This document shows, one piece after another, positions 1-64,000 of a DNA stretch of 64,000 nucleotides. Source of the DNA: Botryllus schlosseri (lineage: Eukaryota); contig CM119384.1 in the NCBI GenBank assembly GCA_051294905.1, forward strand, positions 1,240,001 to 1,304,000. Reading direction: 5' to 3'. The first letter of the stretch is position 1, and every line of letters starts with the position of its first letter. A program made the position numbers and the translations under genes. The notes beneath the pieces were generated by a model. The model did not search any database and was not told the DNA's origin. It saw only the letters and a program-made list of their open reading frames with translations.

Positions 1-1125
1 ATTATTCTATTCGTGGTCGCATCAAGGGTACATGTTTATATTTTCCACATCATCAATACTGTAATCAGATCATAATGCGTGATCGATTTTGCCGTTTCTA
101 CTCAAGTAGAAGCAGAAGTAACGCGGTAAGAATTAGCGAGATACTATTCTTTATCCCGGGTTAGCTCGCAACGTAAGTTGTGCTACGACAACTTTATTTA
201 CGGTCTATTGTAACGTAAAACATTGCAATATGTTTTTACGGTTGGATATTGTTATTAATAGACCATGCAGTACGCATATGCATATATCGCTGACAGCGAT
301 TTTATTCCTTGTAATGGGAAGAATTTCTATTTAAAGTAAACGAAAAGCCAAAGATAAGTGTGTTCTTGATTAAATCTGCCTGTAACAGGTTTTTTCCAAT
401 TCACATTTTTATTCCTTGTGATGTGAGTTATTTACCCGTTCTGGATTTCCTGCCGTTTCGTATTTTATCATACTGGAAGCAATACGGCACACTTATTGTT
501 CTAGCTCAGTGGTTCTCAACCGGTGTGCCGCGGCACTGTGCCATTTACATCTAGTAAGTGTGCCGCGAGTGATTTCTTCGAAATTTTGAAATTATGCGCA
601 AAATAATTTTAGTCTGTAGCAAACGGTCAATAATCTTAATCGAGCTTGATGTGAAGTTTGTACATTAGACAAATCAAAAGAGATGTTATGCCCGCAATCA
701 ATATCCCCCGCGAATTCGCTCTACCCGACATATCGCGTGCTGAATTCAGTTTTGCACAATACGTTGATTGATGATCGCAGAGAAGGCAGGCTTGGCGGCG
801 CCTGTATGGCAATGCAGTTTTGCAATCCTCATTGTCTCCCCAATCACCAGCGAGAAATGACCTCCTTTGGAAGTGATATTCTCGTTTACAAATTCGAATT
901 ACAAACAGCAATCCATATTGAGATTGTTAGGTAGCGTGCCGGCACTTCCGTTAAAATGTAGGCTTGTAGTGCAAAGTTGTGTTACAGGCGACGAATATGA
1001 GAATTGAGTGTTTATCAAATTTTATCAGTTAACAAACTTCCTCGCAGCTGATGCTATTATCTTGATTTGTTGCAATTATAATTGTAGCATTATCATCGAG
1101 CTTCTAGCTGTAAGACTGACTACTT

Positions 1126-1940
1126 CAGTGGTTCTCAACCGGGGGTCCGCGAAGCCTCAAAATAGTTGATAACCTTTTTAATGGGAGAATCACGAGGCAG
1201 TTTTGCTTCTTTGCTAGTAAAACTCTAGAGCTCACATCGACAGAATGGCCATCTGAGATGAAATATCTTACCATGCATACTCATTTTAATTGATAAATAG
1301 TCAAAAAGCCTACTGTACAAATATTTTGCTGTTTAGAGATGTTTGTTGGGGATTGTGGAAAAAAAGTATGGTCAATCACGGTGACTTCGTAATGTTTACA
1401 AAAATCCATTTTCTCCTGTAATATACATAGCCATTTGTCCATAATAACTCCAAGATAAGCTGCTTGATAGAAATGACCAGGCTTGACGTTATATGTTCAT
1501 TAAATTAGTTTGTTTGTCAATTTTAATGCCATATTGGTTGCGATCATACCCAAATGTGTCGTTGGAAGCGTTACGCGTTATTAATACATTTACCACCAAC
1601 TATATTCGTGGAAATGGATTTACGGCACTCGTTCATATCAAATCGAACTAGCTGATTTTCAAGACACGACCACGTATTTTAAGAAATGCCGTTGAAGAAT
1701 TTGCTTTGAAATAATAGAAGTAAACCCAATTTCTACATGAATAGTATGATCTTATTTTCAAGAAAAGTCATTTTGTTGCTGTATATCACTGAGCCTACAG
1801 TTATCATTTGCACGAGACAGATGAGTAGATGACGGTTACACGATAATTGAGGCAAATTTGAACTAAAACTTCATGGGGGTCCACGGGCTCCGTGACGGTC
1901 CGAAAGGGGTCCGGGAAGACAAAAAGGTTGAGAACCACTG
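1126..1940 (+). mobile_element. Non-autonomous hAT (Buster-type) MITE, family A
   Basis: TIRs cagtggttctcaacc...ggttgagaaccactg; 8-bp TSD gactactt at 1118-1125 and 1941-1948; homologous copies at 24165-25031 and 25575-26427. Confidence 0.9.
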
Positions 1941-2589
1941 GACTACTTAGACAGACACCTTTACAAGCCGAACTCGAAGTGTATTCCTCTCGCAGACCAC
2001 ATGTCTGCCTGCCATCAAAACAATACAGGTAGGAACCCATCGCCGGGATCAATCAAGCATATCATAACACCACAATAATGGAACTGCGGGTGTCTGCCAG
2101 TAGAACTATTGAGGTATGGCTCCTCATTCCTCACACGCGTGCTAAACGATTTGCGTGGAAATGCATTGTATAAAGGGATGACACTGGGATATTTCGTAAA
2201 AACCCAGATGTGGAGGTCAAATAAACCCAGAATAAACCAGATCCTTTATTTCACTCAAATTTATATAAGATAGCTGCGAAACTGGAACCTGATAGTCATC
2301 AATACAGTCACATAGAAGCCTTTGATATCGAATTTCCAACAGCTCATACTATTGTGCTCTGTTAACACTGCAAATCGCACAAAAAGATGTTGTTTTATTT
2401 CTGAGGGTTATTTTCGTGTATTTCAAGTGATATGACCAGATTAAAAGTACCTTTCAATCGATTAATTCTGGTTCTGGGACAATCACTTTTATCTGGGATA
2501 GTCACATAGACCCATGTTTAGTTGAAAAAATATCTTCCAAATCATGAAATTGAAGGTTTAATCGAATGTGTTGATAACTATCAACGCCT

Positions 2590-3240
2590 CGAGGATACCA
2601 GGACCGTCAGGGACAACCACATAAAATTTATCCTTACGATACTTCTTGCCATGTGGCCGTTTGATGCGGAGAGTTATCGATCCAAAGCCCTCAATACGCG
2701 AACCGGAGTAGTTCTTTAGCAAAACATTGGGTTCTTTCTGGTTGTAACGGGGTCGGTTTGAATTTCTCGAATATTTCCTTGAAAAGTCGTCTTGGAAGAG
2801 TGTTTGCTCCAGCTCCAGTGTCGACCTTGATCTTCCAGCTCCCAGTCAACTTTGGGTAAGCTTGAATTTAATCCTGGTGTATGCTTCCTTACCTTGTTTG
2901 TCCTTGCAGTCGTTTACAGCTCCAATGGTGATCGATGAAATTGTGTTCGTTTGGTCATCATCACTATCAGGGTTTTGACAGTCAGTTCTGCTGCTGTCTG
3001 TGTCATACACTTTTACTTCTGATTGTCGAGTATGTCGATTCTTTTGATGTTTCTTTGACTTTCTCGGAGCCTTACGTTAGTGGCTCCCTTGTTGCTTGCT
3101 TCTCGCATTGCCGTCGCTATCACGCTTCTTCGTTGCGCAGATATCCTCCCAGTGGCCATAGTTTTCACAATAGTTACAGCGAGATCTAAATGCTGGGCAT
3201 TTCCAACCGTGTGATAGTCCGCATTTGTTACAGTTACTCT
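2590..3240 (-). mobile_element. Degraded Ty3/Gypsy gag-protease fragment
   Basis: Minus-strand translation gives tandem zinc knuckles CNKCGLSHGWKCPAFRSRCNYCENYGHW (~3140-3235) and an aspartic protease motif KIKVDTGAGANTLP (~2790-2835), then KNYSGSRIEGFGSITL and FYVVVPDGPGIL; frameshifted; no LTRs found. Confidence 0.75.
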
Positions 3241-4165
3241 GTCTCCTTTGCGGATTATGTCAATGTTTGAAGTTGCTCCTTCGGGAGCATCATGGCATCA
3301 CGAGTCAATTTCAAGTCATCAAGTTAATCCGTGTCGATAAAAATCACTTTATCTTGCATATGTTAGGATTGTTCGCGAAACGCTGGTGTAACGCGTGAGA
3401 GCGACCAATCACTCAATCACCAATCGTGCGTTTTAGTGAGCCTCCATTGTTCTCTCACAAATAAATTGACCGCTAACGACGTGATCGAAGCTTACAGCTT
3501 ACGTTGTCGTAAACTAGTATAGTATAGTAAAGTAATTTAATAGCAAAATCTCTATTTCTGTACTCTGTTCTTACCTTAAACAAACATATTATTTTATTGA
3601 AATTGAATTCGAATATTGTTTATTGTAGTTCTCAACTATTGGCGCAGGCTCGAATTGTATCATATCAACTTGTAATGGATAATGTATTGCATCTTATCAA
3701 TTTGTTTCTCTATTCCCTATTTTGGCTGGTAACTATAAACTGAGGCTATGCAATTACTCACGTAGGTTAGTAATTATACGTATATGTGAGCGATACTGCG
3801 CCTTCTTGCGTGTATATTCAACTCTATATTCGTTCATCGGCTCAAAATTAATGACCCCTCAAACTGTATTTCGGACACCTATCAAAATGCAATGACGTAA
3901 TCATGCCTCATACTTCCAAAAGGCAACTTGACTTGAATTGTGACTTGACTCGTGACTTGACTTGACTTGACTCGAGTCAAAATGTGCAATGACTCGAAGT
4001 GACTCGGGACTCGAAGGTAGTGACTTGATTCCAACACTGCTTTCAGGCACGCTTCATCAGTTCATCATCGGTTCTGTTGCTACCGAATTATAGCTCGGTT
4101 TACTGTAGGTGGGCTTTTTCGAGTCACTGCTTAGCAGCGAGGTCGGCGATGAGGAGCCCATAGAA

Positions 4166-7100
4166 TAGGCTTACCATACGTCCTCTTTTAAGAGGATTTG
4201 TCCTCTTTTTTGACTTTTTTGAAAGTGTCCTCGGAGGACGCCCTTTTGTCCTCTTTTTTGAGATTTTGTCCTCTTTTTTGAAAATTTAGGTCTGATATGC
4301 CGCAAATTAGCACAGAAGTGACGGTCCGGCGGATATTTCGGAGTGAAAAACGGTGAATTTAGCTCTGAGCGAAAAGATGACTTCTTTTTTTTTTAGCCAT
4401 CCATCTGGCAATGCGGAGAGAAAAACGGTATTTTGAGCTCTGAGCAGAAATGATGACCTTTTTTTTTTTTTTTTTAGTCATATATATATATCGACTTTTC
4501 AATTAAAGTAAAATGAAAAGGGCAAAAGAAAACAGGAAACAAAAAAAAACATCAAGATAATCAGTTTTAGGCTCGTATTAAGCGTCTCCAACGTAGGCGG
4601 TCGTGGGCGTCTTCAAGCGACAGCCCGCGTTGCGCTAGGTCAGTCTCCATTGTCGAGCGCCATGTTTTCCGATTCCAGCCACCTCTGCGCCATGGCTCCG
4701 TCGGAATGTGATTGATGATGGCGGCGGCTGGTTGCTCGTCTTGGTGCCGCACTAGATGCCCGATTAGGCGGAAGCGTCGTTCAGCTGCCAGTAGACGGCA
4801 TGGGACCGTTCCTATGAGCTCTCGCAATGCATTCGTGGATATATGCTCCGGATGGTGAATGCCGAGTGCATAGCGGAGGAGTGCGTCGTAGTTAGCGTTG
4901 AGCGTCTTAGCCAGCTTCTCTGTCAGCGTGAGAGCCTCTATTCCGTATAGAAGAACCTGCTCGACAGTGGCACGGAAGATACGGGTCTTGAGCTGGGTTG
5001 AGGCACTTGAATGGAAGAGGCTATGTAGCCGTCTTCCCGCGCCCCAGGCCTTTGCTCGCCTCGCCTTGAGCGCTTTTCCAGAGTCGGCGACGTCAATACC
5101 GAGGTACACAAAACTCGTTACATACTTGAGATCGATTTCTCCCAGTTGAATCGGTGTCGCGTTCTTCGGTAGAGCTGGTATGGCCAGGACCTCAGTCTTC
5201 TTGGCGTTGATCTGGAGTCCAACAAGAGCGGCGGCGGCCTCTAGCTGGTTAATGAGGCGCTGTGCCGATGCGGTGTTCGGGGCAAGCAAGGCTAGGTCGT
5301 CTGCGTAGGCAAGAATACCTACGTGTATTGCCTCGCGAGTCGTACGGGTGCGCGTTCCTTGCCGTGGCCGCCATTTAAAGAAGTTCGTATTATCCGGGAA
5401 GGCCGTTCGTAGGACGAAGTCAAGGATGACCACGAACAGGAATGGTGCCAGGGTGTCACCTTGAAGCACACCAGCCGAAGTGTTGAAATCCCCGCTTGGG
5501 CCGTCATCTGTTCGGACTCGCGCTCGTGTGTCAGTGTAGAGGGCCATAATGGCGTACGTTATCACCTCAGGAATTCCGTAGAATCTGAGGATTTCTGCCA
5601 TGGCTGGGCGCGAGACCGAGTCGAAGGCTTTCGCGAAATCAACGAAGACGGCCACAACATTCTTTTTGCGTGAGCGACAGGTGTCAATGATTGTGCGCAG
5701 TGCCAGGATGTGCTCTGTAGTACCGCGAGATGGTCGAAATCCATTCTGAGCATTCAGGAGCTTGGTAGAGAGTTGCTCACGTATGCGAAGGAGCAATACT
5801 CGGTCGAACAACTTGGCAGCGGTCTGCATCAGGAAGATGCCTCTGTAGTTCGCTGGGTCACTCGCATCGCCTTTCTTGTAGATAGGGACAATTTCGCTCT
5901 CGAGCCACTCAGGGGGCACCGGGCCGCCTTCTAGGACGCCATTCATGACGTCGAGGAGCACAGGTGCAACGCCCGAGGTGTAAGCAGCTGTTGGGATGCC
6001 GTCCATGCCGGTGGCCTTGAATTGTGGTACTCCACGCATGGCTGTCTTGAGCTCACCTAGCGTGATCACTGATCAGGGCTGTATTGATCGCTAGAGGATT
6101 TCCTGCTAGTGAAGGCGGTGCAACGAGCACATCGATGTCCGGTGCAGGTGTAGATAACAGGGTCTCGAAGTGTGCAGCGAGGTCTTCCGTACAGGCCTTC
6201 ACGCGGTCCCTCTTGAAGCCAACTAGTTCACCGATGGCTTTCCAGGCTGCTCTTGATCGGCCTGCTTCCAACTCGTTTTCCACGGAAAGGGCAATAGCTT
6301 CGACTCGTTCCTTGCGAGCTGCGTCGTAAACGTTTGCAAGGTACAGAGCTGCCTCGTTAGCATCGCTATGTGCGTCCGGTGTTCCAGAGGTGTACGCAGC
6401 ACGTCTGAGAGTCTTAAGGTTACGGCGTGCACTGAGCACTGTTGGGTCAGATTCCCAGGCTAATTTTGGCCGTGGCTTGCTACGGGCCTCACCGAGCGTT
6501 TCGCGGGCTGCATCCTTGACTGCTGCTACAAGTGGCGCAAAGGCGGTCGGTATAGTATTTTGGATCTCGAGGGCGTGGAGTGTGTGCATGGTAAAGACAT
6601 TCATCTTATTTGCGTCCTTCAGATCGAACCAATTTGGTAGCGGCTCCTTCGGTGTGCGCTTCGGGACGAACGGGAGGTGTTCACGAAGCGTGGCCAACAC
6701 CAAGCGATGGTCACTGCTGATCGTTAGCATGCGCACCGTTCGGCAGTTCGTGAAATGGCGCCGTGCGGGAGCATTGCAGCAGATATAATCCAGCCGTGTG
6801 TTGCGTTGGCGCATACCGTCAAATGTCGCCCCCTACGCTTCGGCTTCATAGAGAAGTTGGCGTTGAGAGGAATGAGGTCGCAGCGGTCGAGTAGATTAGT
6901 GAAATGCTCCGAGTTGCTGTTCTCGTTGCCAACTGGGAAGCGAACTCGCTGCGAGCGCTCGGCCAACGTGGCATTCATGTCCCCAAGCAGCATGGTTATG
7001 TCGCGCTGCGGGTAAGTTGATAGAATGCCTTCTAGTTGGTCGTAGAAAGCGAGCGTATCAGCTGGGAAGGCAGTGGTGTTCGGAGATGTTGGTCCATACG

Positions 7101-7741
7101 CACACACGAGGTGCAGTTTGCGGCGACGGAGTTGAATACTGGCTGTGATAATGCGGCTGTTTATAACGTCAATCTTTGCCTCGGCGTGGAAACGCTGGGA
7201 TAAGATTAGACCGACGCCTCCAACTCCGCCTTGGTTGGCAGGTGATTGGATCATGATGATGCCTGCGCCTAGGTGTTTTTCGCGGAATTGTTCAGTGAAG
7301 TGTTGGCGATGTTCTTGGATTGCCAACGCATCAAGTTTGAGGTCAGTCACAAGTGCGGCAGCTTCTTCCTGACGCCATACAGAGTTCAAAGTTCTCGTGT
7401 TCAGAGTTCCGAGTTTAACTTTTGCATTTAGGCTAATCCTCAGGGATCTTGGTTGAGGCTTCGGGTCTCCGGCGCCGCCCGGCAGATCCCAGTCTTTCTG
7501 TTGATATTGTCCAACTCGGCGAGTACGCAGTAACTTAAGGTAGTAAAGTCTTCGTCGCACTTTGCGACTTGGTCTACTCTGTTCTTTACTGCCTACACTG
7601 CGCAGCACGTCCAAGCTGTACGTAATCATGACAAGCAATCAGCTAGCGGAGCGAGAAATACACGTCTGCACTCGGCGACTGACTACTCCACCTGGCAATG
7701 TAGAGTAAAAAACGGTATTTTGAGATCTGAGCGGAAGTGAT

Positions 7742-7772
<31 letters not shown>

Positions 7773-7893
7773 AGTCAACCGTCCGCAAAGTGGGAAAAAT
7801 TCACCGGTTTTTGAGAATTCTACTCCGGTTTTGTATCTTGCAAATTTCTGAAAAAGTGTCCTCTTTTTGCATTTTCAAAATATGGTAAGCCTA
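4166..7893 (+). mobile_element. hAT MITE (TIR taggcttaccata) interrupted by a LINE
   Basis: TIRs at 4166-4178 and 7881-7893; TSD ccatagaa at 4158-4165 and 7894-7901; an empty copy of the family lies at 43949-44357. Confidence 0.9.
4481..7686 (-). mobile_element. RTE-clade non-LTR retrotransposon (APE endonuclease + reverse transcriptase) with two frameshifts
   Basis: ORF pieces 6724-7638 (KLGTLNTRTL, AIQEHR, LLGDMNA), 6053-6814 (TRLDYI) and 4567-6069 (GVLQGDTLAPFLF, LAYADDL, FVYLG) join into a single ORF typical of RTE; (TA)n 3-prime tail at 4481-4491. Confidence 0.9.
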
Positions 7894-7901
7894 CCATAGA
7901 A

Positions 7902-9038
7902 CAGTGGTTCCCAAACGGTGGGGAATTCCCTACTGGTGGGGAATTCAACGGTTTCTGGTGGTATTTATTCAAAATTATATACAGGGCAGTCCGCATATTC
8001 ACGGAGACACATGCGCAATTACGGTCACCAGTTAACTGCTCTGGAATGTGTGTATCGAAAATTATATTGCGAATTGTTCACAAAACCTCATTTTTAACTC
8101 TGGATGGCCGATGATGGCGTCACAAACGCGTCCAGCACGACTAGTTTGACGTGAAATAACGCTTTCGCGAAATTTTGAGCGTTACTGGTATCGGTTCACA
8201 ATACGTTTTATGTTGCAGTTACAGGCGATTGTCTTGCGTACTGGTGTGGTTGTGTGTCTTGTGTAGTCAAACCAGAAAGTAGCTGCTCTGTGATGACAAA
8301 AGTGCTGGGTAGTGGGGAACAGGACCATAACTCCCGCACCCCAACCCCCCCCCCCCTAATGCCACTTTTTGAAAAAAATTTGCGCTGGGTGCTCGATTTA
8401 ATATTGCCGAATATCTGATTATTGGGTACCCAAAACTTCGATAGATATATAATATACATATATGTTTAATTGGCTAAATGGCTGGCGCCGAATGTTCCTG
8501 TCCTGGCGATCTGAACCCCGCAGGACAAATGCCATCCCGCAGCAAAAAGTAATTTGCCAGTAAACCAATACCAATTTGAAATCGTGTGTGTCTTTTAGTA
8601 TGTATAACGAAGTTAATATATCAACAAGTACGCCCGAAAATGTTCAATTCTTCATTTATTGGTCCTACCTTTTCCAATACACCTCACTCGGCTCTACCGG
8701 TAAATCTGATTACGTGAGCAGAGAGGGGATAAAAAATTGATAACAAAATATATGCAATTCCCGATCATATTGGCCGATTCAAACACAAATTATATAAATT
8801 TTTCGCGCTTCGCGCTTATAGTGGACATATGGCGACACCCTAAACAGTAGACCCAATGCAGCTGATAAGTTGCAGGGAAAAAGCGTACAGGCTCAACGGG
8901 GCTGAGCGGTCTCTAGAGACCCAATACCAACGTTTTTTTTGGCGGGGCTGACAAAGTGCTGTTATGGTCCTGGTGGGGAATGAAGGCTAGGAAAAAATCT
9001 GAAGTGGGGAATGAAGACAGAAAGGTTGGGAACCACTG
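7902..9038. mobile_element. Non-autonomous hAT element
   Basis: TIRs cagtggttcccaa...ttgggaaccactg; TSD ccatagaa at 7894-7901 and 9039-9046. Confidence 0.85.
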
Positions 9039-9067
9039 CCATAGAACCTCTGACACATAGTAATTAC

Positions 9068-9135
9068 TCCGAACCGGGATTCTAACTACTACCGTTGGCG
9101 TGACGCTGGCGCTTAACCAACTGCGCCACTCGCTT
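9068..9135 (-). mobile_element. tRNA-derived SINE head or tRNA pseudogene fragment
   Basis: Minus strand reads GAGTGGCGCAGTTGGTTAAGCG...GTAGTTAGAATCCCGG: A-box intact, B-box degenerate; no complete cloverleaf seen. Confidence 0.5.
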
Positions 9136-10014
9136 CCCCTCAGTTAAGTAGTGAAACAGTCTCTCAAGACGCTGTCGTTAAAATAACAGCGAAATCCACG
9201 GACAGTGGCGAACTTAAGAGTGTGTATTTTATGATATTATGATCTTACTAATCTAATAATTAATTTTCGAGCGTAAAACTGACTTGACGAACACGTTGAA
9301 AAAGAAACAGATTTCAGGGACAACAAACCCAGGTGATTATTAAAAAACCCAGATCTGGGTGGAAAAACCTAAGAGTGGCATGTCTGATTGTATAGCCTAC
9401 GCGTCTATACGCCTCCGTATTCGTTAGTGGTGATCGTGAAGAAGAGATGAGAGTGGCATTATTCAATGTGCGCCCAGACATTGGAAGGATGTGCGCTAGA
9501 AGTCAAGTGCAAATTTCGCATTGACTTTGTTTGTGATGAAAATCAACAAATTGTTTTGTTTTCGCGAGAACTGTTCAATTTAATACAGACATTTTGGATT
9601 GGCTGCAGAGCTAAATCACATTAGTCAGCATTACTACTGAAGTGGGTCCTGCTAAGTATTATGGTAGTTTGCAGGTTCCGTAAGCCAAAACGGTTCAGAA
9701 CCACTGTGCTGGTGTGCCGCGAACTATATTTCATTTCCAAAGGGTGCCGCGAGGTAAAAAAGGTGATTTTTTCAACATCACCCCCGAAAGACCCGTCTCC
9801 ACGTGTAATCGGTGGCAGTTTATCTTTTTTTAGTCAACTTGTGAGACAGGCCCATAAGAACCCGTTTTCACGTGCATTTCGTTCCGATGAGTTAAATATA
9901 GCCGTTCTAACATTTTCGCACCCTTCGTTATTTTCGCTCCCCCCTGTTTCTCAAAATCGCCCACTAGGGGGGATATAGCCCACCCTGAGTTGGGAACCAC
10001 TGTTCTAGTATCGG

Positions 10015-10640
10015 ATTTTACGTTCGATAGTTCTAAGTCTTTACTTTTCGTAAAAGACACACGTGAGCGGGTGGCGATGAGCACCCTAGATAAACCTCCA
10101 GGATTTAGATAGGGATTCTTGAGTCGAGCGCGGTCGGACCCGAACCCACGACCCAATTGTGTTTCAACTGTGGAACGTACCCCTGCCCTAGTATTTTATT
10201 TATTTCAGTACAGTGCACCCTTACACCCTTTGATGTCATACACCAAGGATTAGGGCTGCATTTAAAACAAACGGTGTGTTAAAACACTTTTTTTAAAACA
10301 TGTTTTGAACAGTGTTTTAAACATAGCCTTTAAAAAAAAAACATAATTGTGAAATACTTTCCAAAAAACATGTTGTATGAGCCTACGGACAATAATCACC
10401 CGATATAGCCTACGTATATCAATATGGGATGGTTGAAGCCCTCAAAATAGTCAGTTCAACAGCAATAGTGCAGATATTTCGTTAAAGGAGCTATATTTAT
10501 TATCTACCTATATTTTCAATTGTCACTGTCAATCCACTATGACGTCACAATTGAATATTCGTGACGTCATGGCTTAAAAAAAAATCAAAAGCATGTTTTA
10601 AACCAGGGCCTTGTTTTAAACATGTTTGTTTTAAATTGAT
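10015..10640. repeat. ~630-bp direct repeat of 20357-21012 (SINE-like flank plus MITE B)
   Basis: Near-identical sequence from ttac(g/a)ttcgatagttctaagtc through the MITE B insertion at ccaaggat. Confidence 0.85.
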
Positions 10641-10662
10641 TTTTGTTTTAAATGCAACCCTA
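10251..10662. mobile_element. hAT-like MITE, family B
   Basis: TIRs tagggctgcatttaaaacaaa...ttttaaatgcaacccta; TSD ccaaggat; further copies near 20590-21012 (truncated), 34442-34829 and 40587-40962. Confidence 0.85.
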
Positions 10663-11974
10663 CCAAGGATCATATCGCCAACAACCGACTGCACCGCTAT
10701 ACAGTCAGTTAAACAATCATATTTTGTGTATATGGTTTTGATTTCGGCCGTTTTTTATATACCGGTATTCAATCTGTTTGTTATTAATGTCCCGGTTGAC
10801 GAAGCAAATGTGTTTTGTAAATTTAAAAGTGGTACATTTATGTTAACAATGTTGTGGTAGGCTACATGACAAACTGAACTGTAGCTGAAATTTCCAATCA
10901 AACACGAAAATCATCTCATTGAGTACGAGTGCAGCCGACGGGGAAACGTCCTTGCCTGCTCAGTCCTCATGATTCGACTTGGACGTTCGTTCATTAGTCA
11001 CCATTTGCTGAACAAACTGACTTCCAGTTCCTCTATTCAGATTTTTCCACCCGGACTGCCACATAGAAAAGGTGCCTCACGTTATTGATGTCAAAGAGCT
11101 TATAAAACATCACATGATGTCTCGAGCACTTGAAGAGCTGAGAATAGTATATCAATAATGGAGTCTTCTTAAGCCAATGATATCCAAAAGCTCATTACGA
11201 AATAGTCTTTAGGAGTTCTGGCAAATAGTTCAAATATAATCCGCGGGAAACGCAAATATTTGTAATAAAATGATTATGCTACATCACTGCGCTAGTGGCA
11301 AGCAATGCTAACATGCGCGGCCACCTGCTTCAAAACTGCGTTGATTATCGTCAGTGAATGGCGGCGGGGTTGCTTCATGTTTGGGGGTTGCAGGCATTGT
11401 CGATTTTAGGAGAAAGTCTTGTTGTCATAGATATAAAGCTAGCGATGTCTGATATCAATAAGATTAAAATAGAAGTCCTACAGCGGACGTGATGTGTATA
11501 GAACTGGTATATGACCGACAGTTATCAATGTAAATGCAGTTAGAGTTATGCACGTTGAGACAGTATTCATTCGGTAAAATTTGCACTTTATTTTTGAAAA
11601 CTAACTGAAACTCTTCAGAAATTCCTGCCGGTACTATAGATCCAGTAAACAGCATTTTGAATTTGGTCAGAACACTAATAGTATATTGTTCAAATGTTAC
11701 GGAATACTCTATTACCTGGTGCACAAATAAAATGCAAGTGTTCGTATCTTAAACTGTTAAGGGGCATCGTCATAGGCTTACTTGGCAGCGTACCATGTCG
11801 ATTTCGTCGCTAGGTCGGTAATCAAGGCAATTATGTATGTAAACGCATAAAATTGTCGCATATGCCCAAAAGCATTCTCTATCTTCCTTGACTGTGATAG
11901 ATTTTACTTGCATCGCATTCACTGGTCTCCAAATTTCGAAAAAAAAAGTTGCGCCAAAATTTTTTATAATTGAT

Positions 11975-12600
11975 TTGGGCTAGTTTAAGGTTGCTGAATC
12001 CGATTCTGTGCTCAGAATTTCTCTATCACGTCAGATTTTTCCGTATTAGTTTTTCTCATTTCCGTAAATTAATCAAATTTCGGCTTTCGTTATAGTGACA
12101 TCACGGTTTTCATACAACAGCAACAGATCAAATATTGTTATTGAAATCATCTATCATGAAACTTGGGTTGTTGTAGTACAGAATGAGTGAGTTTTCGGTG
12201 ATCTTGAATCCAGTGATTTTCTATCTTCGTTGGACCAGAAGCTCTTTTCGACCCATAAAATGACATTGGTCTACAAATTAAAAAAAAAATTAATGATTGA
12301 TTCAGGCTAGTATTAGGTTGCTGAATCCGATTCTGTGCTCAGAATTTTTCTATCAGGTCAGATTTTTTCGGTATGTATTTTTCTCATTTTCGTAAATTAC
12401 TCAAATTTCGACTTTCGTTAGTGACATTACGGCGGGCGTACAACAGCAACAGATCAAATATTGTTATTGATATCATCTATAATGATGAAATCTGGGTTGT
12501 TCCAGAAAAGTATAACTGGGTTTTCGGTGAACTTGAATGCAGTGGTTCTCTATCTTCTTTCAACCAGGACCTCTTTCGGCCCATAAATTTATTTGGTAGC
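11975..12600. repeat. Two diverged tandem units of ~330 bp
   Basis: aggttgctgaatccgattctgtgctcagaattt recurs at ~11988 and ~12315 with colinear downstream sequence. Confidence 0.8.
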
Positions 12601-12619
12601 AGTTATCATCTCTGTATAC

Positions 12620-14393
12620 TAGGGATGGTGTGAACTGTGAACCTCTGAAAGGTTCAGGTTCGTGTGAACGCGAACTTTTTTGAAAGGTTCTGTGTGAACG
12701 CGAACGTGAACCTCATGACGTCACGTGACGTAATATTGCTAATTCCAACCCTAGATTTCAGTGAGGTGATAGCATATACAAATATACACGACCTAGCGAC
12801 GACTCGGGCCACATATTGCCAAAATGCTGAAGTAGGCCTACATATTGACGTTTTAAACGTCGCCAAATGTATCAGCTGGGACAATCAAATGATATAATAA
12901 TCCCATAAAATCAATATCTTCCGTCGCTTCGCCAACAATTTCGATGAGGACTTTCAAAGGAATATAAGCTTACGCCTTAACGGTCAAGCCCATACCGGAC
13001 AATGTATTTGAAGTCTCTCAGGGGGGCGCGAGAAATTTTCAAAGTCTGTATGAATTCTGACTAAACATGTGTTTCACAACCCTTATGAGAAGACGATTGT
13101 TGAAGACGAAACTTATTTCCTATTCAAGAAAGCTCACTAAATTCAAACTCCAGCAGTAGCGCTCAACGGAGCATAGGCTGATTTCAACTTTATTTGAGCA
13201 AATTTTAGATATTGTTTGAAGATCTAGAGCAATTCCCACGTGTAAGTCATTCATTACTTCAAAGCTTTGGCAGCCTAAAGCTTGATGCGCTGGGTAGGCT
13301 ATAGCTGTTGTTAATAGCTGGCGAACTGTACTGCCTAAGACAAACTTGGATTCAATATAGGTTGCCCAGTTTCGCCCTCAATTAGGCTACCCTAAATCAA
13401 CACAATTTCATTCAATTCCAAAACTGATCAAATTTAGCATGGCAGTACAGAACAATGCCGTGCTCTCTGTAGTCACTACCAGCATCAGGATTGGTCTCAG
13501 TGTAACCTACCTTGAAATAAATTGATGTCCTGCTCAATGTTCATTTGCTATTTTCAAACAAAAGTTTGGGGAAATTTGTCAGAAATGTTGGCGGCCGTCG
13601 ACATGCAAATTGAAATTACGAATTCGCTCCCAAATGTTTGAGAGATTCTAATTAATCTTGAAATTTTCTTGGCGTTCGGCGCAATTCAACATAGCTTCAT
13701 TTTCCGATTTTAAACTTGCCCTAAATATTTGAAAGCACCCCCTCCGTGAACCCTACCGGTGAATCTGATCACATGGGTAGTCAGCGAATGATGCTTTTTC
13801 AACTAATCAATGAAATTGATATCGTTGTCTGATGTAAAAAATGTAGCAAGCGTAGCCTACGGGGTCCATCTCGATTTCGTATGTTTATTGTATCATAAAA
13901 ACTATAAATCCTTGCGATTGGGGTGTTGGCTGCTGCTGTGTAACTTATTAATGGGGTAAAACCCATAGCATACTCTGCTCAATATCAACGTAGCAACACA
14001 TGGACGCCGAATACATTGTTCTGTGTGGCCTAGACGATTAAGGCGTAAGCTTATATTCGCTTGCAAGTCCTTGTTGAAATTGTTGGTAAAGCGATGGAAG
14101 ATATTGATCTTATAGGATTATTAAATATTATATCATTTGATTGCTCCAGTTGATACATTTGGTGACGTTTAAAAAGTCAGTATGTACCTCAGCATTGTGG
14201 CATTATGTGGCCCGAGTCGTCGCTAGGTATCGTGAACATTAATATATATCACTTCTCTGAAATGTTGGGCTGGAATTAGCAATATATGACGCCATGTGAT
14301 GTCATGAGGTTCACGTTCGCGTTCACACAGAACCTTTCAAAAAGGTTCGCGTTCACACGAACCTGAACCTTTCAGAAGTTCACATCATCCCTA
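12620..14393. mobile_element. Non-autonomous DNA transposon with ~360-bp terminal inverted repeats (foldback-like)
   Basis: 12620-12980 is the reverse complement of ~14035-14393 (tagggatg...catcccta); no TSD and no intact ORF. Confidence 0.8.
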
Positions 14394-15350
14394 TTCCCTA
14401 CGTTATCTATCTTTATACATCTGTCATGTAGACTTAATCGGTCAATGGATTTTGTGACAGCACACTGCTCTTTTGTAAAACGTAAAAGTTTGCAAAAAAT
14501 AAACATTGTATTCTTGGTATATTATGCAGAAAAGAATTGTTAACTCTGGTACATGACCCAAATAGGTGGCCCTTTGAATTTGCTTTGAAACATTAAAAGA
14601 AACAAAATGTCTGCTTTTCCAAAGAAAAAAGTGCTTATCATGCTAAGTTGAAAGAATTCATCATCATTAATCTCCGCCTGTACTTATCATGCTGATTCTT
14701 CTTCTCCAGTTTATTGCCATGAGATAAAGGGCTTATTTTGCATTGTCTATTATAGACAACCAGTTGAATGGAGACTGCTTACTAACAGCTCAACACGAAA
14801 CCTAAATTGGGTGTTACTTCACAATAGAATTAAATATGCGTCGGGTCTAGGACAGTCGATCCGTCTCGACATAGAACATTCTGTTGCGCACACCAAATAC
14901 GATGTTTTCTATGCCGGGACAGAGCCAGAGATGAGCATTGGTTAATTTCTGGTGATGGTTTTGAGGCTTTTTGTTTGTGTTTTGCATGATTAAACGCCAG
15001 TTATAAACATAAAAAGCTTTATGTTTTTGGTGGTTTCTGATTGCCGTGATATTTTACTATGAACCAGAGTTGCTCGAAGTGATCGGAGTTGCTACTCAAG
15101 TAGAAAAAGTAATTCCTTACATTTCTACTCAATTACAAGTAGAAGTAGTAATTTCCAAGACATGTGAAAACTGCTTCAAGTGGAAGACGACATGAAAGGT
15201 CTGAGAAGTACTAAAAGTCAGTAAATAGTAAATTTGGTCGAGGGGAGAGTGGTCGCATACTTTCAACAGTTAGTCAGACATGGCTACCTACGAAATCGCA
15301 GAAAGTATCTTCTCGGCTACCCCAAAATGCATATAATGACATTACTAATG

Positions 15351-16195
15351 CAAGTTTTTGCAACTTTTGCAACTTTTTTTACAGGTTCCGTCAGCTTCCT
15401 AGATACTTAGAATCTATGTACCATGATGTTTTAAGCTGTTTGGAGGGATTTTATAGTGCAACTTTTAGCAACCTTTCTCTATTTTTCAGACCAATTTTTA
15501 CTGCAACTTTTATCAAATATTGCGTCAAAATGTGAAGGAGTGATTTAAAAACATGCTATAAACTATTTCTAGTATTGTTCCATTCTCTTCGATTTGCATA
15601 ACAAAGAGCTATCTGATGGGTTTGGTGCATCTCACTGTGTTATCTATGACACAATGGCTTGCAAGCAATAAGTTCAATTATCCCTGCCGAGCACGACCGT
15701 GCCCGAACAAAGTGTAAATAGATCGCTGTATTAATTTTGTCGTTTAAATTTGAGATAGTTTCCCATTTCACGAACGCCCAGGAAAATTACATTTTCACTC
15801 GGTCCCCTTTTTCAGGCGATTGTTAGCGTCGCCAAGGGTGAGTTTTTCTGCAACGCCTTGGGTCAAGTTTGCAGACGTAGGGAGTGTCGGGTGTGTTGTG
15901 GTGAGGGGGTTATCGCTATGCTGTTTGGCTTTTTCGGCGAAAATTATTACCGCATTGTGTAATTTTCTTGCTGTGTACCGGAGAAAGTGTAACTTTGGCG
16001 GTCTCGCCAGAATGTCCGTGAAATGGAAAAGTAAGAAATTTGAAAGCTCTACAGGAAGTAGGTTATACTACGGAACCTTTCGAGTATCTCATACCCTACT
16101 AATTCAACACAAATTATAAATGCATTTTTATTGCAACTTTTGTTAAAATTAAGTGCAACTTTCTCGCGATTTTAGTGCAACAAAAACTTGCCCTA
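15351..16195. mobile_element. MITE family C copy, one end eroded
   Basis: Homologous to 42426-43200 and 57557-58113 (ttgcaact-rich, ends aaacttgcccta); partial copy at ~16400-16693. Confidence 0.75.
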
Positions 16196-17539
16196 CTAAT
16201 AAGACTAATCTGAGCGAAACGTCGGTAATTTTGTAAAATGTTTCTATGCTCTCATTTTAATTTTGATGTGATTTCTGGATTTCCTGAAAACGCGACGCGA
16301 GAACTGTATAGTGCGAAACGAACCAACCTCGGTGTACGGACGTTTGCCATTCTCGTGCTTATTGGAATGAGCTCTGAGTTGATTTAGTGATTCAGTCGTT
16401 TAATTTTGAGATATAGTTTCCCATTTCACGAACGTCCAGGCGAGACCGCCAAAAATTACATATTCATCGGCTCACCTTATTCAGGCTATTGATTTTGTCT
16501 TGCCAGAATGCCCATAAAATGGCAAAGTAACGAATTTGACAGCTCGGCAGGAACTATAGGTTATACAACAGAACCCTTCGAGTATCTCATACCCCATTAT
16601 TTCAACAAAAATTACAAATGCAACTTTTTACTGCAACTTTTGTCAAAATTAAGTGCAACTTTCTCGCGATTTCAGTGCAACAAAAACCTGCCATAGACAT
16701 TACCCATTGGTAGAATCTTCGAAAATATATTCAGTTACCGTGCTTTAGGGGCTGTGTCACGCAGTTCTAATGATCATGTAACCCATGAGAGTGGTGCGTT
16801 CTTTTCCTTAAACTACTTTTTACTTTTCAAAATCAAAATTGCAAAAGTAAATATTTTATCTAAAATACTGTTCAGGTAGAAGTTTGAAAACATATCAACT
16901 TCAGTAAGTACTGCAAGTAGAATAAATCTACTTGACCACCCCAGAAAAGTAGTAAAATCGACACATATATTATATTCCAAAGTGACGTGATAGAACAAAA
17001 ATAACGCCACATTCGTATTCAGCGTCCCCAAATTGGGTAAAAATGAACCAACGGAATCCTGGCACAAAAATTGTGTAGACCAGTGTTATTTATTGGCGCA
17101 TAGCACGGGGTCTACGATATTCACGGTCTTATCTGGTACATAGCCCCTACAAGAGGTAACAGGCCGATGTTCACCAAACCGAAATTCGCGTTTATGAACG
17201 ATTTCGCTTCGCGCTACCAGACGCCTCGCCTCAGATAAATTGATTGTATTCGTATAGCTGGCCAAATCATTACCTTACCGTCGGAAAGTGACAAGAGACG
17301 GCGTCGCAGATACAGTTATCCACCGATCGCAGAAGTAGGCTAAGTAGTGAGAAAACACCGACTTGCTCATGAAAACTGTTTTATTGCGTGGTAAAATCAA
17401 TTCGATTATGCGAAGAAGAATTAGTACACCTCACATGTCATATTATAAACTACTTGCAAAAACAAACATGTAGCATACAAGCCTCGACTACAAGTAGCCT
17501 CTGCTACTGAAAGGCATCACTAAAGTATGCAAGCTAGTC

Positions 17540-18270
17540 TTGCGCAGCCTTTGTTTTTTAAAGTCCTTCATAGCATCTTTTCTCAGAAGCATTTACCAAC
17601 TTCTGCTTCTTATTTTAATATATAGTCACAATAATTTTGCTCGCCAATTTCAAAGCTCGATCTCGATGATCATAAAACACAAAGGCCCACCAAAATGATG
17701 CAAAACATAGTCGTCAGCTTCCCTCACTGAAACTTGGGAGTGAGCAGATGATTTTATCAGAACCATCTAGGATTGAAAAACTGGTTGCAACAAACTTGGC
17801 GAGGGGTTCTGAGGAGCAAGCCGTCCCCCACGATCGAGTAAGTCGAGATAGCGTGAACTTGCACCACCAGACCCATCAAAAAATAACTTCGAACATATCA
17901 GTCAAGCCAATCTTTCGAGGACATTCTTACCAATGTACCCAGAAACAGCATACAACACCCCATCACTGTCAGACCGGTAATTTCAATTGCCACATCAGCA
18001 ATGACTTGTTTGAAATGGTAAAAAGGAGTTGAACTTGAAACACAAATATCATGCTCCTAGTAATTTATGTCAATTTTTAGGCTTGAGCGAAACAGTATTA
18101 TCAGCAACTTCCGTTAAACCACCAGAAACCTTCCCCCACTCATTTGCTTATACCGTGAGAAATTTCGTTCAACCGGGTCACAAGTCTGACGTAAGCTGTG
18201 ACTGTGACTGCGGGGTTTCAATATAGCTTCTAAGGTTTGCTTTGACAGGGAATAATTCTGGGGTATTATC
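17540..18270 (-). mobile_element. Degraded P-element/THAP9-like transposase C-terminal fragment
   Basis: Minus-strand motifs SLSKQTLEAI, DPVERNFSRYKQMSGGRFLV (~18130-18180), SLKIDINY, YAVSGYIGK (~17930-17955) and YLDLLDRGG (17821-17850) occur in the order expected for invertebrate P-like transposases; stops and frameshifts present. Confidence 0.6.
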
Positions 18271-19211
18271 CGTTACGCTTTATATGCCAACCTGCCACTA
18301 GAGAACTCGCTTCAAACTGCGAGGTGTCTGGTGGTATGAGAAGTGAAATCAAAACAATCGCCGATTCTCACGTCGAGGGTAGTCGACCAAGCAAAACAAT
18401 CGCGAATTTCTGTTTTGTGAGCGTTGAGCTGTTTGCTCGAGCAAGTGTTATGCATCAGACAAGGCCGTGAGAACATTACTGGCGGAATATAAGAAATTAA
18501 CCTTTCTGGTTATTATCAAACCGCGTCACGCTGAACGTCGTAAAACTCATACCGAGCTACATTCTCCCACATGATTTATAAACCATGTCTCAATCAGGGC
18601 CAACAAATAACCCCATAAACAACAGGCACAGTGCGTGGACAAATCCAAGTAGACCGTTCATAAATGCTTCGAAGAATGTATTTATATGGTAGCATGATAT
18701 ACTCGACGGGCCTACTCAGTTTGAACTGTGTAGAATGTAGATATTTCAATGGATAGTCCTAGTCACACAGCGCACAAGATTCCCTGTGTAATGCAAACCC
18801 ACGCTAAAAGAGATTTTTTGTATAGTTACATCACAAGCCGCTATGAACTTGGTTTCAGTTCACGAAAACACTTCGATTTTTGCACCAATACGAAGTAAAC
18901 TGAAGTCGGGATCGCCATAAAGTTTCCAAGTTATAGAACGTTTGTCGTCCAATAGCCTGTGAGGTTATACAGCGAGTCCGTTGTCTACGGCGGTATAGCT
19001 GGTACGAACGTCCTGACGAATGAGTTCTTGATTAGCAGTTCAACAGACGACCATTGCCTTTTCCAGATATATTGTACGGATAAATCAAACAGTAGGTTTT
19101 GTATTACACTAAGTCTTATATTCTCAATGACTCCATAAACGATATGCACTTGGTTTTATACCAATGGTGAATTTATTTCACGTGATGTGGTAATATTCCA
19201 TGACGGATAGA

Positions 19212-19238
19212 AGAGAGAGAGAGAGAGAGAGAGAGAGC
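19212..19238. repeat. (GA)n microsatellite
   Basis: Direct reading. Confidence 0.9.
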
Positions 19239-21658
19239 GCGCAAGGCGTTGAAATGTATAACTCCCAAATCCCCTATAGAGTCAACATTAAAACACCAAA
19301 ACCCGTGATCACCGAGATATTACCTTTATGATATGTTTAATAACCGTAATCCGTTTACCAACGCCAATAAAATCCTTGGCGTTATCCTCATTCATATTAC
19401 GACATCCCCGATCAAGAAAATAACAGTTCAGTTCACGTTTGGCGATATGTGTCATGGTGCGTCAGGTAAGCAGTTTCGCGGAGGTCTCAATGTTATTTCC
19501 AAACAGAAAAAAAACAGTCCACTCGTACATTCACGCTAGCATGGTGCAGCACATGCTATGGACACGATGTGTAATTCTTTGTCTGAAATGAGTAAACCAG
19601 AGTATCGCTTCTGAGACTAAAGTTAATTTTGTCGACTGCCGTGATAGCATTGCTTGATTCTCAAGTTCATTTGAGATTAGCATTATCGACATCAAATGCG
19701 TCCAGGCCTCAGTTATGCAACAGGGTAATTGGTCAATAAATGCAGGCTCGTAAACGACACAAAGGCATATAGGTCAATGGTATCGTAATGTGTGCGGCTG
19801 TGTATAGTGTCCTGCAGTATATACAAATCAGTCATGTGTACCGGCAGAGGTTCTTAGAACGGAATTATGTCTTGCTGAGCGTGAGTTGCTGTGCTCTCCA
19901 GGCTGCGCCTGACTTACAGTTCGAATTACAGTTACACAGATTTTTTTCAAATTAGATAAGAATTAGAATTACTGAATTCGCGAAAACTTGGAAATTGAAT
20001 GAAGTTCGTATCAAATTAGAGTTCATTCCCATAAGCATGAAAAGAGAAAATGCCCCTACATCAAGCTTGGCTCGTTTCACACAGTGTACAGTAGGCTACA
20101 GTTCTCAAGTAACATTTTCCGGAAAATCAGAAATTAGTTTATAGAATTAGAATGACAGTATAGAAACATTTCACAAATTAGTCGTGGACGCGCATGTGTT
20201 GTACTTGTGCGCTTTTGATTCCGAGGTCAAGAAGTCATTGAAATATTCGGGGCAGTCACCACAATGGAACTGATACACAAACTTGGCGATTTCTAGTTTC
20301 CGCATATCATCTACGTTCGTGCTGTAATCGTGAGAAGAAAAGATATGATAGATATGTTACATTCGATAGTTCTAAGTCTTTACTTTTCGTAAAAGACACA
20401 GGTGAGCGGGTGGCGATGAGCAGCCTAGATAAACCTCCAGGATTTAGATAGGGATTCGTGAGTCGAGCGCGGTCGGACCCGAACCCACGACCCAATTGTG
20501 TTTCAACTTTGGAACGTACCCATGCGCTAGTATTTTATTTATTTCAGTACAGTGCACCCTTACACCCCTTGATGTCATACACCAAGGATTAGGGGTTGCA
20601 TTTAAAACAAACTGTGTTTTAAAACACTTTGTTTAAAACATGTTTTGAACAGTGTTTTAAACAAAGCCTTTAAAAAAAAAAGAAATTGTTTTTTTTATTG
20701 TAAAATTATACCATAGTTGTCTAAATACTTTCCAAAAAACATGTTGTATGAGCCTACGGACAATTACCACCCGATATAGCCGACGTATATCGATATGGGA
20801 TGGTTGCAATCCTCAAAATAGTCCGTTCAACAGCAATAGTATATATATTTCGTCAAAGTCGCTATTTTTACCCTATCTTCTCAATTGTCAAGGTCAATTC
20901 AATATGACGCCACAATTGAAAATTCGTGACGTCATGACTTGAAAAAAAAAAAAAAAACCATTAAAAAACATGTTTTAAATTAGGGCCTTGTTTTAAACAT
21001 GTTTGTTTTAAATAGACGGCCCACCTGAAATAGGTTCGCGACCTATACTTGCGGGTCGCGACCCACAGGTTGGGAAGCGCTGATATAGGGCATAGGTTGT
21101 GCGCCATGGTACACCGTACAAACAACCAAACAAAACTGAGTCATGACAAACAGTATATATGTAGCAGCCATGCGTAACGGAGTCAGATACGGAATATATC
21201 TTATATAGTGTAGGCCTACATACTATCAGTACAGATTTACGCGAGCCGCAAGAAGATAATTTTATTGAATTCGAATCATCCCACAGTGTCTTATAGAGCT
21301 CTTAGTCGGTGTTACGCATAGCACATCCATCAATCGACAGGGATGCAACGGTGCAGAGTCAGACTTGTACAAACTACCAATCTATTTAGTTGACGGTCAA
21401 CTACTACTGTTTTTTGAGTAGTTCTAGTTCTAGTTCTAGTTGCACAATAAAAATATAGTTTCCGAACAACTAAAAATATGTGACGCCGTTTGGCGTGAAT
21501 CGAGGGCGATTTTGAAAAGTGAGTAGTTCTAGTTCTAGTTCTCGTTGTCCCTTTTGACAATCCAGTATACAATAGTTTATACAAGTCTGTGCAGAGTAGA
21601 CTCATGCAATAATCAAATAACCATTCTTTGTTGATAGCAAACGTTTAGAAAAGTAACA

Positions 21659-24600
21659 ATGGCGTCACCATGGTTACTCTGTTTATCGACTTTACTTCCA
21701 TGTGCCCTTGCAGTGGAACGCGTGTACTATATTGGAATTGTCGAAGAGATTTGGGATTACGCGCCCACTGGATCTAATCTCATCACGGGAGTAGCGCTGG
21801 AAAATGACACGTACGGAAATGATGGCTAGTACAATATTCAGACTATTTAATTCAGGGGATATGACAATGACATGCAGCAGCTTACCACAAAAGATAATTA
21901 TATGGTTGTCATACCGATACCCAAATCATTGCCTGGGCCACTGTCAATATAAGGCAAAATGGTGTTCCATGAGCCAGTCTCAGGGCCTCCGTGGAGGTTG
22001 AGAGCTTGAGACACACATTCAACTCATATATATGATTTGTGATGATTAGGGCTGGGCAAAATCGAGTACCAGAGTGATTCGATTCTGAATCACGTAATAT
22101 GCTTCGAGTCGAGTCGAGTAATCGAGTATCGCCCATTATGACGTCATGACGGAATGTAATAGTCAAAATTCAAATATGTACCGTTTATGCGGCCACAAAG
22201 AATATAATGCCTGTTATCCGTCTCATAAATGATACTTTGGTATTTTTCCGACCCTACCGATGTCATTCCACTTGGTGACAATGTTGTGGGGTAATCATGA
22301 CTTCGGAAATGTGCTATGTCCAGTAACCTTCGTAGCTTTGTTCTATATGTTCCGTATGCTACGATACCGCCAATCTATGTTTCAAGGCTTTCAACAGTGA
22401 AAATAGTATCGAAACTATATTTCTCGTTGATAAATTAACTTTCAGTGGCGAGGAGCGTATAATTTCAGTACTCGACAAAATCGTCTTTCACTACTCGACT
22501 TGAATCATAAAAAATTAATACTCGATTCAGATTCGAGTACTCGAATCATTATGCTCAGCCCTAGTGATGATGCGCCCGTCTTCAGAGGTGGTCAGTAACG
22601 AAGTACTTCTACTTTTTGAAGTACTTGAAGTAGATTTTGTCGGCTCGGACTACTTATTAAGTAGTTTTGATTTTATACTACTTCTACTTCTACTTGACAG
22701 TTTTCAGTTGTTTAGGCTAAAATAGGCGTAGAATACCTACTTACTTACTTACTTGTCAACCGCCACTTCTACTTCTACTTGAGTAGAAATTTCGGCGTTA
22801 CTTCTGCTTCTACTTGAGTAGCGACGATGACTACTTTGACCACCTCTGCCCGTCTTGGCCATCATTGGTTGCAGGTCTGATCAGTAGAGGAATCACGACT
22901 TTTCTTTGTCTCCCAACCTTGTGTTTTGAACGGAAAACAATGAATAACAATAAAGTTAACTAAGGTTTCATAGCAACCCAGAATCACCACAGGATCAGAG
23001 TTCATCAGCCTCCTAGACTCATTAACTCATATTCCTGTCTTTCTTATTGTCGCGACCTTGTAATGTATTATGTATGCCACTGATGAAATAATGAAATATA
23101 GTAATGAATGAAATGAACCGACAGTCCCGAAAAGGGCCTAACGGTAAAAAATTTGACATGAACTGATGAACCAGAACGAAAAATGCTCACCGTAATATAT
23201 CAGTGAATATTTCGAGAATAGAGTAATTTATAAATCATTATGAGCCCACTCGGTTTATGCCAATGTTTCTACATACTACAGATTTGCTTCTGATTGTTGT
23301 GGCAATAATGCGCTCAGAGTTGCACGTGATTCGGTAGAAACTGTTGTATTATTGTATGGGTGTCATTGCGTAGGCGTCTGATTTAGATTTTAGAACATGA
23401 ATTGCAAAGTTAATTTCGTTTAACGGTCATATAAATTACATAATAATCGACAAATGGAGTAAAACTGCGTCAACCGCTACCACCGCAGACCGTTGCATTG
23501 TAAGCATAAAATTTCGATTCAAATGGCCTCAGATTTAATAAAATTATGCCACATAGTTTCCTATGCTTTACTAACGAATGTTGCTAATGCGTGTGGGATG
23601 CAGTATTCATATACGGTTTTATATTTGCGAAAAGTTAAATACTTTGGATTGGATGCACCAGCACCAACAGCCTAACCGCCGATTATTATCAGCTCACTTT
23701 GGGCCCTTTCGTATGTAACGGAGTTTGACCCGTTTTAACTCGTTGTTTAAGCTCAAACTTGATTGATAACGTTGATTTCGTGAACGAAGCGTATTCTGAG
23801 TCACAATATAGTACTGTCATTGACTTGAAATATTTCCTATTTCAGAGACGCCAGTGTTTTCTATAAGTCATCACCTGACCGAATCGGCAGCAAGTATCGA
23901 AAGGCATTGTATTACGAGTATAGTGACAGTACTTTCGCTACAAGACTTGAAAAGGATCCAACTCTTGGCTTCCTTGGACCAACTATAACTGGAGAGGTAT
24001 AGGACGCAGTGATAATTCCAATAAAAAGTCGTTTACTGAGCGCATTTCTTAACCAAAACAAGGTATACAGTACTCTCGATGTGATCACGGAAGGGCTCGG
24101 CTTAATATGAATCTTTGTTACGTTATCAATTTAAAATGTGGATCGTATATCACATGATATAAATCAGCGGTTCTCAACCGGGGGTCCGCGAAGCAATTTC
24201 AGAGGGTCCGCGAAACCTCTAAATTTGTAAACTGATTGATAACATAATTTTTATTTTTATTTAATTAGGATAAGCATGGGAGAGTTTCGCTTCATAATTG
24301 CTAAAACTTTAGGACTCGTATCATTAAAATGTTCGTCTGAGATGAAATATCCGACAGTGCTGACCCACTTTAATTGTCAAATTACCCATAGCCCGCCGAT
24401 GCAAACATATTGCTGTGTAGAGATGTGTTGTTGGGGTTTGTGGGAAAATGAAATGTTTGGAGGTAGCATTTTGAAATTGGAGTTGTCAGTCTCAGAAAAT
24501 TAGTAAACAGCCTTTGAAATAGAAATTCATTAATTTTGATCCTAATCTATCCCAATGAAGGAATTCAAACCTCGCCACGAAATCCATTTTCTCCTGTGAT

Positions 24601-27600
24601 ATAACCACTAAATAACTTCAATGCTAGATAGAAATGACTAGGCTTGACGTGATATGTTCATTAAAACACGCACCAAAAGCTGTAGTCGGAAGCGTTAATA
24701 TTACATTTGCCAGCAATATTTCCTTGTGGAAATGGGTTTTCGGTACTCGTTCATATCCAATTGAAGACGCGGATTTTCAAGACAATAAATACTGATGTAA
24801 AATTAATTTCAAAATATTAAATATGTACCCAATTTTTACATATATTGTGATGTTATGTTCAAGAAAATTCATTTTGTGACTGTTCATCACTAGTCTACAA
24901 TCAATAATAGCACGAGACTGATGACGGTTGCGCGATAATTGAGCTACTTTTGAACGAAAACTTGAGGGGATCCGCGGGGATCTGATCTGATCAAAAGGGG
25001 TCCGCGAAGACAAAAAGGTTGAGAACCACTGAATTATAAATTGTCTGTAATTAGGACCCGACATACCGTAATATGTAACCAGACATCAGAAATGCGTGAT
25101 ATGTCGTCTGGGACTTGAATTTTTGACTTGAACTGGTGAACATATTGGCCACTGGCTCTATACACGATATCAAGACTATTAATATGAGAACATTTCAGAT
25201 TGGCGATGTGATAACCATACACGCCAAGAATTTCGCGTCTCGAAATTTCTCTCTCCATCCTCATGGGGTTCAATACCTCAAGCAAAGCGAGGGAGCTCTG
25301 TACGCCGATGGCACGCCGAACTCGGATAAATTCATCACGCCTAACGCGACAAAAACATATACCTGGAATATGTTCGCGGAGTAAGCTATATGCTGGACAG
25401 TGGACACTTATTGTATACATATATACGCAAAAATTGATATTTGTTAGCTGACATTTATCCCGCTTCACATTAAATAGCGAATTGTTGCAATGAATCAGAG
25501 CGTCGTATTGCGAAAGGCCCTTTCTTCCTGGTTATTGTAATCTTTCGTGCTCTTCAAAATTCGAATGTTTAACCCAGTGGTTCTCAACCTTTTTGTCTTC
25601 GCGGACCCCTTTCGAACTGTCATGGACCCCGCGGACCCCCACGAACTTTTTGTAAAATTTAGCTCAATTATCGTGCAATCGTCATATATCTGATGCAAGT
25701 GATAACTGTAGGCTTAGTGATAAACAGCAACTAAATGACTATTCTTGAAAATTAGATCATACTATTCATGTAGAAATTGGGTTTACTTCTATTATTTCAA
25801 AGCGAATTCTGTAACTGCGATTCATGAAATACGTGGTCGTGTCTTGAAACTCCACGCCTTCGATTTGGATTGGATATGAGCGAGTGCCGAAAATCCATTT
25901 CCACAAATATAGGTGGTGGCGAATATAATGATAACGCTTAAGGCTTCCGACGACACACTTGGGTATGATCGCAACAAATATGGCACCAAAAGTGACAACC
26001 AATTTTTTAATGAACATATAACGTCCAGCCTGGTCATTCTATCCAGCAGCATATCTTGAAGTTATTATGGAAAATTGGTTGTGTATATCACAGGAAAAGA
26101 TGGATTTTTGTAAACATTTCGAAGTACGTGATTGACCTTATTCATCCTACTTTTTTTCCACAATCCCCAACAAAACATCTCTAAACAGCAAAATGTTTGT
26201 ATCAGTAGGATATTGGCCATTTAACAATTAAAATGAGTTTGCACAGTGGGATATCTTATCTCCGGCGGCCATTCTGTTGATGTGATCTCTGGAGTTTTAC
26301 CAGTAATGAAGCGAAACTGCCTCCTGGTTTTCCGAATTTAAAAGAATACAAATTAGGTTGTCAACTATATTTTGAGGCTTTGCGGACCCCTGAAAATACT
26401 TCGCGGATCCCCGGTTGAGAACCGCTGGTTTAACCTAACATGGCCCTGATTATAATCAAGACGGATCTTTAGAGAATATATATAATTGTATCAGTCAATA
26501 CTACAACAACTAAAAGATGGAAACGATAGATGTAGATATCGTGTGTCCATGTAAGATTTAGATATGCCACCGTGGATAGATTTGAATTTGCTGTAATACA
26601 ACTGATAAATACACCCATTAACGTACTCATAAACGAAATTTATACTCGGGTCAATAAACTCAGTTTGCATACTAGTATCTATATTGGTCTGTTGTTTGAT
26701 TTATCGAGATATTTGTTCACTTTTACGGTTAATAATTTCTTACGATTGTTATATGTATTTATATATATATATCGGGTTGGCATCGACTGGTATCCCAAGA
26801 TAAGGACGACTTAAACATCTTCAGTCCCATATGGCCGGTATGCCGCTCGCTCATGTGTTAAAGGTAAACTATAACCTGTTTGCTTCCTGGCTTGTTCTTC
26901 AATTGATTTCTATTCATCTCTTTTGATGACAAATGAGCGTGCGAGGGATTTATGACATTGCCGACCCCCACTTTAGCTTTGGTGTTTGTTCTGAACGTTT
27001 TGCACTTGGGTTTCACATAAATTCTCAACGAAAGTGGTAAATGACATATAATGTTCGATTCAATGAACGTTTCATTGATCCCAATATTATTCCTTATTAA
27101 ATCATCATTAGCATCTTTTCAGGTATGGACCAACTGAATATGATCCTGCTTGTGCCACGTACATATACCATTCCCACGTAAACACTATGCGAGACACGTA
27201 CAGTGGACTATTGGGGGCGATGCTGGTGTGCAGACAAGGTAACCATCGTGGTTAATTGGAATGCTTATTTATAAAGAGACTCTTGGAGGTACAGAGCTTC
27301 AGTATGCGTGTAAATAATATATTCATAGTGAAATAAACCCGAATATTTTCTGATTCTTTATATTTCACAGGTACTCTCCGAGACAATGGAACGAGACGTG
27401 ACGTTGACCGAAGCTATGTTCTGAATTTTTACGTCATTGATGAAAACCTAAGCTGGTACATCAATGAAAATATTGAGGTATAACTGATACTTCGGTAGTG
27501 GCCACTTGCTATTAAGACGTGTCAATGCTGGTGTCGGTTTCTCGTGTCGGTTTCTTTAGTTGTTCTGCAATGAAAGTCTGGTCAATCCCGAAGACCCCGA

Positions 27601-30600
27601 TTTTCAAGAAAGCAATACAATGCATGCTGTCAATGGCCTTGGATATGGGAATTTGGAAGGTTTAACCGCTTGCCAGGGCGAAACCGTTGGTTGGAACGTG
27701 TTCGGATTCGGAAATGAAGTTGACATCCATTCTGTTCAGTTTGAAAAGCAAACGGTGAGCATAACAATCGATATGCAGATTCAATGTGTTTCATGTCAAG
27801 CCACGAAAATTTGACCCGTCATTCATGTTTCTCATCCGGTTCCGAGTCACAAGTCAATATCATTTTTATAGTATACTCAAGTCAAGTCGAGTCATTTTCA
27901 ATTCACCACCGATTCAAGTCCGAGTCCAAGTCAGGAAGTAGAGGGTCGAGCCCGAGTCCAAGTCATAGTGTTCACTGTTCAGCTTTGAGTTCAATCCGGT
28001 TCAAATCACTTTTTTCAGCTCTGCCCGAGTGACAGATTCTGGCCCTATTTCCCAAGTATCAGGACTGACAGACGAAATACCATTCATGATTCGAATCGAG
28101 TGGTGACATATTATACGATCTATTACAGTAATAGATGCTTTACCAACGAGAATTATAAGTTCGTTGTATTTTCCACTGATGAAGCCTTGAAATCTCGATT
28201 GGTCGTATTGAAGCTTACAGAGATACGCACGTTAATGGAAATGATATATCTGTGGAATCGTAATCAACCCTGCACAGCATTGTCAAAAAGTGCAATGAAA
28301 TAGACGCGGTCGAAAAATGCCGAATTATCTCTAACTTGTTGTATAACTGGAATTATGTAATTTGCGGTAGAATAAAAGCTACATATTTGAACAGTCATCT
28401 TTCATACTGATCCAACCTCATAATGAACGATACTCGAATACCTGACTCGATCAGAAGCCAAATACGCGATTCAGAATAAAATCGAGCCTGACGCTGATTG
28501 ACAAAATGTTCACCTGCGTAGATCCGTTAAAAGTGACGTGTAATGTACTCGTTTAAACCTGTCCGATTGGAGAAACCATTTCGAACAACTAGCACCGAGA
28601 TTTATGCTATTTCCCGTACGCTTCAGTATGGTCTCGTAAATCTAATGTGGTTGCAGATCAACGTCACAAGTCACAGGCAAGACACGATCAATTTATTCGC
28701 AGCTGTCTTCAAATCCGTTACCATGGTAGCCGCCAATCCCGGGGAATCAATGATTTCTTGCAGAGTCAACGATCATTACACCGGTGAGAGTGCAGTGCGT
28801 TTGTAATGGGGTATTTTGCAACCTTTTACGCAGAGGTGGTCAGTAAATGATAACTGCTATTTCAGAGTGCTCTGAAAACTTGCACCGGGGCCTACGATGC
28901 ACTATCTATGATATTATATATACTTAATACTTAGTGATTATGTTTCGAGAATACTTCTGGGACTTTCGGGATAATTTTGCATCGCTTTTACAAGTGAAAT
29001 TGATATTAGAACTTGACGAGATGACCTCTGTATCATTGTAAGCCAATATATTTCCAGAGATCGTACCTGTTGGTAGTGCCATTATAGTCATTTCTTCTGG
29101 GACTTTCGGGATAATTTTGCATCGCTTTCACAAGTGAAATTGATATTAGAACTTGACGAGATGGCCTCTGTATCATTGTAAGTCAATATATTTCCGGAGA
29201 TCGTACCTGTTGGTAGTGCCATTATAGTCATTTTGCGTTAGTCGCGAAAATACATTTTGCAATTTCTAAGACGGGTCAAAACTACTCCAAGTGGAAGTCG
29301 CAAATGGTAGATTTGAAAACTACTCAAGTATGTTGCTTGAAAAAGTACATTTGGTCGAAGGGTATCATACTTTTTTTAGCGGTTATGAAGTAGCCACCTC
29401 CGATTATCCGCTAATAGTCCGATACCCGTCAACCAAATAATACTTTTTCAAGTTATTTATTTATGTAGTTTTCAAACCTTCCGTTTTATACTTCCACGTG
29501 TAGTAGTTTTGATTTGTCCTGGAAATCGCTTCTTTATACTTGTAATTGAGTGTAATTTTACGGGGTTACTTCAATCCTTACTTGAGTAGCGATAATGGAG
29601 GTTGACTATAGGCTAATTGAATACCTCTGGTAATACATGGATAGATCATTGATATAAAATTGTGAAATTTCTGTAAAGCTGGAATGTACACATCCTTCAA
29701 TGTCAATACCACCTGCGGCTCTCCCGTTCAACCTGCCGATATGAACGAGGCGAAAAATATTTACCTCGTTATTGAAGAAGGAGATTGGAACTACGGACCC
29801 TCTGGAATGAATCTTATGACTGACGTTTCGTTAACAGCAGACGGAACGTAAGTTTTTCATTCCATCAGCTATATTCTTGGGCAGGAGCGCAGACCAATTC
29901 CAGTTTACTGTGTAGTTGCGTTAACCCCAAGATTTCGAAAGCCAATGACTAAAAAACGGCATCTCTTAAGCCAGGAATATCTAGAACTCAAGATATCCCT
30001 ACCTTAAGCTCATTCTCTTTCTAGGCTATTTCGTGCCTGAAAAAATATGCCTAATGACTAAGAATAGGTCTTCGCTCTCACAGTTCCCTTCACAGTGTCA
30101 AATGCCCGATTCGATATTAATCACGCTTCGGGTTTTTGAACAGATTTCGAATAGGCTGTGATGCGATTTTGCGCATCCCTGTACAAACTTCTACAACTAG
30201 AAAATTTTCAGATTTTCCAAATTAGATTAGAATCAGAATGATAGCTACAGTTTTTCTTCAGATTAGACTAAAATTAGCAATATAGCTACACAATTTTTCA
30301 AAATTAGATTCAAATCAGAATTACTGAATTCGCGAAATCTTGGAAATCGAATAAAGTTAAGCTCATAGCATGAGAATTGCGAATGTCTGTACACGTGTAC
30401 ACTGTACTGTACAGTGTATAGCAAGCTTGGCTCGTTTCGCATATCCACACTTCTCCTGTATAAGCATTTTCAGGAGAACCACATATATAGTTGCCCGAGT
30501 CTACCCTGGTATACTACGGCCGGTCATACATATCTTCGCCAGTACGTCAACCACATTCCATAACAGGCTCGATTGTTTTCAGCGACTCTCAGACCTTTTT

Positions 30601-33600
30601 CATGGACGCATCAGACAGAATAGGAGGGGCGTATAGGAAAGCCCGTTACGTTGGCTACGAAGATGCAACCTTCACGAATACGACACCGGCGGAAAATACG
30701 ATGGGACTGCTCGGTCCTCTGATAGCGGTGGAAATAGGGGACGTGCTTCATGTGACAGTGATCAATAACGCATCGTTTGTAAGTATATCTTCTTGTGTTA
30801 ATAACTAGGATTGAATCAAACAAATAAATAACAACGCATACGCAAGACCTAAGTTGTCAATATACTCCACGATAGATAGATGTTAGTGCGGTCGGCGCTT
30901 TAGAGTTGGACAACTAGAAAATCTTCAGCTTTTCCAAATTAGATTATAGAATAAGGGCGGATATAACAAAGTTGGATTACCTATAAAGTCGATTATCGCG
31001 TTCGTCAGGATTTATCAACCCAGGATTAAGGACACCGGTTGATCGCAGCACACAAAGTTAGCGTTAATCTCATAATTTAACAAACTATAGACAACTAGTT
31101 ATCTATAAAACTGCGTACAATGCGTAGCAGGGAGCTTTCAATATAGTACAATCCGTTCATTATTTGTACCGTACTAATCGGACACGACTTTCATTTCGCG
31201 ATGATGATAATTCTACATATTACAGTGGCAGTACCGTTATCAGGACTCAGGAGGCTGCTCTTCCATCCAACAAATTGACAACTGACAGCCTATAACGCGT
31301 TCTCGCATTATGATGCAACAGATAACGCCACTTGATTGAAAACTCGGGGCATCTTGGCTAACCATCGCGCGTAACCTTTAGCAACTTGAAGCGTCGCGAA
31401 TCGCGATTAGCTGTATTTAATCACACGATTAGCATTCTTGCGGATCAGCTAACTTTATTATCTCCGCCCTATTAGGATTGCAGCAACAAATTCTTTTCCC
31501 AAATTAGAATTGTAGCTACACAGTTTTTTTCAACTTAGATTAGAATTAGAATCAGTGAATTCGCGAAAACTTGGATATTGCACCAAGCCCGTTAATATCA
31601 AATCGCAGTTCATTATTGCTAGCACGAGAATAGCAAATGCCTGCACAGCAAGCTTGACTCGTTTCGCACCATATAGTTCTCTTGAAGCATTTACAGGAAA
31701 ACCAGAAATTGGAGTAGAATTAAAATTAGAGCATCGAAACACTTCACACATTAGATTGGAATTAGAAATAGTGTAGATAAACTTTTCGCAAATTATAGAT
31801 TAGATTGCCGGAAATTCGCTGTAACTAGTCTAATTGGGACAATTAGAATTATCTAATCTGCTGTAGATGCCCGTCTCTTGCGAAAATATTACGCTGTCAA
31901 TACACGATGCTCGGCACGAAATTCATTGTAGACGACAGACTCGGACAACTGGTTAATTCTCATAGTCTAATTACGATATTACAGCGAAGCGCCGGCAATC
32001 TAATTATAATCTTATTATGAAATGTTTCCATGCTCAAATTCAAATCTAATTCCGATTTTCTTGACAATACTACAAGAGGACCGTAAATTGAGAAACAAGC
32101 CAAGTTCGGCGTACAGACATTTCCCATTCTCGTGCCTATGGTAACGAACTCTGATTTAATATGAACCGAACATGATTTTTGCTGTATTTCGTTCTAATCT
32201 CGAATCTCGTTCTAATTTGGCGAAGCTGAATCTTTTTATTTGTCCAACTTTGTGGTGGTCGAGCGATAGAGAATTTCCTCAACCAATTGTTACAGCCTTA
32301 CAACATAGAACCGCACGGGCTGCAGTACAGTGATACACGGGCAGTACAACCGGGAGATAACCACACCTTCGTTTGGTAAGTGTGGAAGTATACTTGGTGA
32401 ATTTCGTGCTCCTGATCGATGTACTAACACAGGGGTGGGCAAACTTTTGAACTCGCGGGCCGCATTCAACATCTGAATCCATTCGCGGGCCGCACTATGT
32501 AAAATTGGGATTATAAACCAAAATGCAATATTGGTATTTGATTATATAGTGAGGACATGGAGATAATAGATGTGCTTATTTAAAACAAACTAAACATTGC
32601 TTTGATGATATCGTACACGCGTCAGAAACATAGTGGCGAGATTTCATAGGCTGATCGACCTCAATAACCAATTTGTCAAAACTATAGAGATGAAACTCGG
32701 TTGTCCAGATTCTCAGAGCAGGATTGAAATTTAAATCTGTGAGCAGCGATCTGTTCATAGATTTACTAAATCCACTTTTGGTTCAGTTCCAGGACACACA
32801 TGTGAACAGCATCAAAATCATGTTAGCTCCCAACATGCTTCTACTATGTGAAAATAAAATATAAATACCCTAAGTCTACACATATAGTGAACGAATCTAC
32901 CTAAGACACGCGCAAATTATTTTTTATAAGCACATCACTGAAATAATTAAAACTGGAGTGGCCTATCTGAAATCCCACTCGCGATCCAAATGATCTCAAT
33001 CTCGTTTAGGAACCACCAATTTGAGAACCACTATCTTAGAATTATCACGGTGAAATATACCAAGAAAAAGTTTAATCAAGTCCCTGCAATAATTCGATTT
33101 TTAGTACGCATTTTATCTATATTTAAATGAAGTTTCTCTAGACTCTCGCGGGCCGCAGAGAACGGTGTTGCGGGCCGTTGTTTGCCCACCCCTGTACTAA
33201 CACCATATTATAATTTTGTGAAGTACTATATGAGACGCTAACTTGTCTAGTTTTTTTTTTAAATTTTACCGATATATCGAGTATAGGCTATTGTGAATAC
33301 GGGGTATATTCAGTTCACCCGTGCCGAGTTGTAAAAAATTGATTTGAACATGTCAATATGAACACGACACCGAACAGTAATGTGTCTTGGACTCGGACAT
33401 GACTCGGTGTTGAATTGAAATTCACTCTACATGACTTGAGTCGAAACTATGACAGTAAGATTGACTTGTGACCTATAACCTTGTGAATTGGATACAACCC
33501 TATGGTTGTCATGTGCATATCGTTGTAGGTTTCACTTCCCCACTATAGTTAAGAAATTGCGAATGACATTTTGACAGTCTTTGAAATTAGCTGCCGTATT

Positions 33601-36600
33601 TCAGGACCGCTCCAGACTTTGTTTCGCCAACTGAAACCGACCCGGACTGCATAACCTATTTATACTCGTCTACCGTGAATCCCGTACAAGATTCGAATTC
33701 GGGGCTAGTCGGGCCACTCTTGCTTTGCAAACGAGGTAGGCTGAATCTGCAATTATGTAATATTTCAAGAAAACAAACGCAAGTTTCTATACTTACATAA
33801 AGTCTAAATCCTATGCAATGATTTTTGGTATAAGATCAAAGTTGAACGACTACAAAATTTTCAGCTCCACTCAGAATTAGAATTATATCTACGCAGTTTT
33901 TTTCAAAATTGCATTGGAATTAGAATAACTGAACTCGCTGAGACAAGGAAATTAAATTAAATTCTAAACAGGGATATATAGAACTCCGGGATGGCTGACT
34001 TCTTTTTGGCCTTTACCTAAGTAGGTCCAAAATGTTACCTCGAAATATCCACTGTTCTGCAAGCTAGCGATACAGCTGTTTCTAGAATAATGATCCTCAA
34101 CCTTTTGCAGAATAGGTAGTGAGTAAGCTAGACGTTCTTCCCATATCTCAACCTTACTGCTGTATAGCCAACCAAGTAAAGTATGGCACTGCTGTATAGC
34201 CAACCAAGTCAAGTATGACAACTCTGAACTTCATTAAATCACGAGTGTGTTTAATTTCTACACATCATATAATCTGCATCAGGCCATAAATAACAGAGTG
34301 AATAACAAATAAAATCAGCGTCATCTACCTATTTACAAGCCATTGTCGGAAACCGTGCAGCTGGGAAGGGGGGGGGGGGGGGGTAATAGGATTGATTAAA
34401 TCAACCGTTTCAATTCGCGTTAATCCACAATTACCATGTGGTAGGGTTGCATTTTAAACAAACATATTTAAAACAAGGCCCTTGTATAAAACATACTTTT
34501 ATTGTTTTTTTAAGCCATGACGTCAAGAATATGCAATTGTGGCGTCATATTGGATTGACATTGACAATTGAAAATATAGTGTAAATATAGCTCCTTTGAC
34601 GAAATATCTGTACCATTGCTGTTGAACCTACTATCTTGAGGGTTCCAACCATCCCATATCGATAAGTCGGCTATATCGGGTGGTAGGCTCATACAACATA
34701 TTTTTTGGAAAGTATTAACACAATTATGGCATAATTTGGCAACTTAAAAATTTTTTTTTCAAAAGGCGTTTGTTTAAAACACTGTTTAAAGCATGTTTTA
34801 AAACACCGCTTGTTTTAAACACAACCCTACCATGGAGCATTTCCAATAACGAAAAGATAGCACGGCCTGTAAGGACTCGAAATTGTGATAGCAGCTTTGT
34901 CATCTTCTACGTCACTATATGAAAGTTCATCAAGAATTCCACACACCATTGATACTTCTCTTCAGGTTCAAATGTAGCCTCGGGGGGGGGGGGGGGGGGG
35001 GTAGAAGTTTGGTACATATTATATTATCAATTTGAGAAGCATTCAGTACAACCAGTTGCTGAATTCAGTTGGTATTTTGTTCACCTAGAAATAGTTTCAA
35101 GACCACAGTGAAGAAATTACCACCATTGGCCTAACGGTACATCACGAATGGGCCTTCTGAAGCATTTCAAGCCATATTCAGTTAGGAAATATTCAGTATA
35201 ATTGTCTTGCAGATTTTCCGATAAGAGCGATAGATGATTCCATGTTAAAAAAACATCTCGGTGAGGAGGCACGAGATCAAAATATTCAGATTGTTGCCAA
35301 CTTTGCCAAGATTTCAATGGGATGTGCCCAGTATAATATATCAGGATATCCACTGTTGACGTGATGCAAATGCTGAAACATCGCGTTTTTTTTTCTGGAA
35401 TCTGCAACAAAAAAGAACAATTGATGTATTTAGAGACACAAATTAACCTTAAGAATATAACATGTATGCAGAGGTGGTCAGTAGTGAAGAACTTCTACTT
35501 CATTGAAGTACTCAAGTAGGTGTTGCCTATTTTCGAAGATACATCTTGTAATTTTGAAGTAGCCATCTCCAAACTTAAGTACCTTGCAGGCATTTCACTC
35601 TCTACTGCTACTTGAGGAAGTTTAAATACCAGTACGCCCTGGGAATACGACTGTTACTTGAGTAGCAATGCTGACAACTTCAACCACATCAGGATTAATG
35701 TAAATCCCTCATTTAATACTGTATCACTAGAATCAGCCAAACTTACCTTAGGCCGACTGAGGAGAGGTCCATACTTCGTTGCGACTATTTGACGAAACCT
35801 TGCAAATTGAAAGCAATCTTCAGAGATTTCTCTTCCTTCATCGTATAGGCCTATAGCCTATAGGCTATAAGTGTTTATATGGTAAAGACAGGCCATATCT
35901 CAGGGTCGTATCCTGTCCTGACGATTGTATGGGAGTGGGCATCTTCAAGGCTTCACTAAGAGCAAATGGTCAACAAATGTTGTGGCCATATTCTGGGAGT
36001 CAGCCATTGGCAGTTCACAACAGTGCACTTCTGTTGAAGTATAATTCCAGTATTGTAGCATTAAGGTGCCGTTCATTAACAAACATATGCCTGCCTTGTT
36101 TTATCGGACATGTAACTGATGAATAGTATCTGTAACAAGAGATTGGATTCAACAGTTGTTATAACAGTTGTTATGGACTCTTACAACTGCAACGACCTTG
36201 ACATGTTGTGTTTGTATCAGATTCAAATGTTCGGTTATCCTTAATTGAAATGCCTCTCGAATCTTGCATACCGCCCGTAGTCTACTCAGTGGCTCCAATT
36301 CTTACTAGGAATAATTCAGCAATGATCTGGAATAATAAGCCTGCAATACCAGCACAACCTGCATCTTCACATATTAATCTATAGCACGAGATCTTAACAG
36401 ACAAAGTCACTCCTAACGGTCGCCTTCATAGTCGACACGGCACAGTGTAAATGTACACTTGTACTTGCACAATGTAAAGCCTTGGATGGTGACATACATT
36501 ATATCGCATAACGTAAGTAATGAAGAACATACCGCAAGGCGTAATCAAAATCCAGGGATATCTAGATCTAGTTTCTAGATATCCCTGTCAAAATCCTACT

Positions 36601-39600
36601 GCTGATATCAATGTTAACGTTGGAAATTCTTCTACATTCTCTTATCTTCTCACGATTATCAACGCAACGAAACATGTTACATAACATACTACAGAAGCAG
36701 TGATATTCCGAAGGCGAGCAAATGACCGTACCGGTATGCGGTATACCGGTAAATTGCTGCTGAAGGGATAGGGCCAATACCGCAAAGTTGCAGACTACCT
36801 GAACATCTCATAACCTGGTTAACCTCTAGCTTTATAAAAGAACATAAACATGGATATTATATGCCTCTACGGCTCTCAAAGACTTGAAATTACACACAGA
36901 AGAAGCGGCTGACCAGAACGTGCATCAAAACTGAATGCGCGAATCCGGACCTACTTAGGTAATACCTCGATGACGCAATTGACGCAGTCAGCCATCCCGG
37001 AGTTCTATATATCCCTGATTCTAAATTACAAATAAGTACAAAAAATGGCTTAAAATTACTAGTGTAACACACCAGATAACCGAGCACCAATTAAATTTGG
37101 AAATCTTCAGGGAAATTGGCTGACGCTCTACTACGCGATGCGTATTACCTTCTTTTCACGGTTTTCGATGAAAATCAGAGTAACTATCTGGAGCAGAATA
37201 TTCCAACTAACGCCACATCCGACTTAACCGCCGATGAGAATTTTCAGGAGTCAAATTTGATGCACAGTAAGTGAAAAGAATGAGCTACAAAATGCATCAA
37301 TGTTGCGTAGTTGTATGCCAATGGTTTCGATTCGTTATCATGATTTTTTAGGTATCAATGGACTGATGTACGGGAATCTCTTGGACATATCGTTATGCGT
37401 TGGTCGTGAGACTGACTTTCACGTAATTGGTCTGGGAACCGAGGTAGATATGCATTCGATGTTTGCGTCCGGGATGAATATCAAAGTGAGGTGAGTACGA
37501 ATCTTGGTTTGTGGGTTTCTAAGGCAGTGTCCTATATTAAAATGGTGTCCTGAACTCAAAATATTTTCCAAGAGGGGGGTTTTGTAGCATGTCATATCAT
37601 AACATGTTCATAAACCCCGGTATTTGTTACATTTACTCGGGCTAAATCAAATCGCGACACTTGATCATTTCACAGCTCAAAATGCACACAGATGCAAGGG
37701 ATTAGTTACAGAAAAACTTGCTAGAATACGTAGGCTATTTAAGGTTTGTAGCACGGTAAGCTGTGACTGAAAACAACAAAGTTTTGGAAGTCGCTCAATT
37801 CTGAACAGCCGTTCTGAACAGTCATACTGCCATACTTGGAATTCATCTGTGTATAAAATCGCTAAATTGTAAATTGCTTACCATAGGATTGTTAAGTGAG
37901 CAAAACTAAACGACATATTCAATGATACGTAGACTTACAGAATTTTTACAACAGGAACGAAAACACACAAGTCGTGAGCGTGTTCCCTCACACAACTTCG
38001 ACGGTCACCGTGATTCCTAGCGCCACTGGACAAGGAGAGATTAAATGCATGGTGGTGGATCATCTCATTGGTGGAATGTTAACTTCTTACTCGGTAATTG
38101 AGTAGCTGAATTAAGTTGGTGCTGAGGTTGCACAAAATATAGCTCGTATATTGTTCAGAATATACATAGTGATAATACATTAGTTACTTTAGGGTTATCA
38201 TAGGTTCAAAATGCCATAAATAGAGCGAAATTTGATTTCTAAGGCAGGAATCGCAAGGTTGACTAAAAAGAAAATTCAGCGCCAACCAATTATACGTGGG
38301 AATGGGTCTTTTGAGAGTCGAGTTGGAAAACAACAATATTTCCCGTAAAATTTTTAAATTGCCCGCTTTCTCGTCTGTTACTATATCTTTTGTAAAAAAG
38401 CCCCTCTTCCGGATCACAAAATATGATAACCCTACATTATAGCGATTGCAGTTACATATTGATAATGATGCTTGACTGCTATGAGTTTGAGCATCTGAGC
38501 GCTTTTTATTTCTTGACCCCTCCGAGCAAGACGTTTTACATGCCCCTCCTCATAGTCACAAGTGATGCTGCTCACTGACTATACATGCGATTCCCGTTGT
38601 CATCAACCGTTGGTTATTTCTTTCAAATTAAAAAAATATTTGATGGTGCGCGAGCTAATTTTGACTTGAAGATGTTATTATGGTCCCAAAGATATTAGAT
38701 CATGTTGTTGAATTTGTATTATCGTCAGGGCGATCTATAGCCTATATATAGCATAGCTGAGCTATACAATGTTAGCATATAGACAGACACATACATGTGT
38801 GTGTGTGTGTGTGTGTGTGTGCATGTGCAATGTGCATATCTATGGTTTTCGGTTTTACTACGGATGTATCGCTAGAGTTTATGTATCGTGTAGGCTAATT
38901 CCGTATATTTAATGTTTAAGTCCATATCTAAACGATATATGTGTATTTATTTCATTCAAATTCCCCCTATAAGCTCTTATAGACGTGTCGAACAAAATCT
39001 GTCAAGTGATAAGCACCGACATCTCAATTTTACTATTATAGTAACAATAATAATAATGAAATGAAAAGATTAGATAATCCATATATTTGCTTTGTGTTCA
39101 GGTGTCCGAAACTTGTGAAGATGTGCAACAGAATCCCTCAGGAGTAAATCGCACGTATTATATCGGGGTTGTGGAGGAAAATTGGGATTATGTCAATGGC
39201 TGGAAATACGACACTTTAGGGCGCTCACTTGCGGACCCAAGCACGCCTGGCTACACCTTTACTCACCAAGAAGATGGGGTTTTCATAGGTATATGCGGAC
39301 TGCTTATTTATATACCGTTCTCCGTAGCAGAACAAAAGACGACTATAAAGATCATGTACATTTAGAAATTACACATTCATATGCATGCGAGGGCTTGCGT
39401 TGGACAACTGCAGAAAATTTCCGCCTTTTTCGAATTAGATTAGAATATGAATGACCGAATTTGCTTTGAAATACAATAAAAATCTTTGGAATTTAATTCA
39501 ATTTCAAGGTTATCTGTAATTGAAGCTTGGCACATTCGCACTATATAAAGTTCTGTAGCTTTTTAAGGAAAATCAGAAATTAGATTAGAATTAAAATTAG

Positions 39601-42600
39601 AGCATAGAAACATTTCAAAAATTAGACTGTAATTTGATTAACTGCATTTGGCTCCAACTCTAATCGGACAACTACAATTACGCTAAATTATCAACAATTG
39701 TCAAATTCTGTGTGGCCTACATTTATGAAATCCCAGCATTTCGCTAATCGTGGCAAGTAAATTGCAGCGAGTGGTTTGAGGGCGACCAATCAGTATAATT
39801 ACGCCATTATTCAGGTAGTGTATACAAGAAAGCAATGTACTACGAATATACCGACGAACATTTTAACAACACACTGAAAAAAGTTGACAACATGGGTTTG
39901 TTGGGGCCTGTGATTGGCGGAGAAGTCGGTGACGTAATAAAAGTGAGTATACCATGTAGACGAGTTTATCCCAGAGCCTACTACCTATATGTCTACTAAA
40001 GTTTATTATTATGCGAATGACTGATTTAGGCTAAAATATTGGCAGTGGAAGGACGTTCACGCTTGTCGTAGAATATGCATGTGGGCTGTAAAGGCCTTAC
40101 TCTGGTGGAATATAAAAGCTGATTTTTCTAATGTATGCTTTGCGTTTGTATATCGTTTTCAAAAACATGGCATCACGCCATTACTCGCTAACGCCATGGG
40201 GTGCAAAAGATACCAACGACCCATACAATGTTAACACCACTGGAGTCGCACCAAACGAACAGAAGACCTACGAATGGACAGTGAGTGAATTAATATAAAC
40301 ACGTTTTTAATAGTGAGCTTCCGAAATTGCTTAACCGAGTGTATTTTGTGTAGCGGATGCAATTTAGGTTCCGTGCCGACTAACGTTTCTCAATAATGAG
40401 CATCAGGGCGACGGATTGCGGCTTTTCATCTTTATCGCGTCAATTTANNNNNNNNNNNNNNNNNNNNNNNNNNNNNNNNNNNNNNNNNNNNNNNNNNNNN
40501 NNNNNNNNNNNNNNNNNNNNNNNNNNNNNNNNNNNNNNNNNNNNNNNNNNNNNNNNNNNNNNNNNNNNNNNNNNNNNNNNNNNNNNGTTTGCATTTGAAA
40601 CAAATGGTGTTTTAAAGAACTTTGTTTTTAAAAAAATGACATTTTTTAAAGTTGTATAATTATGCCATAATTGTGTAAATTTTACGAAAAAACATGTAGG
40701 CTAGTATGTGACTACGGAAGATTTGCACCCGATTATAGTCGACGGAAAAATGCTGCATATAACGATGTAGTCCTGGTAAAATATATTTTGGTCCGTTTAA
40801 TGAGAGGGGTCGGAAGCGTTTATCGTCAAAGAAGCCCCATTCACCCCATATTGTCAATGTCACAATTTAAGATTCACGACCTTGTGGCTAAAAATAACGA
40901 AAAAAAAAAAATCAATAAAAAACATGTTTGTTGCCAATTGATTTTTGTTTTGCATGCAGCCTTGTAATCGCAGTGTAGTGGTAGCTCTATGGCGCCACTA
41001 GGGTGTGACGACATCGCAGGTGCTTCGGTGCTTGGTCGTCACTGAATACATGGCTGCTTGAGGACTCACGTCTCGTATATTAGACAGACCGTCAGTCACC
41101 CTACTACACGCAGTAATATTGGCTTGTGTGTTGTGCTAACTATCGAGACAGCGCTTATTTATTAGTTGCGTTTTTTTTTTATCAAAGCACTGCTGCGGCT
41201 ATTAATTCAAAATATATATATATCAAGCACATGCAAGCAGCGAATATATAATGCGAGGTATGGGATGCCTACAACGACCTTGTTATAGCTCATATTATTA
41301 CATCAACCCCGTTAAAGGAAACAGATTATTGCAAGTATAATTAGGTCTGCCGTATATAGCAGCTTGCTATATACCCTGGTGCGACAGTGCAAGTATGCAC
41401 CACTATAGCTTCGGCTTCTCAAATCATAAGCTAACAGCAACCCGGAATAGTATACGATGAGCTCAACACATGCATATTTCGTCAGGTACCTGAGGATGCT
41501 GTGCCTCCGGAAGGACAGCCAGGATGTACGTCCTGGATTTACAGGTCAAACGTTGACGAAGTCAAGGACGTCTATTCAGGATTGATTGGACCTTTATTGC
41601 TATGTCGCAGTGGTACGTACTGGCCAATATGGAATCGGTGTCTCGTGCACACCAAAGATTCTACTGACTACACACAGGTGTGACGCTTAGAACCGTCTTG
41701 GCACACCAAAGATATTACGCTTAACGTACCGGGATTCCAACCCGGCGTACTGGCCTATCCCATATCATAATATTATGAGCGCGTGTCTTGTTGCGTCCTA
41801 CAATTCTAGGAATATTGTGATTTAGCATGTCTTCCAGCTTAATCATGGTTAAGCTTGTGGCGTATCATGAATTCATAGAATGTCTCTCAAGTAATTCAAA
41901 ATTTCAAAACTCCTATAGCTTCACATCTGCTAGTTCGAATTAAGCCAAATCTGTTGTGCGAAGTTTTTTCACCAACCCTAATATCGAGACCTTCGGTTCC
42001 ACTCTTGTGTCGCATTCTTAAATGTCGTGCATCCTCCTGATCATTTGATGTTCGCACTATAGCCATAGATTCGTCACCTTTCACTTTTTCAGGATTCTTC
42101 GACAAGAACTCTGTTGGAACTGCCGCGTACGACGAGGATTTCTACCTTTTGTTTTTTATATTTGACGAAAATCAAAGCCATTACCTCGACGAAAATATAG
42201 AAAACTTCGCTAATGCGGATGCGTCAGATTTTGACGCAGAGGATGAATCATTTCAAGAAAGTAATCTTATGCACAGTAAGTTTTACGTAGCGCTACTGCG
42301 CTATATACGTTCCCCATTTTCTTACTGAGGACTGAGGAGTCCACGTATAGTGCTAGAATTAACAGGCGATATGTATATATTCTCTGTTAGCGATACTCAT
42401 ACAGGTTAGGATTATTGCTTATGATTAGGGCAAGTTTTGCTGCACTAAAATCGCGAGAAAGTTGCACTTAATTTTAACAAAAGTTGCATTTATGATTTTT
42501 GTCGAGTTATTAGGGTATCAGATACTTGAAAGGTTCCGTTGTATTACCTATAGTTCCTGCAGAGCTGGCAAATTCGTTACTTCGCCATTTAACGGACGGT

Positions 42601-45044
42601 CTGGCGAATCCGCTAAAAAATTCATTTTTTCCCTGCACACAGCAGGAAAATTACGCATGGCGGGAATAATTTCCCCCCACAAGCCAAACAGCATAGCGAT
42701 AACCCCTCCCCCAAAACATGACAAATAACACACCCCAAACCCCTTAGGCCCGCAAACTTGACCCAGGGCATTAATGAAAAACTCACTCTCGGCAACTTTA
42801 ACAGAATCAATAGCGTGGGCGTTCGTGAAACGATATCAAATTTGAAAGGCAGAATTAATAAATCGATCTATTTACGTATTGTTCGGGCACGATCGTGCTT
42901 GGCAGGGGTAGTTGCACCTCTTGCTTGCAAGCCATTGGGTCATAGATAACAGTGAGATGCAGCTAACCCATCATATAGTCGTTTGTTATGCAAATCAAAG
43001 AGAATAGAACCATACTAGAAATAGTTTATAGCATGTTTTTAAATCAATCCTTTACATTTTACGCAATATTTGATAAAAGTTGCAAAAAGTTACACTATAA
43101 AAGCTCTCCAAACACCGTAAAACATAACATATATTCTGCGTATCTAGGAAGCTGTCGGAAGCTGTAAAAAAAGTTGCAAAAGTTGCTAAAATTTGCCCTA
43201 CTTATGATCTAACGTAGGCTTAACTTGATAACAGTCCCTATACTTTTGCATGCCTGAGTTTATTCAACGGCAATGTATAGTGTGTGGTCAAATTCCGCCT
43301 AAGTTATGCCGTTTACAATACATCAGTCTGATACTCATGAAGGTCCGTCCTTACCTTAATTACAGGCATCAACGGGATTGTTTATCAGTTGGGCGGACTC
43401 AACGCAACACGTAATGACGACGTTCTATGGCATCTTATCGGCTACGGAAATGAGGTCGACATTCACACGGTGCATTTCCACGCGCATGCATTCACTTACG
43501 TGTGAGTAAAATGTGGTCGTATTTGAGTTGTTGACAAATATTATAATAATTAATCCCCATCCCGTGCTGGAGAGTCGGTATATTCTACACAGTGGTTCCT
43601 AACATTTTTGGATGACGGAGCCGCATTTCAAACTTCAGAGTAGGGTCTACGTATGGAGCGGAGCCGCACGACGGTTATATTCATCCATGCGTTCGACGCT
43701 AGTTTGCAAGAATTCTCTTTCCCGGTTTTCAGAAGCGGTCTTGGACGGCTTTTGAGACTTAACTAATATCTTTCATTTTAGCATTCATGTATATAAACTG
43801 ACTATAACTATTCATAGTAACAAACAACAACTGTCGTCTGTTATATTTTGTCGCATATTTTGAGTCAATCTGAGCCGCAGGAGGATTGACTGTTCTACAT
43901 CCTAGTTGTTGAGAACTATATACATGTCATCTAAATATCAGACTAGGATAGGCTTACCATATTTTGAAAATGTAAAAAAAAAGAGGACACTTTTTCAGAA
44001 ATTTGTAAGATGCAAAACCGGAGCAGAATTCTCAAAAACCGGTGAATTTTTCCCACTTTGTGATCGATTGACTAAAAAAAAAAAAGGTCATCACTTCTGC
44101 TCAGAGCTCAAAATACCGTTTTTTCTCCACATTGCCAGGTGGATGACTAAAAAAAAAAAAAAAAAGGGTCATCTTTTCGCTCAGAGCTAGATTCACCGTT
44201 TTTCAATATCCGCCGGAGCGCCACTTCTGTGCTAATTTGCGGCAATTTGCTCTAAATCTGACCTAAATTTTCAAAAAAGAGGACAAAATCTCAAAATAGA
44301 GGACAAAAGGGCGTCCTCCGAGGACACTTTCAAAAAAGAGGACGTATGGTAAGCCTAGACTAGGACAATTAACTCGATAATTATAGATAATTAGAGGGAA
44401 ATGCCATTACTCTAATTTGTGAAATGTCCCCTGCTTTGATTTTATTATAATTTCTGGTTTGCCTGAAAATGCTACAGGAGAACCGTATAGTGCTAAACTA
44501 GCCAGATTTAGTGTAGGTACGGACATTTGCCATTGTCATGCTTTGAGAATCAATTCTGATTTGATATAAACTGAACTTAATTTTGTTGTTTCTTTTTAAT
44601 ATGGAATTGAATTCAAATTTCCAAGTTTTACGAATTCAGTAATTCTAATCTAAATATTCTATTTGTCCGAGTCTGCTAGCAATGGCCAATCATTTTCTGT
44701 CGTATAGTCTTCAACACGACACCGGTCACGCATAACGCATTCTCTATATTAGGTCAGACGTCACATCGTTCGGAGACGTATTCAACCTGTTCCCCGGCAA
44801 GATCGGCACAGTCGACATGCGTACCACAGACGTAGGCACGTGGCTTTTGCACTGTCACGTTGACGACCATTTGGAAGCCGGCATGATCACCACATTCACC
44901 GTACAGCAAACGCAGCAGACTGCAACGATAGACGACCAAATGGAGGGTTGGTTGATAGCCGTCATTGTGGTGTGCAGCGTACTCGGTGCGGGAATGATCG
45001 TGGGGATCGTCTCATACTTTGTCGTAAAGAAGAGAAAGGGCTAG
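21659..45044 (+). CDS. HEPH: Hephaestin-like six-domain multicopper ferroxidase, type I membrane protein, 21 exons, ~1073 aa
   Basis: Phase-consistent exons: 21659-21810, 23846-23996, 25199-25380, 27123-27238, 27371-27477, 27560-27754, 28657-28783, 29679-29847, 30583-30778, 32296-32375, 33605-33735, 37111-37266, 37352-37490, 37955-38093, 39102-39288, 39815-39942, 40152-40280, 41486-41612, 42093-42275, 43366-43501, 44753-45044 (sum 3222 nt). Signal peptide MASPWLLCLSTLLPCALA; Cu motifs SLHPHG, YHSHV, CRVNDHYTAGM, CMVVDHLIGGM, HTVHFHAH, WLLHCHVDDHLEAGM; C-terminal TM WLIAVIVVCSVLGAGMIVGIVSYFVV then KKRKG-stop. HEPH versus HEPHL1 orthology cannot be resolved by eye. Confidence 0.92.
22047..22563. 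mobile_element. hAT-like MITE in hephaestin intron 1
   Basis: TIRs tagggctgggca...tgctcagcccta; TSD gtgatgat. Confidence 0.85.
22583..22848. mobile_element. hAT-like MITE (cagaggtggtca family)
   Basis: TIRs cagaggtggtca...tgaccacctctg; TSD cccgtctt; related copies at ~28831-29619 and ~35469-35692. Confidence 0.85.
24165..25031 (+). mobile_element. hAT MITE family A copy (intron 2)
   Basis: Same TIRs and body as 1126-1940; TSD imperfect. Confidence 0.85.
25575..26427 (-). mobile_element. hAT MITE family A copy, inverted (intron 3)
   Basis: TIRs present; TSD gtttaacc at 25567-25574 and 26428-26435. Confidence 0.9.
28955..29234. repeat. 140-bp tandem duplication inside a MITE
   Basis: ttctgggactttcgggataattttgcatcgc... 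occurs twice, nearly identical. Confidence 0.9.
30180..31870. repeat. Cluster of an aattagaatt-rich interspersed repeat family
   Basis: The module ttttcaaattagattagaatt...ctgaattcgcgaaa...agcttg(g/a)ctcgtttcgcac recurs here and at ~19930-20200, ~33850-33970, ~39390-39680 and ~44580-44670. Confidence 0.65.
32430..33194. mobile_element. Non-autonomous hAT element
   Basis: TIRs caggggtgggcaaac...gtttgcccacccctg; TSD tactaaca. Confidence 0.9.
40448..40586. other. Assembly gap (N run) in hephaestin intron 17
   Basis: Run of n; exon phases on either side are compatible, so no exon need be missing. Confidence 0.98.
42426..43200. mobile_element. hAT-like MITE family C
   Basis: TIRs tagggcaagttt...aaatttgcccta; TSD cttatgat. 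Confidence 0.9.
43949..44357 (-). mobile_element. hAT MITE, empty copy of the element at 4166-7893
   Basis: TIR taggcttaccata; TSD gactagga at 43941-43948 and 44358-44365. Confidence 0.9.
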
Positions 45045-45232
45045 TTGTTTAGCAGTTTTAATAACTCACAAGTTCCACAATGTATATGCTTGACACAGTA
45101 TACTATAACTATAGTATTGTTCTCGACTGTTTATACCTCGTACAATGTACTTTAAACACTGTAAAAGTTACGGGTGGAAAATTGTTATATCAATCAGTTT
45201 CCATCATAACACAGGGTTTGGATCAGGTAAAC

Positions 45233-45571
45233 TAGGGCTACCATACGTCCTCGTTTTTCAAGAAATCGAAAATGTCCACCGAGGACGGCCAAATGCCTTT
45301 TTGGTGATTCGTTTTCCTCGATATACTTTATAGCTTTGAGAGCCAGACGATTGTACACGGACAACTAAAAAATGCCACAAATGATGCGAAACCTGGTTTT
45401 CGACGGCAAGTTTCACTAAATAAACGTGGGAGCGGAGTATTTCAGGATTCGAGACAGTTTGAATGACCTTTTTTCAGTCATTTCCGTTTTCTCGCCTGCT
45501 ATTAGACCTACATCTTTCGTCAACTTGTAAGAAGTGTCCTCTTTTTCATATCTCAAAATATGGTAACCCTA
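45233..45571. mobile_element. hAT MITE in the hephaestin 3-prime region
   Basis: TIRs tagggctaccata...tatggtaacccta; TSD aggtaaac; a related decayed copy lies at ~63525-63790. Confidence 0.75.
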
Positions 45572-47357
45572 GGTAAACGGCACCTTTATCTACCAAATCT
45601 AGCTTTCACACCTATTCTAATAGGCAGAAATGAGTCAAACGTACCGATCCCCGTGGAGATCTATTTGGTTTTATTAAAGCTTAATTAGTAATTAATATTA
45701 ATGACATTAGTTTAGGATTATTCACGGAAAAAATATCTGGTTCACTAATACGGCTCTTTCGAATTACGTAGCAAGGCTTGTGGCGGTAGTCAACGCGTAC
45801 CATAACCAAAGTCACCAAACCACACCTTACGTATATTCGCTGACCAACCCAAGGCACATAAACTTCTTACAGTAGTGGAATGGGGCAGTGATACAGTGAG
45901 CTAAAAGTTACACAAAAACAGAATCAAATACTGGACTACCAGTTTATTCAAGCAACAGTCCTAAACTAACTGCATTCATATTAATAACTAGTTACGCATG
46001 CAAATTGTAGAAAGGTAAATATTTACTTCATATGCCTTAACCAACAACAAAAGCTGGTTTGGTGACTAATCGCATGGGTTGATACTTCTAAATAACGATG
46101 GTTTGGTATGTGTAGCGAGTCGTGTTTATGCCCTTTATGGGTACCATCTTTTTAGATTAATGGTGTGATTGACTCGTTCGCCCATTGGAATGGACATGGA
46201 AGCACAATTTGGCCGCTGAAAATGTTATCTGCCTGATTTACACCGAGCGCTGTTGTGGAACCAGATCAATACGCCAATTTTCCACCAATGGATTTACCGT
46301 GTATTATAGTATTTAGTTACATTTTTACCAATTTATGTGAGATTTAGGAAATTATCTTCGTGATCAGCAGACATCGCAAAAAGTGATGCCCTGGGCCTGC
46401 GCGGATCTTGACTTATGCAACGAGCTTTGAATTGTTTTAGAACTCATTTATAATTGAGGCAGCCTGTTCTTTCCTTACTATTTTCCTGTTGATTCAAGTT
46501 TCGTATGTGAAATATACGTTTCTAGTTCATAATATGGATAACGGAGGTTAATCGACGAAATACATCTGGCTCAATATTTCGCACCGACCCGATATCAGCT
46601 CAATTTTGTCACCTACTACAGTCCAGTCGAAAAGCAGTCGTAACGACAGAACAAATTCTTTTTTGATATAAAATTGTACAATGTACATCAACAGTTTACA
46701 GATTATAACAGTAACACTGCGAGTTGATTTGGAGGTGCTTGCGCGTGCGTCAGGCTTAGCATACACTGCTACTAGACAGGTAAACATGATATAATATTAC
46801 GACACAAGGGACGCAAATTACGCTGCCTGATTACCAACAGCGGCCATTGTTGATTCGTCAAGCGCAGATCGCCTGAATAGTGAATAATTTCATTACACAA
46901 CATAATAGGCACTCCTGTTATTAAAGGTTATGGTCGACATTGTACATGATTCTAGTAAAACCAAAGATATATGTATATTGCATATTCTAGCTAGATCTAC
47001 GATATTATCCATCTCATCTTACTTATGAGGGTTAAAACGGAACCACTCCGTTAAATACGTTGATGATTCCAGAAATGAACATCGTACATTAGTAACGAAA
47101 GCAAGTCATAGCCGTCCAGTTAGAAAACATTTTCGATGTTGCATCAATTTTGAGTATACTATCCATTTACCAGTGCACCTTTTGGTGCGCTTTCCAGTTA
47201 ACAGGTTTTCATTATACATAAATTAAAGACCCTCTTCGAGGTACAGAACTTCGATATACAATTGACTATTATATTCATATTGAAATGAACCCGAACATTT
47301 TCGGCTGACACTCGTCAGCGGAAATCGTCAGGAACTAGTACAGAATTGGAAAGTATT

Positions 47358-50300
47358 TTATAAATCAACTGAATTGTCAAACCATTCACAGACATCATGT
47401 TGTAAGTCTATCGCGACGATGACTTTCCTAGCAGCCGCCTCCCACGAGGAGCCCAGCTCCAACCGGTCGTATATCATCGGACATTTCGCGTCCGCCAGTT
47501 TCCGTTCTTTTTTCAACCTTTCAACCAAGATTGCAAAGTGTTTATTTCCGAACCGAACAAAAGCCTCGTACAGCAATATCAGTGCGCTCTGACACAGCAT
47601 CTTCTTCGCTTGATTAAAACTTGTCGGGTCTAACGATTTACCGCCGGACGCGATCACAATCTTCTCGGCTGCCTTCTCTGCAAGATTCTCCATGTATTTT
47701 TCAGAACCGCCTGAAAGTTCAATGAGCTCTATCGCAATGCGAACGAGTAGCTCGTCAAAATCCTCTTTCGAGTTTACTTCCCGACGGGATAGTCCTGGTA
47801 CGTTTTCTGTATATCGCATCCGGGCTAAGCTTCGCACAGGAGCTGAACAGTCTTCATAGACATCATAACTAGATAGTATACAGTCTCCATAATCATCATC
47901 ATCATCATCACAGAAATGACGAAATATTGATTCGTCGATACCTGAAGTCTCTAAGGATGCTTGACATCCAAAGAACTCAGGTGGAGATGGAAGTTCCGGT
48001 GTCATGGGATCAGGCGATGCAGAGCTCGTGTCTTCAGATGATGCAGAGCTCGTGCCATCAGACGATGTGGCGCTTGTGTCATCATCTGAATTCGTTTCCT
48101 CAGCTAGATTCGCAGACAGCTTAAGGTTTGATTTTGATCGAGTTGCAGAAAGAAGACTATCTCGGTTTTTAGTACCCAGGTGAGACAAAGATACTGCTGC
48201 CTCTAAGAACATTTGTTCTTCTTCTGGAGAAAAATTGGAGTAACGTTGAGTACGATCATGGTGTCTAGATTTTACGGGTGGGCTGCTTGTGGGCGTGGGT
48301 AGATAAGAGTGCTGACAAGCGGGTGACTCTGATAGCCTTGAGCTGCCATGGAGTGGAGTTTGTGCAGAGTACCCGCGGGGCACAGGTGGCGTTGGATGTT
48401 CCGGTGGAATCGGACAAGAAAATTCATAACCCACGCCATCATCTGATTCCTCATCTTGATTCAAAGAAGCCCGCAAATGCGATCTATAAGCGACCGCTGC
48501 TACTGGTGATTCTCTTGCCGGTGCTGCTGTTGCTTGTGGTGCAGCTTTGCTTCCTGTAGGTTCAGCATTTACATCAGCATTTAGACGCAGACTCCTTGAG
48601 GGTGTGGAAAGTGAACCAGAAAATGGCTCTAGTATTTGCCCGTAACATTCGCGATCTTCTTCGAATACCTTCAGGACAATGGGTGGTGTTAGTTGTTCCT
48701 GTTCGAGTAAATCAAATAATGCAGAGCCCACGCCGTCATCTGATTCCTTATCCTGACTCGAAGAAGCCCGCAAATCAGATTTATAAGTGGCACTACTCAC
48801 AGGAGGAACAAGGTTTGTGCCTGCAGTTTCTGTTATTGCTATTGCCTGTGCTGCTGCCGCTCTTGCTCTTGATGCGTATTTTTTAAAATTTACTTCCACG
48901 TCTCTCTGTTGCATCGCAGCATATCGGGAAGTGCCGTATCCGCGGTCCTCTTTGTCCGGGATTGTTGCTGACTGTTGCTGCATACAAGCACTGTATTGAG
49001 CGCTTTGACGTGAAGAGCTGGACAGAGTTGAAGTCGAAGCAAAAGGTTGCGCTGGTTGCATTGAAGGCAAGTTTTCTGCAGTTTGTCCCCCGGCAGCTAG
49101 TTTATGAGACGGCTGCGCAAGCATAGGTGAATGATCCAATTGTAGTCTTGACATTTGAGCAGCAGTAAAGTGTCTTTTTTTCTTATGTAATGCTGTCGGA
49201 GATTGAAGTTCCCCCCCGCCAGTTACTGTTCCTCCCGCCGACAAGTAAGTCACGTTCGCCATCGATTTTTCCAAGCCAGAATTCAAATCAGAACCACCCG
49301 AGAATTTAAAGCCATGCCGCCCTTCCTTTGAAACAGGCGGACTCCCAGAGTCTATGGAAAGAAACCTGGGAGGCGCCATTGGTATACTTCGGCTGCCACT
49401 GTTTTTCATTTCCCAGGGTGGAGTTGGTTGTTCCTGTTCGATTGAATCAAATAATGCAGAACCCACGCCATCATCTGATTCCTTACCCTGATTCAAAGAA
49501 GCCCGCCAATCCGATTTATCAGGAGAAGGAACAAGGTTTGTGCCTGGAATATCAGATTTTCTCACCGGTGCTGCTGCTGCCACTCTTTCCAAATTGTCTG
49601 CCATTATCGGTGAGCTTAGTCGCTTATAATCACTGTGTTTAGCAGTTTGATGTGAAAAACCGAACAGAGTTGAAGGCGAAGCAAAAGGTTGCGTTGAAGG
49701 CAAGTTTTCTGCAGTTTGTCGGCCGGAAGCTGGTTTTTGAGACGGCTGATAAAGCCTAGGCGCACGTGCCAATAGCGGCCTTGGCATTTGAGGAACCGTC
49801 ATCCGTAATGGCGTTAGAGGGTGAAGTTCTCCCTCACCAGTTACTGTCCCTTTCGTAAATATCTGTTTCATGCTCGCCTTCGATTTTTCCAAGCCAAAAT
49901 TGCGGGGCTTAGGTGGCATCGGATGCTCCGGTGTAATTGGATGAGAAAATGAATATCCCATGTAATCGTCTGATTGCTTGTCCCGGATCGAAGAAGCCAG
50001 CCGATTCGATGCACTAGCAGCGCGATACGCATAAGGATTAATGCATGGAGTATCTGACAGATTTTCCAAAACAAGGCAATCCGTGGCTTTCAACGCGCTA
50101 GGTGCAGATGCCATCAATAATTTCTGTTTGAGCGAATCCATTCGTGCAGTTTCCACGCCATCATCAGATTCCTTGTCCTGATTCAAAGAAGACCCCAAAA
50201 CCGATTTATAGGGGGCACTATCCACAGAAGGAACAAGGTTTGTGCCTGGAATGACTGTTGCTGATTTTCTTATCGGTGCTGCCGCTGCCACTCTTTCCAT

Positions 50301-53300
50301 AGTCGCTGAACTTCGCCGCATATTATCACTGTGTTGAGTGCTTCGACGTGAAAAACCGTACAGAGTTGGAGGCGGAGAGAAAGATTGCGTTGAAGGCGAG
50401 TTTTCTGAAATTTGTTCACCGGCAGCTGGTTGTTGAGACGGCTGTTGCAGCCGGGGCGGATGTGCCGATGGTAGTCGATTTGACGTTCGAGCCTCATATT
50501 TTTTTTTCATCCTCCGTATTGGTGTTGGAGATTGAAGTTCTCCCCCGCCTGTTACTGTTCCTTTCGCCGACACGTGCTTCCCGCTCGCCATCGAGTTTTT
50601 TGAGTCAAAATTCCCATCAGAACCGCCGGAGAATTTCAAGCCACGCCCTTCCAATGATCCCAGTTGCCACGCTTGTGGAAGCGCAACATGATCGCGCAAC
50701 GGAACGGTATTTGAATTGGCAAATTCGACCGTATTGTGTGACATCTCTTTCGACATGTCTAATAAAGTGAATCGAGGTGGCTGAGGTAATTCCATGCTAT
50801 AAGATTGAATTCCGCTTTTCGCCATTGATTTTTCTGATTCATTTTCAACAGAAATAGCACATTTACGTCTGACGGCATTTGAAGATTTTCTTAACCTTCG
50901 ATTTACAATCCATTTTCGTTTCAACTCCGACTGCCACTCCTTCGCAGTCACCTCTTTGACAACATTTCGATATTCCTTTTCCATATCAATACCGCCAACG
51001 TAGTTCCAAAAGTCACCTTCCCCATAGAATGGTGTTCGAATTCTACACGAGATGAGAAAGGCCGCTACCACAGCGGGCCGGTACAATAAAGGAACGGACT
51101 GCAGACGCATCCTATTTTCAGCAGACCACGAATGCGACACAAGATCCTCAACCGCTTTTGAATAAGAGAGACTTTCACATTTGGACATTTCATGAAGAAC
51201 TTCATAATTCGGAGTACCGTCACGCAACAACGTTTTACTCAATATGGCGTCTGCGTTGGATCCTTCGATAGACACACCCAATCTCAAGCAAGATGCAGAT
51301 ACCAGCACCTTAGCCAGCGGATCCTTCTCGCACATTGAAAGAGCACTGTGCACCAATTCGCGAGCTCGAAGAATAGAGCTCGTCTCCATTTGCTCAACAC
51401 GCTTCAGGATATCTTTGATTTCATCTAGCGGCGATAGTTCCGAGTCAAGTTCCTGCCACGGCACTTCGGAGATTTCATCGACAAAGCAGGACTTCAGCAA
51501 TTCCTCAACAGTCGGTCCCGTGACGACGGACATGTCTTCTCCGGCTTCACGTTTTTCCACCGCGATAAAGCTGGTGAATTTGCAAACCACGGAATTTCTG
51601 ACGCTGAGCGAAATGATGTAAGACTTCCGCTCGTCTCGATATATTTCATCGACCAGGGAACTGTCGGCCAGATTCGCGGCTTCGTGTTCTTTGAAAATCG
51701 CTTTCGAAGCTAGATAATGAAGAGTTCTTCCTGTGACTTTGCTTTGAGAACTGACCGTAACTACTGTTGAGATTTCATTCCCCATAATGCGAGCGTGTAG
51801 AGTCGCTTTAGAGCAGTTTGGAGTGAAACTAAAAGCAGTCAATCGGGACCCACTGAAAACGCATTTGGGTTTTTCGGGTACGTTCACAAATGATTTACGA
51901 GTATCAGTTTCGTAGTTACACCAATCTATGTGCACATTCGTCAAAACCGGCTGTTGTGCGTAACGCAATTGATTCTTAATCTGACCCACCCACGTGTGTT
52001 TGACTGACGGTAAAAACTGCTCGTACTTGCCTCCTGTGAGATCACACATGCTCCGTAGAAAGTGCGCATTCGGCGATTCTCCAACAGCGAACGTAAAGAA
52101 TCTAGTCTGCGAAGAACTAACGTCTGAAATTTTCGACGCTAGTCGTAGTGTTCTTGTCTCCTCCGACAAGTGACCGTCGGAAATCAAAAACACGTTCTGC
52201 AGACTCGTTTGATATGACGAGTCACCGAGGAGTGACATAGCTGCAAGAATATGCACCAAATCCGAACCTCCGAGGTTTGGTTTGCAGGAGTTGATCATAT
52301 CTTTGGCCTTCAGCTTCATGTCATCGGAGGCGTTTTCAAACCTTACAAAGACTTCCTTAAAGTAAGACCCAAACACGACCACATTGAACTTTGTTGTGTC
52401 TGGAAGTAATTCTATTAAATTATTGGCGATATGCTTCGCGTGATTTCCGCTTTTACCGGCCATCGATGACGACATGTCAACCAGAATGGTACAGCAGTAA
52501 TCGTCACAAGCGTCAAAGTGAAATTCCGGGAAAAACGTCACCATAGCCACCTCGTTTGAATGCCCGTCCTCTATGTTATCTGTCCCTGTCTTATCTTCGA
52601 TGCGCTCGACCCAAATTCTGGGCACGTGAATTTCGGCGACTTTCACCAACAGTCGGAGTTTGTTCTTGAGCAAAGACGCAGAGCTTTTCAATTTCACGCA
52701 CGCTTTACTCAAAGTTTTCTTGTAACTTATGCCGTGCGTCGGCGAGCTAATGTCAAGTATATCGTACGGCATGTCGATTGACAGCATCAATGATGTTTTC
52801 TTTGCGTTCTGGGCTACTTTGAGAGAGTTCGTGATTGACTGAGTCGGGGATCCATCAATCAAAGTTGATTCTTGTTTTTGCTCTGATAAATTCTCAGGAA
52901 GTGTAAATAACACGCAGCTATCAGGATCGTTTACGGTTTCCAGCTCACAGACGTACTTGATCTTTATGATCACACGCGCTCTAGCAGGTATGTTGCCCAG
53001 ACTCAACGTAAAAACGTTAGGTTCTTCTTCGTCCATTAGATACGCACCGTGGCCTTGCGAAACCGCTTTTTTGTACTCTTTGCGAGCCTGCTGTTTCTCT
53101 TTCACTTCGCCGACAACATGTTTCTCGTTAATGAAAGCCTCGAATCCGCAAACGGCTGCGTTCTCTTCCAAAGGAAACACATATTTTCCTTCGATTTGCG
53201 AATTTAAATTGTTGTGGTACACTTGGAACACCGTAACCTCCGCGACAAGATCCAGGATTTTGCCGCGTACATGAAATTCTTCAAGATTCACTGCATTTTT

Positions 53301-55145
53301 CGTAGAGCTTACAAGTCCGTACGTCACGCTTTTGACAGACGGTTGAAACGATTCGGCAGATTCAATACTCGGTACATCTATCGTTGGCTTGAAGATCGGC
53401 AATTCCTTTAGCTGGTAATCAGTGCGCAGATTCTCCCCCGGCAATGTGAATTCAATGAGGTACTTCATTCTCTGTTGATTTTCCTTATAGATTGCAAATT
53501 CATTCCCAATCATTTCGCCATTCAAATTCTTTCCACAAACACAATCGAAACCCACTGGAGAAGATTGAAGCTCAGGCATACTTTTTTCAGTATTGTAAAC
53601 GCGCCCCAATGCAATTTCACTCACGAGCATCAGTCGCGTACCACGACTCTCACTCACGTTGGTGTATTTAGAAGATATCTGAAACGAGTCGGAGAAGTAT
53701 ATGCCGTGCCCTAGCTTCCCTTCATCTGTTCTGGGAATGCCTAATTCAGCAGACGCTTTCGATGGCATGACGAGACCTTTCGATAAAATACTGACGAAGT
53801 TGGACGTAGCTGACGAATGGAACAAGAGCCTTTTATTTTTCATTCCCGAGCGAAATTCGATGTCTTCCACCGTCCGACTGACTCGGTATATATTCACGAT
53901 TTCGTGTCTGCCTTCGTTTTGCGCCGGCAGCAAGTCTTTCACAAGCTTAAATTCATTTTCCGAAGGGCTAACATACCTGATCACGCAGTTCAGCGCAGAA
54001 TATTGCAGCATAAACGAGCGTAGGTCTACTGTATTCAAGAGATTTTCCTTGACACAAACTACATCTCTCAAAATCTGACAGATTTCACGTTCTTTCGCGA
54101 CTTTCCGAACAGAATCGATTACTTCCGTTGACTTTCTGCGGACGTACGTGTAGAATTCAGCAGAAAGCTTGCTACAATCTTTCCCTTCCTTGATTGCTTT
54201 CTCAATTTTCAGCAACGCCACCAGTCCGTTTCTCACATCGTGCGGAGTAATACTCTGAGAAATTACATCATACTCGGCAAGTGCTCCCAAGGAATCTTCC
54301 CAGAGAGTAGCGACCAAATGCTGTACTTTCTCATGTAAAGATCCTTTCGAAATTTTCATTTCTTCCAGTAAATTCTGCAATTTTTCTGTAGCCACGCCCT
54401 CAGCGGCAATCTCCATAATGTCCGTACATCTCCTTATATCGTTGCTTTCGATAGATTTTATCACAGATTCGTAACAGCGAGTTAAATCGTACAAATTCTT
54501 CACAAAATACATGGACCTGCGGACTTTGGTGTCACCGGTATGTTTTTGGCTGACCATAACGCGATACAACTCACCAGATTCGCTAGATACGTGAGCTTCA
54601 ACGCAGACAGCCCATTCATTTTTCTGGTTTGTTAGGAAAGAAAATTTAGCGACTTGAAACGTCTCAGGAAAATCAGGACATTCAGCACCGTCAAGCTTGT
54701 ATCTTTTCAACTTTTCCAAACTGAATTCCACCTTCTTTTTCTGTCTACTTTTATCGACCTTGTCACGAATAGAAATAGCTCCCCTTGAAAACTTATCTTT
54801 GATACCGCGCAGCACAGCTTCAGATTGCGGAGCAGGCAGTAGTTTACCGGCCGCGACACAGTCGCCCAGGAATTTCTCTGGAACCACAGAAACACCAATT
54901 TTCATAGCTTTTTGATGTCGGTATGTTTCTCTGTCAGAGTCACAAACGAAGAACGTCGTGTTTTTATTCAAAGTATAAGATATCTGACCGCCGTTTACCG
55001 TCACAAGCTGTCGTAGCGTCTTTTTGGCTTCCATTGTGTGTTGATGGAAATGGAACACGAATTGAACGCCGTTGAATATTCCTGGGTGTTTATCAATGGA
55101 AGGAGCAGGCATCACTGCTGGTTCACCTTGATAAAGCAGTGCCAC
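47358..55145 (-). CDS. PARP4: PARP4/vault PARP-like protein in one uninterrupted ORF (BRCT-PARP-VIT-vWA-repeat region-C-terminal MVP-binding-like region)
   Basis: 2595-codon ORF, first ATG at 55112. BRCT (GIFNGVQFVF...NGGQISYTLN); PARP catalytic LLFHSS (His at 53819), GIYFSDS, NEFAIY; VIT (EGKYVFPLEENAAVCGFEAFINEKHVVGEVKEKQQARKEY); vWA MIDAS DMSSSM and FLISDG; C-terminal RLELGSSW resembling the PARP4 C-terminus. Confidence 0.93.
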   Translation of the reverse strand: MALLYQGEPAVMPAPSIDKHPGIFNGVQFVFHFHQHTMEAKKTLRQLVTVNGGQISYTLNKNTTFFVCDSDRETYRHQKAMKIGVSVVPEKFLGDCVAAGKLLPAPQSEAVLRGIKDKFSRGAISIRDKVDKSRQKKKVEFSLEKLKRYKLDGAECPDFPETFQVAKFSFLTNQKNEWAVCVEAHVSSESGELYRVMVSQKHTGDTKVRRSMYFVKNLYDLTRCYESVIKSIESNDIRRCTDIMEIAAEGVATEKLQNLLEEMKISKGSLHEKVQHLVATLWEDSLGALAEYDVISQSITPHDVRNGLVALLKIEKAIKEGKDCSKLSAEFYTYVRRKSTEVIDSVRKVAKEREICQILRDVVCVKENLLNTVDLRSFMLQYSALNCVIRYVSPSENEFKLVKDLLPAQNEGRHEIVNIYRVSRTVEDIEFRSGMKNKRLLFHSSATSNFVSILSKGLVMPSKASAELGIPRTDEGKLGHGIYFSDSFQISSKYTNVSESRGTRLMLVSEIALGRVYNTEKSMPELQSSPVGFDCVCGKNLNGEMIGNEFAIYKENQQRMKYLIEFTLPGENLRTDYQLKELPIFKPTIDVPSIESAESFQPSVKSVTYGLVSSTKNAVNLEEFHVRGKILDLVAEVTVFQVYHNNLNSQIEGKYVFPLEENAAVCGFEAFINEKHVVGEVKEKQQARKEYKKAVSQGHGAYLMDEEEPNVFTLSLGNIPARARVIIKIKYVCELETVNDPDSCVLFTLPENLSEQKQESTLIDGSPTQSITNSLKVAQNAKKTSLMLSIDMPYDILDISSPTHGISYKKTLSKACVKLKSSASLLKNKLRLLVKVAEIHVPRIWVERIEDKTGTDNIEDGHSNEVAMVTFFPEFHFDACDDYCCTILVDMSSSMAGKSGNHAKHIANNLIELLPDTTKFNVVVFGSYFKEVFVRFENASDDMKLKAKDMINSCKPNLGGSDLVHILAAMSLLGDSSYQTSLQNVFLISDGHLSEETRTLRLASKISDVSSSQTRFFTFAVGESPNAHFLRSMCDLTGGKYEQFLPSVKHTWVGQIKNQLRYAQQPVLTNVHIDWCNYETDTRKSFVNVPEKPKCVFSGSRLTAFSFTPNCSKATLHARIMGNEISTVVTVSSQSKVTGRTLHYLASKAIFKEHEAANLADSSLVDEIYRDERKSYIISLSVRNSVVCKFTSFIAVEKREAGEDMSVVTGPTVEELLKSCFVDEISEVPWQELDSELSPLDEIKDILKRVEQMETSSILRARELVHSALSMCEKDPLAKVLVSASCLRLGVSIEGSNADAILSKTLLRDGTPNYEVLHEMSKCESLSYSKAVEDLVSHSWSAENRMRLQSVPLLYRPAVVAAFLISCRIRTPFYGEGDFWNYVGGIDMEKEYRNVVKEVTAKEWQSELKRKWIVNRRLRKSSNAVRRKCAISVENESEKSMAKSGIQSYSMELPQPPRFTLLDMSKEMSHNTVEFANSNTVPLRDHVALPQAWQLGSLEGRGLKFSGGSDGNFDSKNSMASGKHVSAKGTVTGGGELQSPTPIRRMKKKYEARTSNRLPSAHPPRLQQPSQQPAAGEQISENSPSTQSFSPPPTLYGFSRRSTQHSDNMRRSSATMERVAAAAPIRKSATVIPGTNLVPSVDSAPYKSVLGSSLNQDKESDDGVETARMDSLKQKLLMASAPSALKATDCLVLENLSDTPCINPYAYRAASASNRLASSIRDKQSDDYMGYSFSHPITPEHPMPPKPRNFGLEKSKASMKQIFTKGTVTGEGELHPLTPLRMTVPQMPRPLLARAPRLYQPSQKPASGRQTAENLPSTQPFASPSTLFGFSHQTAKHSDYKRLSSPIMADNLERVAAAAPVRKSDIPGTNLVPSPDKSDWRASLNQGKESDDGVGSALFDSIEQEQPTPPWEMKNSGSRSIPMAPPRFLSIDSGSPPVSKEGRHGFKFSGGSDLNSGLEKSMANVTYLSAGGTVTGGGELQSPTALHKKKRHFTAAQMSRLQLDHSPMLAQPSHKLAAGGQTAENLPSMQPAQPFASTSTLSSSSRQSAQYSACMQQQSATIPDKEDRGYGTSRYAAMQQRDVEVNFKKYASRARAAAAQAIAITETAGTNLVPPVSSATYKSDLRASSSQDKESDDGVGSALFDLLEQEQLTPPIVLKVFEEDRECYGQILEPFSGSLSTPSRSLRLNADVNAEPTGSKAAPQATAAPARESPVAAVAYRSHLRASLNQDEESDDGVGYEFSCPIPPEHPTPPVPRGYSAQTPLHGSSRLSESPACQHSYLPTPTSSPPVKSRHHDRTQRYSNFSPEEEQMFLEAAVSLSHLGTKNRDSLLSATRSKSNLKLSANLAEETNSDDDTSATSSDGTSSASSEDTSSASPDPMTPELPSPPEFFGCQASLETSGIDESIFRHFCDDDDDDYGDCILSSYDVYEDCSAPVRSLARMRYTENVPGLSRREVNSKEDFDELLVRIAIELIELSGGSEKYMENLAEKAAEKIVIASGGKSLDPTSFNQAKKMLCQSALILLYEAFVRFGNKHFAILVERLKKERKLADAKCPMIYDRLELGSSWEAAARKVIVAIDLQHDVCEWFDNSVDL

Positions 55146-55977
55146 AATAAGAGGTGGTTACAATCAGAGGCGCTGCTACTTAAGTTGTAGAAGTAGTGAC
55201 TTCCAAGATATGACAAAAACTTGGACTTGTCAGAACAAATACCAATTTGCGCTCAATTGCAACTGGTAGAAGCAGAGTTATTGCAGTTAAAAATTTTGGA
55301 TTAAAAAAATAGCATTGACAGTGGTTAATCAGATAATTATTAATGAAAAACTCATATAACTTTGCTTCTACGGGTTGGAATTCCGTTAAATTTGCTTTGC
55401 ATTGTTTTGTTGACAACTTATCAATTTTGTGGGGTAAACAGTGAAATTGGAAAAAAAAATTAAATTTTTATTATCATAAATTCAAAATTTTTAAAATCCT
55501 ATAGCTTCACATCTACTGCTTCGAATCGAGCAAAATTTGGTGTGCAGCGTTGATCAATTAGCCTCAAAAATTTGAAAAATAAGTTAATGCTCAGAGACAC
55601 ATGACACTACTGATTAGGATGAATCTTCGAAAATATATTACAGTGATACAGGAGAGATTTCGCAAGGTTCTTTCGGACAATTTCACTTATGCCAAGTGTT
55701 GAAAAGTTTTGTTAAAACAGCTGTCTACTTTTGAAAATTAAAATTGTAAAAATAACATAACCGATTGAGTATGTGGTGCAAGTCGCCAAAACCTACTCTG
55801 AAAAAGTCGATACTAATGATAACCAAACAAAGCCGTCTTGACTTGTACAAAACTAATCAGAAAATGCATTTCTACTTTGATATCGCAAAAATGAAATTAT
55901 ACTATTGATAATGTATGACTCAAATAACATATTTAGTCAGTGAATTGTATCCAAAGCTAAAAAGCTGTACCACCAAC

Positions 55978-58969
55978 CTGTAACAGGGCTGGATGTCTCT
56001 TTGAAAGCAAGAGCCTGATTCAGACCGTGGCACCACTGGTCCAAAATATTGTGTGATCTGTCAAAAGAATGTAAGCAAAAAATTTGTCATCTCAAAAATG
56101 ATGAAACAGAAGACAGGAGAGGATCCCCACCTTTCTTTGTCACTGCTTCGTACGTACATCACTATTTTTGAATCCGCAAATTTCAAGCTCAACCGAGTCC
56201 CATTTTTGAGTAGTCTCACACCCGCAATTGAAGTCAGAGGAATTTGCTGACAGGATAATGGGTCGCGCTTAAAATAGCGCAAAAAAGCAACAAAAATATG
56301 AATCACTGATACCTTGAAAATCAAAGATCCACCTTTAGACAAATACAGTGTGATGACGCCATCCTGAAATTTCCAAAAGTGACGTTTTTCCTGCAGAGTT
56401 AAATTAGGATTTAGTGAAAGTTCATACAAATACAAAAAACTTGTCAAATCGAGATATACGGCGGCATCTCTTTTTATAGCTTGTAAACCTGACATTACCT
56501 TGGAGTCAGTATTGGTGCTATGCATGAGCCAATTCTCCAAAGAAGGCTTGTCCAAGGCGTTTGGCTGTGAGAATAAATGAAATACATGTAATAAATTCAA
56601 CTATTCATAAAAGACAAAGCAAATAGGCTACCTTTTCTTGAAGTATTTACAATGAAACCAATATCAATGAGTATCTATTTAATTATGAAAGCACATTATT
56701 AAATACAATTGTGATAAAATATTACGTTTGATCAGTTAGACTTCATGACAAAAATTGATTACGGTCAGTTACACAAAATAGGAAACAGGATCAATGGCTT
56801 TGTGAAATACTTATGTAGTGCGAAAACATGTTTCAAATACAAGAACTCACTATAGGTATAAAAAATGTGGGTCTATTTAGCCAACAATTTTGATAGAATA
56901 CATCCACGGTATGGAGTAAAATCAGCAGTAAAGTATGCACAAGAATTAAAATGACAACAGTCTGCGTACTGATGGTAGGGAAAGGAGCCATTAGTTCAAC
57001 CATCAGTAACTAAGAGCCATAAATCAGGGTTGCAATGACTCGAGTCATGACTCGACTCGGCAAATTTTCGTTGTCTCGACTTGACTCGAGTTATTTTCTT
57101 AAAAGTGGATAATAACTTGACTCGAGTCAATTTGTGTATTGACTCGATTTGTACTCGAGTCATTACGCATGACTCGACCAAGTCATATGACTCGGCACAT
57201 TCTATATGACCTATTCAAGTCTCTTATATCAGGACCGATCATTGAAAAATTGGCCCAGAAACTATTTTTTCTATTTGTATAAACATGTTTAGTGCGAAAA
57301 ATGAATATATTTCGAATCCAAGGCCTTCGATATCACCCAAGAGTTTTCCAGAAGCGAGTTGAAACAGACTTGAACTGATAAGTACACTATGACTTGGACT
57401 CGGACTCGAGTCTTAACACAACGATTCGGACTCGTCCTGTTGCTTCCTGACTTGGACTTGACTCGGCAGTGAGCTGAAAATGACACGAATTGACTCGAGT
57501 CAAAACTATAAAAGTCAAATTGACTTGTGACTCGGACCTTGTGACTTGGTTATAACGAGGGCAAGTTTTTGCAACTTTTTTTACTGCTTCCGGCAGTTTC
57601 CTAAATACTCAGAAGTTATTTAGTTTTAAGCTGTTTGGAGGAATCATATAGTGCAACTTTTTGGAGCTTTGCTCCATTTTTTCAGACTAGTTTAATTCAA
57701 CTTTATCGCTATTTCATGCAACTTTTATCGATTTTTCATATAAATTTTTGCAAGATTTTTATTTTATTTTCCATGTATCTAACTTTTTACTGGAAATATT
57801 TGGCACTATATGTAAATAGATCGATTGATTATTTCACTGTCGTTTAAATTTGAGGTCCTTTATGATTTGACGTATATTCAGGCTAGACCGCCGAAAATTA
57901 TATTCTCATTTGGTCAATGTTTTCAGGCTATTGATTTTGTTGAAGTCGCCAACGCTGAGTTTTGCTACAGTGCCTTGGATACGGATCAATTAGAGTATCT
58001 CATACCCTCATAATTTCAAGGAACTTGTCCATAAATGCAACTTTGTAGTGTAACTTTTGCGAAAAAAAAATCGCAACTTTCGTCGGATTTGACTGCAACA
58101 AAAACTTGCCCTAGTTATAACATTGCTATAAATATTTAGATTTTGCAGCTTAATTTTGATACAAAGATACAATGCTGATCTAGTTATGCATTACACTTAT
58201 GAACAACAATAAATATAACATATCTAAATTCCCAACCTTTTCATTTTCGTTGGTAATTGCTTGAGGCAATATCCAGCCAGCAGGGGAAGTTGAGAATTGT
58301 TGTTTGAGTGGTTTCAGGTCAAGTTTTTGTTCCAATTTGCATCCATCCAATGCAAGCATACTAGAATGAGACTGGCTGTATAAGTTAACTTAAATTAACT
58401 TACTCGGTAGCACATTCATTAATTTCAGACATTGTCTGACATAGTGTCAATATTGATCTGTATTTGACATGATAAGCAACATGTTCACAACAATATCAAC
58501 AGGTTCACAACCACAGAGATGTTAATCATTTAAGAATTCATGACACGGATCAAAAAGTAATCAAAGAATGCGTACTCGTGGCAATGAGTTTTAAAACTTA
58601 CTGCAAGACTTTATTGTCCAATGGACCGGTACCTGATGATGCCTGTAACATAAAAAATGATATAGTTCTCTCATTCACAAAATTTCATGCTGGTGACGTC
58701 ATATTTTGTGATACGATTGTTGATATACAATGTTCTTTCCAATTCTCTACTAGTTGCTGACGATTACCCCTGACGAAAATCAGCCGAAAATATTTGTGTT
58801 CATTTCAATATGAATATACTATTTAATTGTATATTGAAGTTCTGTACCTCCAAGAAGCAGTTCAAACTGAATAAACAAGCATAAAATTCGTACTTACCAA
58901 CATGGACATTTCTTGAATTGCTGCTTTCAGCTGTAATATTTCAAGATCAGATAATGGTGGAATTGAAAT
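55978..58969 (-). CDS. Multi-exon coding segment ending in a PH domain (partial model)
   Basis: Phase-consistent GT-AG exons 58969-58898, 58642-58602, 58457-58404, 58360 (or 58375)-58237, 56564-56499, 56390-56313, 56267-56131, 56057-55978. PH-like part: PSLENWLMHSTNTDSK/EKRHFWKFQDGVITLYLSK.../QIPLTSIAGVRLL...SLKFADSKIVMYVR.../LDQWCHGLNQAL. Confidence 0.65.
57557..58113. mobile_element. hAT-like MITE family C copy
   Basis: TIRs gagggcaagttt...aaacttgcccta; TSD gttataac. Confidence 0.85.
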
Positions 58970-60655
58970 CTATCGCATCTGGGGTGTAGCTGAATATTTT
59001 TCTGATAACAAGCTTTAAAGGTTTAGGTTGGATAAAAATGTGAAATTGTATTAGGCAGACGGTACAACAGACTGCATTATGTCAATAGCAGACTACGTAA
59101 ACACAGGGAGTATTATTGCCTTTAATGTTGACATTTCAAAGCCCCAACAAGCCATACAGGTTGACGAGAAAAAGCAGTGAATTTTGAGGAATAGGCCTAT
59201 CTAACGAATTAAATTCATACCAAGTGTGGCAATGTAACAAAAGCAAACAATCTAAAAAATACTCTTACAGGTACAGAACCTCCATCATATCGCATAAAAC
59301 AGCATGTCCCTAGATTTATTAGAACATGCATTTCACACTCGGTGAAAAATTTGCCCTTGACTAATCCCCTGAAGCTCGATTCAGATCAGGCAAAGGCCAG
59401 TAATTCTGCCATTAGCAAACATTTGTTGGACAATTCTGTTTGTGCCAGAGATTATAGAGACAGTTGTCGCTGGGAGAGGCCATTCACACTTTCATTTGTC
59501 TGCCTTGGAGTCGACTTTTATCAAAATACTACCTAGTTTGTGCCAACAAAAATAGTACATTGAGCCTATCTCTTCGCCTCGATTATTCTAAATTTCATGC
59601 CGGTGATGTCATATTTGGTGATACGATTGTTGATACACAATGTTCTTATATTTGCATATGGCAGAATTCCAGGCCGTTGCCTGTTCTATTTCCACTTTTA
59701 GGAGCGAGTCAAAAAAAACGACCTTCTCTCCAACTGATGCGCAAGTTTTAACAAATCTAGGAATATTCTGTTTTAGGCGGTCCTGATCTAAAAAGCACTG
59801 TTCAAACTCCTGTTCTATGATCCAAATTTCTATCGAAAAACCTTGCTGGTTCACCACACAAGCACATCATTTCAGACTTGCCGTGTTATCATAGAGTTGC
59901 ACCACACACCACTGACATAACAGGATGTCTAGTCACCATGTACATAAACTGTTATGCATATTCGTTAATGATCTGCTATGAGTATCATGTAGTTGAAAAT
60001 CGGTTATAATTGCATCGACGGGATACACCACATACAATTGCCACTATTATGATTTTGAATATCTATAGAATCAGTAAAAGAGAAATAGACACCGATGGTC
60101 CAGAAAAAAATGGCAATAAAACAGATTGAATTTACAATATAAAGGACACCAAGCACGAAGAATCATGCATCTTGAATTAGCGAATGAAAGTACAGGAAAA
60201 GCAAAACAACAATTTCTACTGAATCAATACTAGTCAGCCCTCAAGTTCACTGGACCACGACCAGACAAATCGATCTCGTCTTCCGGCACATACCACCTCA
60301 TGTCGCCTGTCCTTTTATATTATTTTCTTTCACTTTTCATTTAGTGTGCATGCCTCCTTTTTACATCGCCCAAGTCAGGTGGGTGTCTGAAATCGAAGAC
60401 ATCTCCAAGTCGTTTCGACACCTTCTTATCTTTCATTGTATGTAATTGTTAACAATAAGTTGAATTGAATTTTGAATGTATACTCTAAGGTCTCAATATA
60501 ATTTGATATAATATACGCCCGTATTTATCGAATAACATCTGCTTCTCTGTGAACGCTAACTTGACCATTTTACAAAACCCTACACAAATAAATGCACATG
60601 CTGCTGAATTGCTGTTCGTAGAATTACCTAGCAAAGCAAACATAAATATCCTCAC

Positions 60656-63183
60656 CTTGAATCGATCATTCACGTTCCTGTGATTGTGTGCCGTGACGAA
60701 AAATCGGGACTTTCCTTTCGCGGTATCTTCATTCTCATTTAGGACACCAGTGTCACAAACGTGTTTGGAAGTGACAAGTTTTTTGTTGAGAAATGAAACG
60801 ATATACTGATCATCCACCAATGCTGAGAGAACCTTAATTCAAATGAGAAACTAAACTGAAATATTCTGTAAAGGAACAAACTTCCTAACAGCTATAACCA
60901 GCTGTAACTAACTCAATACACAATGGGTATATCAAATCGATGACTTGAATCCGATTTGATTACTAGTTGACTGGTACAAGTTGAGTACTGCTAGCAGATT
61001 CCATCATCTTCAACGAGTGCCGATATCTCGCCCATGGCATCAAAATTTCATTCTCAAACAAGGGGATTATTGTGCTTTGAGCTATCACATGATTGTCGGT
61101 GTCAAGACACGACAGCGGGAACGAATGTTAAAGATATTCAATGTTCATAGCAGCACAAAATGGCTTTCATCATATATAGCTCGGTATGTTGGCATCAATT
61201 TCTAGTTGTCCAGTAAATGGATAATAAATGCATATTGACAAGAGTCATTGGTGTATGCATATATTTTGTCACATAAAATTCTTCAAAGAAGAATACCTAA
61301 TTCTGGCAACAGTCTATTCTATAGACATTGTGTCATCATATCTTTGATTAGTCGTATAAAAGAACCACAATATCGAGAAGAAACAATAACAATGACGACA
61401 TAAGCACCTAGGATATTTAGATTATGATTCATATAAACATAAGCCCTACAAAAGTATTGCATTACAAAGCATCAAAGTGTAGGCCTACCTATCTCTTGAC
61501 CTAATTGGTATAAGTATTAGTGCACAATAGGGCTGTTCAAAGTTTTTTTTTTCAATTTTACTGGCTATTATATAAATTAGTTACCTAAAAGAAACGGTGC
61601 ACACCAACTTTGGTGCAATCCCAACAAGTGGACGCGAATATATTGATGTTCAAAATTTAAGATTTCAAATCATACTACCGATATTTACGGTGGATAGATC
61701 TAGAATAAATAATGAAAAAATTTGCCATCGTAAATACTATTTTTTCCAAATCCGAAATTTTGCACTCTAATAACTTTGCTGCTTGAGTCAAATTTGTTGT
61801 GCATCGTTCTTTTTCAGACGACCTAACAATTTCATGGGGTAGCCAGTAAAATTCGAAAAAGATCCACATTTATTTTCATCAAATAAATCCAAAATTTTCT
61901 ACTACAAAAAAATTCGCTGCCACGTGCTCAAAGATTGAGTTCCTCCTCATAGACTAGTAGTTAAGGTCATACCAAACGAGATATACACCCTACCTGACCC
62001 TTGCTGTTAACACTGATGATACCATCCACGGCCGCGCATGGGGCTGTGGCAAATATTATGTCTGTACTCATTCTGTTTTTGAACATGCAGTCCAGTGTCT
62101 CCAGATGGTAGAGATGAAAAAATCCGTGTTTGCTTAAGACAAGCAAAACTTTGTGAACTTTTGACTCCTGAAAATTCAACAATCATTCAATAGAAGTTTT
62201 AAATAGCAACATGAAAACTCCCCGAATTCAAGTAATTCTATTTGTTCTATTAGGCGCGAAGATGTGGAGAAGTTCATTCTATAAATAAATTACCCATTTG
62301 TGACGAGGAATTTGCACGCCATATGGCCATTGGGTCATTGAAATTGGTGATTTCAAAACGTCAAAATTTATATACCAGTAATTGAGACCTGGACATCGGG
62401 GACAAAAAATATAAATCCCAATTACTATTCCTAAATTAAAATTAAATTGGCCTCTTTTGCGAAAAAATAAAGGTGTGTGTACCAGTCATAAAACTATTTT
62501 ACTATCACGGTAGCAGATTGAATAGAAAATACACAAGATATGCTTACATAGTGATAAAAATAGTGAAAATATCAAGACATATTGCCATATATATTCTACT
62601 CAAAGCTTTTCAAATGACTCTAATCCAGAACGAATGTCACTAAATGCGGTGAATCCACACGGTAAGAACTTAACATACTGGAAAACATATAACAACACAC
62701 AATCAGTACATGTAACAGAGACAAATTTGGCTATAAAAATAACCGAATAGCATCACAACACTGATGAAAAACATTCCAAAAAACAGCAAATTTAAAATGC
62801 CAACCTGCATATCAATAGGAGTGTCGTTTGGTATTGAAAAAGTCACTACGACAGACCTTTTCCGGAAAGGTTGATCCATAGACACTGCGTGGCTGACTTG
62901 TGCCACACTGAGTACGTTGCCCTTTTGTGTGCTCGAAGCAGAGCATAGCAAAATGGAAGAATCCTACACATAACTAAATGTCAGATAACATATTCTTATT
63001 AACTAAGTTCATTTATTTACCTTATTTCCATCGAGCACTATCTCAGCAAATGTGGCAACATGCCCTTCCAGTATCTTGGTAGTGCCGGACTGGACAGAAT
63101 ACCTTTGTATGGTTCCACTGGTCGCTCGTTCACCCTTCGTCAATGTTCCAATGATGAGAGAGTGTTTCTGCTGTGAATCGGTC
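60656..63183 (-). CDS. Divergent clathrin heavy chain terminal-domain/linker paralogue (partial; 5-prime exons probably outside the window)
   Basis: Exons 63183-63021, 62963-62805, 62167-61994 and 60832-60656, all GT-AG and in phase: TDSQQKHSLIIG...IQRYSV...LEGHVATFAE / QPFRKRSVVV...NDTPIDMQ / SKHGFFHLYHLETLDCMFKNRMSTDIIFATAP...GIISVNSKGQ / VLSALVDDQYIVSFL. Colinear with clathrin heavy chain propeller and linker as I recall that sequence. Confidence 0.8.
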
Positions 63184-63379
63184 CTTGGGAGAAATAAAAC
63201 GATTGCATTTCAAGATATTTCTCAACTCGAAAAATTCAATGGCAGAAATAGGAATTCAGCAAATTTTACATGGGATTAGATGTGATGGAGTTATGATGAA
63301 GAGGTTGCTCTACGTTAGAGCAAATGAGACTATCAAAAATACACTTTAGCATGCATTACTTGAGTATGTGACCTTCTAA

Positions 63380-63860
63380 CACCAAAACTAACTCTAACCC
63401 CGACCCGAATCTTGAAACGAACCCGCATAGATATCCTAACCCTAATCTAACCCAAATCAAAACCAAACCTAGCTCAACCCTAACCCCTGAAATTAAACCT
63501 ATATATCCTAACCTATCCTATCCTGATGGTTACCATATGTCCTCCTTTATGAGGATTTGTCCTCCTTTGGAGAATTTGCCCTCCTTTTTAGCATAAAAGA
63601 CCCAAAACGACAACGAATAACGCGAAATGTGGGCCGAATTGCGTAGAGACGGGTATTTCGGGACTTTTTGATTCAGTCAACCCAATAAAATTAGCCGTAC
63701 AAATTTAAAAATCAGCCGTTTTCTCGTCCGCTATAGTAACTTTTGCAGCCTGGCAAAAGTGTTCTTTCCGAATCTCAAAATATGGTAACTGTACCTAATC
63801 TCAAGGCTAACCCCGAACTAACCCAAATCGCAACCTATCCCTTACCCAACCCTAACCCAA
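63380..63860. repeat. Degenerate (ctaacc)-rich repeats flanking a decayed MITE
   Basis: cctaaccctaa-like units at 63380-63515 and 63790-63860. Confidence 0.6.
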
Positions 63861-64000
63861 AATTTTACCCACATGCCCAATTTGTCGCACGCTCAATTGC
63901 TCATATATCCACGGACCGATGTAACTATAGTAAATCAAGTATCCCCTTAAAACATCTAATTTGGCTGAGAATCTTGAATCTCGATATTTTGTAGAAGACA

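What the first reader, a model, noticed from the sequence alone, without database searches (positions are those of the whole stretch)
47358..63183. Candidate chimeric gene: clathrin terminal domain / PH domain spliced onto vault PARP4
Seen: three coding blocks on the minus strand, closely packed. The last PH exon ends ACA G|GTTGGT (phase 1, 55978). About 850 nt downstream, a pyrimidine-preceded AG (cttattgtggcactgctttatcaag|GTGAA, exon start 55126) opens in phase 1 into the PARP4 ORF, 14 nt before its first ATG. Splicing gives ...SSPVTGEPAVMPAP...BRCT with no stop, and the intervening DNA looks intronic and MITE-filled. Established: PARP4 normally begins with its BRCT domain, and I know of no PH- or clathrin-fused PARP4. 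Inference: a membrane- or endocytosis-targeted vault PARP created by exon capture. Alternatives: (a) the PH gene ends at AG|AGTAG (55797, stop 55795-55793) and the 55126 AG is a 5-prime-UTR or SL trans-splice acceptor in an operon; (b) separate genes. I could not link the clathrin exons to the PH exons across 60655-58970.
Basis: partly seen in the sequence, partly recalled or inferred. Interest (0 to 1): 0.8.

Follow-up and report, generated by a model that had tools for sequence, protein, structure and literature searches.

The report
Expressed clathrin-propeller–PH–PARP4 fusion gene
In this sea-squirt-like genome the vault enzyme PARP4 is made from one spliced mRNA that puts a "legless" copy of clathrin's adaptor-binding propeller and a PH domain in front of it; mussels carry a similar clathrin-propeller–PARP4 fusion, which hints at what this poorly understood enzyme is aimed at.

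Summary
One contig spans from inside PARP4 to 60790.

My model has 16 GT-AG exons and one open frame of 3151 aa. The start codon lies 3.4 kb beyond the window. The domain order is clathrin terminal-domain (TD) paralogue, linker, PKD-type PH, BRCT, PARP (H-Y-E kept), VIT, vWA, long tail, conserved C-terminus.

The TD copy shares six intron positions with the canonical clathrin gene on another contig, so it arose by partial DNA duplication. Styela clava has the same layout of PH exons plus one giant PARP4 exon but no TD exons. Ciona PARP4 has at least 25 exons and no extension.

Mytilus PARP4-like proteins carry a TD in their C-terminal tail. Other invertebrate PARP4 tails hold fragments of actin, ubiquitin, synaptobrevin, HSP70, Snf7 and 14-3-3.

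Function is inferred only: the TD probably tethers the enzyme to proteins with clathrin-box motifs. The scan's only other notes are first-reader notes on this same window, not on other DNA.

The parts
47358..55126 (-). Exon 16: single 7769-nt exon encoding aa 563-3151 (the whole PARP4 part) plus the stop at 47358-47360. The former start ATG is at 55112-55110.
   Evidence: ORF; Pfam; acceptor AG at 55128-55127 used in contigs of 3 runs; model
54831..55088 (-). BRCT domain (aa 576-661)
   Evidence: Pfam BRCT_2 3.6e-9 and BRCT 3.4e-6; coordinates
53448..53957 (-). PARP catalytic domain (aa 953-1122) with the H-Y-E triad kept. PARP_reg lies just upstream at 54045-54251.
   Evidence: Pfam PARP 1.1e-24; alignment with mouse, Styela, Ciona, Nematostella and Mytilus
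52953..53285 (-). VIT domain (aa 1177-1287)
   Evidence: Pfam VIT 5.4e-38
52020..52487 (-). vWA domain (aa 1443-1598)
   Evidence: Pfam VWA_3 2.6e-19
48405..50171 (-). Part of the long tail, which has no Pfam match. It holds five ribosomal-P-stalk-like acidic motifs (ESDDGVG..LFD type) at aa 2215, 2280, 2445, 2690 and 2789.
   Evidence: Regex on the model; weak match to the P-stalk-like piece of a Mytilus PARP4-like tail; Pfam finds nothing in the tail
47409..47675 (-). Conserved C-terminal ~90 aa (aa 3047-3135). It aligns to the extreme C-termini of PARP4 proteins from tunicates, a coral, a sponge and vertebrates, so it is the likely vault-docking end.
   Evidence: blastp E 3e-10 to 6e-4; Pfam PARP4_MVP-ID not detected
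55127..55977 (-). Intron 15 (851 nt, GT..AG). It contains a ~310-nt dispersed repeat at 55239-55551.
   Evidence: Junction in 3 runs; repeat copies genome-wide
55978..56057 (-). Exon 15: PH C-terminal helix (..DQWCHGLNQAL..) and linker. It ends in phase 1.
   Evidence: Junctions on both sides in 3 runs
56131..56246 (-). Exon 14: PH strands
   Evidence: Junctions; homology to Styela PH
56313..56390 (-). Exon 13: PH core (KRHFWKF..SLIFK). Its exon end matches the one in Styela.
   Evidence: Junctions; tblastn with Styela N-termini E 9e-5 and 2e-5; blastp to Styela P0001 E 8e-10
56499..56564 (-). Exon 12: start of the PH region
   Evidence: Junctions
58237..58360 (-). Exon 11: linker
   Evidence: Junctions
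58602..58642 (-). Exon 10: 41-nt micro-exon (linker)
   Evidence: Junctions 58360|58602 and 58642|58898 in 3 runs
58898..58930 (-). Exon 9: 33-nt micro-exon (linker)
   Evidence: Junctions 58642|58898 and 58930|60656 in 3 runs
60656..60832 (-). Exon 8: end of the clathrin terminal-domain paralogue (VLSALVDDQY..) and start of the linker
   Evidence: Contigs in 3 runs; the loose end at 60834 continues into exon 7
61994..62167 (-). Exon 7: TD blades 6-7 (..HLYHLETLDC..GIISVNSKGQ)
   Evidence: X16 loose-end consensus matches its 3' end; 55% identical to the canonical clathrin exon with the same boundaries
62805..62963 (-). Exon 6: TD blade 5-6 region
   Evidence: Homology and GT-AG sites; no RNA junction was examined here
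63021..63183 (-). Exons 4 to 1 lie beyond the window at 64407-64476, 65332-65487, 66441-66648 and 67354-67395 (window coordinates extended; these equal G000:C14:1240000 + x). The ATG is at 67395.
   Evidence: Flank fetched; exon model; an in-frame stop lies 6 codons upstream of the ATG

Best explanation
SHOWN:
- This is one real, transcribed gene of 16 exons. About 20 kb of it runs from 47358 to 67395 in extended window coordinates.
- Its mRNA joins a clathrin-heavy-chain terminal-domain (TD) paralogue, a short linker and a PH domain in frame to a complete PARP4.
- The predicted protein has 3151 aa. The domain order is TD (aa 1 to about 332), linker, PH (about 455-556), BRCT, regulatory and catalytic PARP domains with an intact H-Y-E triad, VIT, vWA, a tail of about 1450 aa, and a conserved C-terminal end.

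INFERRED HISTORY:
1. An intron-poor PARP4 (one giant exon) acquired upstream PH exons before this lineage and Styela split. The old 5' leader became coding.
2. Later, or with loss in Styela, a partial DNA duplication of the first eight exons of the clathrin heavy-chain gene was placed upstream. All checked intron positions were kept.

INFERRED MECHANISM:
- The TD copy has no legs and no trimerisation region, so it cannot build coats.
- It keeps the clathrin-box residues (Q89, F91), the W-box residues (Q152, I154) and most Royle-box residues. It has lost the arrestin-box residues.
- It therefore most likely acts as a monomeric reader of short clathrin-binding motifs. It would tether the ADP-ribosyltransferase to proteins that carry such motifs, and through the conserved C-terminus perhaps tether vault particles too.
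- Those proteins could be the cell's own endocytic adaptors (a targeting role) or foreign proteins that mimic them (a bait role).
- The PKD-type PH domain would add a second membrane or protein contact.

MY ODDS:
- A real fusion mRNA with an intact frame: about 0.9.
- The TD binds such motifs: about 0.5.
- Given that it binds, targeting versus bait: roughly even.
For: RNA evidence:
- Spliced junctions with GT..AG ends appear in contigs of three runs from three studies, including 55978->55126. One contig spans PARP4 to 60790. Introns have near-zero depth while exons have 97 (X16) and 12 (X1), so these runs are RNA.
- At the PARP4 5' end of X16 the only depth is that of the fusion contig, so no competing 5' end is seen.

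Gene model:
- The open frame has 0 stops over 16 canonical exons.
- The genome has only one PARP4 locus, so the contigs do not come from a retrocopy.
- PARP4 domains, the catalytic triad and the conserved C-terminus are all present.

TD paralogue:
- It is 43-51% identical to canonical clathrin TDs.
- Its exon boundaries are identical at six positions to the canonical gene at G000:C2:13.10-13.11 Mb.
- In the tree it is sister to that canonical copy, with support 83/77.
- Site residues were read from the alignment against Table 2 of PMC5182127.

PH domain:
- The Styela orthologue matches the PKD3 and PKD2 PH domains by sequence (E 2e-8 and 4e-7) and by fold ranking.
- Our PH region matches Styela's with E 8e-10 and shares an exon end with it.

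Conservation:
- Both tandem Styela genes consist of PH exons plus one giant PARP4 exon.

Recurrence:
- Mytilus californianus and M. trossulus PARP4-likes carry a full TD in their tails. It matches our TD with E 4e-61.
Against: - Contigs are assemblies, not single molecules. No one record shows exon 1 and exon 16 together.
- Exons 1-6 rest on homology and splice sites only.
- The one raw-read RNA run gave no reads on the exons, because only 6% of it was read. So there is no information on strand, transcript ends or a spliced leader.
- In X16 the clathrin-side junctions have depth 160-166 against 97 for the PH-PARP4 contig. Some transcripts may therefore carry the TD exons without PARP4.
- The retained ATG 14 nt inside exon 16 could serve a TD-less isoform.
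- No protein-level evidence exists.
- Pfam does not recognise the PH region, and the fold model is weak (pLDDT 57).
- Arrestin-box residues are lost and the TD is on a long branch (1.76), so motif binding may have changed or decayed.
- Styela lacks TD exons within 20 kb upstream.
Confidence: 0.75

Rival explanations
1. Two genes with occasional read-through (a conjoined transcript). On this view a TD-PH gene and a separate PARP4 gene are the main products, and the fused mRNA is a minor by-product.
For: The clathrin-side junctions in X16 are deeper (160-166) than the PH-PARP4 contig (97). An ATG sits 14 nt inside exon 16. A related tunicate contig (L023) has an unfused PARP4 with stop codons directly before its ATG.
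Against: No contig gives PARP4 its own 5' end, and none gives the PH exons their own 3' end. The only depth over 54850-55049 in X16 is the fusion contig. The candidate terminal acceptor at 55797 is read through unspliced at depth 3. Both Styela paralogues have the same PH-plus-giant-exon layout with no Met near the start of the giant exon, so the fusion is old and obligate there.
Confidence: 0.1
2. An operon-like arrangement. The AG at 55126 is mainly a spliced-leader trans-splice acceptor, so most PARP4 protein starts at the ATG at 55112. Cis-splicing to the PH exon would then be an alternative outcome.
For: Tunicates use SL trans-splicing (my own knowledge). A short 14-nt leader before the ATG is typical of such genes. 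A 16-nt leader would be invisible in 31-mer contigs, and the raw-read run had no cover.
Against: Cis-spliced junctions are what is seen, in three studies. The contig does not break at 55126 in X16 or X1. In Styela the homologous exon has no start codon at its beginning.
Confidence: 0.1
3. Assembly artefact, or a decaying non-functional upstream part. On this view the joins are de Bruijn-graph chimeras, or the TD exons are a pseudogene carried along in a 5' UTR.
For: The TD branch is very long (1.76 changes per site) and three arrestin-box residues are lost.
Against: Eight joins fall exactly on GT..AG with only 0-4 nt of overlap, in three independent studies. There are 565 upstream codons with no stop, and the start codon aligns with clathrin's own start. 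Clathrin-box and W-box residues are kept.
Confidence: 0.03

Closest known systems
PARP4 / vault PARP (vPARP; PARP clade 5) of vertebrates
   Same: Same order of BRCT, regulatory and catalytic PARP (H-Y-E), VIT, vWA, long disordered tail and conserved C-terminal end. About 33% identity over the first 1100 aa. A major vault protein gene is present in this genome.
   Different: About 560 extra N-terminal residues (clathrin TD paralogue + PH). A much longer tail with P-stalk-like motifs. The Pfam MVP-interaction model is not detected. The PARP4 part is encoded by one exon.
Styela clava PARP4-like genes (XP_077968685.1 and XP_039269914.1; XP_039269916.2), two tandem copies
   Same: 45-48% identity. 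Both have small upstream exons encoding a PH domain, joined to one giant PARP4 exon that begins about 10 residues before the BRCT domain. A PH exon boundary is shared.
   Different: No clathrin-like exons in the locus, including 10 kb upstream of the gene model. The gene is duplicated in tandem there and single here.
Mytilus PARP4-like proteins with a clathrin terminal domain (M. californianus LOC127712542, M. trossulus LOC134727324)
   Same: A full but divergent clathrin TD (42-45% identical to canonical clathrin, 32% to ours) sits in the same polypeptide as PARP-VIT-vWA. Both TDs have lost Q192 of the arrestin box and share a 2-residue deletion.
   Different: The TD sits near the C-terminus of the tail, after a ubiquitin domain and a Prp8 fragment, and there is no PH domain. 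These are gene models spanning about 170 kb that I could not check on DNA. The tree places them inside mollusc clathrins (88/84), but a single origin with ours is not rejected (AU p = 0.19).
Canonical clathrin heavy chain (here at G000:C2:13.10-13.11 Mb)
   Same: Seven-blade terminal domain with a start codon at the same position. Six shared intron positions. Clathrin-box and W-box residues are kept.
   Different: No ankle, leg (CHCR) or trimerisation regions. Only 51% identity, on a long branch. Arrestin-box residues are changed.
PARP4-like proteins with appended 14-3-3, actin or ubiquitin-related domains (Perina et al. 2014, PMC4245714)
   Same: The general habit of clade-5 PARPs of carrying extra modules taken from abundant cell proteins.
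   Different: Those modules are C-terminal. Clathrin TD and PH were not among them, and neither was an N-terminal addition.
Chimeric genes made by capture of an intronless copy (TRIM5-CypA type), and integrated-decoy fusions of plant NLR receptors
   Same: An intron-poor coding block is joined to upstream exons through a new splice. A copy of a host protein that pathogens bind is built into a larger protein (analogy only).
   Different: No parental intron-containing PARP4 remains. No poly(A) tract or target-site duplication was examined. No immune role has been shown for this protein.

Membership tests
PARP4 / vault PARP (clade 5) | BRCT domain N-terminal to the catalytic domain | tested here: met
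   Pfam BRCT_2 3.6e-9 and BRCT 3.4e-6 at ORF aa 20-105
PARP4 / vault PARP (clade 5) | PARP catalytic domain with the H-Y-E triad | tested here: met
   Pfam PARP 1.1e-24. H (LLFH), Y (GIYF) and E (NEFAIY) align with mouse, Ciona, Nematostella and Mytilus.
PARP4 / vault PARP (clade 5) | VIT followed by vWA after the catalytic domain | tested here: met
   VIT 5.4e-38 and VWA_3 2.6e-19
PARP4 / vault PARP (clade 5) | C-terminal MVP-interaction region and physical presence in vaults | tested here: inconclusive
   Pfam PARP4_MVP-ID is not found at E <= 1. The last ~90 aa do align to the extreme C-termini of PARP4s, vertebrates included (E 3e-10 to 6e-4). MVP is present in the genome. Binding cannot be tested here.
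PARP4 / vault PARP (clade 5) | Closest relatives are PARP4 proteins, and this is the only such locus in the genome | tested here: met
   684 hits at E <= 1e-10; nearly all of the 120 listed that carry a source name are named PARP4 or PARP4-like, with Styela clava best. The own-genome search finds one locus.
Clathrin heavy chain | N-terminal seven-blade terminal domain | tested here: met
   aa 1-332 align end to end with canonical TDs (43% to P0159, 51% to the same genome's copy). Clathrin_propel scores 22.7 bits on exon 2.
Clathrin heavy chain | Leg (CHCR, PF00637) repeats and trimerisation region | tested here: not met
   After aa ~345 the frame continues into linker, PH and PARP4. There is no PF00637 hit in the PARP4 exon. 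So this is a TD-only paralogue and not a clathrin heavy chain.
Clathrin heavy chain | Peptide-binding sites of the TD (clathrin box Q89/F91; W box Q152/I154; arrestin box W164/L183/Q192; Royle box F9/E11/Q14/Q16/N17; Table 2 of PMC5182127) | tested here: inconclusive
   Alignment. Q89, F91, Q152, I154, F9, E11 and Q14 are kept. The changes are Q16K, N17D, W164H, L183R and Q192K. Binding itself was not tested.
PH domain (protein kinase D type) | Sequence match to PH domains | tested here: inconclusive
   Pfam finds nothing for our read-through frame or the Styela N-termini. phmmer against PDB gave nothing for our read-through frame. The Styela orthologue hits the PKD3 and PKD2 PH domains (2d9z, 2coa) at E 2e-8 and 4e-7. 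Language-model neighbours are all PH clusters (0.92). Our region is homologous to Styela's (E 8e-10; alignment).
PH domain (protein kinase D type) | Seven-strand sandwich capped by a C-terminal helix with a conserved Trp | tested here: inconclusive
   The AlphaFold model of the Styela region shows 7 strands and a long C-terminal helix, but mean pLDDT is 57. The top Foldseek hits are the PKD2 and PKD3 PH domains (E 2e-3 and 4e-3) and most of the next 48 are PH domains too. The Trp is present in ours (DQWCHGL) and in Styela.
PH domain (protein kinase D type) | Phosphoinositide binding | not tested
   No assay or motif analysis was done.
Retrocopy-driven chimeric gene (TRIM5-CypA type) | Intronless copy of a gene that is multi-exon in relatives, joined to host exons by a new splice | tested here: met
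   One 7769-nt exon here. aa 165-2150 lie on one exon in Styela. There are at least 25 exons in Ciona. The junction is seen in RNA.
Retrocopy-driven chimeric gene (TRIM5-CypA type) | Parental intron-containing copy still present; poly(A) remnant or target-site duplication | tested here: not met
   Only one PARP4 locus exists in the genome. MVP is also in one 893-aa open frame, so general intron loss is an equally good explanation. Retroposition hallmarks were not searched for.
Integrated decoy / bait fusion (as in plant NLR-ID) | The fused module copies a host protein that pathogen factors bind, and the carrier acts in defence | not testable with these tools
   Viral peptides bind the same TD sites as cellular ones (PMC5182127). 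The mammalian PARP4 tail is under positive selection (PMC4038475). Tails of other PARP4-likes carry actin, ubiquitin, synaptobrevin, HSP70, Snf7, EF-hand and 14-3-3 pieces. No functional data exist.

The most novel reading that the evidence does not exclude
PARP4-family proteins may be modular 'bait carriers'. On this reading, an ADP-ribosyltransferase that docks in vaults repeatedly takes up copies or fragments of conserved host proteins that pathogen factors bind or modify. The TD here and in mussels would be such baits, and so would these pieces elsewhere:
- the actin D-loop piece in sponge, oyster, hemichordate and Clavelina;
- ubiquitin;
- the synaptobrevin SNARE motif;
- the HSP70 substrate-binding domain;
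- Snf7;
- calmodulin-like EF-hands;
- 14-3-3;
- ribosomal P-stalk tails.

Proteins that seize these baits would be ADP-ribosylated or trapped. This would be an animal counterpart of the plant integrated-decoy receptors. It would also give the vault/PARP4 system a function.
Probability: 0.2. Interest if true: 0.9.

Novelty: new variant of a known kind. Interest (0 to 1): 0.7.

Why it matters
The roles of PARP4 and the vault particle are still unknown after four decades. A fusion partner acts as a natural label for what a protein works on.

Here the enzyme is hard-wired to the one part of clathrin that reads adaptor motifs. A similar wiring appears in mussels at the other end of the protein. This points to clathrin-box-bearing proteins, whether endocytic adaptors or their viral mimics, as clients of PARP4, and that can be tested directly with pull-downs and ADP-ribosylation assays.

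The case also fits a wider pattern. Invertebrate PARP4 tails are strings of fragments of conserved host proteins. They lie in the same region that evolves under positive selection in mammals (PMC4038475). That pattern supports a defence-related reading of the whole family.

The locus is also a clean example of gene birth by three routes at once: partial duplication of an essential gene, exon capture, and recruitment of a 5' leader as coding sequence.

Tried and rejected
1. Raw-read RNA run X23. Only about 6% of it was read and no read lay on the exons. It therefore gives nothing on strand, transcript ends or a spliced leader.
2. The search of protein representatives with TD exon 2. It returned only short clathrin fragments (best 62% identity) and no long fused relatives. 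It was uninformative for dating the fusion.
3. The search for homologous proteins with the first 700 aa of the PARP4 exon, meant to fish out this organism's own Logan-derived proteins. Nothing scored. No stored protein holds our own PH region, so the spliced N-terminus could not be sent to Pfam, PDB or folding tools. I used the Styela orthologue and local scripts instead.
4. Pfam on the PH region (our read-through frame, the Styela N-termini) and on TD exons 6 and 7. No useful hits. phmmer of the read-through frame against PDB also gave none.
5. Pfam on the tail in three pieces at E <= 1. Nothing.
6. DNA of the Mytilus gene. The gene range (170 kb) was too long to fetch, so those models remain unchecked.
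7. AU test for independent origin of the tunicate and mussel PARP4-TDs. It was inconclusive (p = 0.19).
8. Search of our protein and Styela's for the actin, ubiquitin, synaptobrevin, 14-3-3, HSP70, Snf7 and EF-hand pieces seen in other PARP4 tails. None were found; only weak P-stalk-like matches appeared.
9. Own clathrin-box or W-box motifs in the tail, as a possible self-binding mechanism. None were found there.
10. No support.
11. Literature searches for PARP4 with decoy or bait ideas, or with clathrin. No paper makes this link.

Full report
WHAT IS THERE

The minus strand of 47358-55145 is one open frame of 2595 codons. It carries the full PARP4 set of domains: BRCT, PARP regulatory, PARP catalytic, VIT and vWA. 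Upstream on the same strand lie short exon-like blocks. The acceptor opens into the PARP4 frame 14 nt before its first ATG.

RNA EVIDENCE

- Two run searches found public runs of the same organism that hold the PARP4 exon nearly completely but only a fifth to a third of the 54900-56700 stretch. That is the pattern expected of RNA.
- I laid four runs on 54850-60849. In three of them (X16, X1, X6, from three studies) contigs skip exactly 55127-55977 with GT..AG ends.
- Seven more GT..AG junctions appear in the same runs: 56057|56131, 56246|56313, 56390|56499, 56564|58237, 58360|58602, 58642|58898 and 58930|60656.
- One X1 contig of 1807 nt runs from 857 nt inside the PARP4 exon through all of these to 60790.
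- An X16 contig on 60656-60834 continues, beyond the acceptor, with letters that are the 3' end of the next clathrin-like exon (..GIISVNSKGQ, ending at 61994).
- Intron depth is zero or near zero while exon depth is 97 (X16) and 12 (X1).
- The genome has a single PARP4 locus, so these contigs come from spliced RNA of this locus and not from a processed DNA copy.
- The depth seen inside the 851-nt intron (X6: 25-33; a depth-7 contig in X16) falls on a ~310-nt dispersed repeat at 55239-55551 that has thousands of candidate copies.
A depth-3 contig reads straight through it.
- The raw-read run gave no reads on the exons.

GENE MODEL

I fetched the flank beyond the window and used a clathrin sequence from the searches as a guide. 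The upstream exons could then be placed.

The complete model has 16 exons, all GT-AG, a CDS of 9456 nt and a protein of 3151 aa.

- The ATG is at extended coordinate 67395 (G000:C14:1307395), 3.4 kb outside the window.
- It aligns with clathrin's own start (MKEKYPIKFKEHLQ against M..LPIRFQEHLQ).
- An in-frame stop lies six codons upstream of it.
- Exons 8-16 and the 7/8 junction are seen in RNA. Exons 1-6 are inferred.

THE THREE PARTS

1. Clathrin terminal domain (aa 1 to about 332).
   - It aligns end to end with clathrin terminal domains. It is 43% identical to a canonical guide and 51% to the canonical clathrin heavy chain of the same genome.
   - The canonical gene lies on another contig (G000:C2:13.10-13.11 Mb).
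   - Six exon boundaries coincide between the two genes. The copy was therefore made by DNA duplication of the 5' part of the clathrin gene and not by retroposition.
   - After the propeller there are no leg repeats. The frame passes through about 120 linker residues into the PH region.
   - I read the sites against the mutational table of Muenzner et al. (PMC5182127). The copy keeps the clathrin-box pair Q89/F91, the W-box pair Q152/I154, and F9/E11/Q14 of the Royle box. All three arrestin-box residues have changed (W164H, L183R, Q192K).

2. PH domain (aa about 455-556).
   - This region is not recognised by Pfam.
   - It is homologous to the N-terminal extension of Styela clava PARP4-like proteins (E 8e-10; alignment; shared exon end).
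   - That Styela region matches the solved PH domains of protein kinase D3 and D2 by sequence (E 2e-8 and 4e-7).
   - Its language-model neighbours are PH clusters.
   - A low-confidence model (pLDDT 57) has seven strands and a C-terminal helix. The PKD2 and PKD3 PH domains are its first two Foldseek hits, and most of the next 48 are PH domains.
   - I therefore accept 'PH domain, PKD type' with moderate confidence.

3. PARP4 proper.
   - The H-Y-E triad is intact.
   - There is a tail of about 1450 residues without Pfam matches. It holds five P-stalk-like acidic motifs.
   - The last ~90 residues align with the extreme C-termini of PARP4 proteins from tunicates, coral, sponge and vertebrates. 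In vertebrates this is the end that docks PARP4 in the vault (my own knowledge).
   - A major vault protein gene exists in the genome.

COMPARATIVE PICTURE

- The best PARP4 matches are two Styela clava proteins (48% and 46% identity). The organism is therefore a tunicate close to the stolidobranch ascidians.
- In Styela the two genes are tandem. Each consists of small PH exons followed by one giant PARP4 exon that starts about ten residues before the BRCT domain, as here.
- No clathrin-like exon is found in that locus, including 10 kb upstream.
- Ciona PARP4 starts at the BRCT domain and has at least 25 exons. Clavelina also starts at BRCT.
- A Logan contig of another tunicate holds an uninterrupted, unfused PARP4 with stops directly before its ATG.
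- The simplest order of events is: intron loss or retroposition of PARP4, then capture of PH exons before the Styela split, then addition of the clathrin TD copy in this lineage (or its loss in Styela).

A SECOND CLATHRIN-PARP4 FUSION

- Our TD matches residues 2175-2509 of a Mytilus californianus PARP4-like protein (E 4e-61, 32% identity).
- M. trossulus has the same architecture: PARP, VIT, vWA, ubiquitin, a Prp8 fragment, then TD. M. galloprovincialis has a partial model.
- In a maximum-likelihood tree our TD is sister to this genome's canonical clathrin (83/77), and the mussel TDs sit among mollusc clathrins (88/84). Both are on long branches.
- An AU test does not reject a single origin (p = 0.19).
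- The two share a two-residue deletion and the D187Q/R188S change.
- Independent gain is therefore favoured, by tree position, opposite ends of the protein and absence in intermediate taxa, but it is not proven.

WIDER PATTERN

Invertebrate PARP4-like tails carry fragments of conserved host proteins:
- an actin piece that keeps the ..VGRPRH.GVMVGMGQKD.YVG.. segment, in a sponge, an oyster, a hemichordate and Clavelina;
- whole ubiquitin;
- the synaptobrevin SNARE segment;
- the HSP70 substrate-binding domain;
- Snf7;
- EF-hand pairs;
- a 14-3-3 fragment;
- a ribosomal P-stalk tail.

Perina et al. (PMC4245714) had noted 14-3-3, actin and ubiquitin-related additions. Daugherty et al. (PMC4038475) found the disordered tail of mammalian PARP4 under positive selection and proposed it as a host-pathogen interface. 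I found no paper that links PARP4 to clathrin or to a bait idea.

HOW IT MOST LIKELY WORKS

Shown: one mRNA and one frame. Inferred: everything that follows.

- A TD without legs cannot polymerise. What it can still do is bind short clathrin-box and W-box motifs.
- Fused to PARP4, it would bring the transferase to proteins that display such motifs, and possibly bring vaults too through the conserved C-terminus.
- If those proteins are the cell's adaptors, this is a targeting device for endocytic or TGN membranes, and the PH domain would help.
- If they are viral or bacterial mimics of adaptors (viral peptides bind the same TD sites, PMC5182127), it is a bait.
- The recurrence in mussels and the catalogue of other host fragments make me weigh the two about equally.

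RIVALS

The rivals are a conjoined read-through product, mainly SL trans-splicing at 55126, and artefact or decay. They are listed with their tests in the rival explanations. None is favoured by the data, but the first two cannot be excluded as additional isoforms. Two points keep them open: the clathrin-side junctions in X16 are deeper (160-166 against 97), and there were no raw reads on the exons.

VERDICT

- Function is not established.
- It is a new variant of a known kind: clade-5 PARPs with appended modules. The PH fusion is already implicit in Styela gene models.
- The clathrin-TD fusion and its recurrence are undescribed in the literature I could search.

Noticed in passing
Proteins P0118, P0015, P0010, P0102, P0028, P0006: C-terminal tails of invertebrate PARP4-like proteins are strings of fragments of conserved host proteins. 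The pieces seen are the actin N-terminal/D-loop piece, ubiquitin, the synaptobrevin SNARE segment, the HSP70 substrate-binding domain, Snf7, EF-hand pairs, a 14-3-3 fragment, the P-stalk tail and a Prp8 fragment. The actin piece is nearly identical to real actin from sponge to tunicate.
   Followed up: partly
window 48405-50171 (-): Five motifs of the type ESDDGVG..LFD, which resemble the conserved C-terminal tail of ribosomal P-stalk proteins, lie in the PARP4 tail. This is also the subject of the scan note s1-274214. Pfam does not call them.
   Followed up: partly
window 58650-58860 (intron 9): A ~200-nt element has enormous depth in all RNA runs: 41,000 in X16 against 97 for the exons, and about 90 raw reads per strand class in X23. 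The reads run on into unlike sequence. It looks like a highly transcribed dispersed repeat and not part of this gene. There is no Rfam match at gathering score.
   Followed up: no
window 55239-55551; 63529-63790; 56850-58250: MITE-like dispersed repeats fill the introns. The first has more than 2700 candidate copies and the second more than 1100. The stretch 56850-58250 also shows repeat-level depth in the RNA runs.
   Followed up: partly
G000:C14:4808172-4843921 and G000:C118:30867-34307 (L012-L016): A cluster of at least four uninterrupted open frames of 560-640 aa has a distant PARP catalytic domain (26-36% identity to the PARP4 catalytic region). A fifth lies on an unplaced contig. This may be a lineage-specific expansion of small PARPs.
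   Followed up: no
G000:C9:23386588-23386947: The major vault protein shoulder domain lies in an 893-aa open frame, so MVP also seems to be intronless in this genome. This weakens the case that the PARP4 exon must be a retrocopy.
   Followed up: no
L017 (Ciona intestinalis) 33102-35263: Downstream of Ciona PARP4, a separate 161-aa gene model carries a faint PARP4_MVP-ID hit. It may be a split or mis-modelled C-terminal end of Ciona PARP4.
   Followed up: no
L010, extended window 77100-77741 (-): A 214-aa open frame lies about 10 kb upstream of the fusion gene's start. It was not examined.
   Followed up: no

What the first reader, a model, noticed from the sequence alone, without database searches (positions are those of the whole stretch)
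48410..50190. PARP4 carries five ribosomal P-stalk-like acidic motifs
Seen: DKESDDGVETARMD (~50145-50185), KQSDDYMGYSF (~49945-49980), GKESDDGVGSALFD (~49445-49490), DKESDDGVGSALFD (~48710-48755) and DEESDDGVGYEF (~48420-48460); four of the five are preceded by an Ala-rich AAAAP-type stretch. Established: P0/P1/P2 stalk proteins end in an Ala-rich hinge plus EESDDDMGFGLFD, which recruits eEF1A/eEF2 and GCN2 and is bound by ribosome-inactivating toxins. Inference: multivalent stalk mimicry could dock an ADP-ribosyltransferase on translation factors or act as a toxin decoy. The match is degenerate and internal rather than C-terminal, so chance acidic similarity is possible.
Basis: partly seen in the sequence, partly recalled or inferred. 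Interest (0 to 1): 0.7.

Follow-up and report, generated by a model that had tools for sequence, protein, structure and literature searches.

The report
Ribosomal-stalk-tail mimics in vault PARP4
A sea-squirt vault enzyme (PARP4) carries five worn copies of the short peptide that normally ends the ribosome's stalk proteins. PARP4 of sponges, molluscs, echinoderms, amphioxus and a fish carries near-perfect copies beside pieces of actin, ubiquitin, synaptobrevin and other proteins that I recall as toxin targets, so this tail may be a bait array for pathogen factors.

Summary
All five motifs lie at the stated places inside one uninterrupted 2595-aa ORF (window 47358-55145, minus strand). The ORF is the genome's only PARP4 orthologue, with BRCT, PARP (H-Y-E present), VIT and VWA domains and a C-terminal vault-anchor-like region. 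Its best match is Styela clava at 48% identity, so the genome is an ascidian.

The five copies are not independent. Each caps a unit of an internally duplicated, predicted-disordered linker.

Similarity to the stalk tail is short and degenerate. It matches the genome's own P1/P2 tail at 8 of 13 positions. Pfam Ribosomal_60s and a custom HMM do not detect it. It still exceeds chance: consensus score 41, P=2e-5 to 5e-5 in tail shuffles; PSSM P=4e-4; profile-profile probability 85%.

The decisive context is in the orthologues. At least 20 species in four phyla carry near-canonical ESD(D/E)DMGFGLFD inside the same linker. Beside it sit fragments of actin (D-loop), ubiquitin, 14-3-3, synaptobrevin, HSP70, EF-hands and FG repeats.

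A natural allele turns copy 2 into SDDDMGY.

I read the motifs as diverged stalk-tail mimics displayed multivalently, most likely as pathogen bait. Function is untested, and I found no paper describing this. The scan had noted this same stretch before (s1-274214).

The parts
47358..55145 (-). Single uninterrupted ORF of 2595 aa (first Met at residue 12): the PARP4 / vault-PARP orthologue and the only one in the genome.
54831..55088 (-). BRCT domain (aa 20-105).
   Evidence: Pfam
53448..53957 (-). PARP catalytic domain (aa 397-566). The H-Y-E triad columns are conserved in alignment with mammalian, ascidian, sponge and amphioxus PARP4.
52953..53285 (-). VIT domain (aa 621-731).
52020..52487 (-). 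VWA domain (aa 887-1042).
50076..50657 (-). Long tail repeat A (aa 1497-1690), ending in motif m1.
   Evidence: self-comparison and alignment
50136..50177 (-). m1, DKESDDGVETARMD. It keeps the acidic half and has lost the hydrophobic half. An R1668Q variant occurs in other individuals.
49881..50078 (-). Short module (aa 1690-1755), ending in m2 plus a PxxPEHPxPP tail. It is the paralogue of the m5 module.
49947..49982 (-). m2, DKQSDDYMGYSF. The variant 49964 A>C (Y1728D), seen in contigs of two runs from two studies, gives SDDDMGYSF and raises the consensus score from 26 to 35 (P=1.6e-4).
49392..49901 (-). Long tail repeat B (aa 1749-1918), ending in m3.
49446..49487 (-). m3, GKESDDGVGSALFD. 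Consensus score 41, PSSM 9.5 bits. The G1887D variant makes it identical to m4.
48657..49331 (-). Long tail repeat C (aa 1939-2163), ending in m4.
48711..48752 (-). m4, DKESDDGVGSALFD. It is the best copy: PSSM 14.7 bits, P=4e-4.
48354..48581 (-). Short module (aa 2189-2264), ending in m5 plus a PxPPEHPTPP tail.
48420..48455 (-). m5, DEESDDGVGYEF.
47376..47750 (-). C-terminal region (aa 2466-2590) that aligns with the extreme C-termini of PARP4 from sharks, sponges, corals and other ascidians. It is the likely counterpart of the human MVP-binding MINT domain.
   Evidence: MINT = human residues 1562-1724 in PMC12280208

Best explanation
The five motifs are diverged copies of a ribosomal P-stalk tail module (...EESDDDMGFGLFD). 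PARP4 carried this module ancestrally in the long disordered linker between its VWA domain and its vault-anchoring C-terminus.

In this ascidian the module sits at the end of a repeat unit that was duplicated, giving three long and two short units and hence five copies. That happens to be the number of stalk tails on one ribosome. The copies keep the acidic SDD core and, between them, the M-G-aromatic and L-F-D parts.

Inferred mechanism: the tail displays these short linear motifs multivalently on a flexible tether, probably in the vault lumen. This would capture proteins that dock on stalk tails. Orthologous tails carry the same module next to fragments of actin, ubiquitin, 14-3-3, synaptobrevin, HSP70, calmodulin-like EF-hands and FG repeats. 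From recalled knowledge these are targets or cofactors of microbial toxins. The most likely role is therefore a bait or decoy for pathogen factors such as ribosome-inactivating proteins, which would hold them away from ribosomes and next to the ADP-ribosyltransferase domain.

Shown here: sequence, repeat anatomy, family context, statistics. Inferred: any binding and any defensive role.
For: **Gene identity and state**
- Pfam gives BRCT-PARP-VIT-VWA. The best hits are PARP4 of Styela clava and all major animal groups.
- It is single-copy in the 495-Mb genome.
- H-Y-E is conserved and the C-terminus aligns with orthologue C-termini.

**Family context**
- A consensus scan of 120 orthologues finds scores of 35-63 (of 66) in 24 proteins from at least 20 species: sponges, echinoderms, molluscs, amphioxus and the fish Anableps. 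All hits lie in the tail. The maximum over 1210 shuffles was 34.
- Pfam Ribosomal_60s hits those tails over up to 64 profile columns.
- In Ephydatia the module's exons lie between the VWA exons and the C-terminal exons of one gene.
- Of 45 invertebrate tails, 18 hit Actin, 11 ubiquitin, 6 14-3-3, 4 Synaptobrevin, 3 FG-Nup, 3 WH2, 2 HSP70, 2 EF-hand and 2 Pol II CTD (sequences).

**The motifs in this protein**
- Consensus score 41, P=2e-5 to 5e-5. PSSM built from 21 orthologue modules: 14.7 and 9.5 bits, P=4e-4 and 4e-3.
- hhalign of the five-copy profile against the orthologue profile gives probability 85% and P=6e-6.
- They match the genome's own P1/P2 tails (...EESDDDMGFGLFD) at 8 of 13 positions.
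- Different paralogous copies keep different canonical residues. The Y1728D allele gives SDDDMGY.
- Between repeats B and C the motif has 1 changed residue in 14 codons, against 15 in the 30 flanking codons.

**Setting and literature**
- The repeat region is predicted disordered (pLDDT 44).
- In vertebrates the corresponding disordered PARP4 region is the only part under positive selection and was proposed to bind pathogen factors (PMC4038475).
- Stalk tails bind RIPs through DDD plus FGLF/LF (PMC3280276, PMC5086656).
- They bind translational GTPases through a few hydrophobic residues (PMC5887453).
Against: - Pfam Ribosomal_60s and a custom HMM of orthologue modules do not score these motifs above shuffled controls.
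- Similarity beyond the roughly 13-residue core to the organism's own P-protein C-terminal exon is not significant (P=0.06-0.14).
- The closest orthologues available, Styela clava and Ciona, have no such motif. Clavelina has only a degenerate SSDDAMGFCVVD. Continuity of descent within tunicates is therefore not shown.
- The tail has no detectable relative at all.
- The motifs are internal, not C-terminal.
- F7 and G8, both needed for Shiga-like toxin A1 binding in an alanine scan, are S and A here.
- m1 has lost the hydrophobic half altogether.
- None of the other host-protein fragments seen in other phyla is present in this protein.
- No binding or expression evidence exists: the runs that hold the locus could not be shown to be RNA.
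Confidence: 0.4

Rival explanations
1. The molecular identity is the same (stalk-tail mimics), but the clients are the cell's own stalk-binding proteins: eEF2, eEF1A, eRF3, eIF5B or GCN2. [quoted passage not shown] The result would be regulation of translation rather than defence.
For: - Stalk tails recruit translational GTPases through a few hydrophobic residues with loose sequence requirements (PMC5887453). A degenerate ...ALFD could therefore suffice.
- The stalk activates GCN2 (PMC6421407, title and abstract only).
- About one vault in ten encloses an 80S ribosome in Dictyostelium (PMC13100048).
- The catalytic triad is intact.
Against: - This reading does not explain why orthologous tails also carry actin D-loop, synaptobrevin, ubiquitin, 14-3-3, HSP70 and FG fragments.
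- It does not explain why the linker evolves so fast that no relative is detectable. A housekeeping interaction should be conserved in Styela and Ciona, and it is not.
Confidence: 0.2
2. The resemblance to the stalk tail is coincidental. The conserved island is another short linear motif in an acidic disordered repeat. Candidates, all from recalled consensus patterns, are a beta-TrCP-type degron (DDG-hydrophobic-x-S/T fits m1, m3, m4), a CK2 site, a caspase-like ESDD|G cut site, or an FFAT-like ALFDSIE.
For: - The only residues invariant in all five copies are S-D-D.
- m1 keeps DDGVET but not the hydrophobic half.
- HMM tests are negative.
- The nearest orthologues lack the motif.
Against: - These alternative patterns are short enough to occur by chance, and none fits all five copies.
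- The stalk-consensus score, the PSSM and hhalign are all significant.
- The prior is raised strongly by canonical stalk tails in the same linker of many orthologues.
- The Y1728D allele recreates SDDDMG.
Confidence: 0.2
3. The motifs are decaying relics without present function. They would be copies of an ancestral module carried along by neutral duplication of a repeat in a fast-evolving linker.
For: - The copies are degenerate and unequal: m1 and m5 score 21-23.
- Sharks and a soft coral show similar half-decayed relics, and mammals have none.
- Polymorphic replacements fall inside the motifs.
Against: - The motif is the best-conserved island of the repeat: 1 of 14 codons changed against 15 of 30 in the flanks between repeats B and C.
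- m3 and m4 differ by two synonymous changes yet keep 13 identical residues.
- The 7.8-kb ORF is intact, and the one indel seen is in frame.
Confidence: 0.2

Closest known systems
C-terminal tail of ribosomal stalk proteins P0/P1/P2 (SD[D/E]DMGFGLFD; Pfam Ribosomal_60s PF00428)
   Same: - Acidic run with Ser, then G-x-x-L-F-D at the same spacing.
- 8 of 13 positions identical to this genome's own P1/P2 tails.
- An Ala-rich stretch lies upstream.
- Five copies per molecule, as there are five tails per ribosome.
   Different: - Internal rather than at a free C-terminus.
- M to V, F to S and G to A in the best copies.
- No N-terminal dimerisation domain.
- Not detected by PF00428.
- Only three loci in the genome encode the canonical tail, and PARP4 is not one of them.
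Stalk-tail modules inside PARP4 orthologues (for example Amphiura, Branchiostoma, Patella, Ephydatia, Amphimedon, Anableps), found here
   Same: - Same protein family and same linker between VWA and the C-terminal anchor.
- Internal position, followed by more acidic residues.
- Sometimes duplicated.
   Different: - Those are near-canonical (scores 42-63 of 66, several recognised by Pfam), with one or two copies.
- The ascidian copies score 21-41, number five, and sit in a lineage-specific repeat.
Rapidly evolving disordered region of vertebrate PARP4 (human exon 30; Daugherty et al. 2014, PMC4038475)
   Same: - Same position in the protein, disordered, and highly variable in length and sequence.
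- Proposed to bind pathogen factors and bring them to the vault or to the ART domain.
   Different: - No recognisable host-protein mimic was reported there.
- The mammalian sequences scanned here have no stalk-like motif.
Integrated decoys of plant NLRs and the 'tripwire' regions of NLRP1/CARD8
   Same: A copy or mimic of a pathogen's host target is built into a defence-related protein (PMC4246468 and PMC7857732, titles and abstracts).
   Different: - The scaffold is a PARP-VIT-VWA vault protein, not an NLR.
- No signalling output is known.
- Many different mimics sit in one tail.
- The function is unproven.
Synthetic stalk-tail peptides used as inhibitors of ricin A chain (PMC6162817; stalk peptide as inhibitory module in PMC3021518)
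   Same: A stalk-tail peptide offered in trans, away from the ribosome, to occupy the toxin's stalk-binding site (titles and abstracts).
   Different: Those peptides are engineered and canonical. The motifs here are natural, internal, multivalent and degenerate.

Membership tests
PARP4 / vault PARP (PARP clade 5) | [quoted passage not shown] | tested here: met
   Pfam: BRCT 20-105, PARP_reg 299-367, PARP 397-566, VIT 621-731, VWA 887-1042. The top 120 homologues are PARP4.
PARP4 / vault PARP (PARP clade 5) | H-Y-E catalytic triad. | tested here: met
   The H (FHSS), Y (GIYFSD) and E (NEFAIY) columns are shared with bat, mouse, Styela, Ciona, Ephydatia and amphioxus PARP4.
PARP4 / vault PARP (PARP clade 5) | C-terminal MVP-interaction (MINT) domain that anchors the protein in the vault. 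| tested here: inconclusive
   aa 2466-2590 align with the extreme C-termini of many orthologues at E=6e-8 to 1e-2. Neither the fold nor MVP binding was tested.
Ribosomal stalk proteins P0/P1/P2 (PF00428) | Match to the Ribosomal_60s profile. | tested here: not met
   No hit for the whole protein at E<=1, nor for the five motif segments at E<=10.
Ribosomal stalk proteins P0/P1/P2 (PF00428) | Conserved tail SD[D/E]DMGFGLFD at the free C-terminus. | tested here: not met
   The motifs are internal and degenerate, matching the genome's own P1/P2 tails at 8 of 13 positions. This protein mimics the stalk tail and is not a member of the family.
Stalk-tail mimic module of PARP4 tails (defined in this report) | Lies in the variable linker between VWA and the C-terminal anchor. 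| tested here: met
   The motifs lie at aa 1657-2242, between VWA (ends 1042) and the C-terminal region (2466-2590). Orthologue modules lie at aa about 1240-2240.
Stalk-tail mimic module of PARP4 tails (defined in this report) | Sequence similarity to the orthologue modules (acidic run plus MGFGLFD). | tested here: inconclusive
   In favour: PSSM P=4e-4 (m4) and 4e-3 (m3), and hhalign 85%, P=6e-6. Against: the HMM built from the same 21 seeds is not significant.
Integrated decoy / bait | A pathogen effector or toxin binds or modifies the mimic, and this changes the outcome of infection. | not testable with these tools
   Only sequence context is available.
beta-TrCP-type degron (D-[DS]-G-hydrophobic-x-[ST], recalled consensus) | Pattern match in all copies, plus dependence on the ligase. 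| tested here: not met
   The pattern fits m1, m3 and m4 only, not m2 or m5. The consensus is recalled, and no chance rate or ligase dependence was tested here.

The most novel reading that the evidence does not exclude
The disordered tail of PARP4 is a metazoan-wide, fast-turning-over array of integrated mimics of the cell's most conserved proteins. These include the stalk tail, actin D-loop, ubiquitin, 14-3-3, the synaptobrevin SNARE motif, the HSP70 substrate-binding domain, calmodulin-like EF-hands, FG repeats, Pol II CTD, ESCRT-III and the clathrin propeller. Tethered inside the vault, the array would make the vault a caged bait or trap (or sensor) for toxins, effectors and viral proteases. 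The ascidian's five stalk-like motifs would be a lineage-specific copy of the pentavalent ribosomal stalk. This would give vaults and PARP4 a concrete, testable immune function.
Probability: 0.3. Interest if true: 0.9.

Novelty: new variant of a known kind. Interest (0 to 1): 0.75.

Why it matters
The function of vaults and of PARP4 has been open for decades. The only evolutionary clue so far was positive selection confined to a disordered PARP4 region in mammals (PMC4038475).

In invertebrates and some fish, that same region turns out to carry recognisable pieces of the ribosomal stalk tail and of other proteins that I recall as toxin targets. That turns a vague 'binds something from pathogens' idea into concrete experiments: which toxins or effectors bind which module, whether they are ADP-ribosylated or sequestered, and whether the tail protects translation.

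It would also be the first natural stalk-tail mimic outside the ribosome that I could find. It may be an animal counterpart of plant integrated decoys.

For this particular ascidian gene the motifs are worn. The window is a lead into the family-wide pattern rather than its best example.

Tried and rejected
- **Pfam on this protein.** Ribosomal_60s found nothing on the whole protein or on the five segments.
- **Custom HMM.** An HMM built from 21 orthologue stalk modules scored this protein at -2.8 bits, below the best shuffles. Short local HMM scores with an acidic bias correction have little power here. PSSM, consensus and profile-profile tests were significant.
- **Relatives of the tail.** The search for homologous proteins on aa 1480-2270 gave nothing. 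phmmer of aa 1400-2595 against 1.84 billion representatives gave 0 hits. No closer relatives could therefore be compared.
- **Longer similarity.** Each module compared with the organism's own P-protein C-terminal exon was not significant (P=0.06-0.14). The Ala-rich stretch alone does not show homology.
- **Complex prediction.** This gives no verdict, and I did not try it another way. The ascidian's own eEF2 could not be obtained unaltered because of introns.
- **Expression.** 20 runs from 9 studies hold the stretch, and contigs are colinear with no joints. Their RNA status is only guessed, and contigs also cover the flank below the stop codon. Transcription is not shown.
- **Other modules here.** No actin, ubiquitin, 14-3-3 or synaptobrevin module was found in this protein.
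- **Annotation-artefact reading of the orthologue modules.** I rejected this for three reasons. The modules recur across phyla. In Ephydatia they lie between PARP4 N- and C-terminal exons. P0036 stands on a single 8.4-kb contig.
- **Literature.** No paper in the library holds PARP4 together with 'P-stalk' or 'ribosomal stalk'. Searches pairing PARP4 with 'decoy', 'integrated decoy', 'tripwire' or 'molecular mimicry' listed nothing on this. Only an appended 14-3-3 domain was noted before (PMC4245714).
Full report
**1. What is there**

The stretch lies inside one uninterrupted minus-strand ORF, window 47358-55145, of 2595 codons. Pfam finds:
- BRCT (aa 20-105)
- PARP regulatory and catalytic domains (aa 299-566)
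- VIT (aa 621-731)
- VWA (aa 887-1042)

Pfam finds nothing in the remaining 1550 residues. A search with aa 1-1250 returns PARP4 (vault PARP) from all major animal groups. The best matches are Styela clava PARP4-like at 47-48% identity, then an unnamed transcript-derived protein at 43%, then Clavelina at 36% and Ciona at 34%. The genome is therefore an ascidian.

It is the only PARP4 in the 495-Mb assembly. The H-Y-E catalytic columns are conserved. The last roughly 125 residues (aa 2466-2590) align with the extreme C-termini of PARP4 from sharks, sponges, corals and other ascidians. In human PARP4 the C-terminal MINT domain (residues 1562-1724) anchors the protein to the inner wall of the vault, and long disordered regions bridge the folded domains in the lumen (PMC12280208).

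**2. The observation**

| Motif | Sequence | Residues |
|---|---|---|
| m1 | DKESDDGVETARMD | 1657-1670 |
| m2 | DKQSDDYMGYSF | 1722-1733 |
| m3 | GKESDDGVGSALFD | 1887-1900 |
| m4 | DKESDDGVGSALFD | 2132-2145 |
| m5 | DEESDDGVGYEF | 2231-2242 |

They are not five independent events. Self-comparison shows three long repeats (aa 1497-1690, 1749-1918, 1939-2163) at 45-60% identity. It also shows two short paralogous modules (aa 1690-1755 and 2189-2264). Each unit ends in one motif.

The repeat has other conserved islands: GTVTGGGELQSPTP, an FG-like PSTQPFASPSTLFGFS, RVAAAAP and GTNLVPS. The block around K-E-S-D-D-G-V is the best conserved, and only S-D-D is invariant in all five.

Between repeats B and C, the 14 motif codons carry 1 amino-acid change and 2 synonymous changes. 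The 30 flanking codons carry 15 amino-acid changes. This is modest evidence for constraint on the motif.

AlphaFold2 on aa 1480-1920, run without an alignment, gives no fold (mean pLDDT 44).

**3. Is the stalk resemblance more than chance?**

This genome has exactly three loci that encode a canonical stalk tail. Two end ...KEESEEESDDDMGFGLFD (probably P1 and P2) and one ends ...EEEEDSSDEDMGFDLFG (probably P0). m3 and m4 match the former at 8 of 13 positions in register: E-S-D-D, G and L-F-D.

Negative tests:
- Pfam Ribosomal_60s does not hit the protein or the motif segments.
- A HMM built from 21 orthologue modules does not beat shuffles.
- Longer alignments to the organism's P-protein C-terminal exon are not significant.

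Positive tests:
- The BLOSUM62 score against ESDDDMGFGLFD is 41 for m3 and m4. This was reached in 2e-5 to 5e-5 of tail shuffles.
- A PSSM from the 21 orthologue modules gives 14.7 bits (P=4e-4), 9.5 bits (P=4e-3) and 3.0 bits (P=0.04) for m4, m3 and m5. m2 and m1 are not significant.
- hhalign of the five-copy profile against the orthologue profile gives probability 85% and P=6e-6 over 18 columns.

Different copies keep different canonical residues. m2 keeps M-G-aromatic, and m3 and m4 keep L-F-D.

Contigs from two runs of two studies carry 49964 A>C, which changes Y1728 to D. That turns m2 into SDDDMGYSF, six consecutive canonical residues, and raises its score from 26 to 35 (P=1.6e-4). Together this points to an ancestor close to ESDDDMG(F/Y)xLFD.

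**4. The family context, which changes the picture**

I scanned the 120 best PARP4 homologues with the same consensus. Scores of 35-63 (of 66) occur in 24 proteins from at least 20 species. The maximum over 1210 shuffles was 34. Every such hit lies in the tail and none lies in the N-terminal 1150 residues.

Examples:
- Amphiura: DSDDDMGFGLFDDDDD
- Branchiostoma: ESDEEMGFGLFDDD
- Patella: ESDDEMGYGLFD
- Amphimedon: ESDDNMAFGLFD
- Ephydatia: EEDENMGFSLFD, twice
- Anableps (fish): ESDEDMGFGLFD, twice
- Many bivalves and gastropods

Pfam Ribosomal_60s recognises several of these, in Ephydatia over profile columns 25-88, which takes in part of the hinge as well. Half-decayed versions occur in Clavelina (SSDDAMGFCVVD, directly before an actin fragment), in a soft coral and in sharks. 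The mammals in the list have none, and Styela and Ciona have none.

In the Ephydatia genome the exons carrying the module lie in order between the VWA exons and the C-terminal exons of one gene. The modules are therefore not fused neighbouring genes.

**5. The same tails carry other host-protein pieces**

Pfam hits (E<=1e-3) over 45 invertebrate tails, one per species:

| Family | Tails with a hit |
|---|---|
| Actin | 18 |
| Ubiquitin | 11 |
| 14-3-3 | 6 |
| Synaptobrevin | 4 |
| Nucleoporin FG repeats (including Styela) | 3 |
| WH2 | 3 |
| HSP70 | 2 |
| EF-hand pairs | 2 |
| RNA polymerase II CTD repeats | 2 |
| Snf7 | 1 |
| PDZ | 1 |

Two Mytilus proteins also have a clathrin propeller repeat in the tail.

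These are fragments, not whole proteins:
- **Actin:** residues about 5-70, with the stretch [20 protein letters not shown] nearly invariant (five of the six examples; one has M and I for Q and V) while its flanks drift.
- **14-3-3:** the C-terminal half.
- **Ubiquitin:** complete, ending LRLRGG and continuing into the tail.
- **Synaptobrevin:** the SNARE-motif segment, which includes the Q-F bond region.
- **HSP70:** the substrate-binding domain.

From established knowledge, not tested here, these proteins are classic targets or cofactors of microbial toxins and effectors:
- actin-modifying toxins
- clostridial-type proteases that cut synaptobrevin
- 14-3-3, ubiquitin and calmodulin as activators of injected enzymes
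- ribosome-inactivating proteins that dock on the stalk tail

Only the appended 14-3-3 domain has been noted in the papers I could search (PMC4245714). No paper in the library holds PARP4 together with 'P-stalk' or 'ribosomal stalk'. Searches pairing PARP4 with 'decoy', 'integrated decoy', 'tripwire' or 'molecular mimicry' listed nothing on this.

**6. How it most likely works**

Established points from the literature:
- The stalk tail binds Shiga-like toxin A1 through DDD and FGLF(D) with a Kd of about 10 uM. The paper notes that five copies sit on each ribosome, which adds avidity (PMC3280276).
- Trichosanthin uses DDD plus LF, and ricin A uses GFGLFD (PMC5086656).
- Translational GTPases need only a few hydrophobic residues of the tail and recognise it loosely (PMC5887453).
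- In vertebrates the corresponding disordered PARP4 region is the only part under positive selection. It was proposed to bind pathogen factors and either ADP-ribosylate them or sequester them in vaults (PMC4038475).

Inference: the ascidian tail shows five SDD...(L)F(D) motifs on a flexible tether between the enzyme core and the vault anchor. This would be a multivalent stand-in for the ribosomal stalk. It would capture stalk-tail binders, most plausibly toxins of the ribosome-inactivating kind, and less plausibly the cell's own eEF2, eEF1A or GCN2.

Weak points:
- F7 and G8 of the canonical tail are S and A here, and m1 has lost the hydrophobic half.
- The motifs are internal.
- The nearest relatives lack them.
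- This protein has none of the other modules.

Rival readings are kept open:
- another short motif, for example a beta-TrCP-type DDG-hydrophobic-x-S/T degron, which fits m1, m3 and m4 only
- decaying relics without present function

**7. State of the locus**

The stretch is present in 20 public runs from 9 studies. Contigs are colinear with the genome, with no joints. One 3-base in-frame deletion occurs at 50122, and there are many single-base variants. Variants inside motifs include G1887D, which makes m3 identical to m4, R1668Q in m1, and Y1728D in m2. Whether the small runs are RNA is only a guess, so transcription is not shown.

**8. Verdict**

- The stalk-mimicry reading is partly supported for this gene. 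For the PARP4 family it is strongly supported as sequence mimicry.
- The functional reading as bait or decoy is the best-fitting hypothesis and is untested.
- For this ascidian the motifs are a degenerate, lineage-specific, multiplied variant.
- The family-wide pattern is the more important result, and I could find no description of it.

Noticed in passing
Homologues P0004, P0006, P0013, P0018, P0021, P0035, P0039, P0077 (tails, aa about 1300-1570): PARP4 tails of sponges, a hemichordate, bivalves and the ascidian Clavelina contain an actin fragment (residues about 5-70). Its D-loop stretch [20 protein letters not shown] stays nearly invariant while the flanks diverge. 18 of 45 invertebrate tails hit Pfam Actin.
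   Followed up: partly
Homologues P0005, P0018, P0027, P0023 (tails): Synaptobrevin SNARE-motif fragments occur inside PARP4 tails. Other embedded pieces are whole ubiquitin ending LRLRGG, the C-terminal half of 14-3-3, the HSP70 substrate-binding domain, Snf7, EF-hand pairs, Pol II CTD heptads, WH2, PDZ and a clathrin propeller repeat (Mytilus).
   Followed up: partly
window 56313-56387 (-): A 25-residue stretch upstream of the ORF matches the N-terminal extension of Styela clava PARP4-like isoform X2 (aa 71-95) at 48% identity, E=5e-4. The gene may therefore have an upstream exon, as another first-stage note (s1-274177) suggests.
   Followed up: partly
window 62042-62155 (-): Weak match (32% over 38 aa, E=0.009) to the clathrin-propeller region in the tail of a Mytilus PARP4-like protein (P0076). 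A clathrin-like gene next to PARP4 here, and a clathrin propeller inside PARP4 tails in mussels, may be related facts.
   Followed up: no
window 47270-47318: A roughly 45-base element about 40 bases beyond the PARP4 stop codon has contig depth in the hundreds to thousands. Many contigs break there, so it is a very high-copy short repeat.
   Followed up: no
window 4567-7638 (-): Three overlapping ORFs carry a reverse transcriptase (RVT_1, E=4e-27) and an endonuclease/exonuclease/phosphatase domain. This is a non-LTR retrotransposon with broken frames, and it explains the GC-rich block at 4-8 kb.
   Followed up: partly
window 49392-50657 and 48657-49331 (-), repeat islands: Each long repeat has an FG-like island (PSTQPFASPSTLFGFS). 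The tail of Styela clava PARP4 consists of SSLFGSS-polyproline repeats that hit Pfam Nucleoporin_FG. FG-repeat mimicry may be the module shared among stolidobranch ascidians.
   Followed up: no
window 47900-48100 (-), aa about 2350-2430: A Ser/Asp-rich tract with a 24-base tandem repeat, then an acidic-aromatic cluster (DDDDDDYGD...YDVYED), lies just before the C-terminal anchor. Similar acidic-aromatic clusters precede the C-terminal region in Ciona and in the unnamed transcript-derived protein P0003.
   Followed up: no
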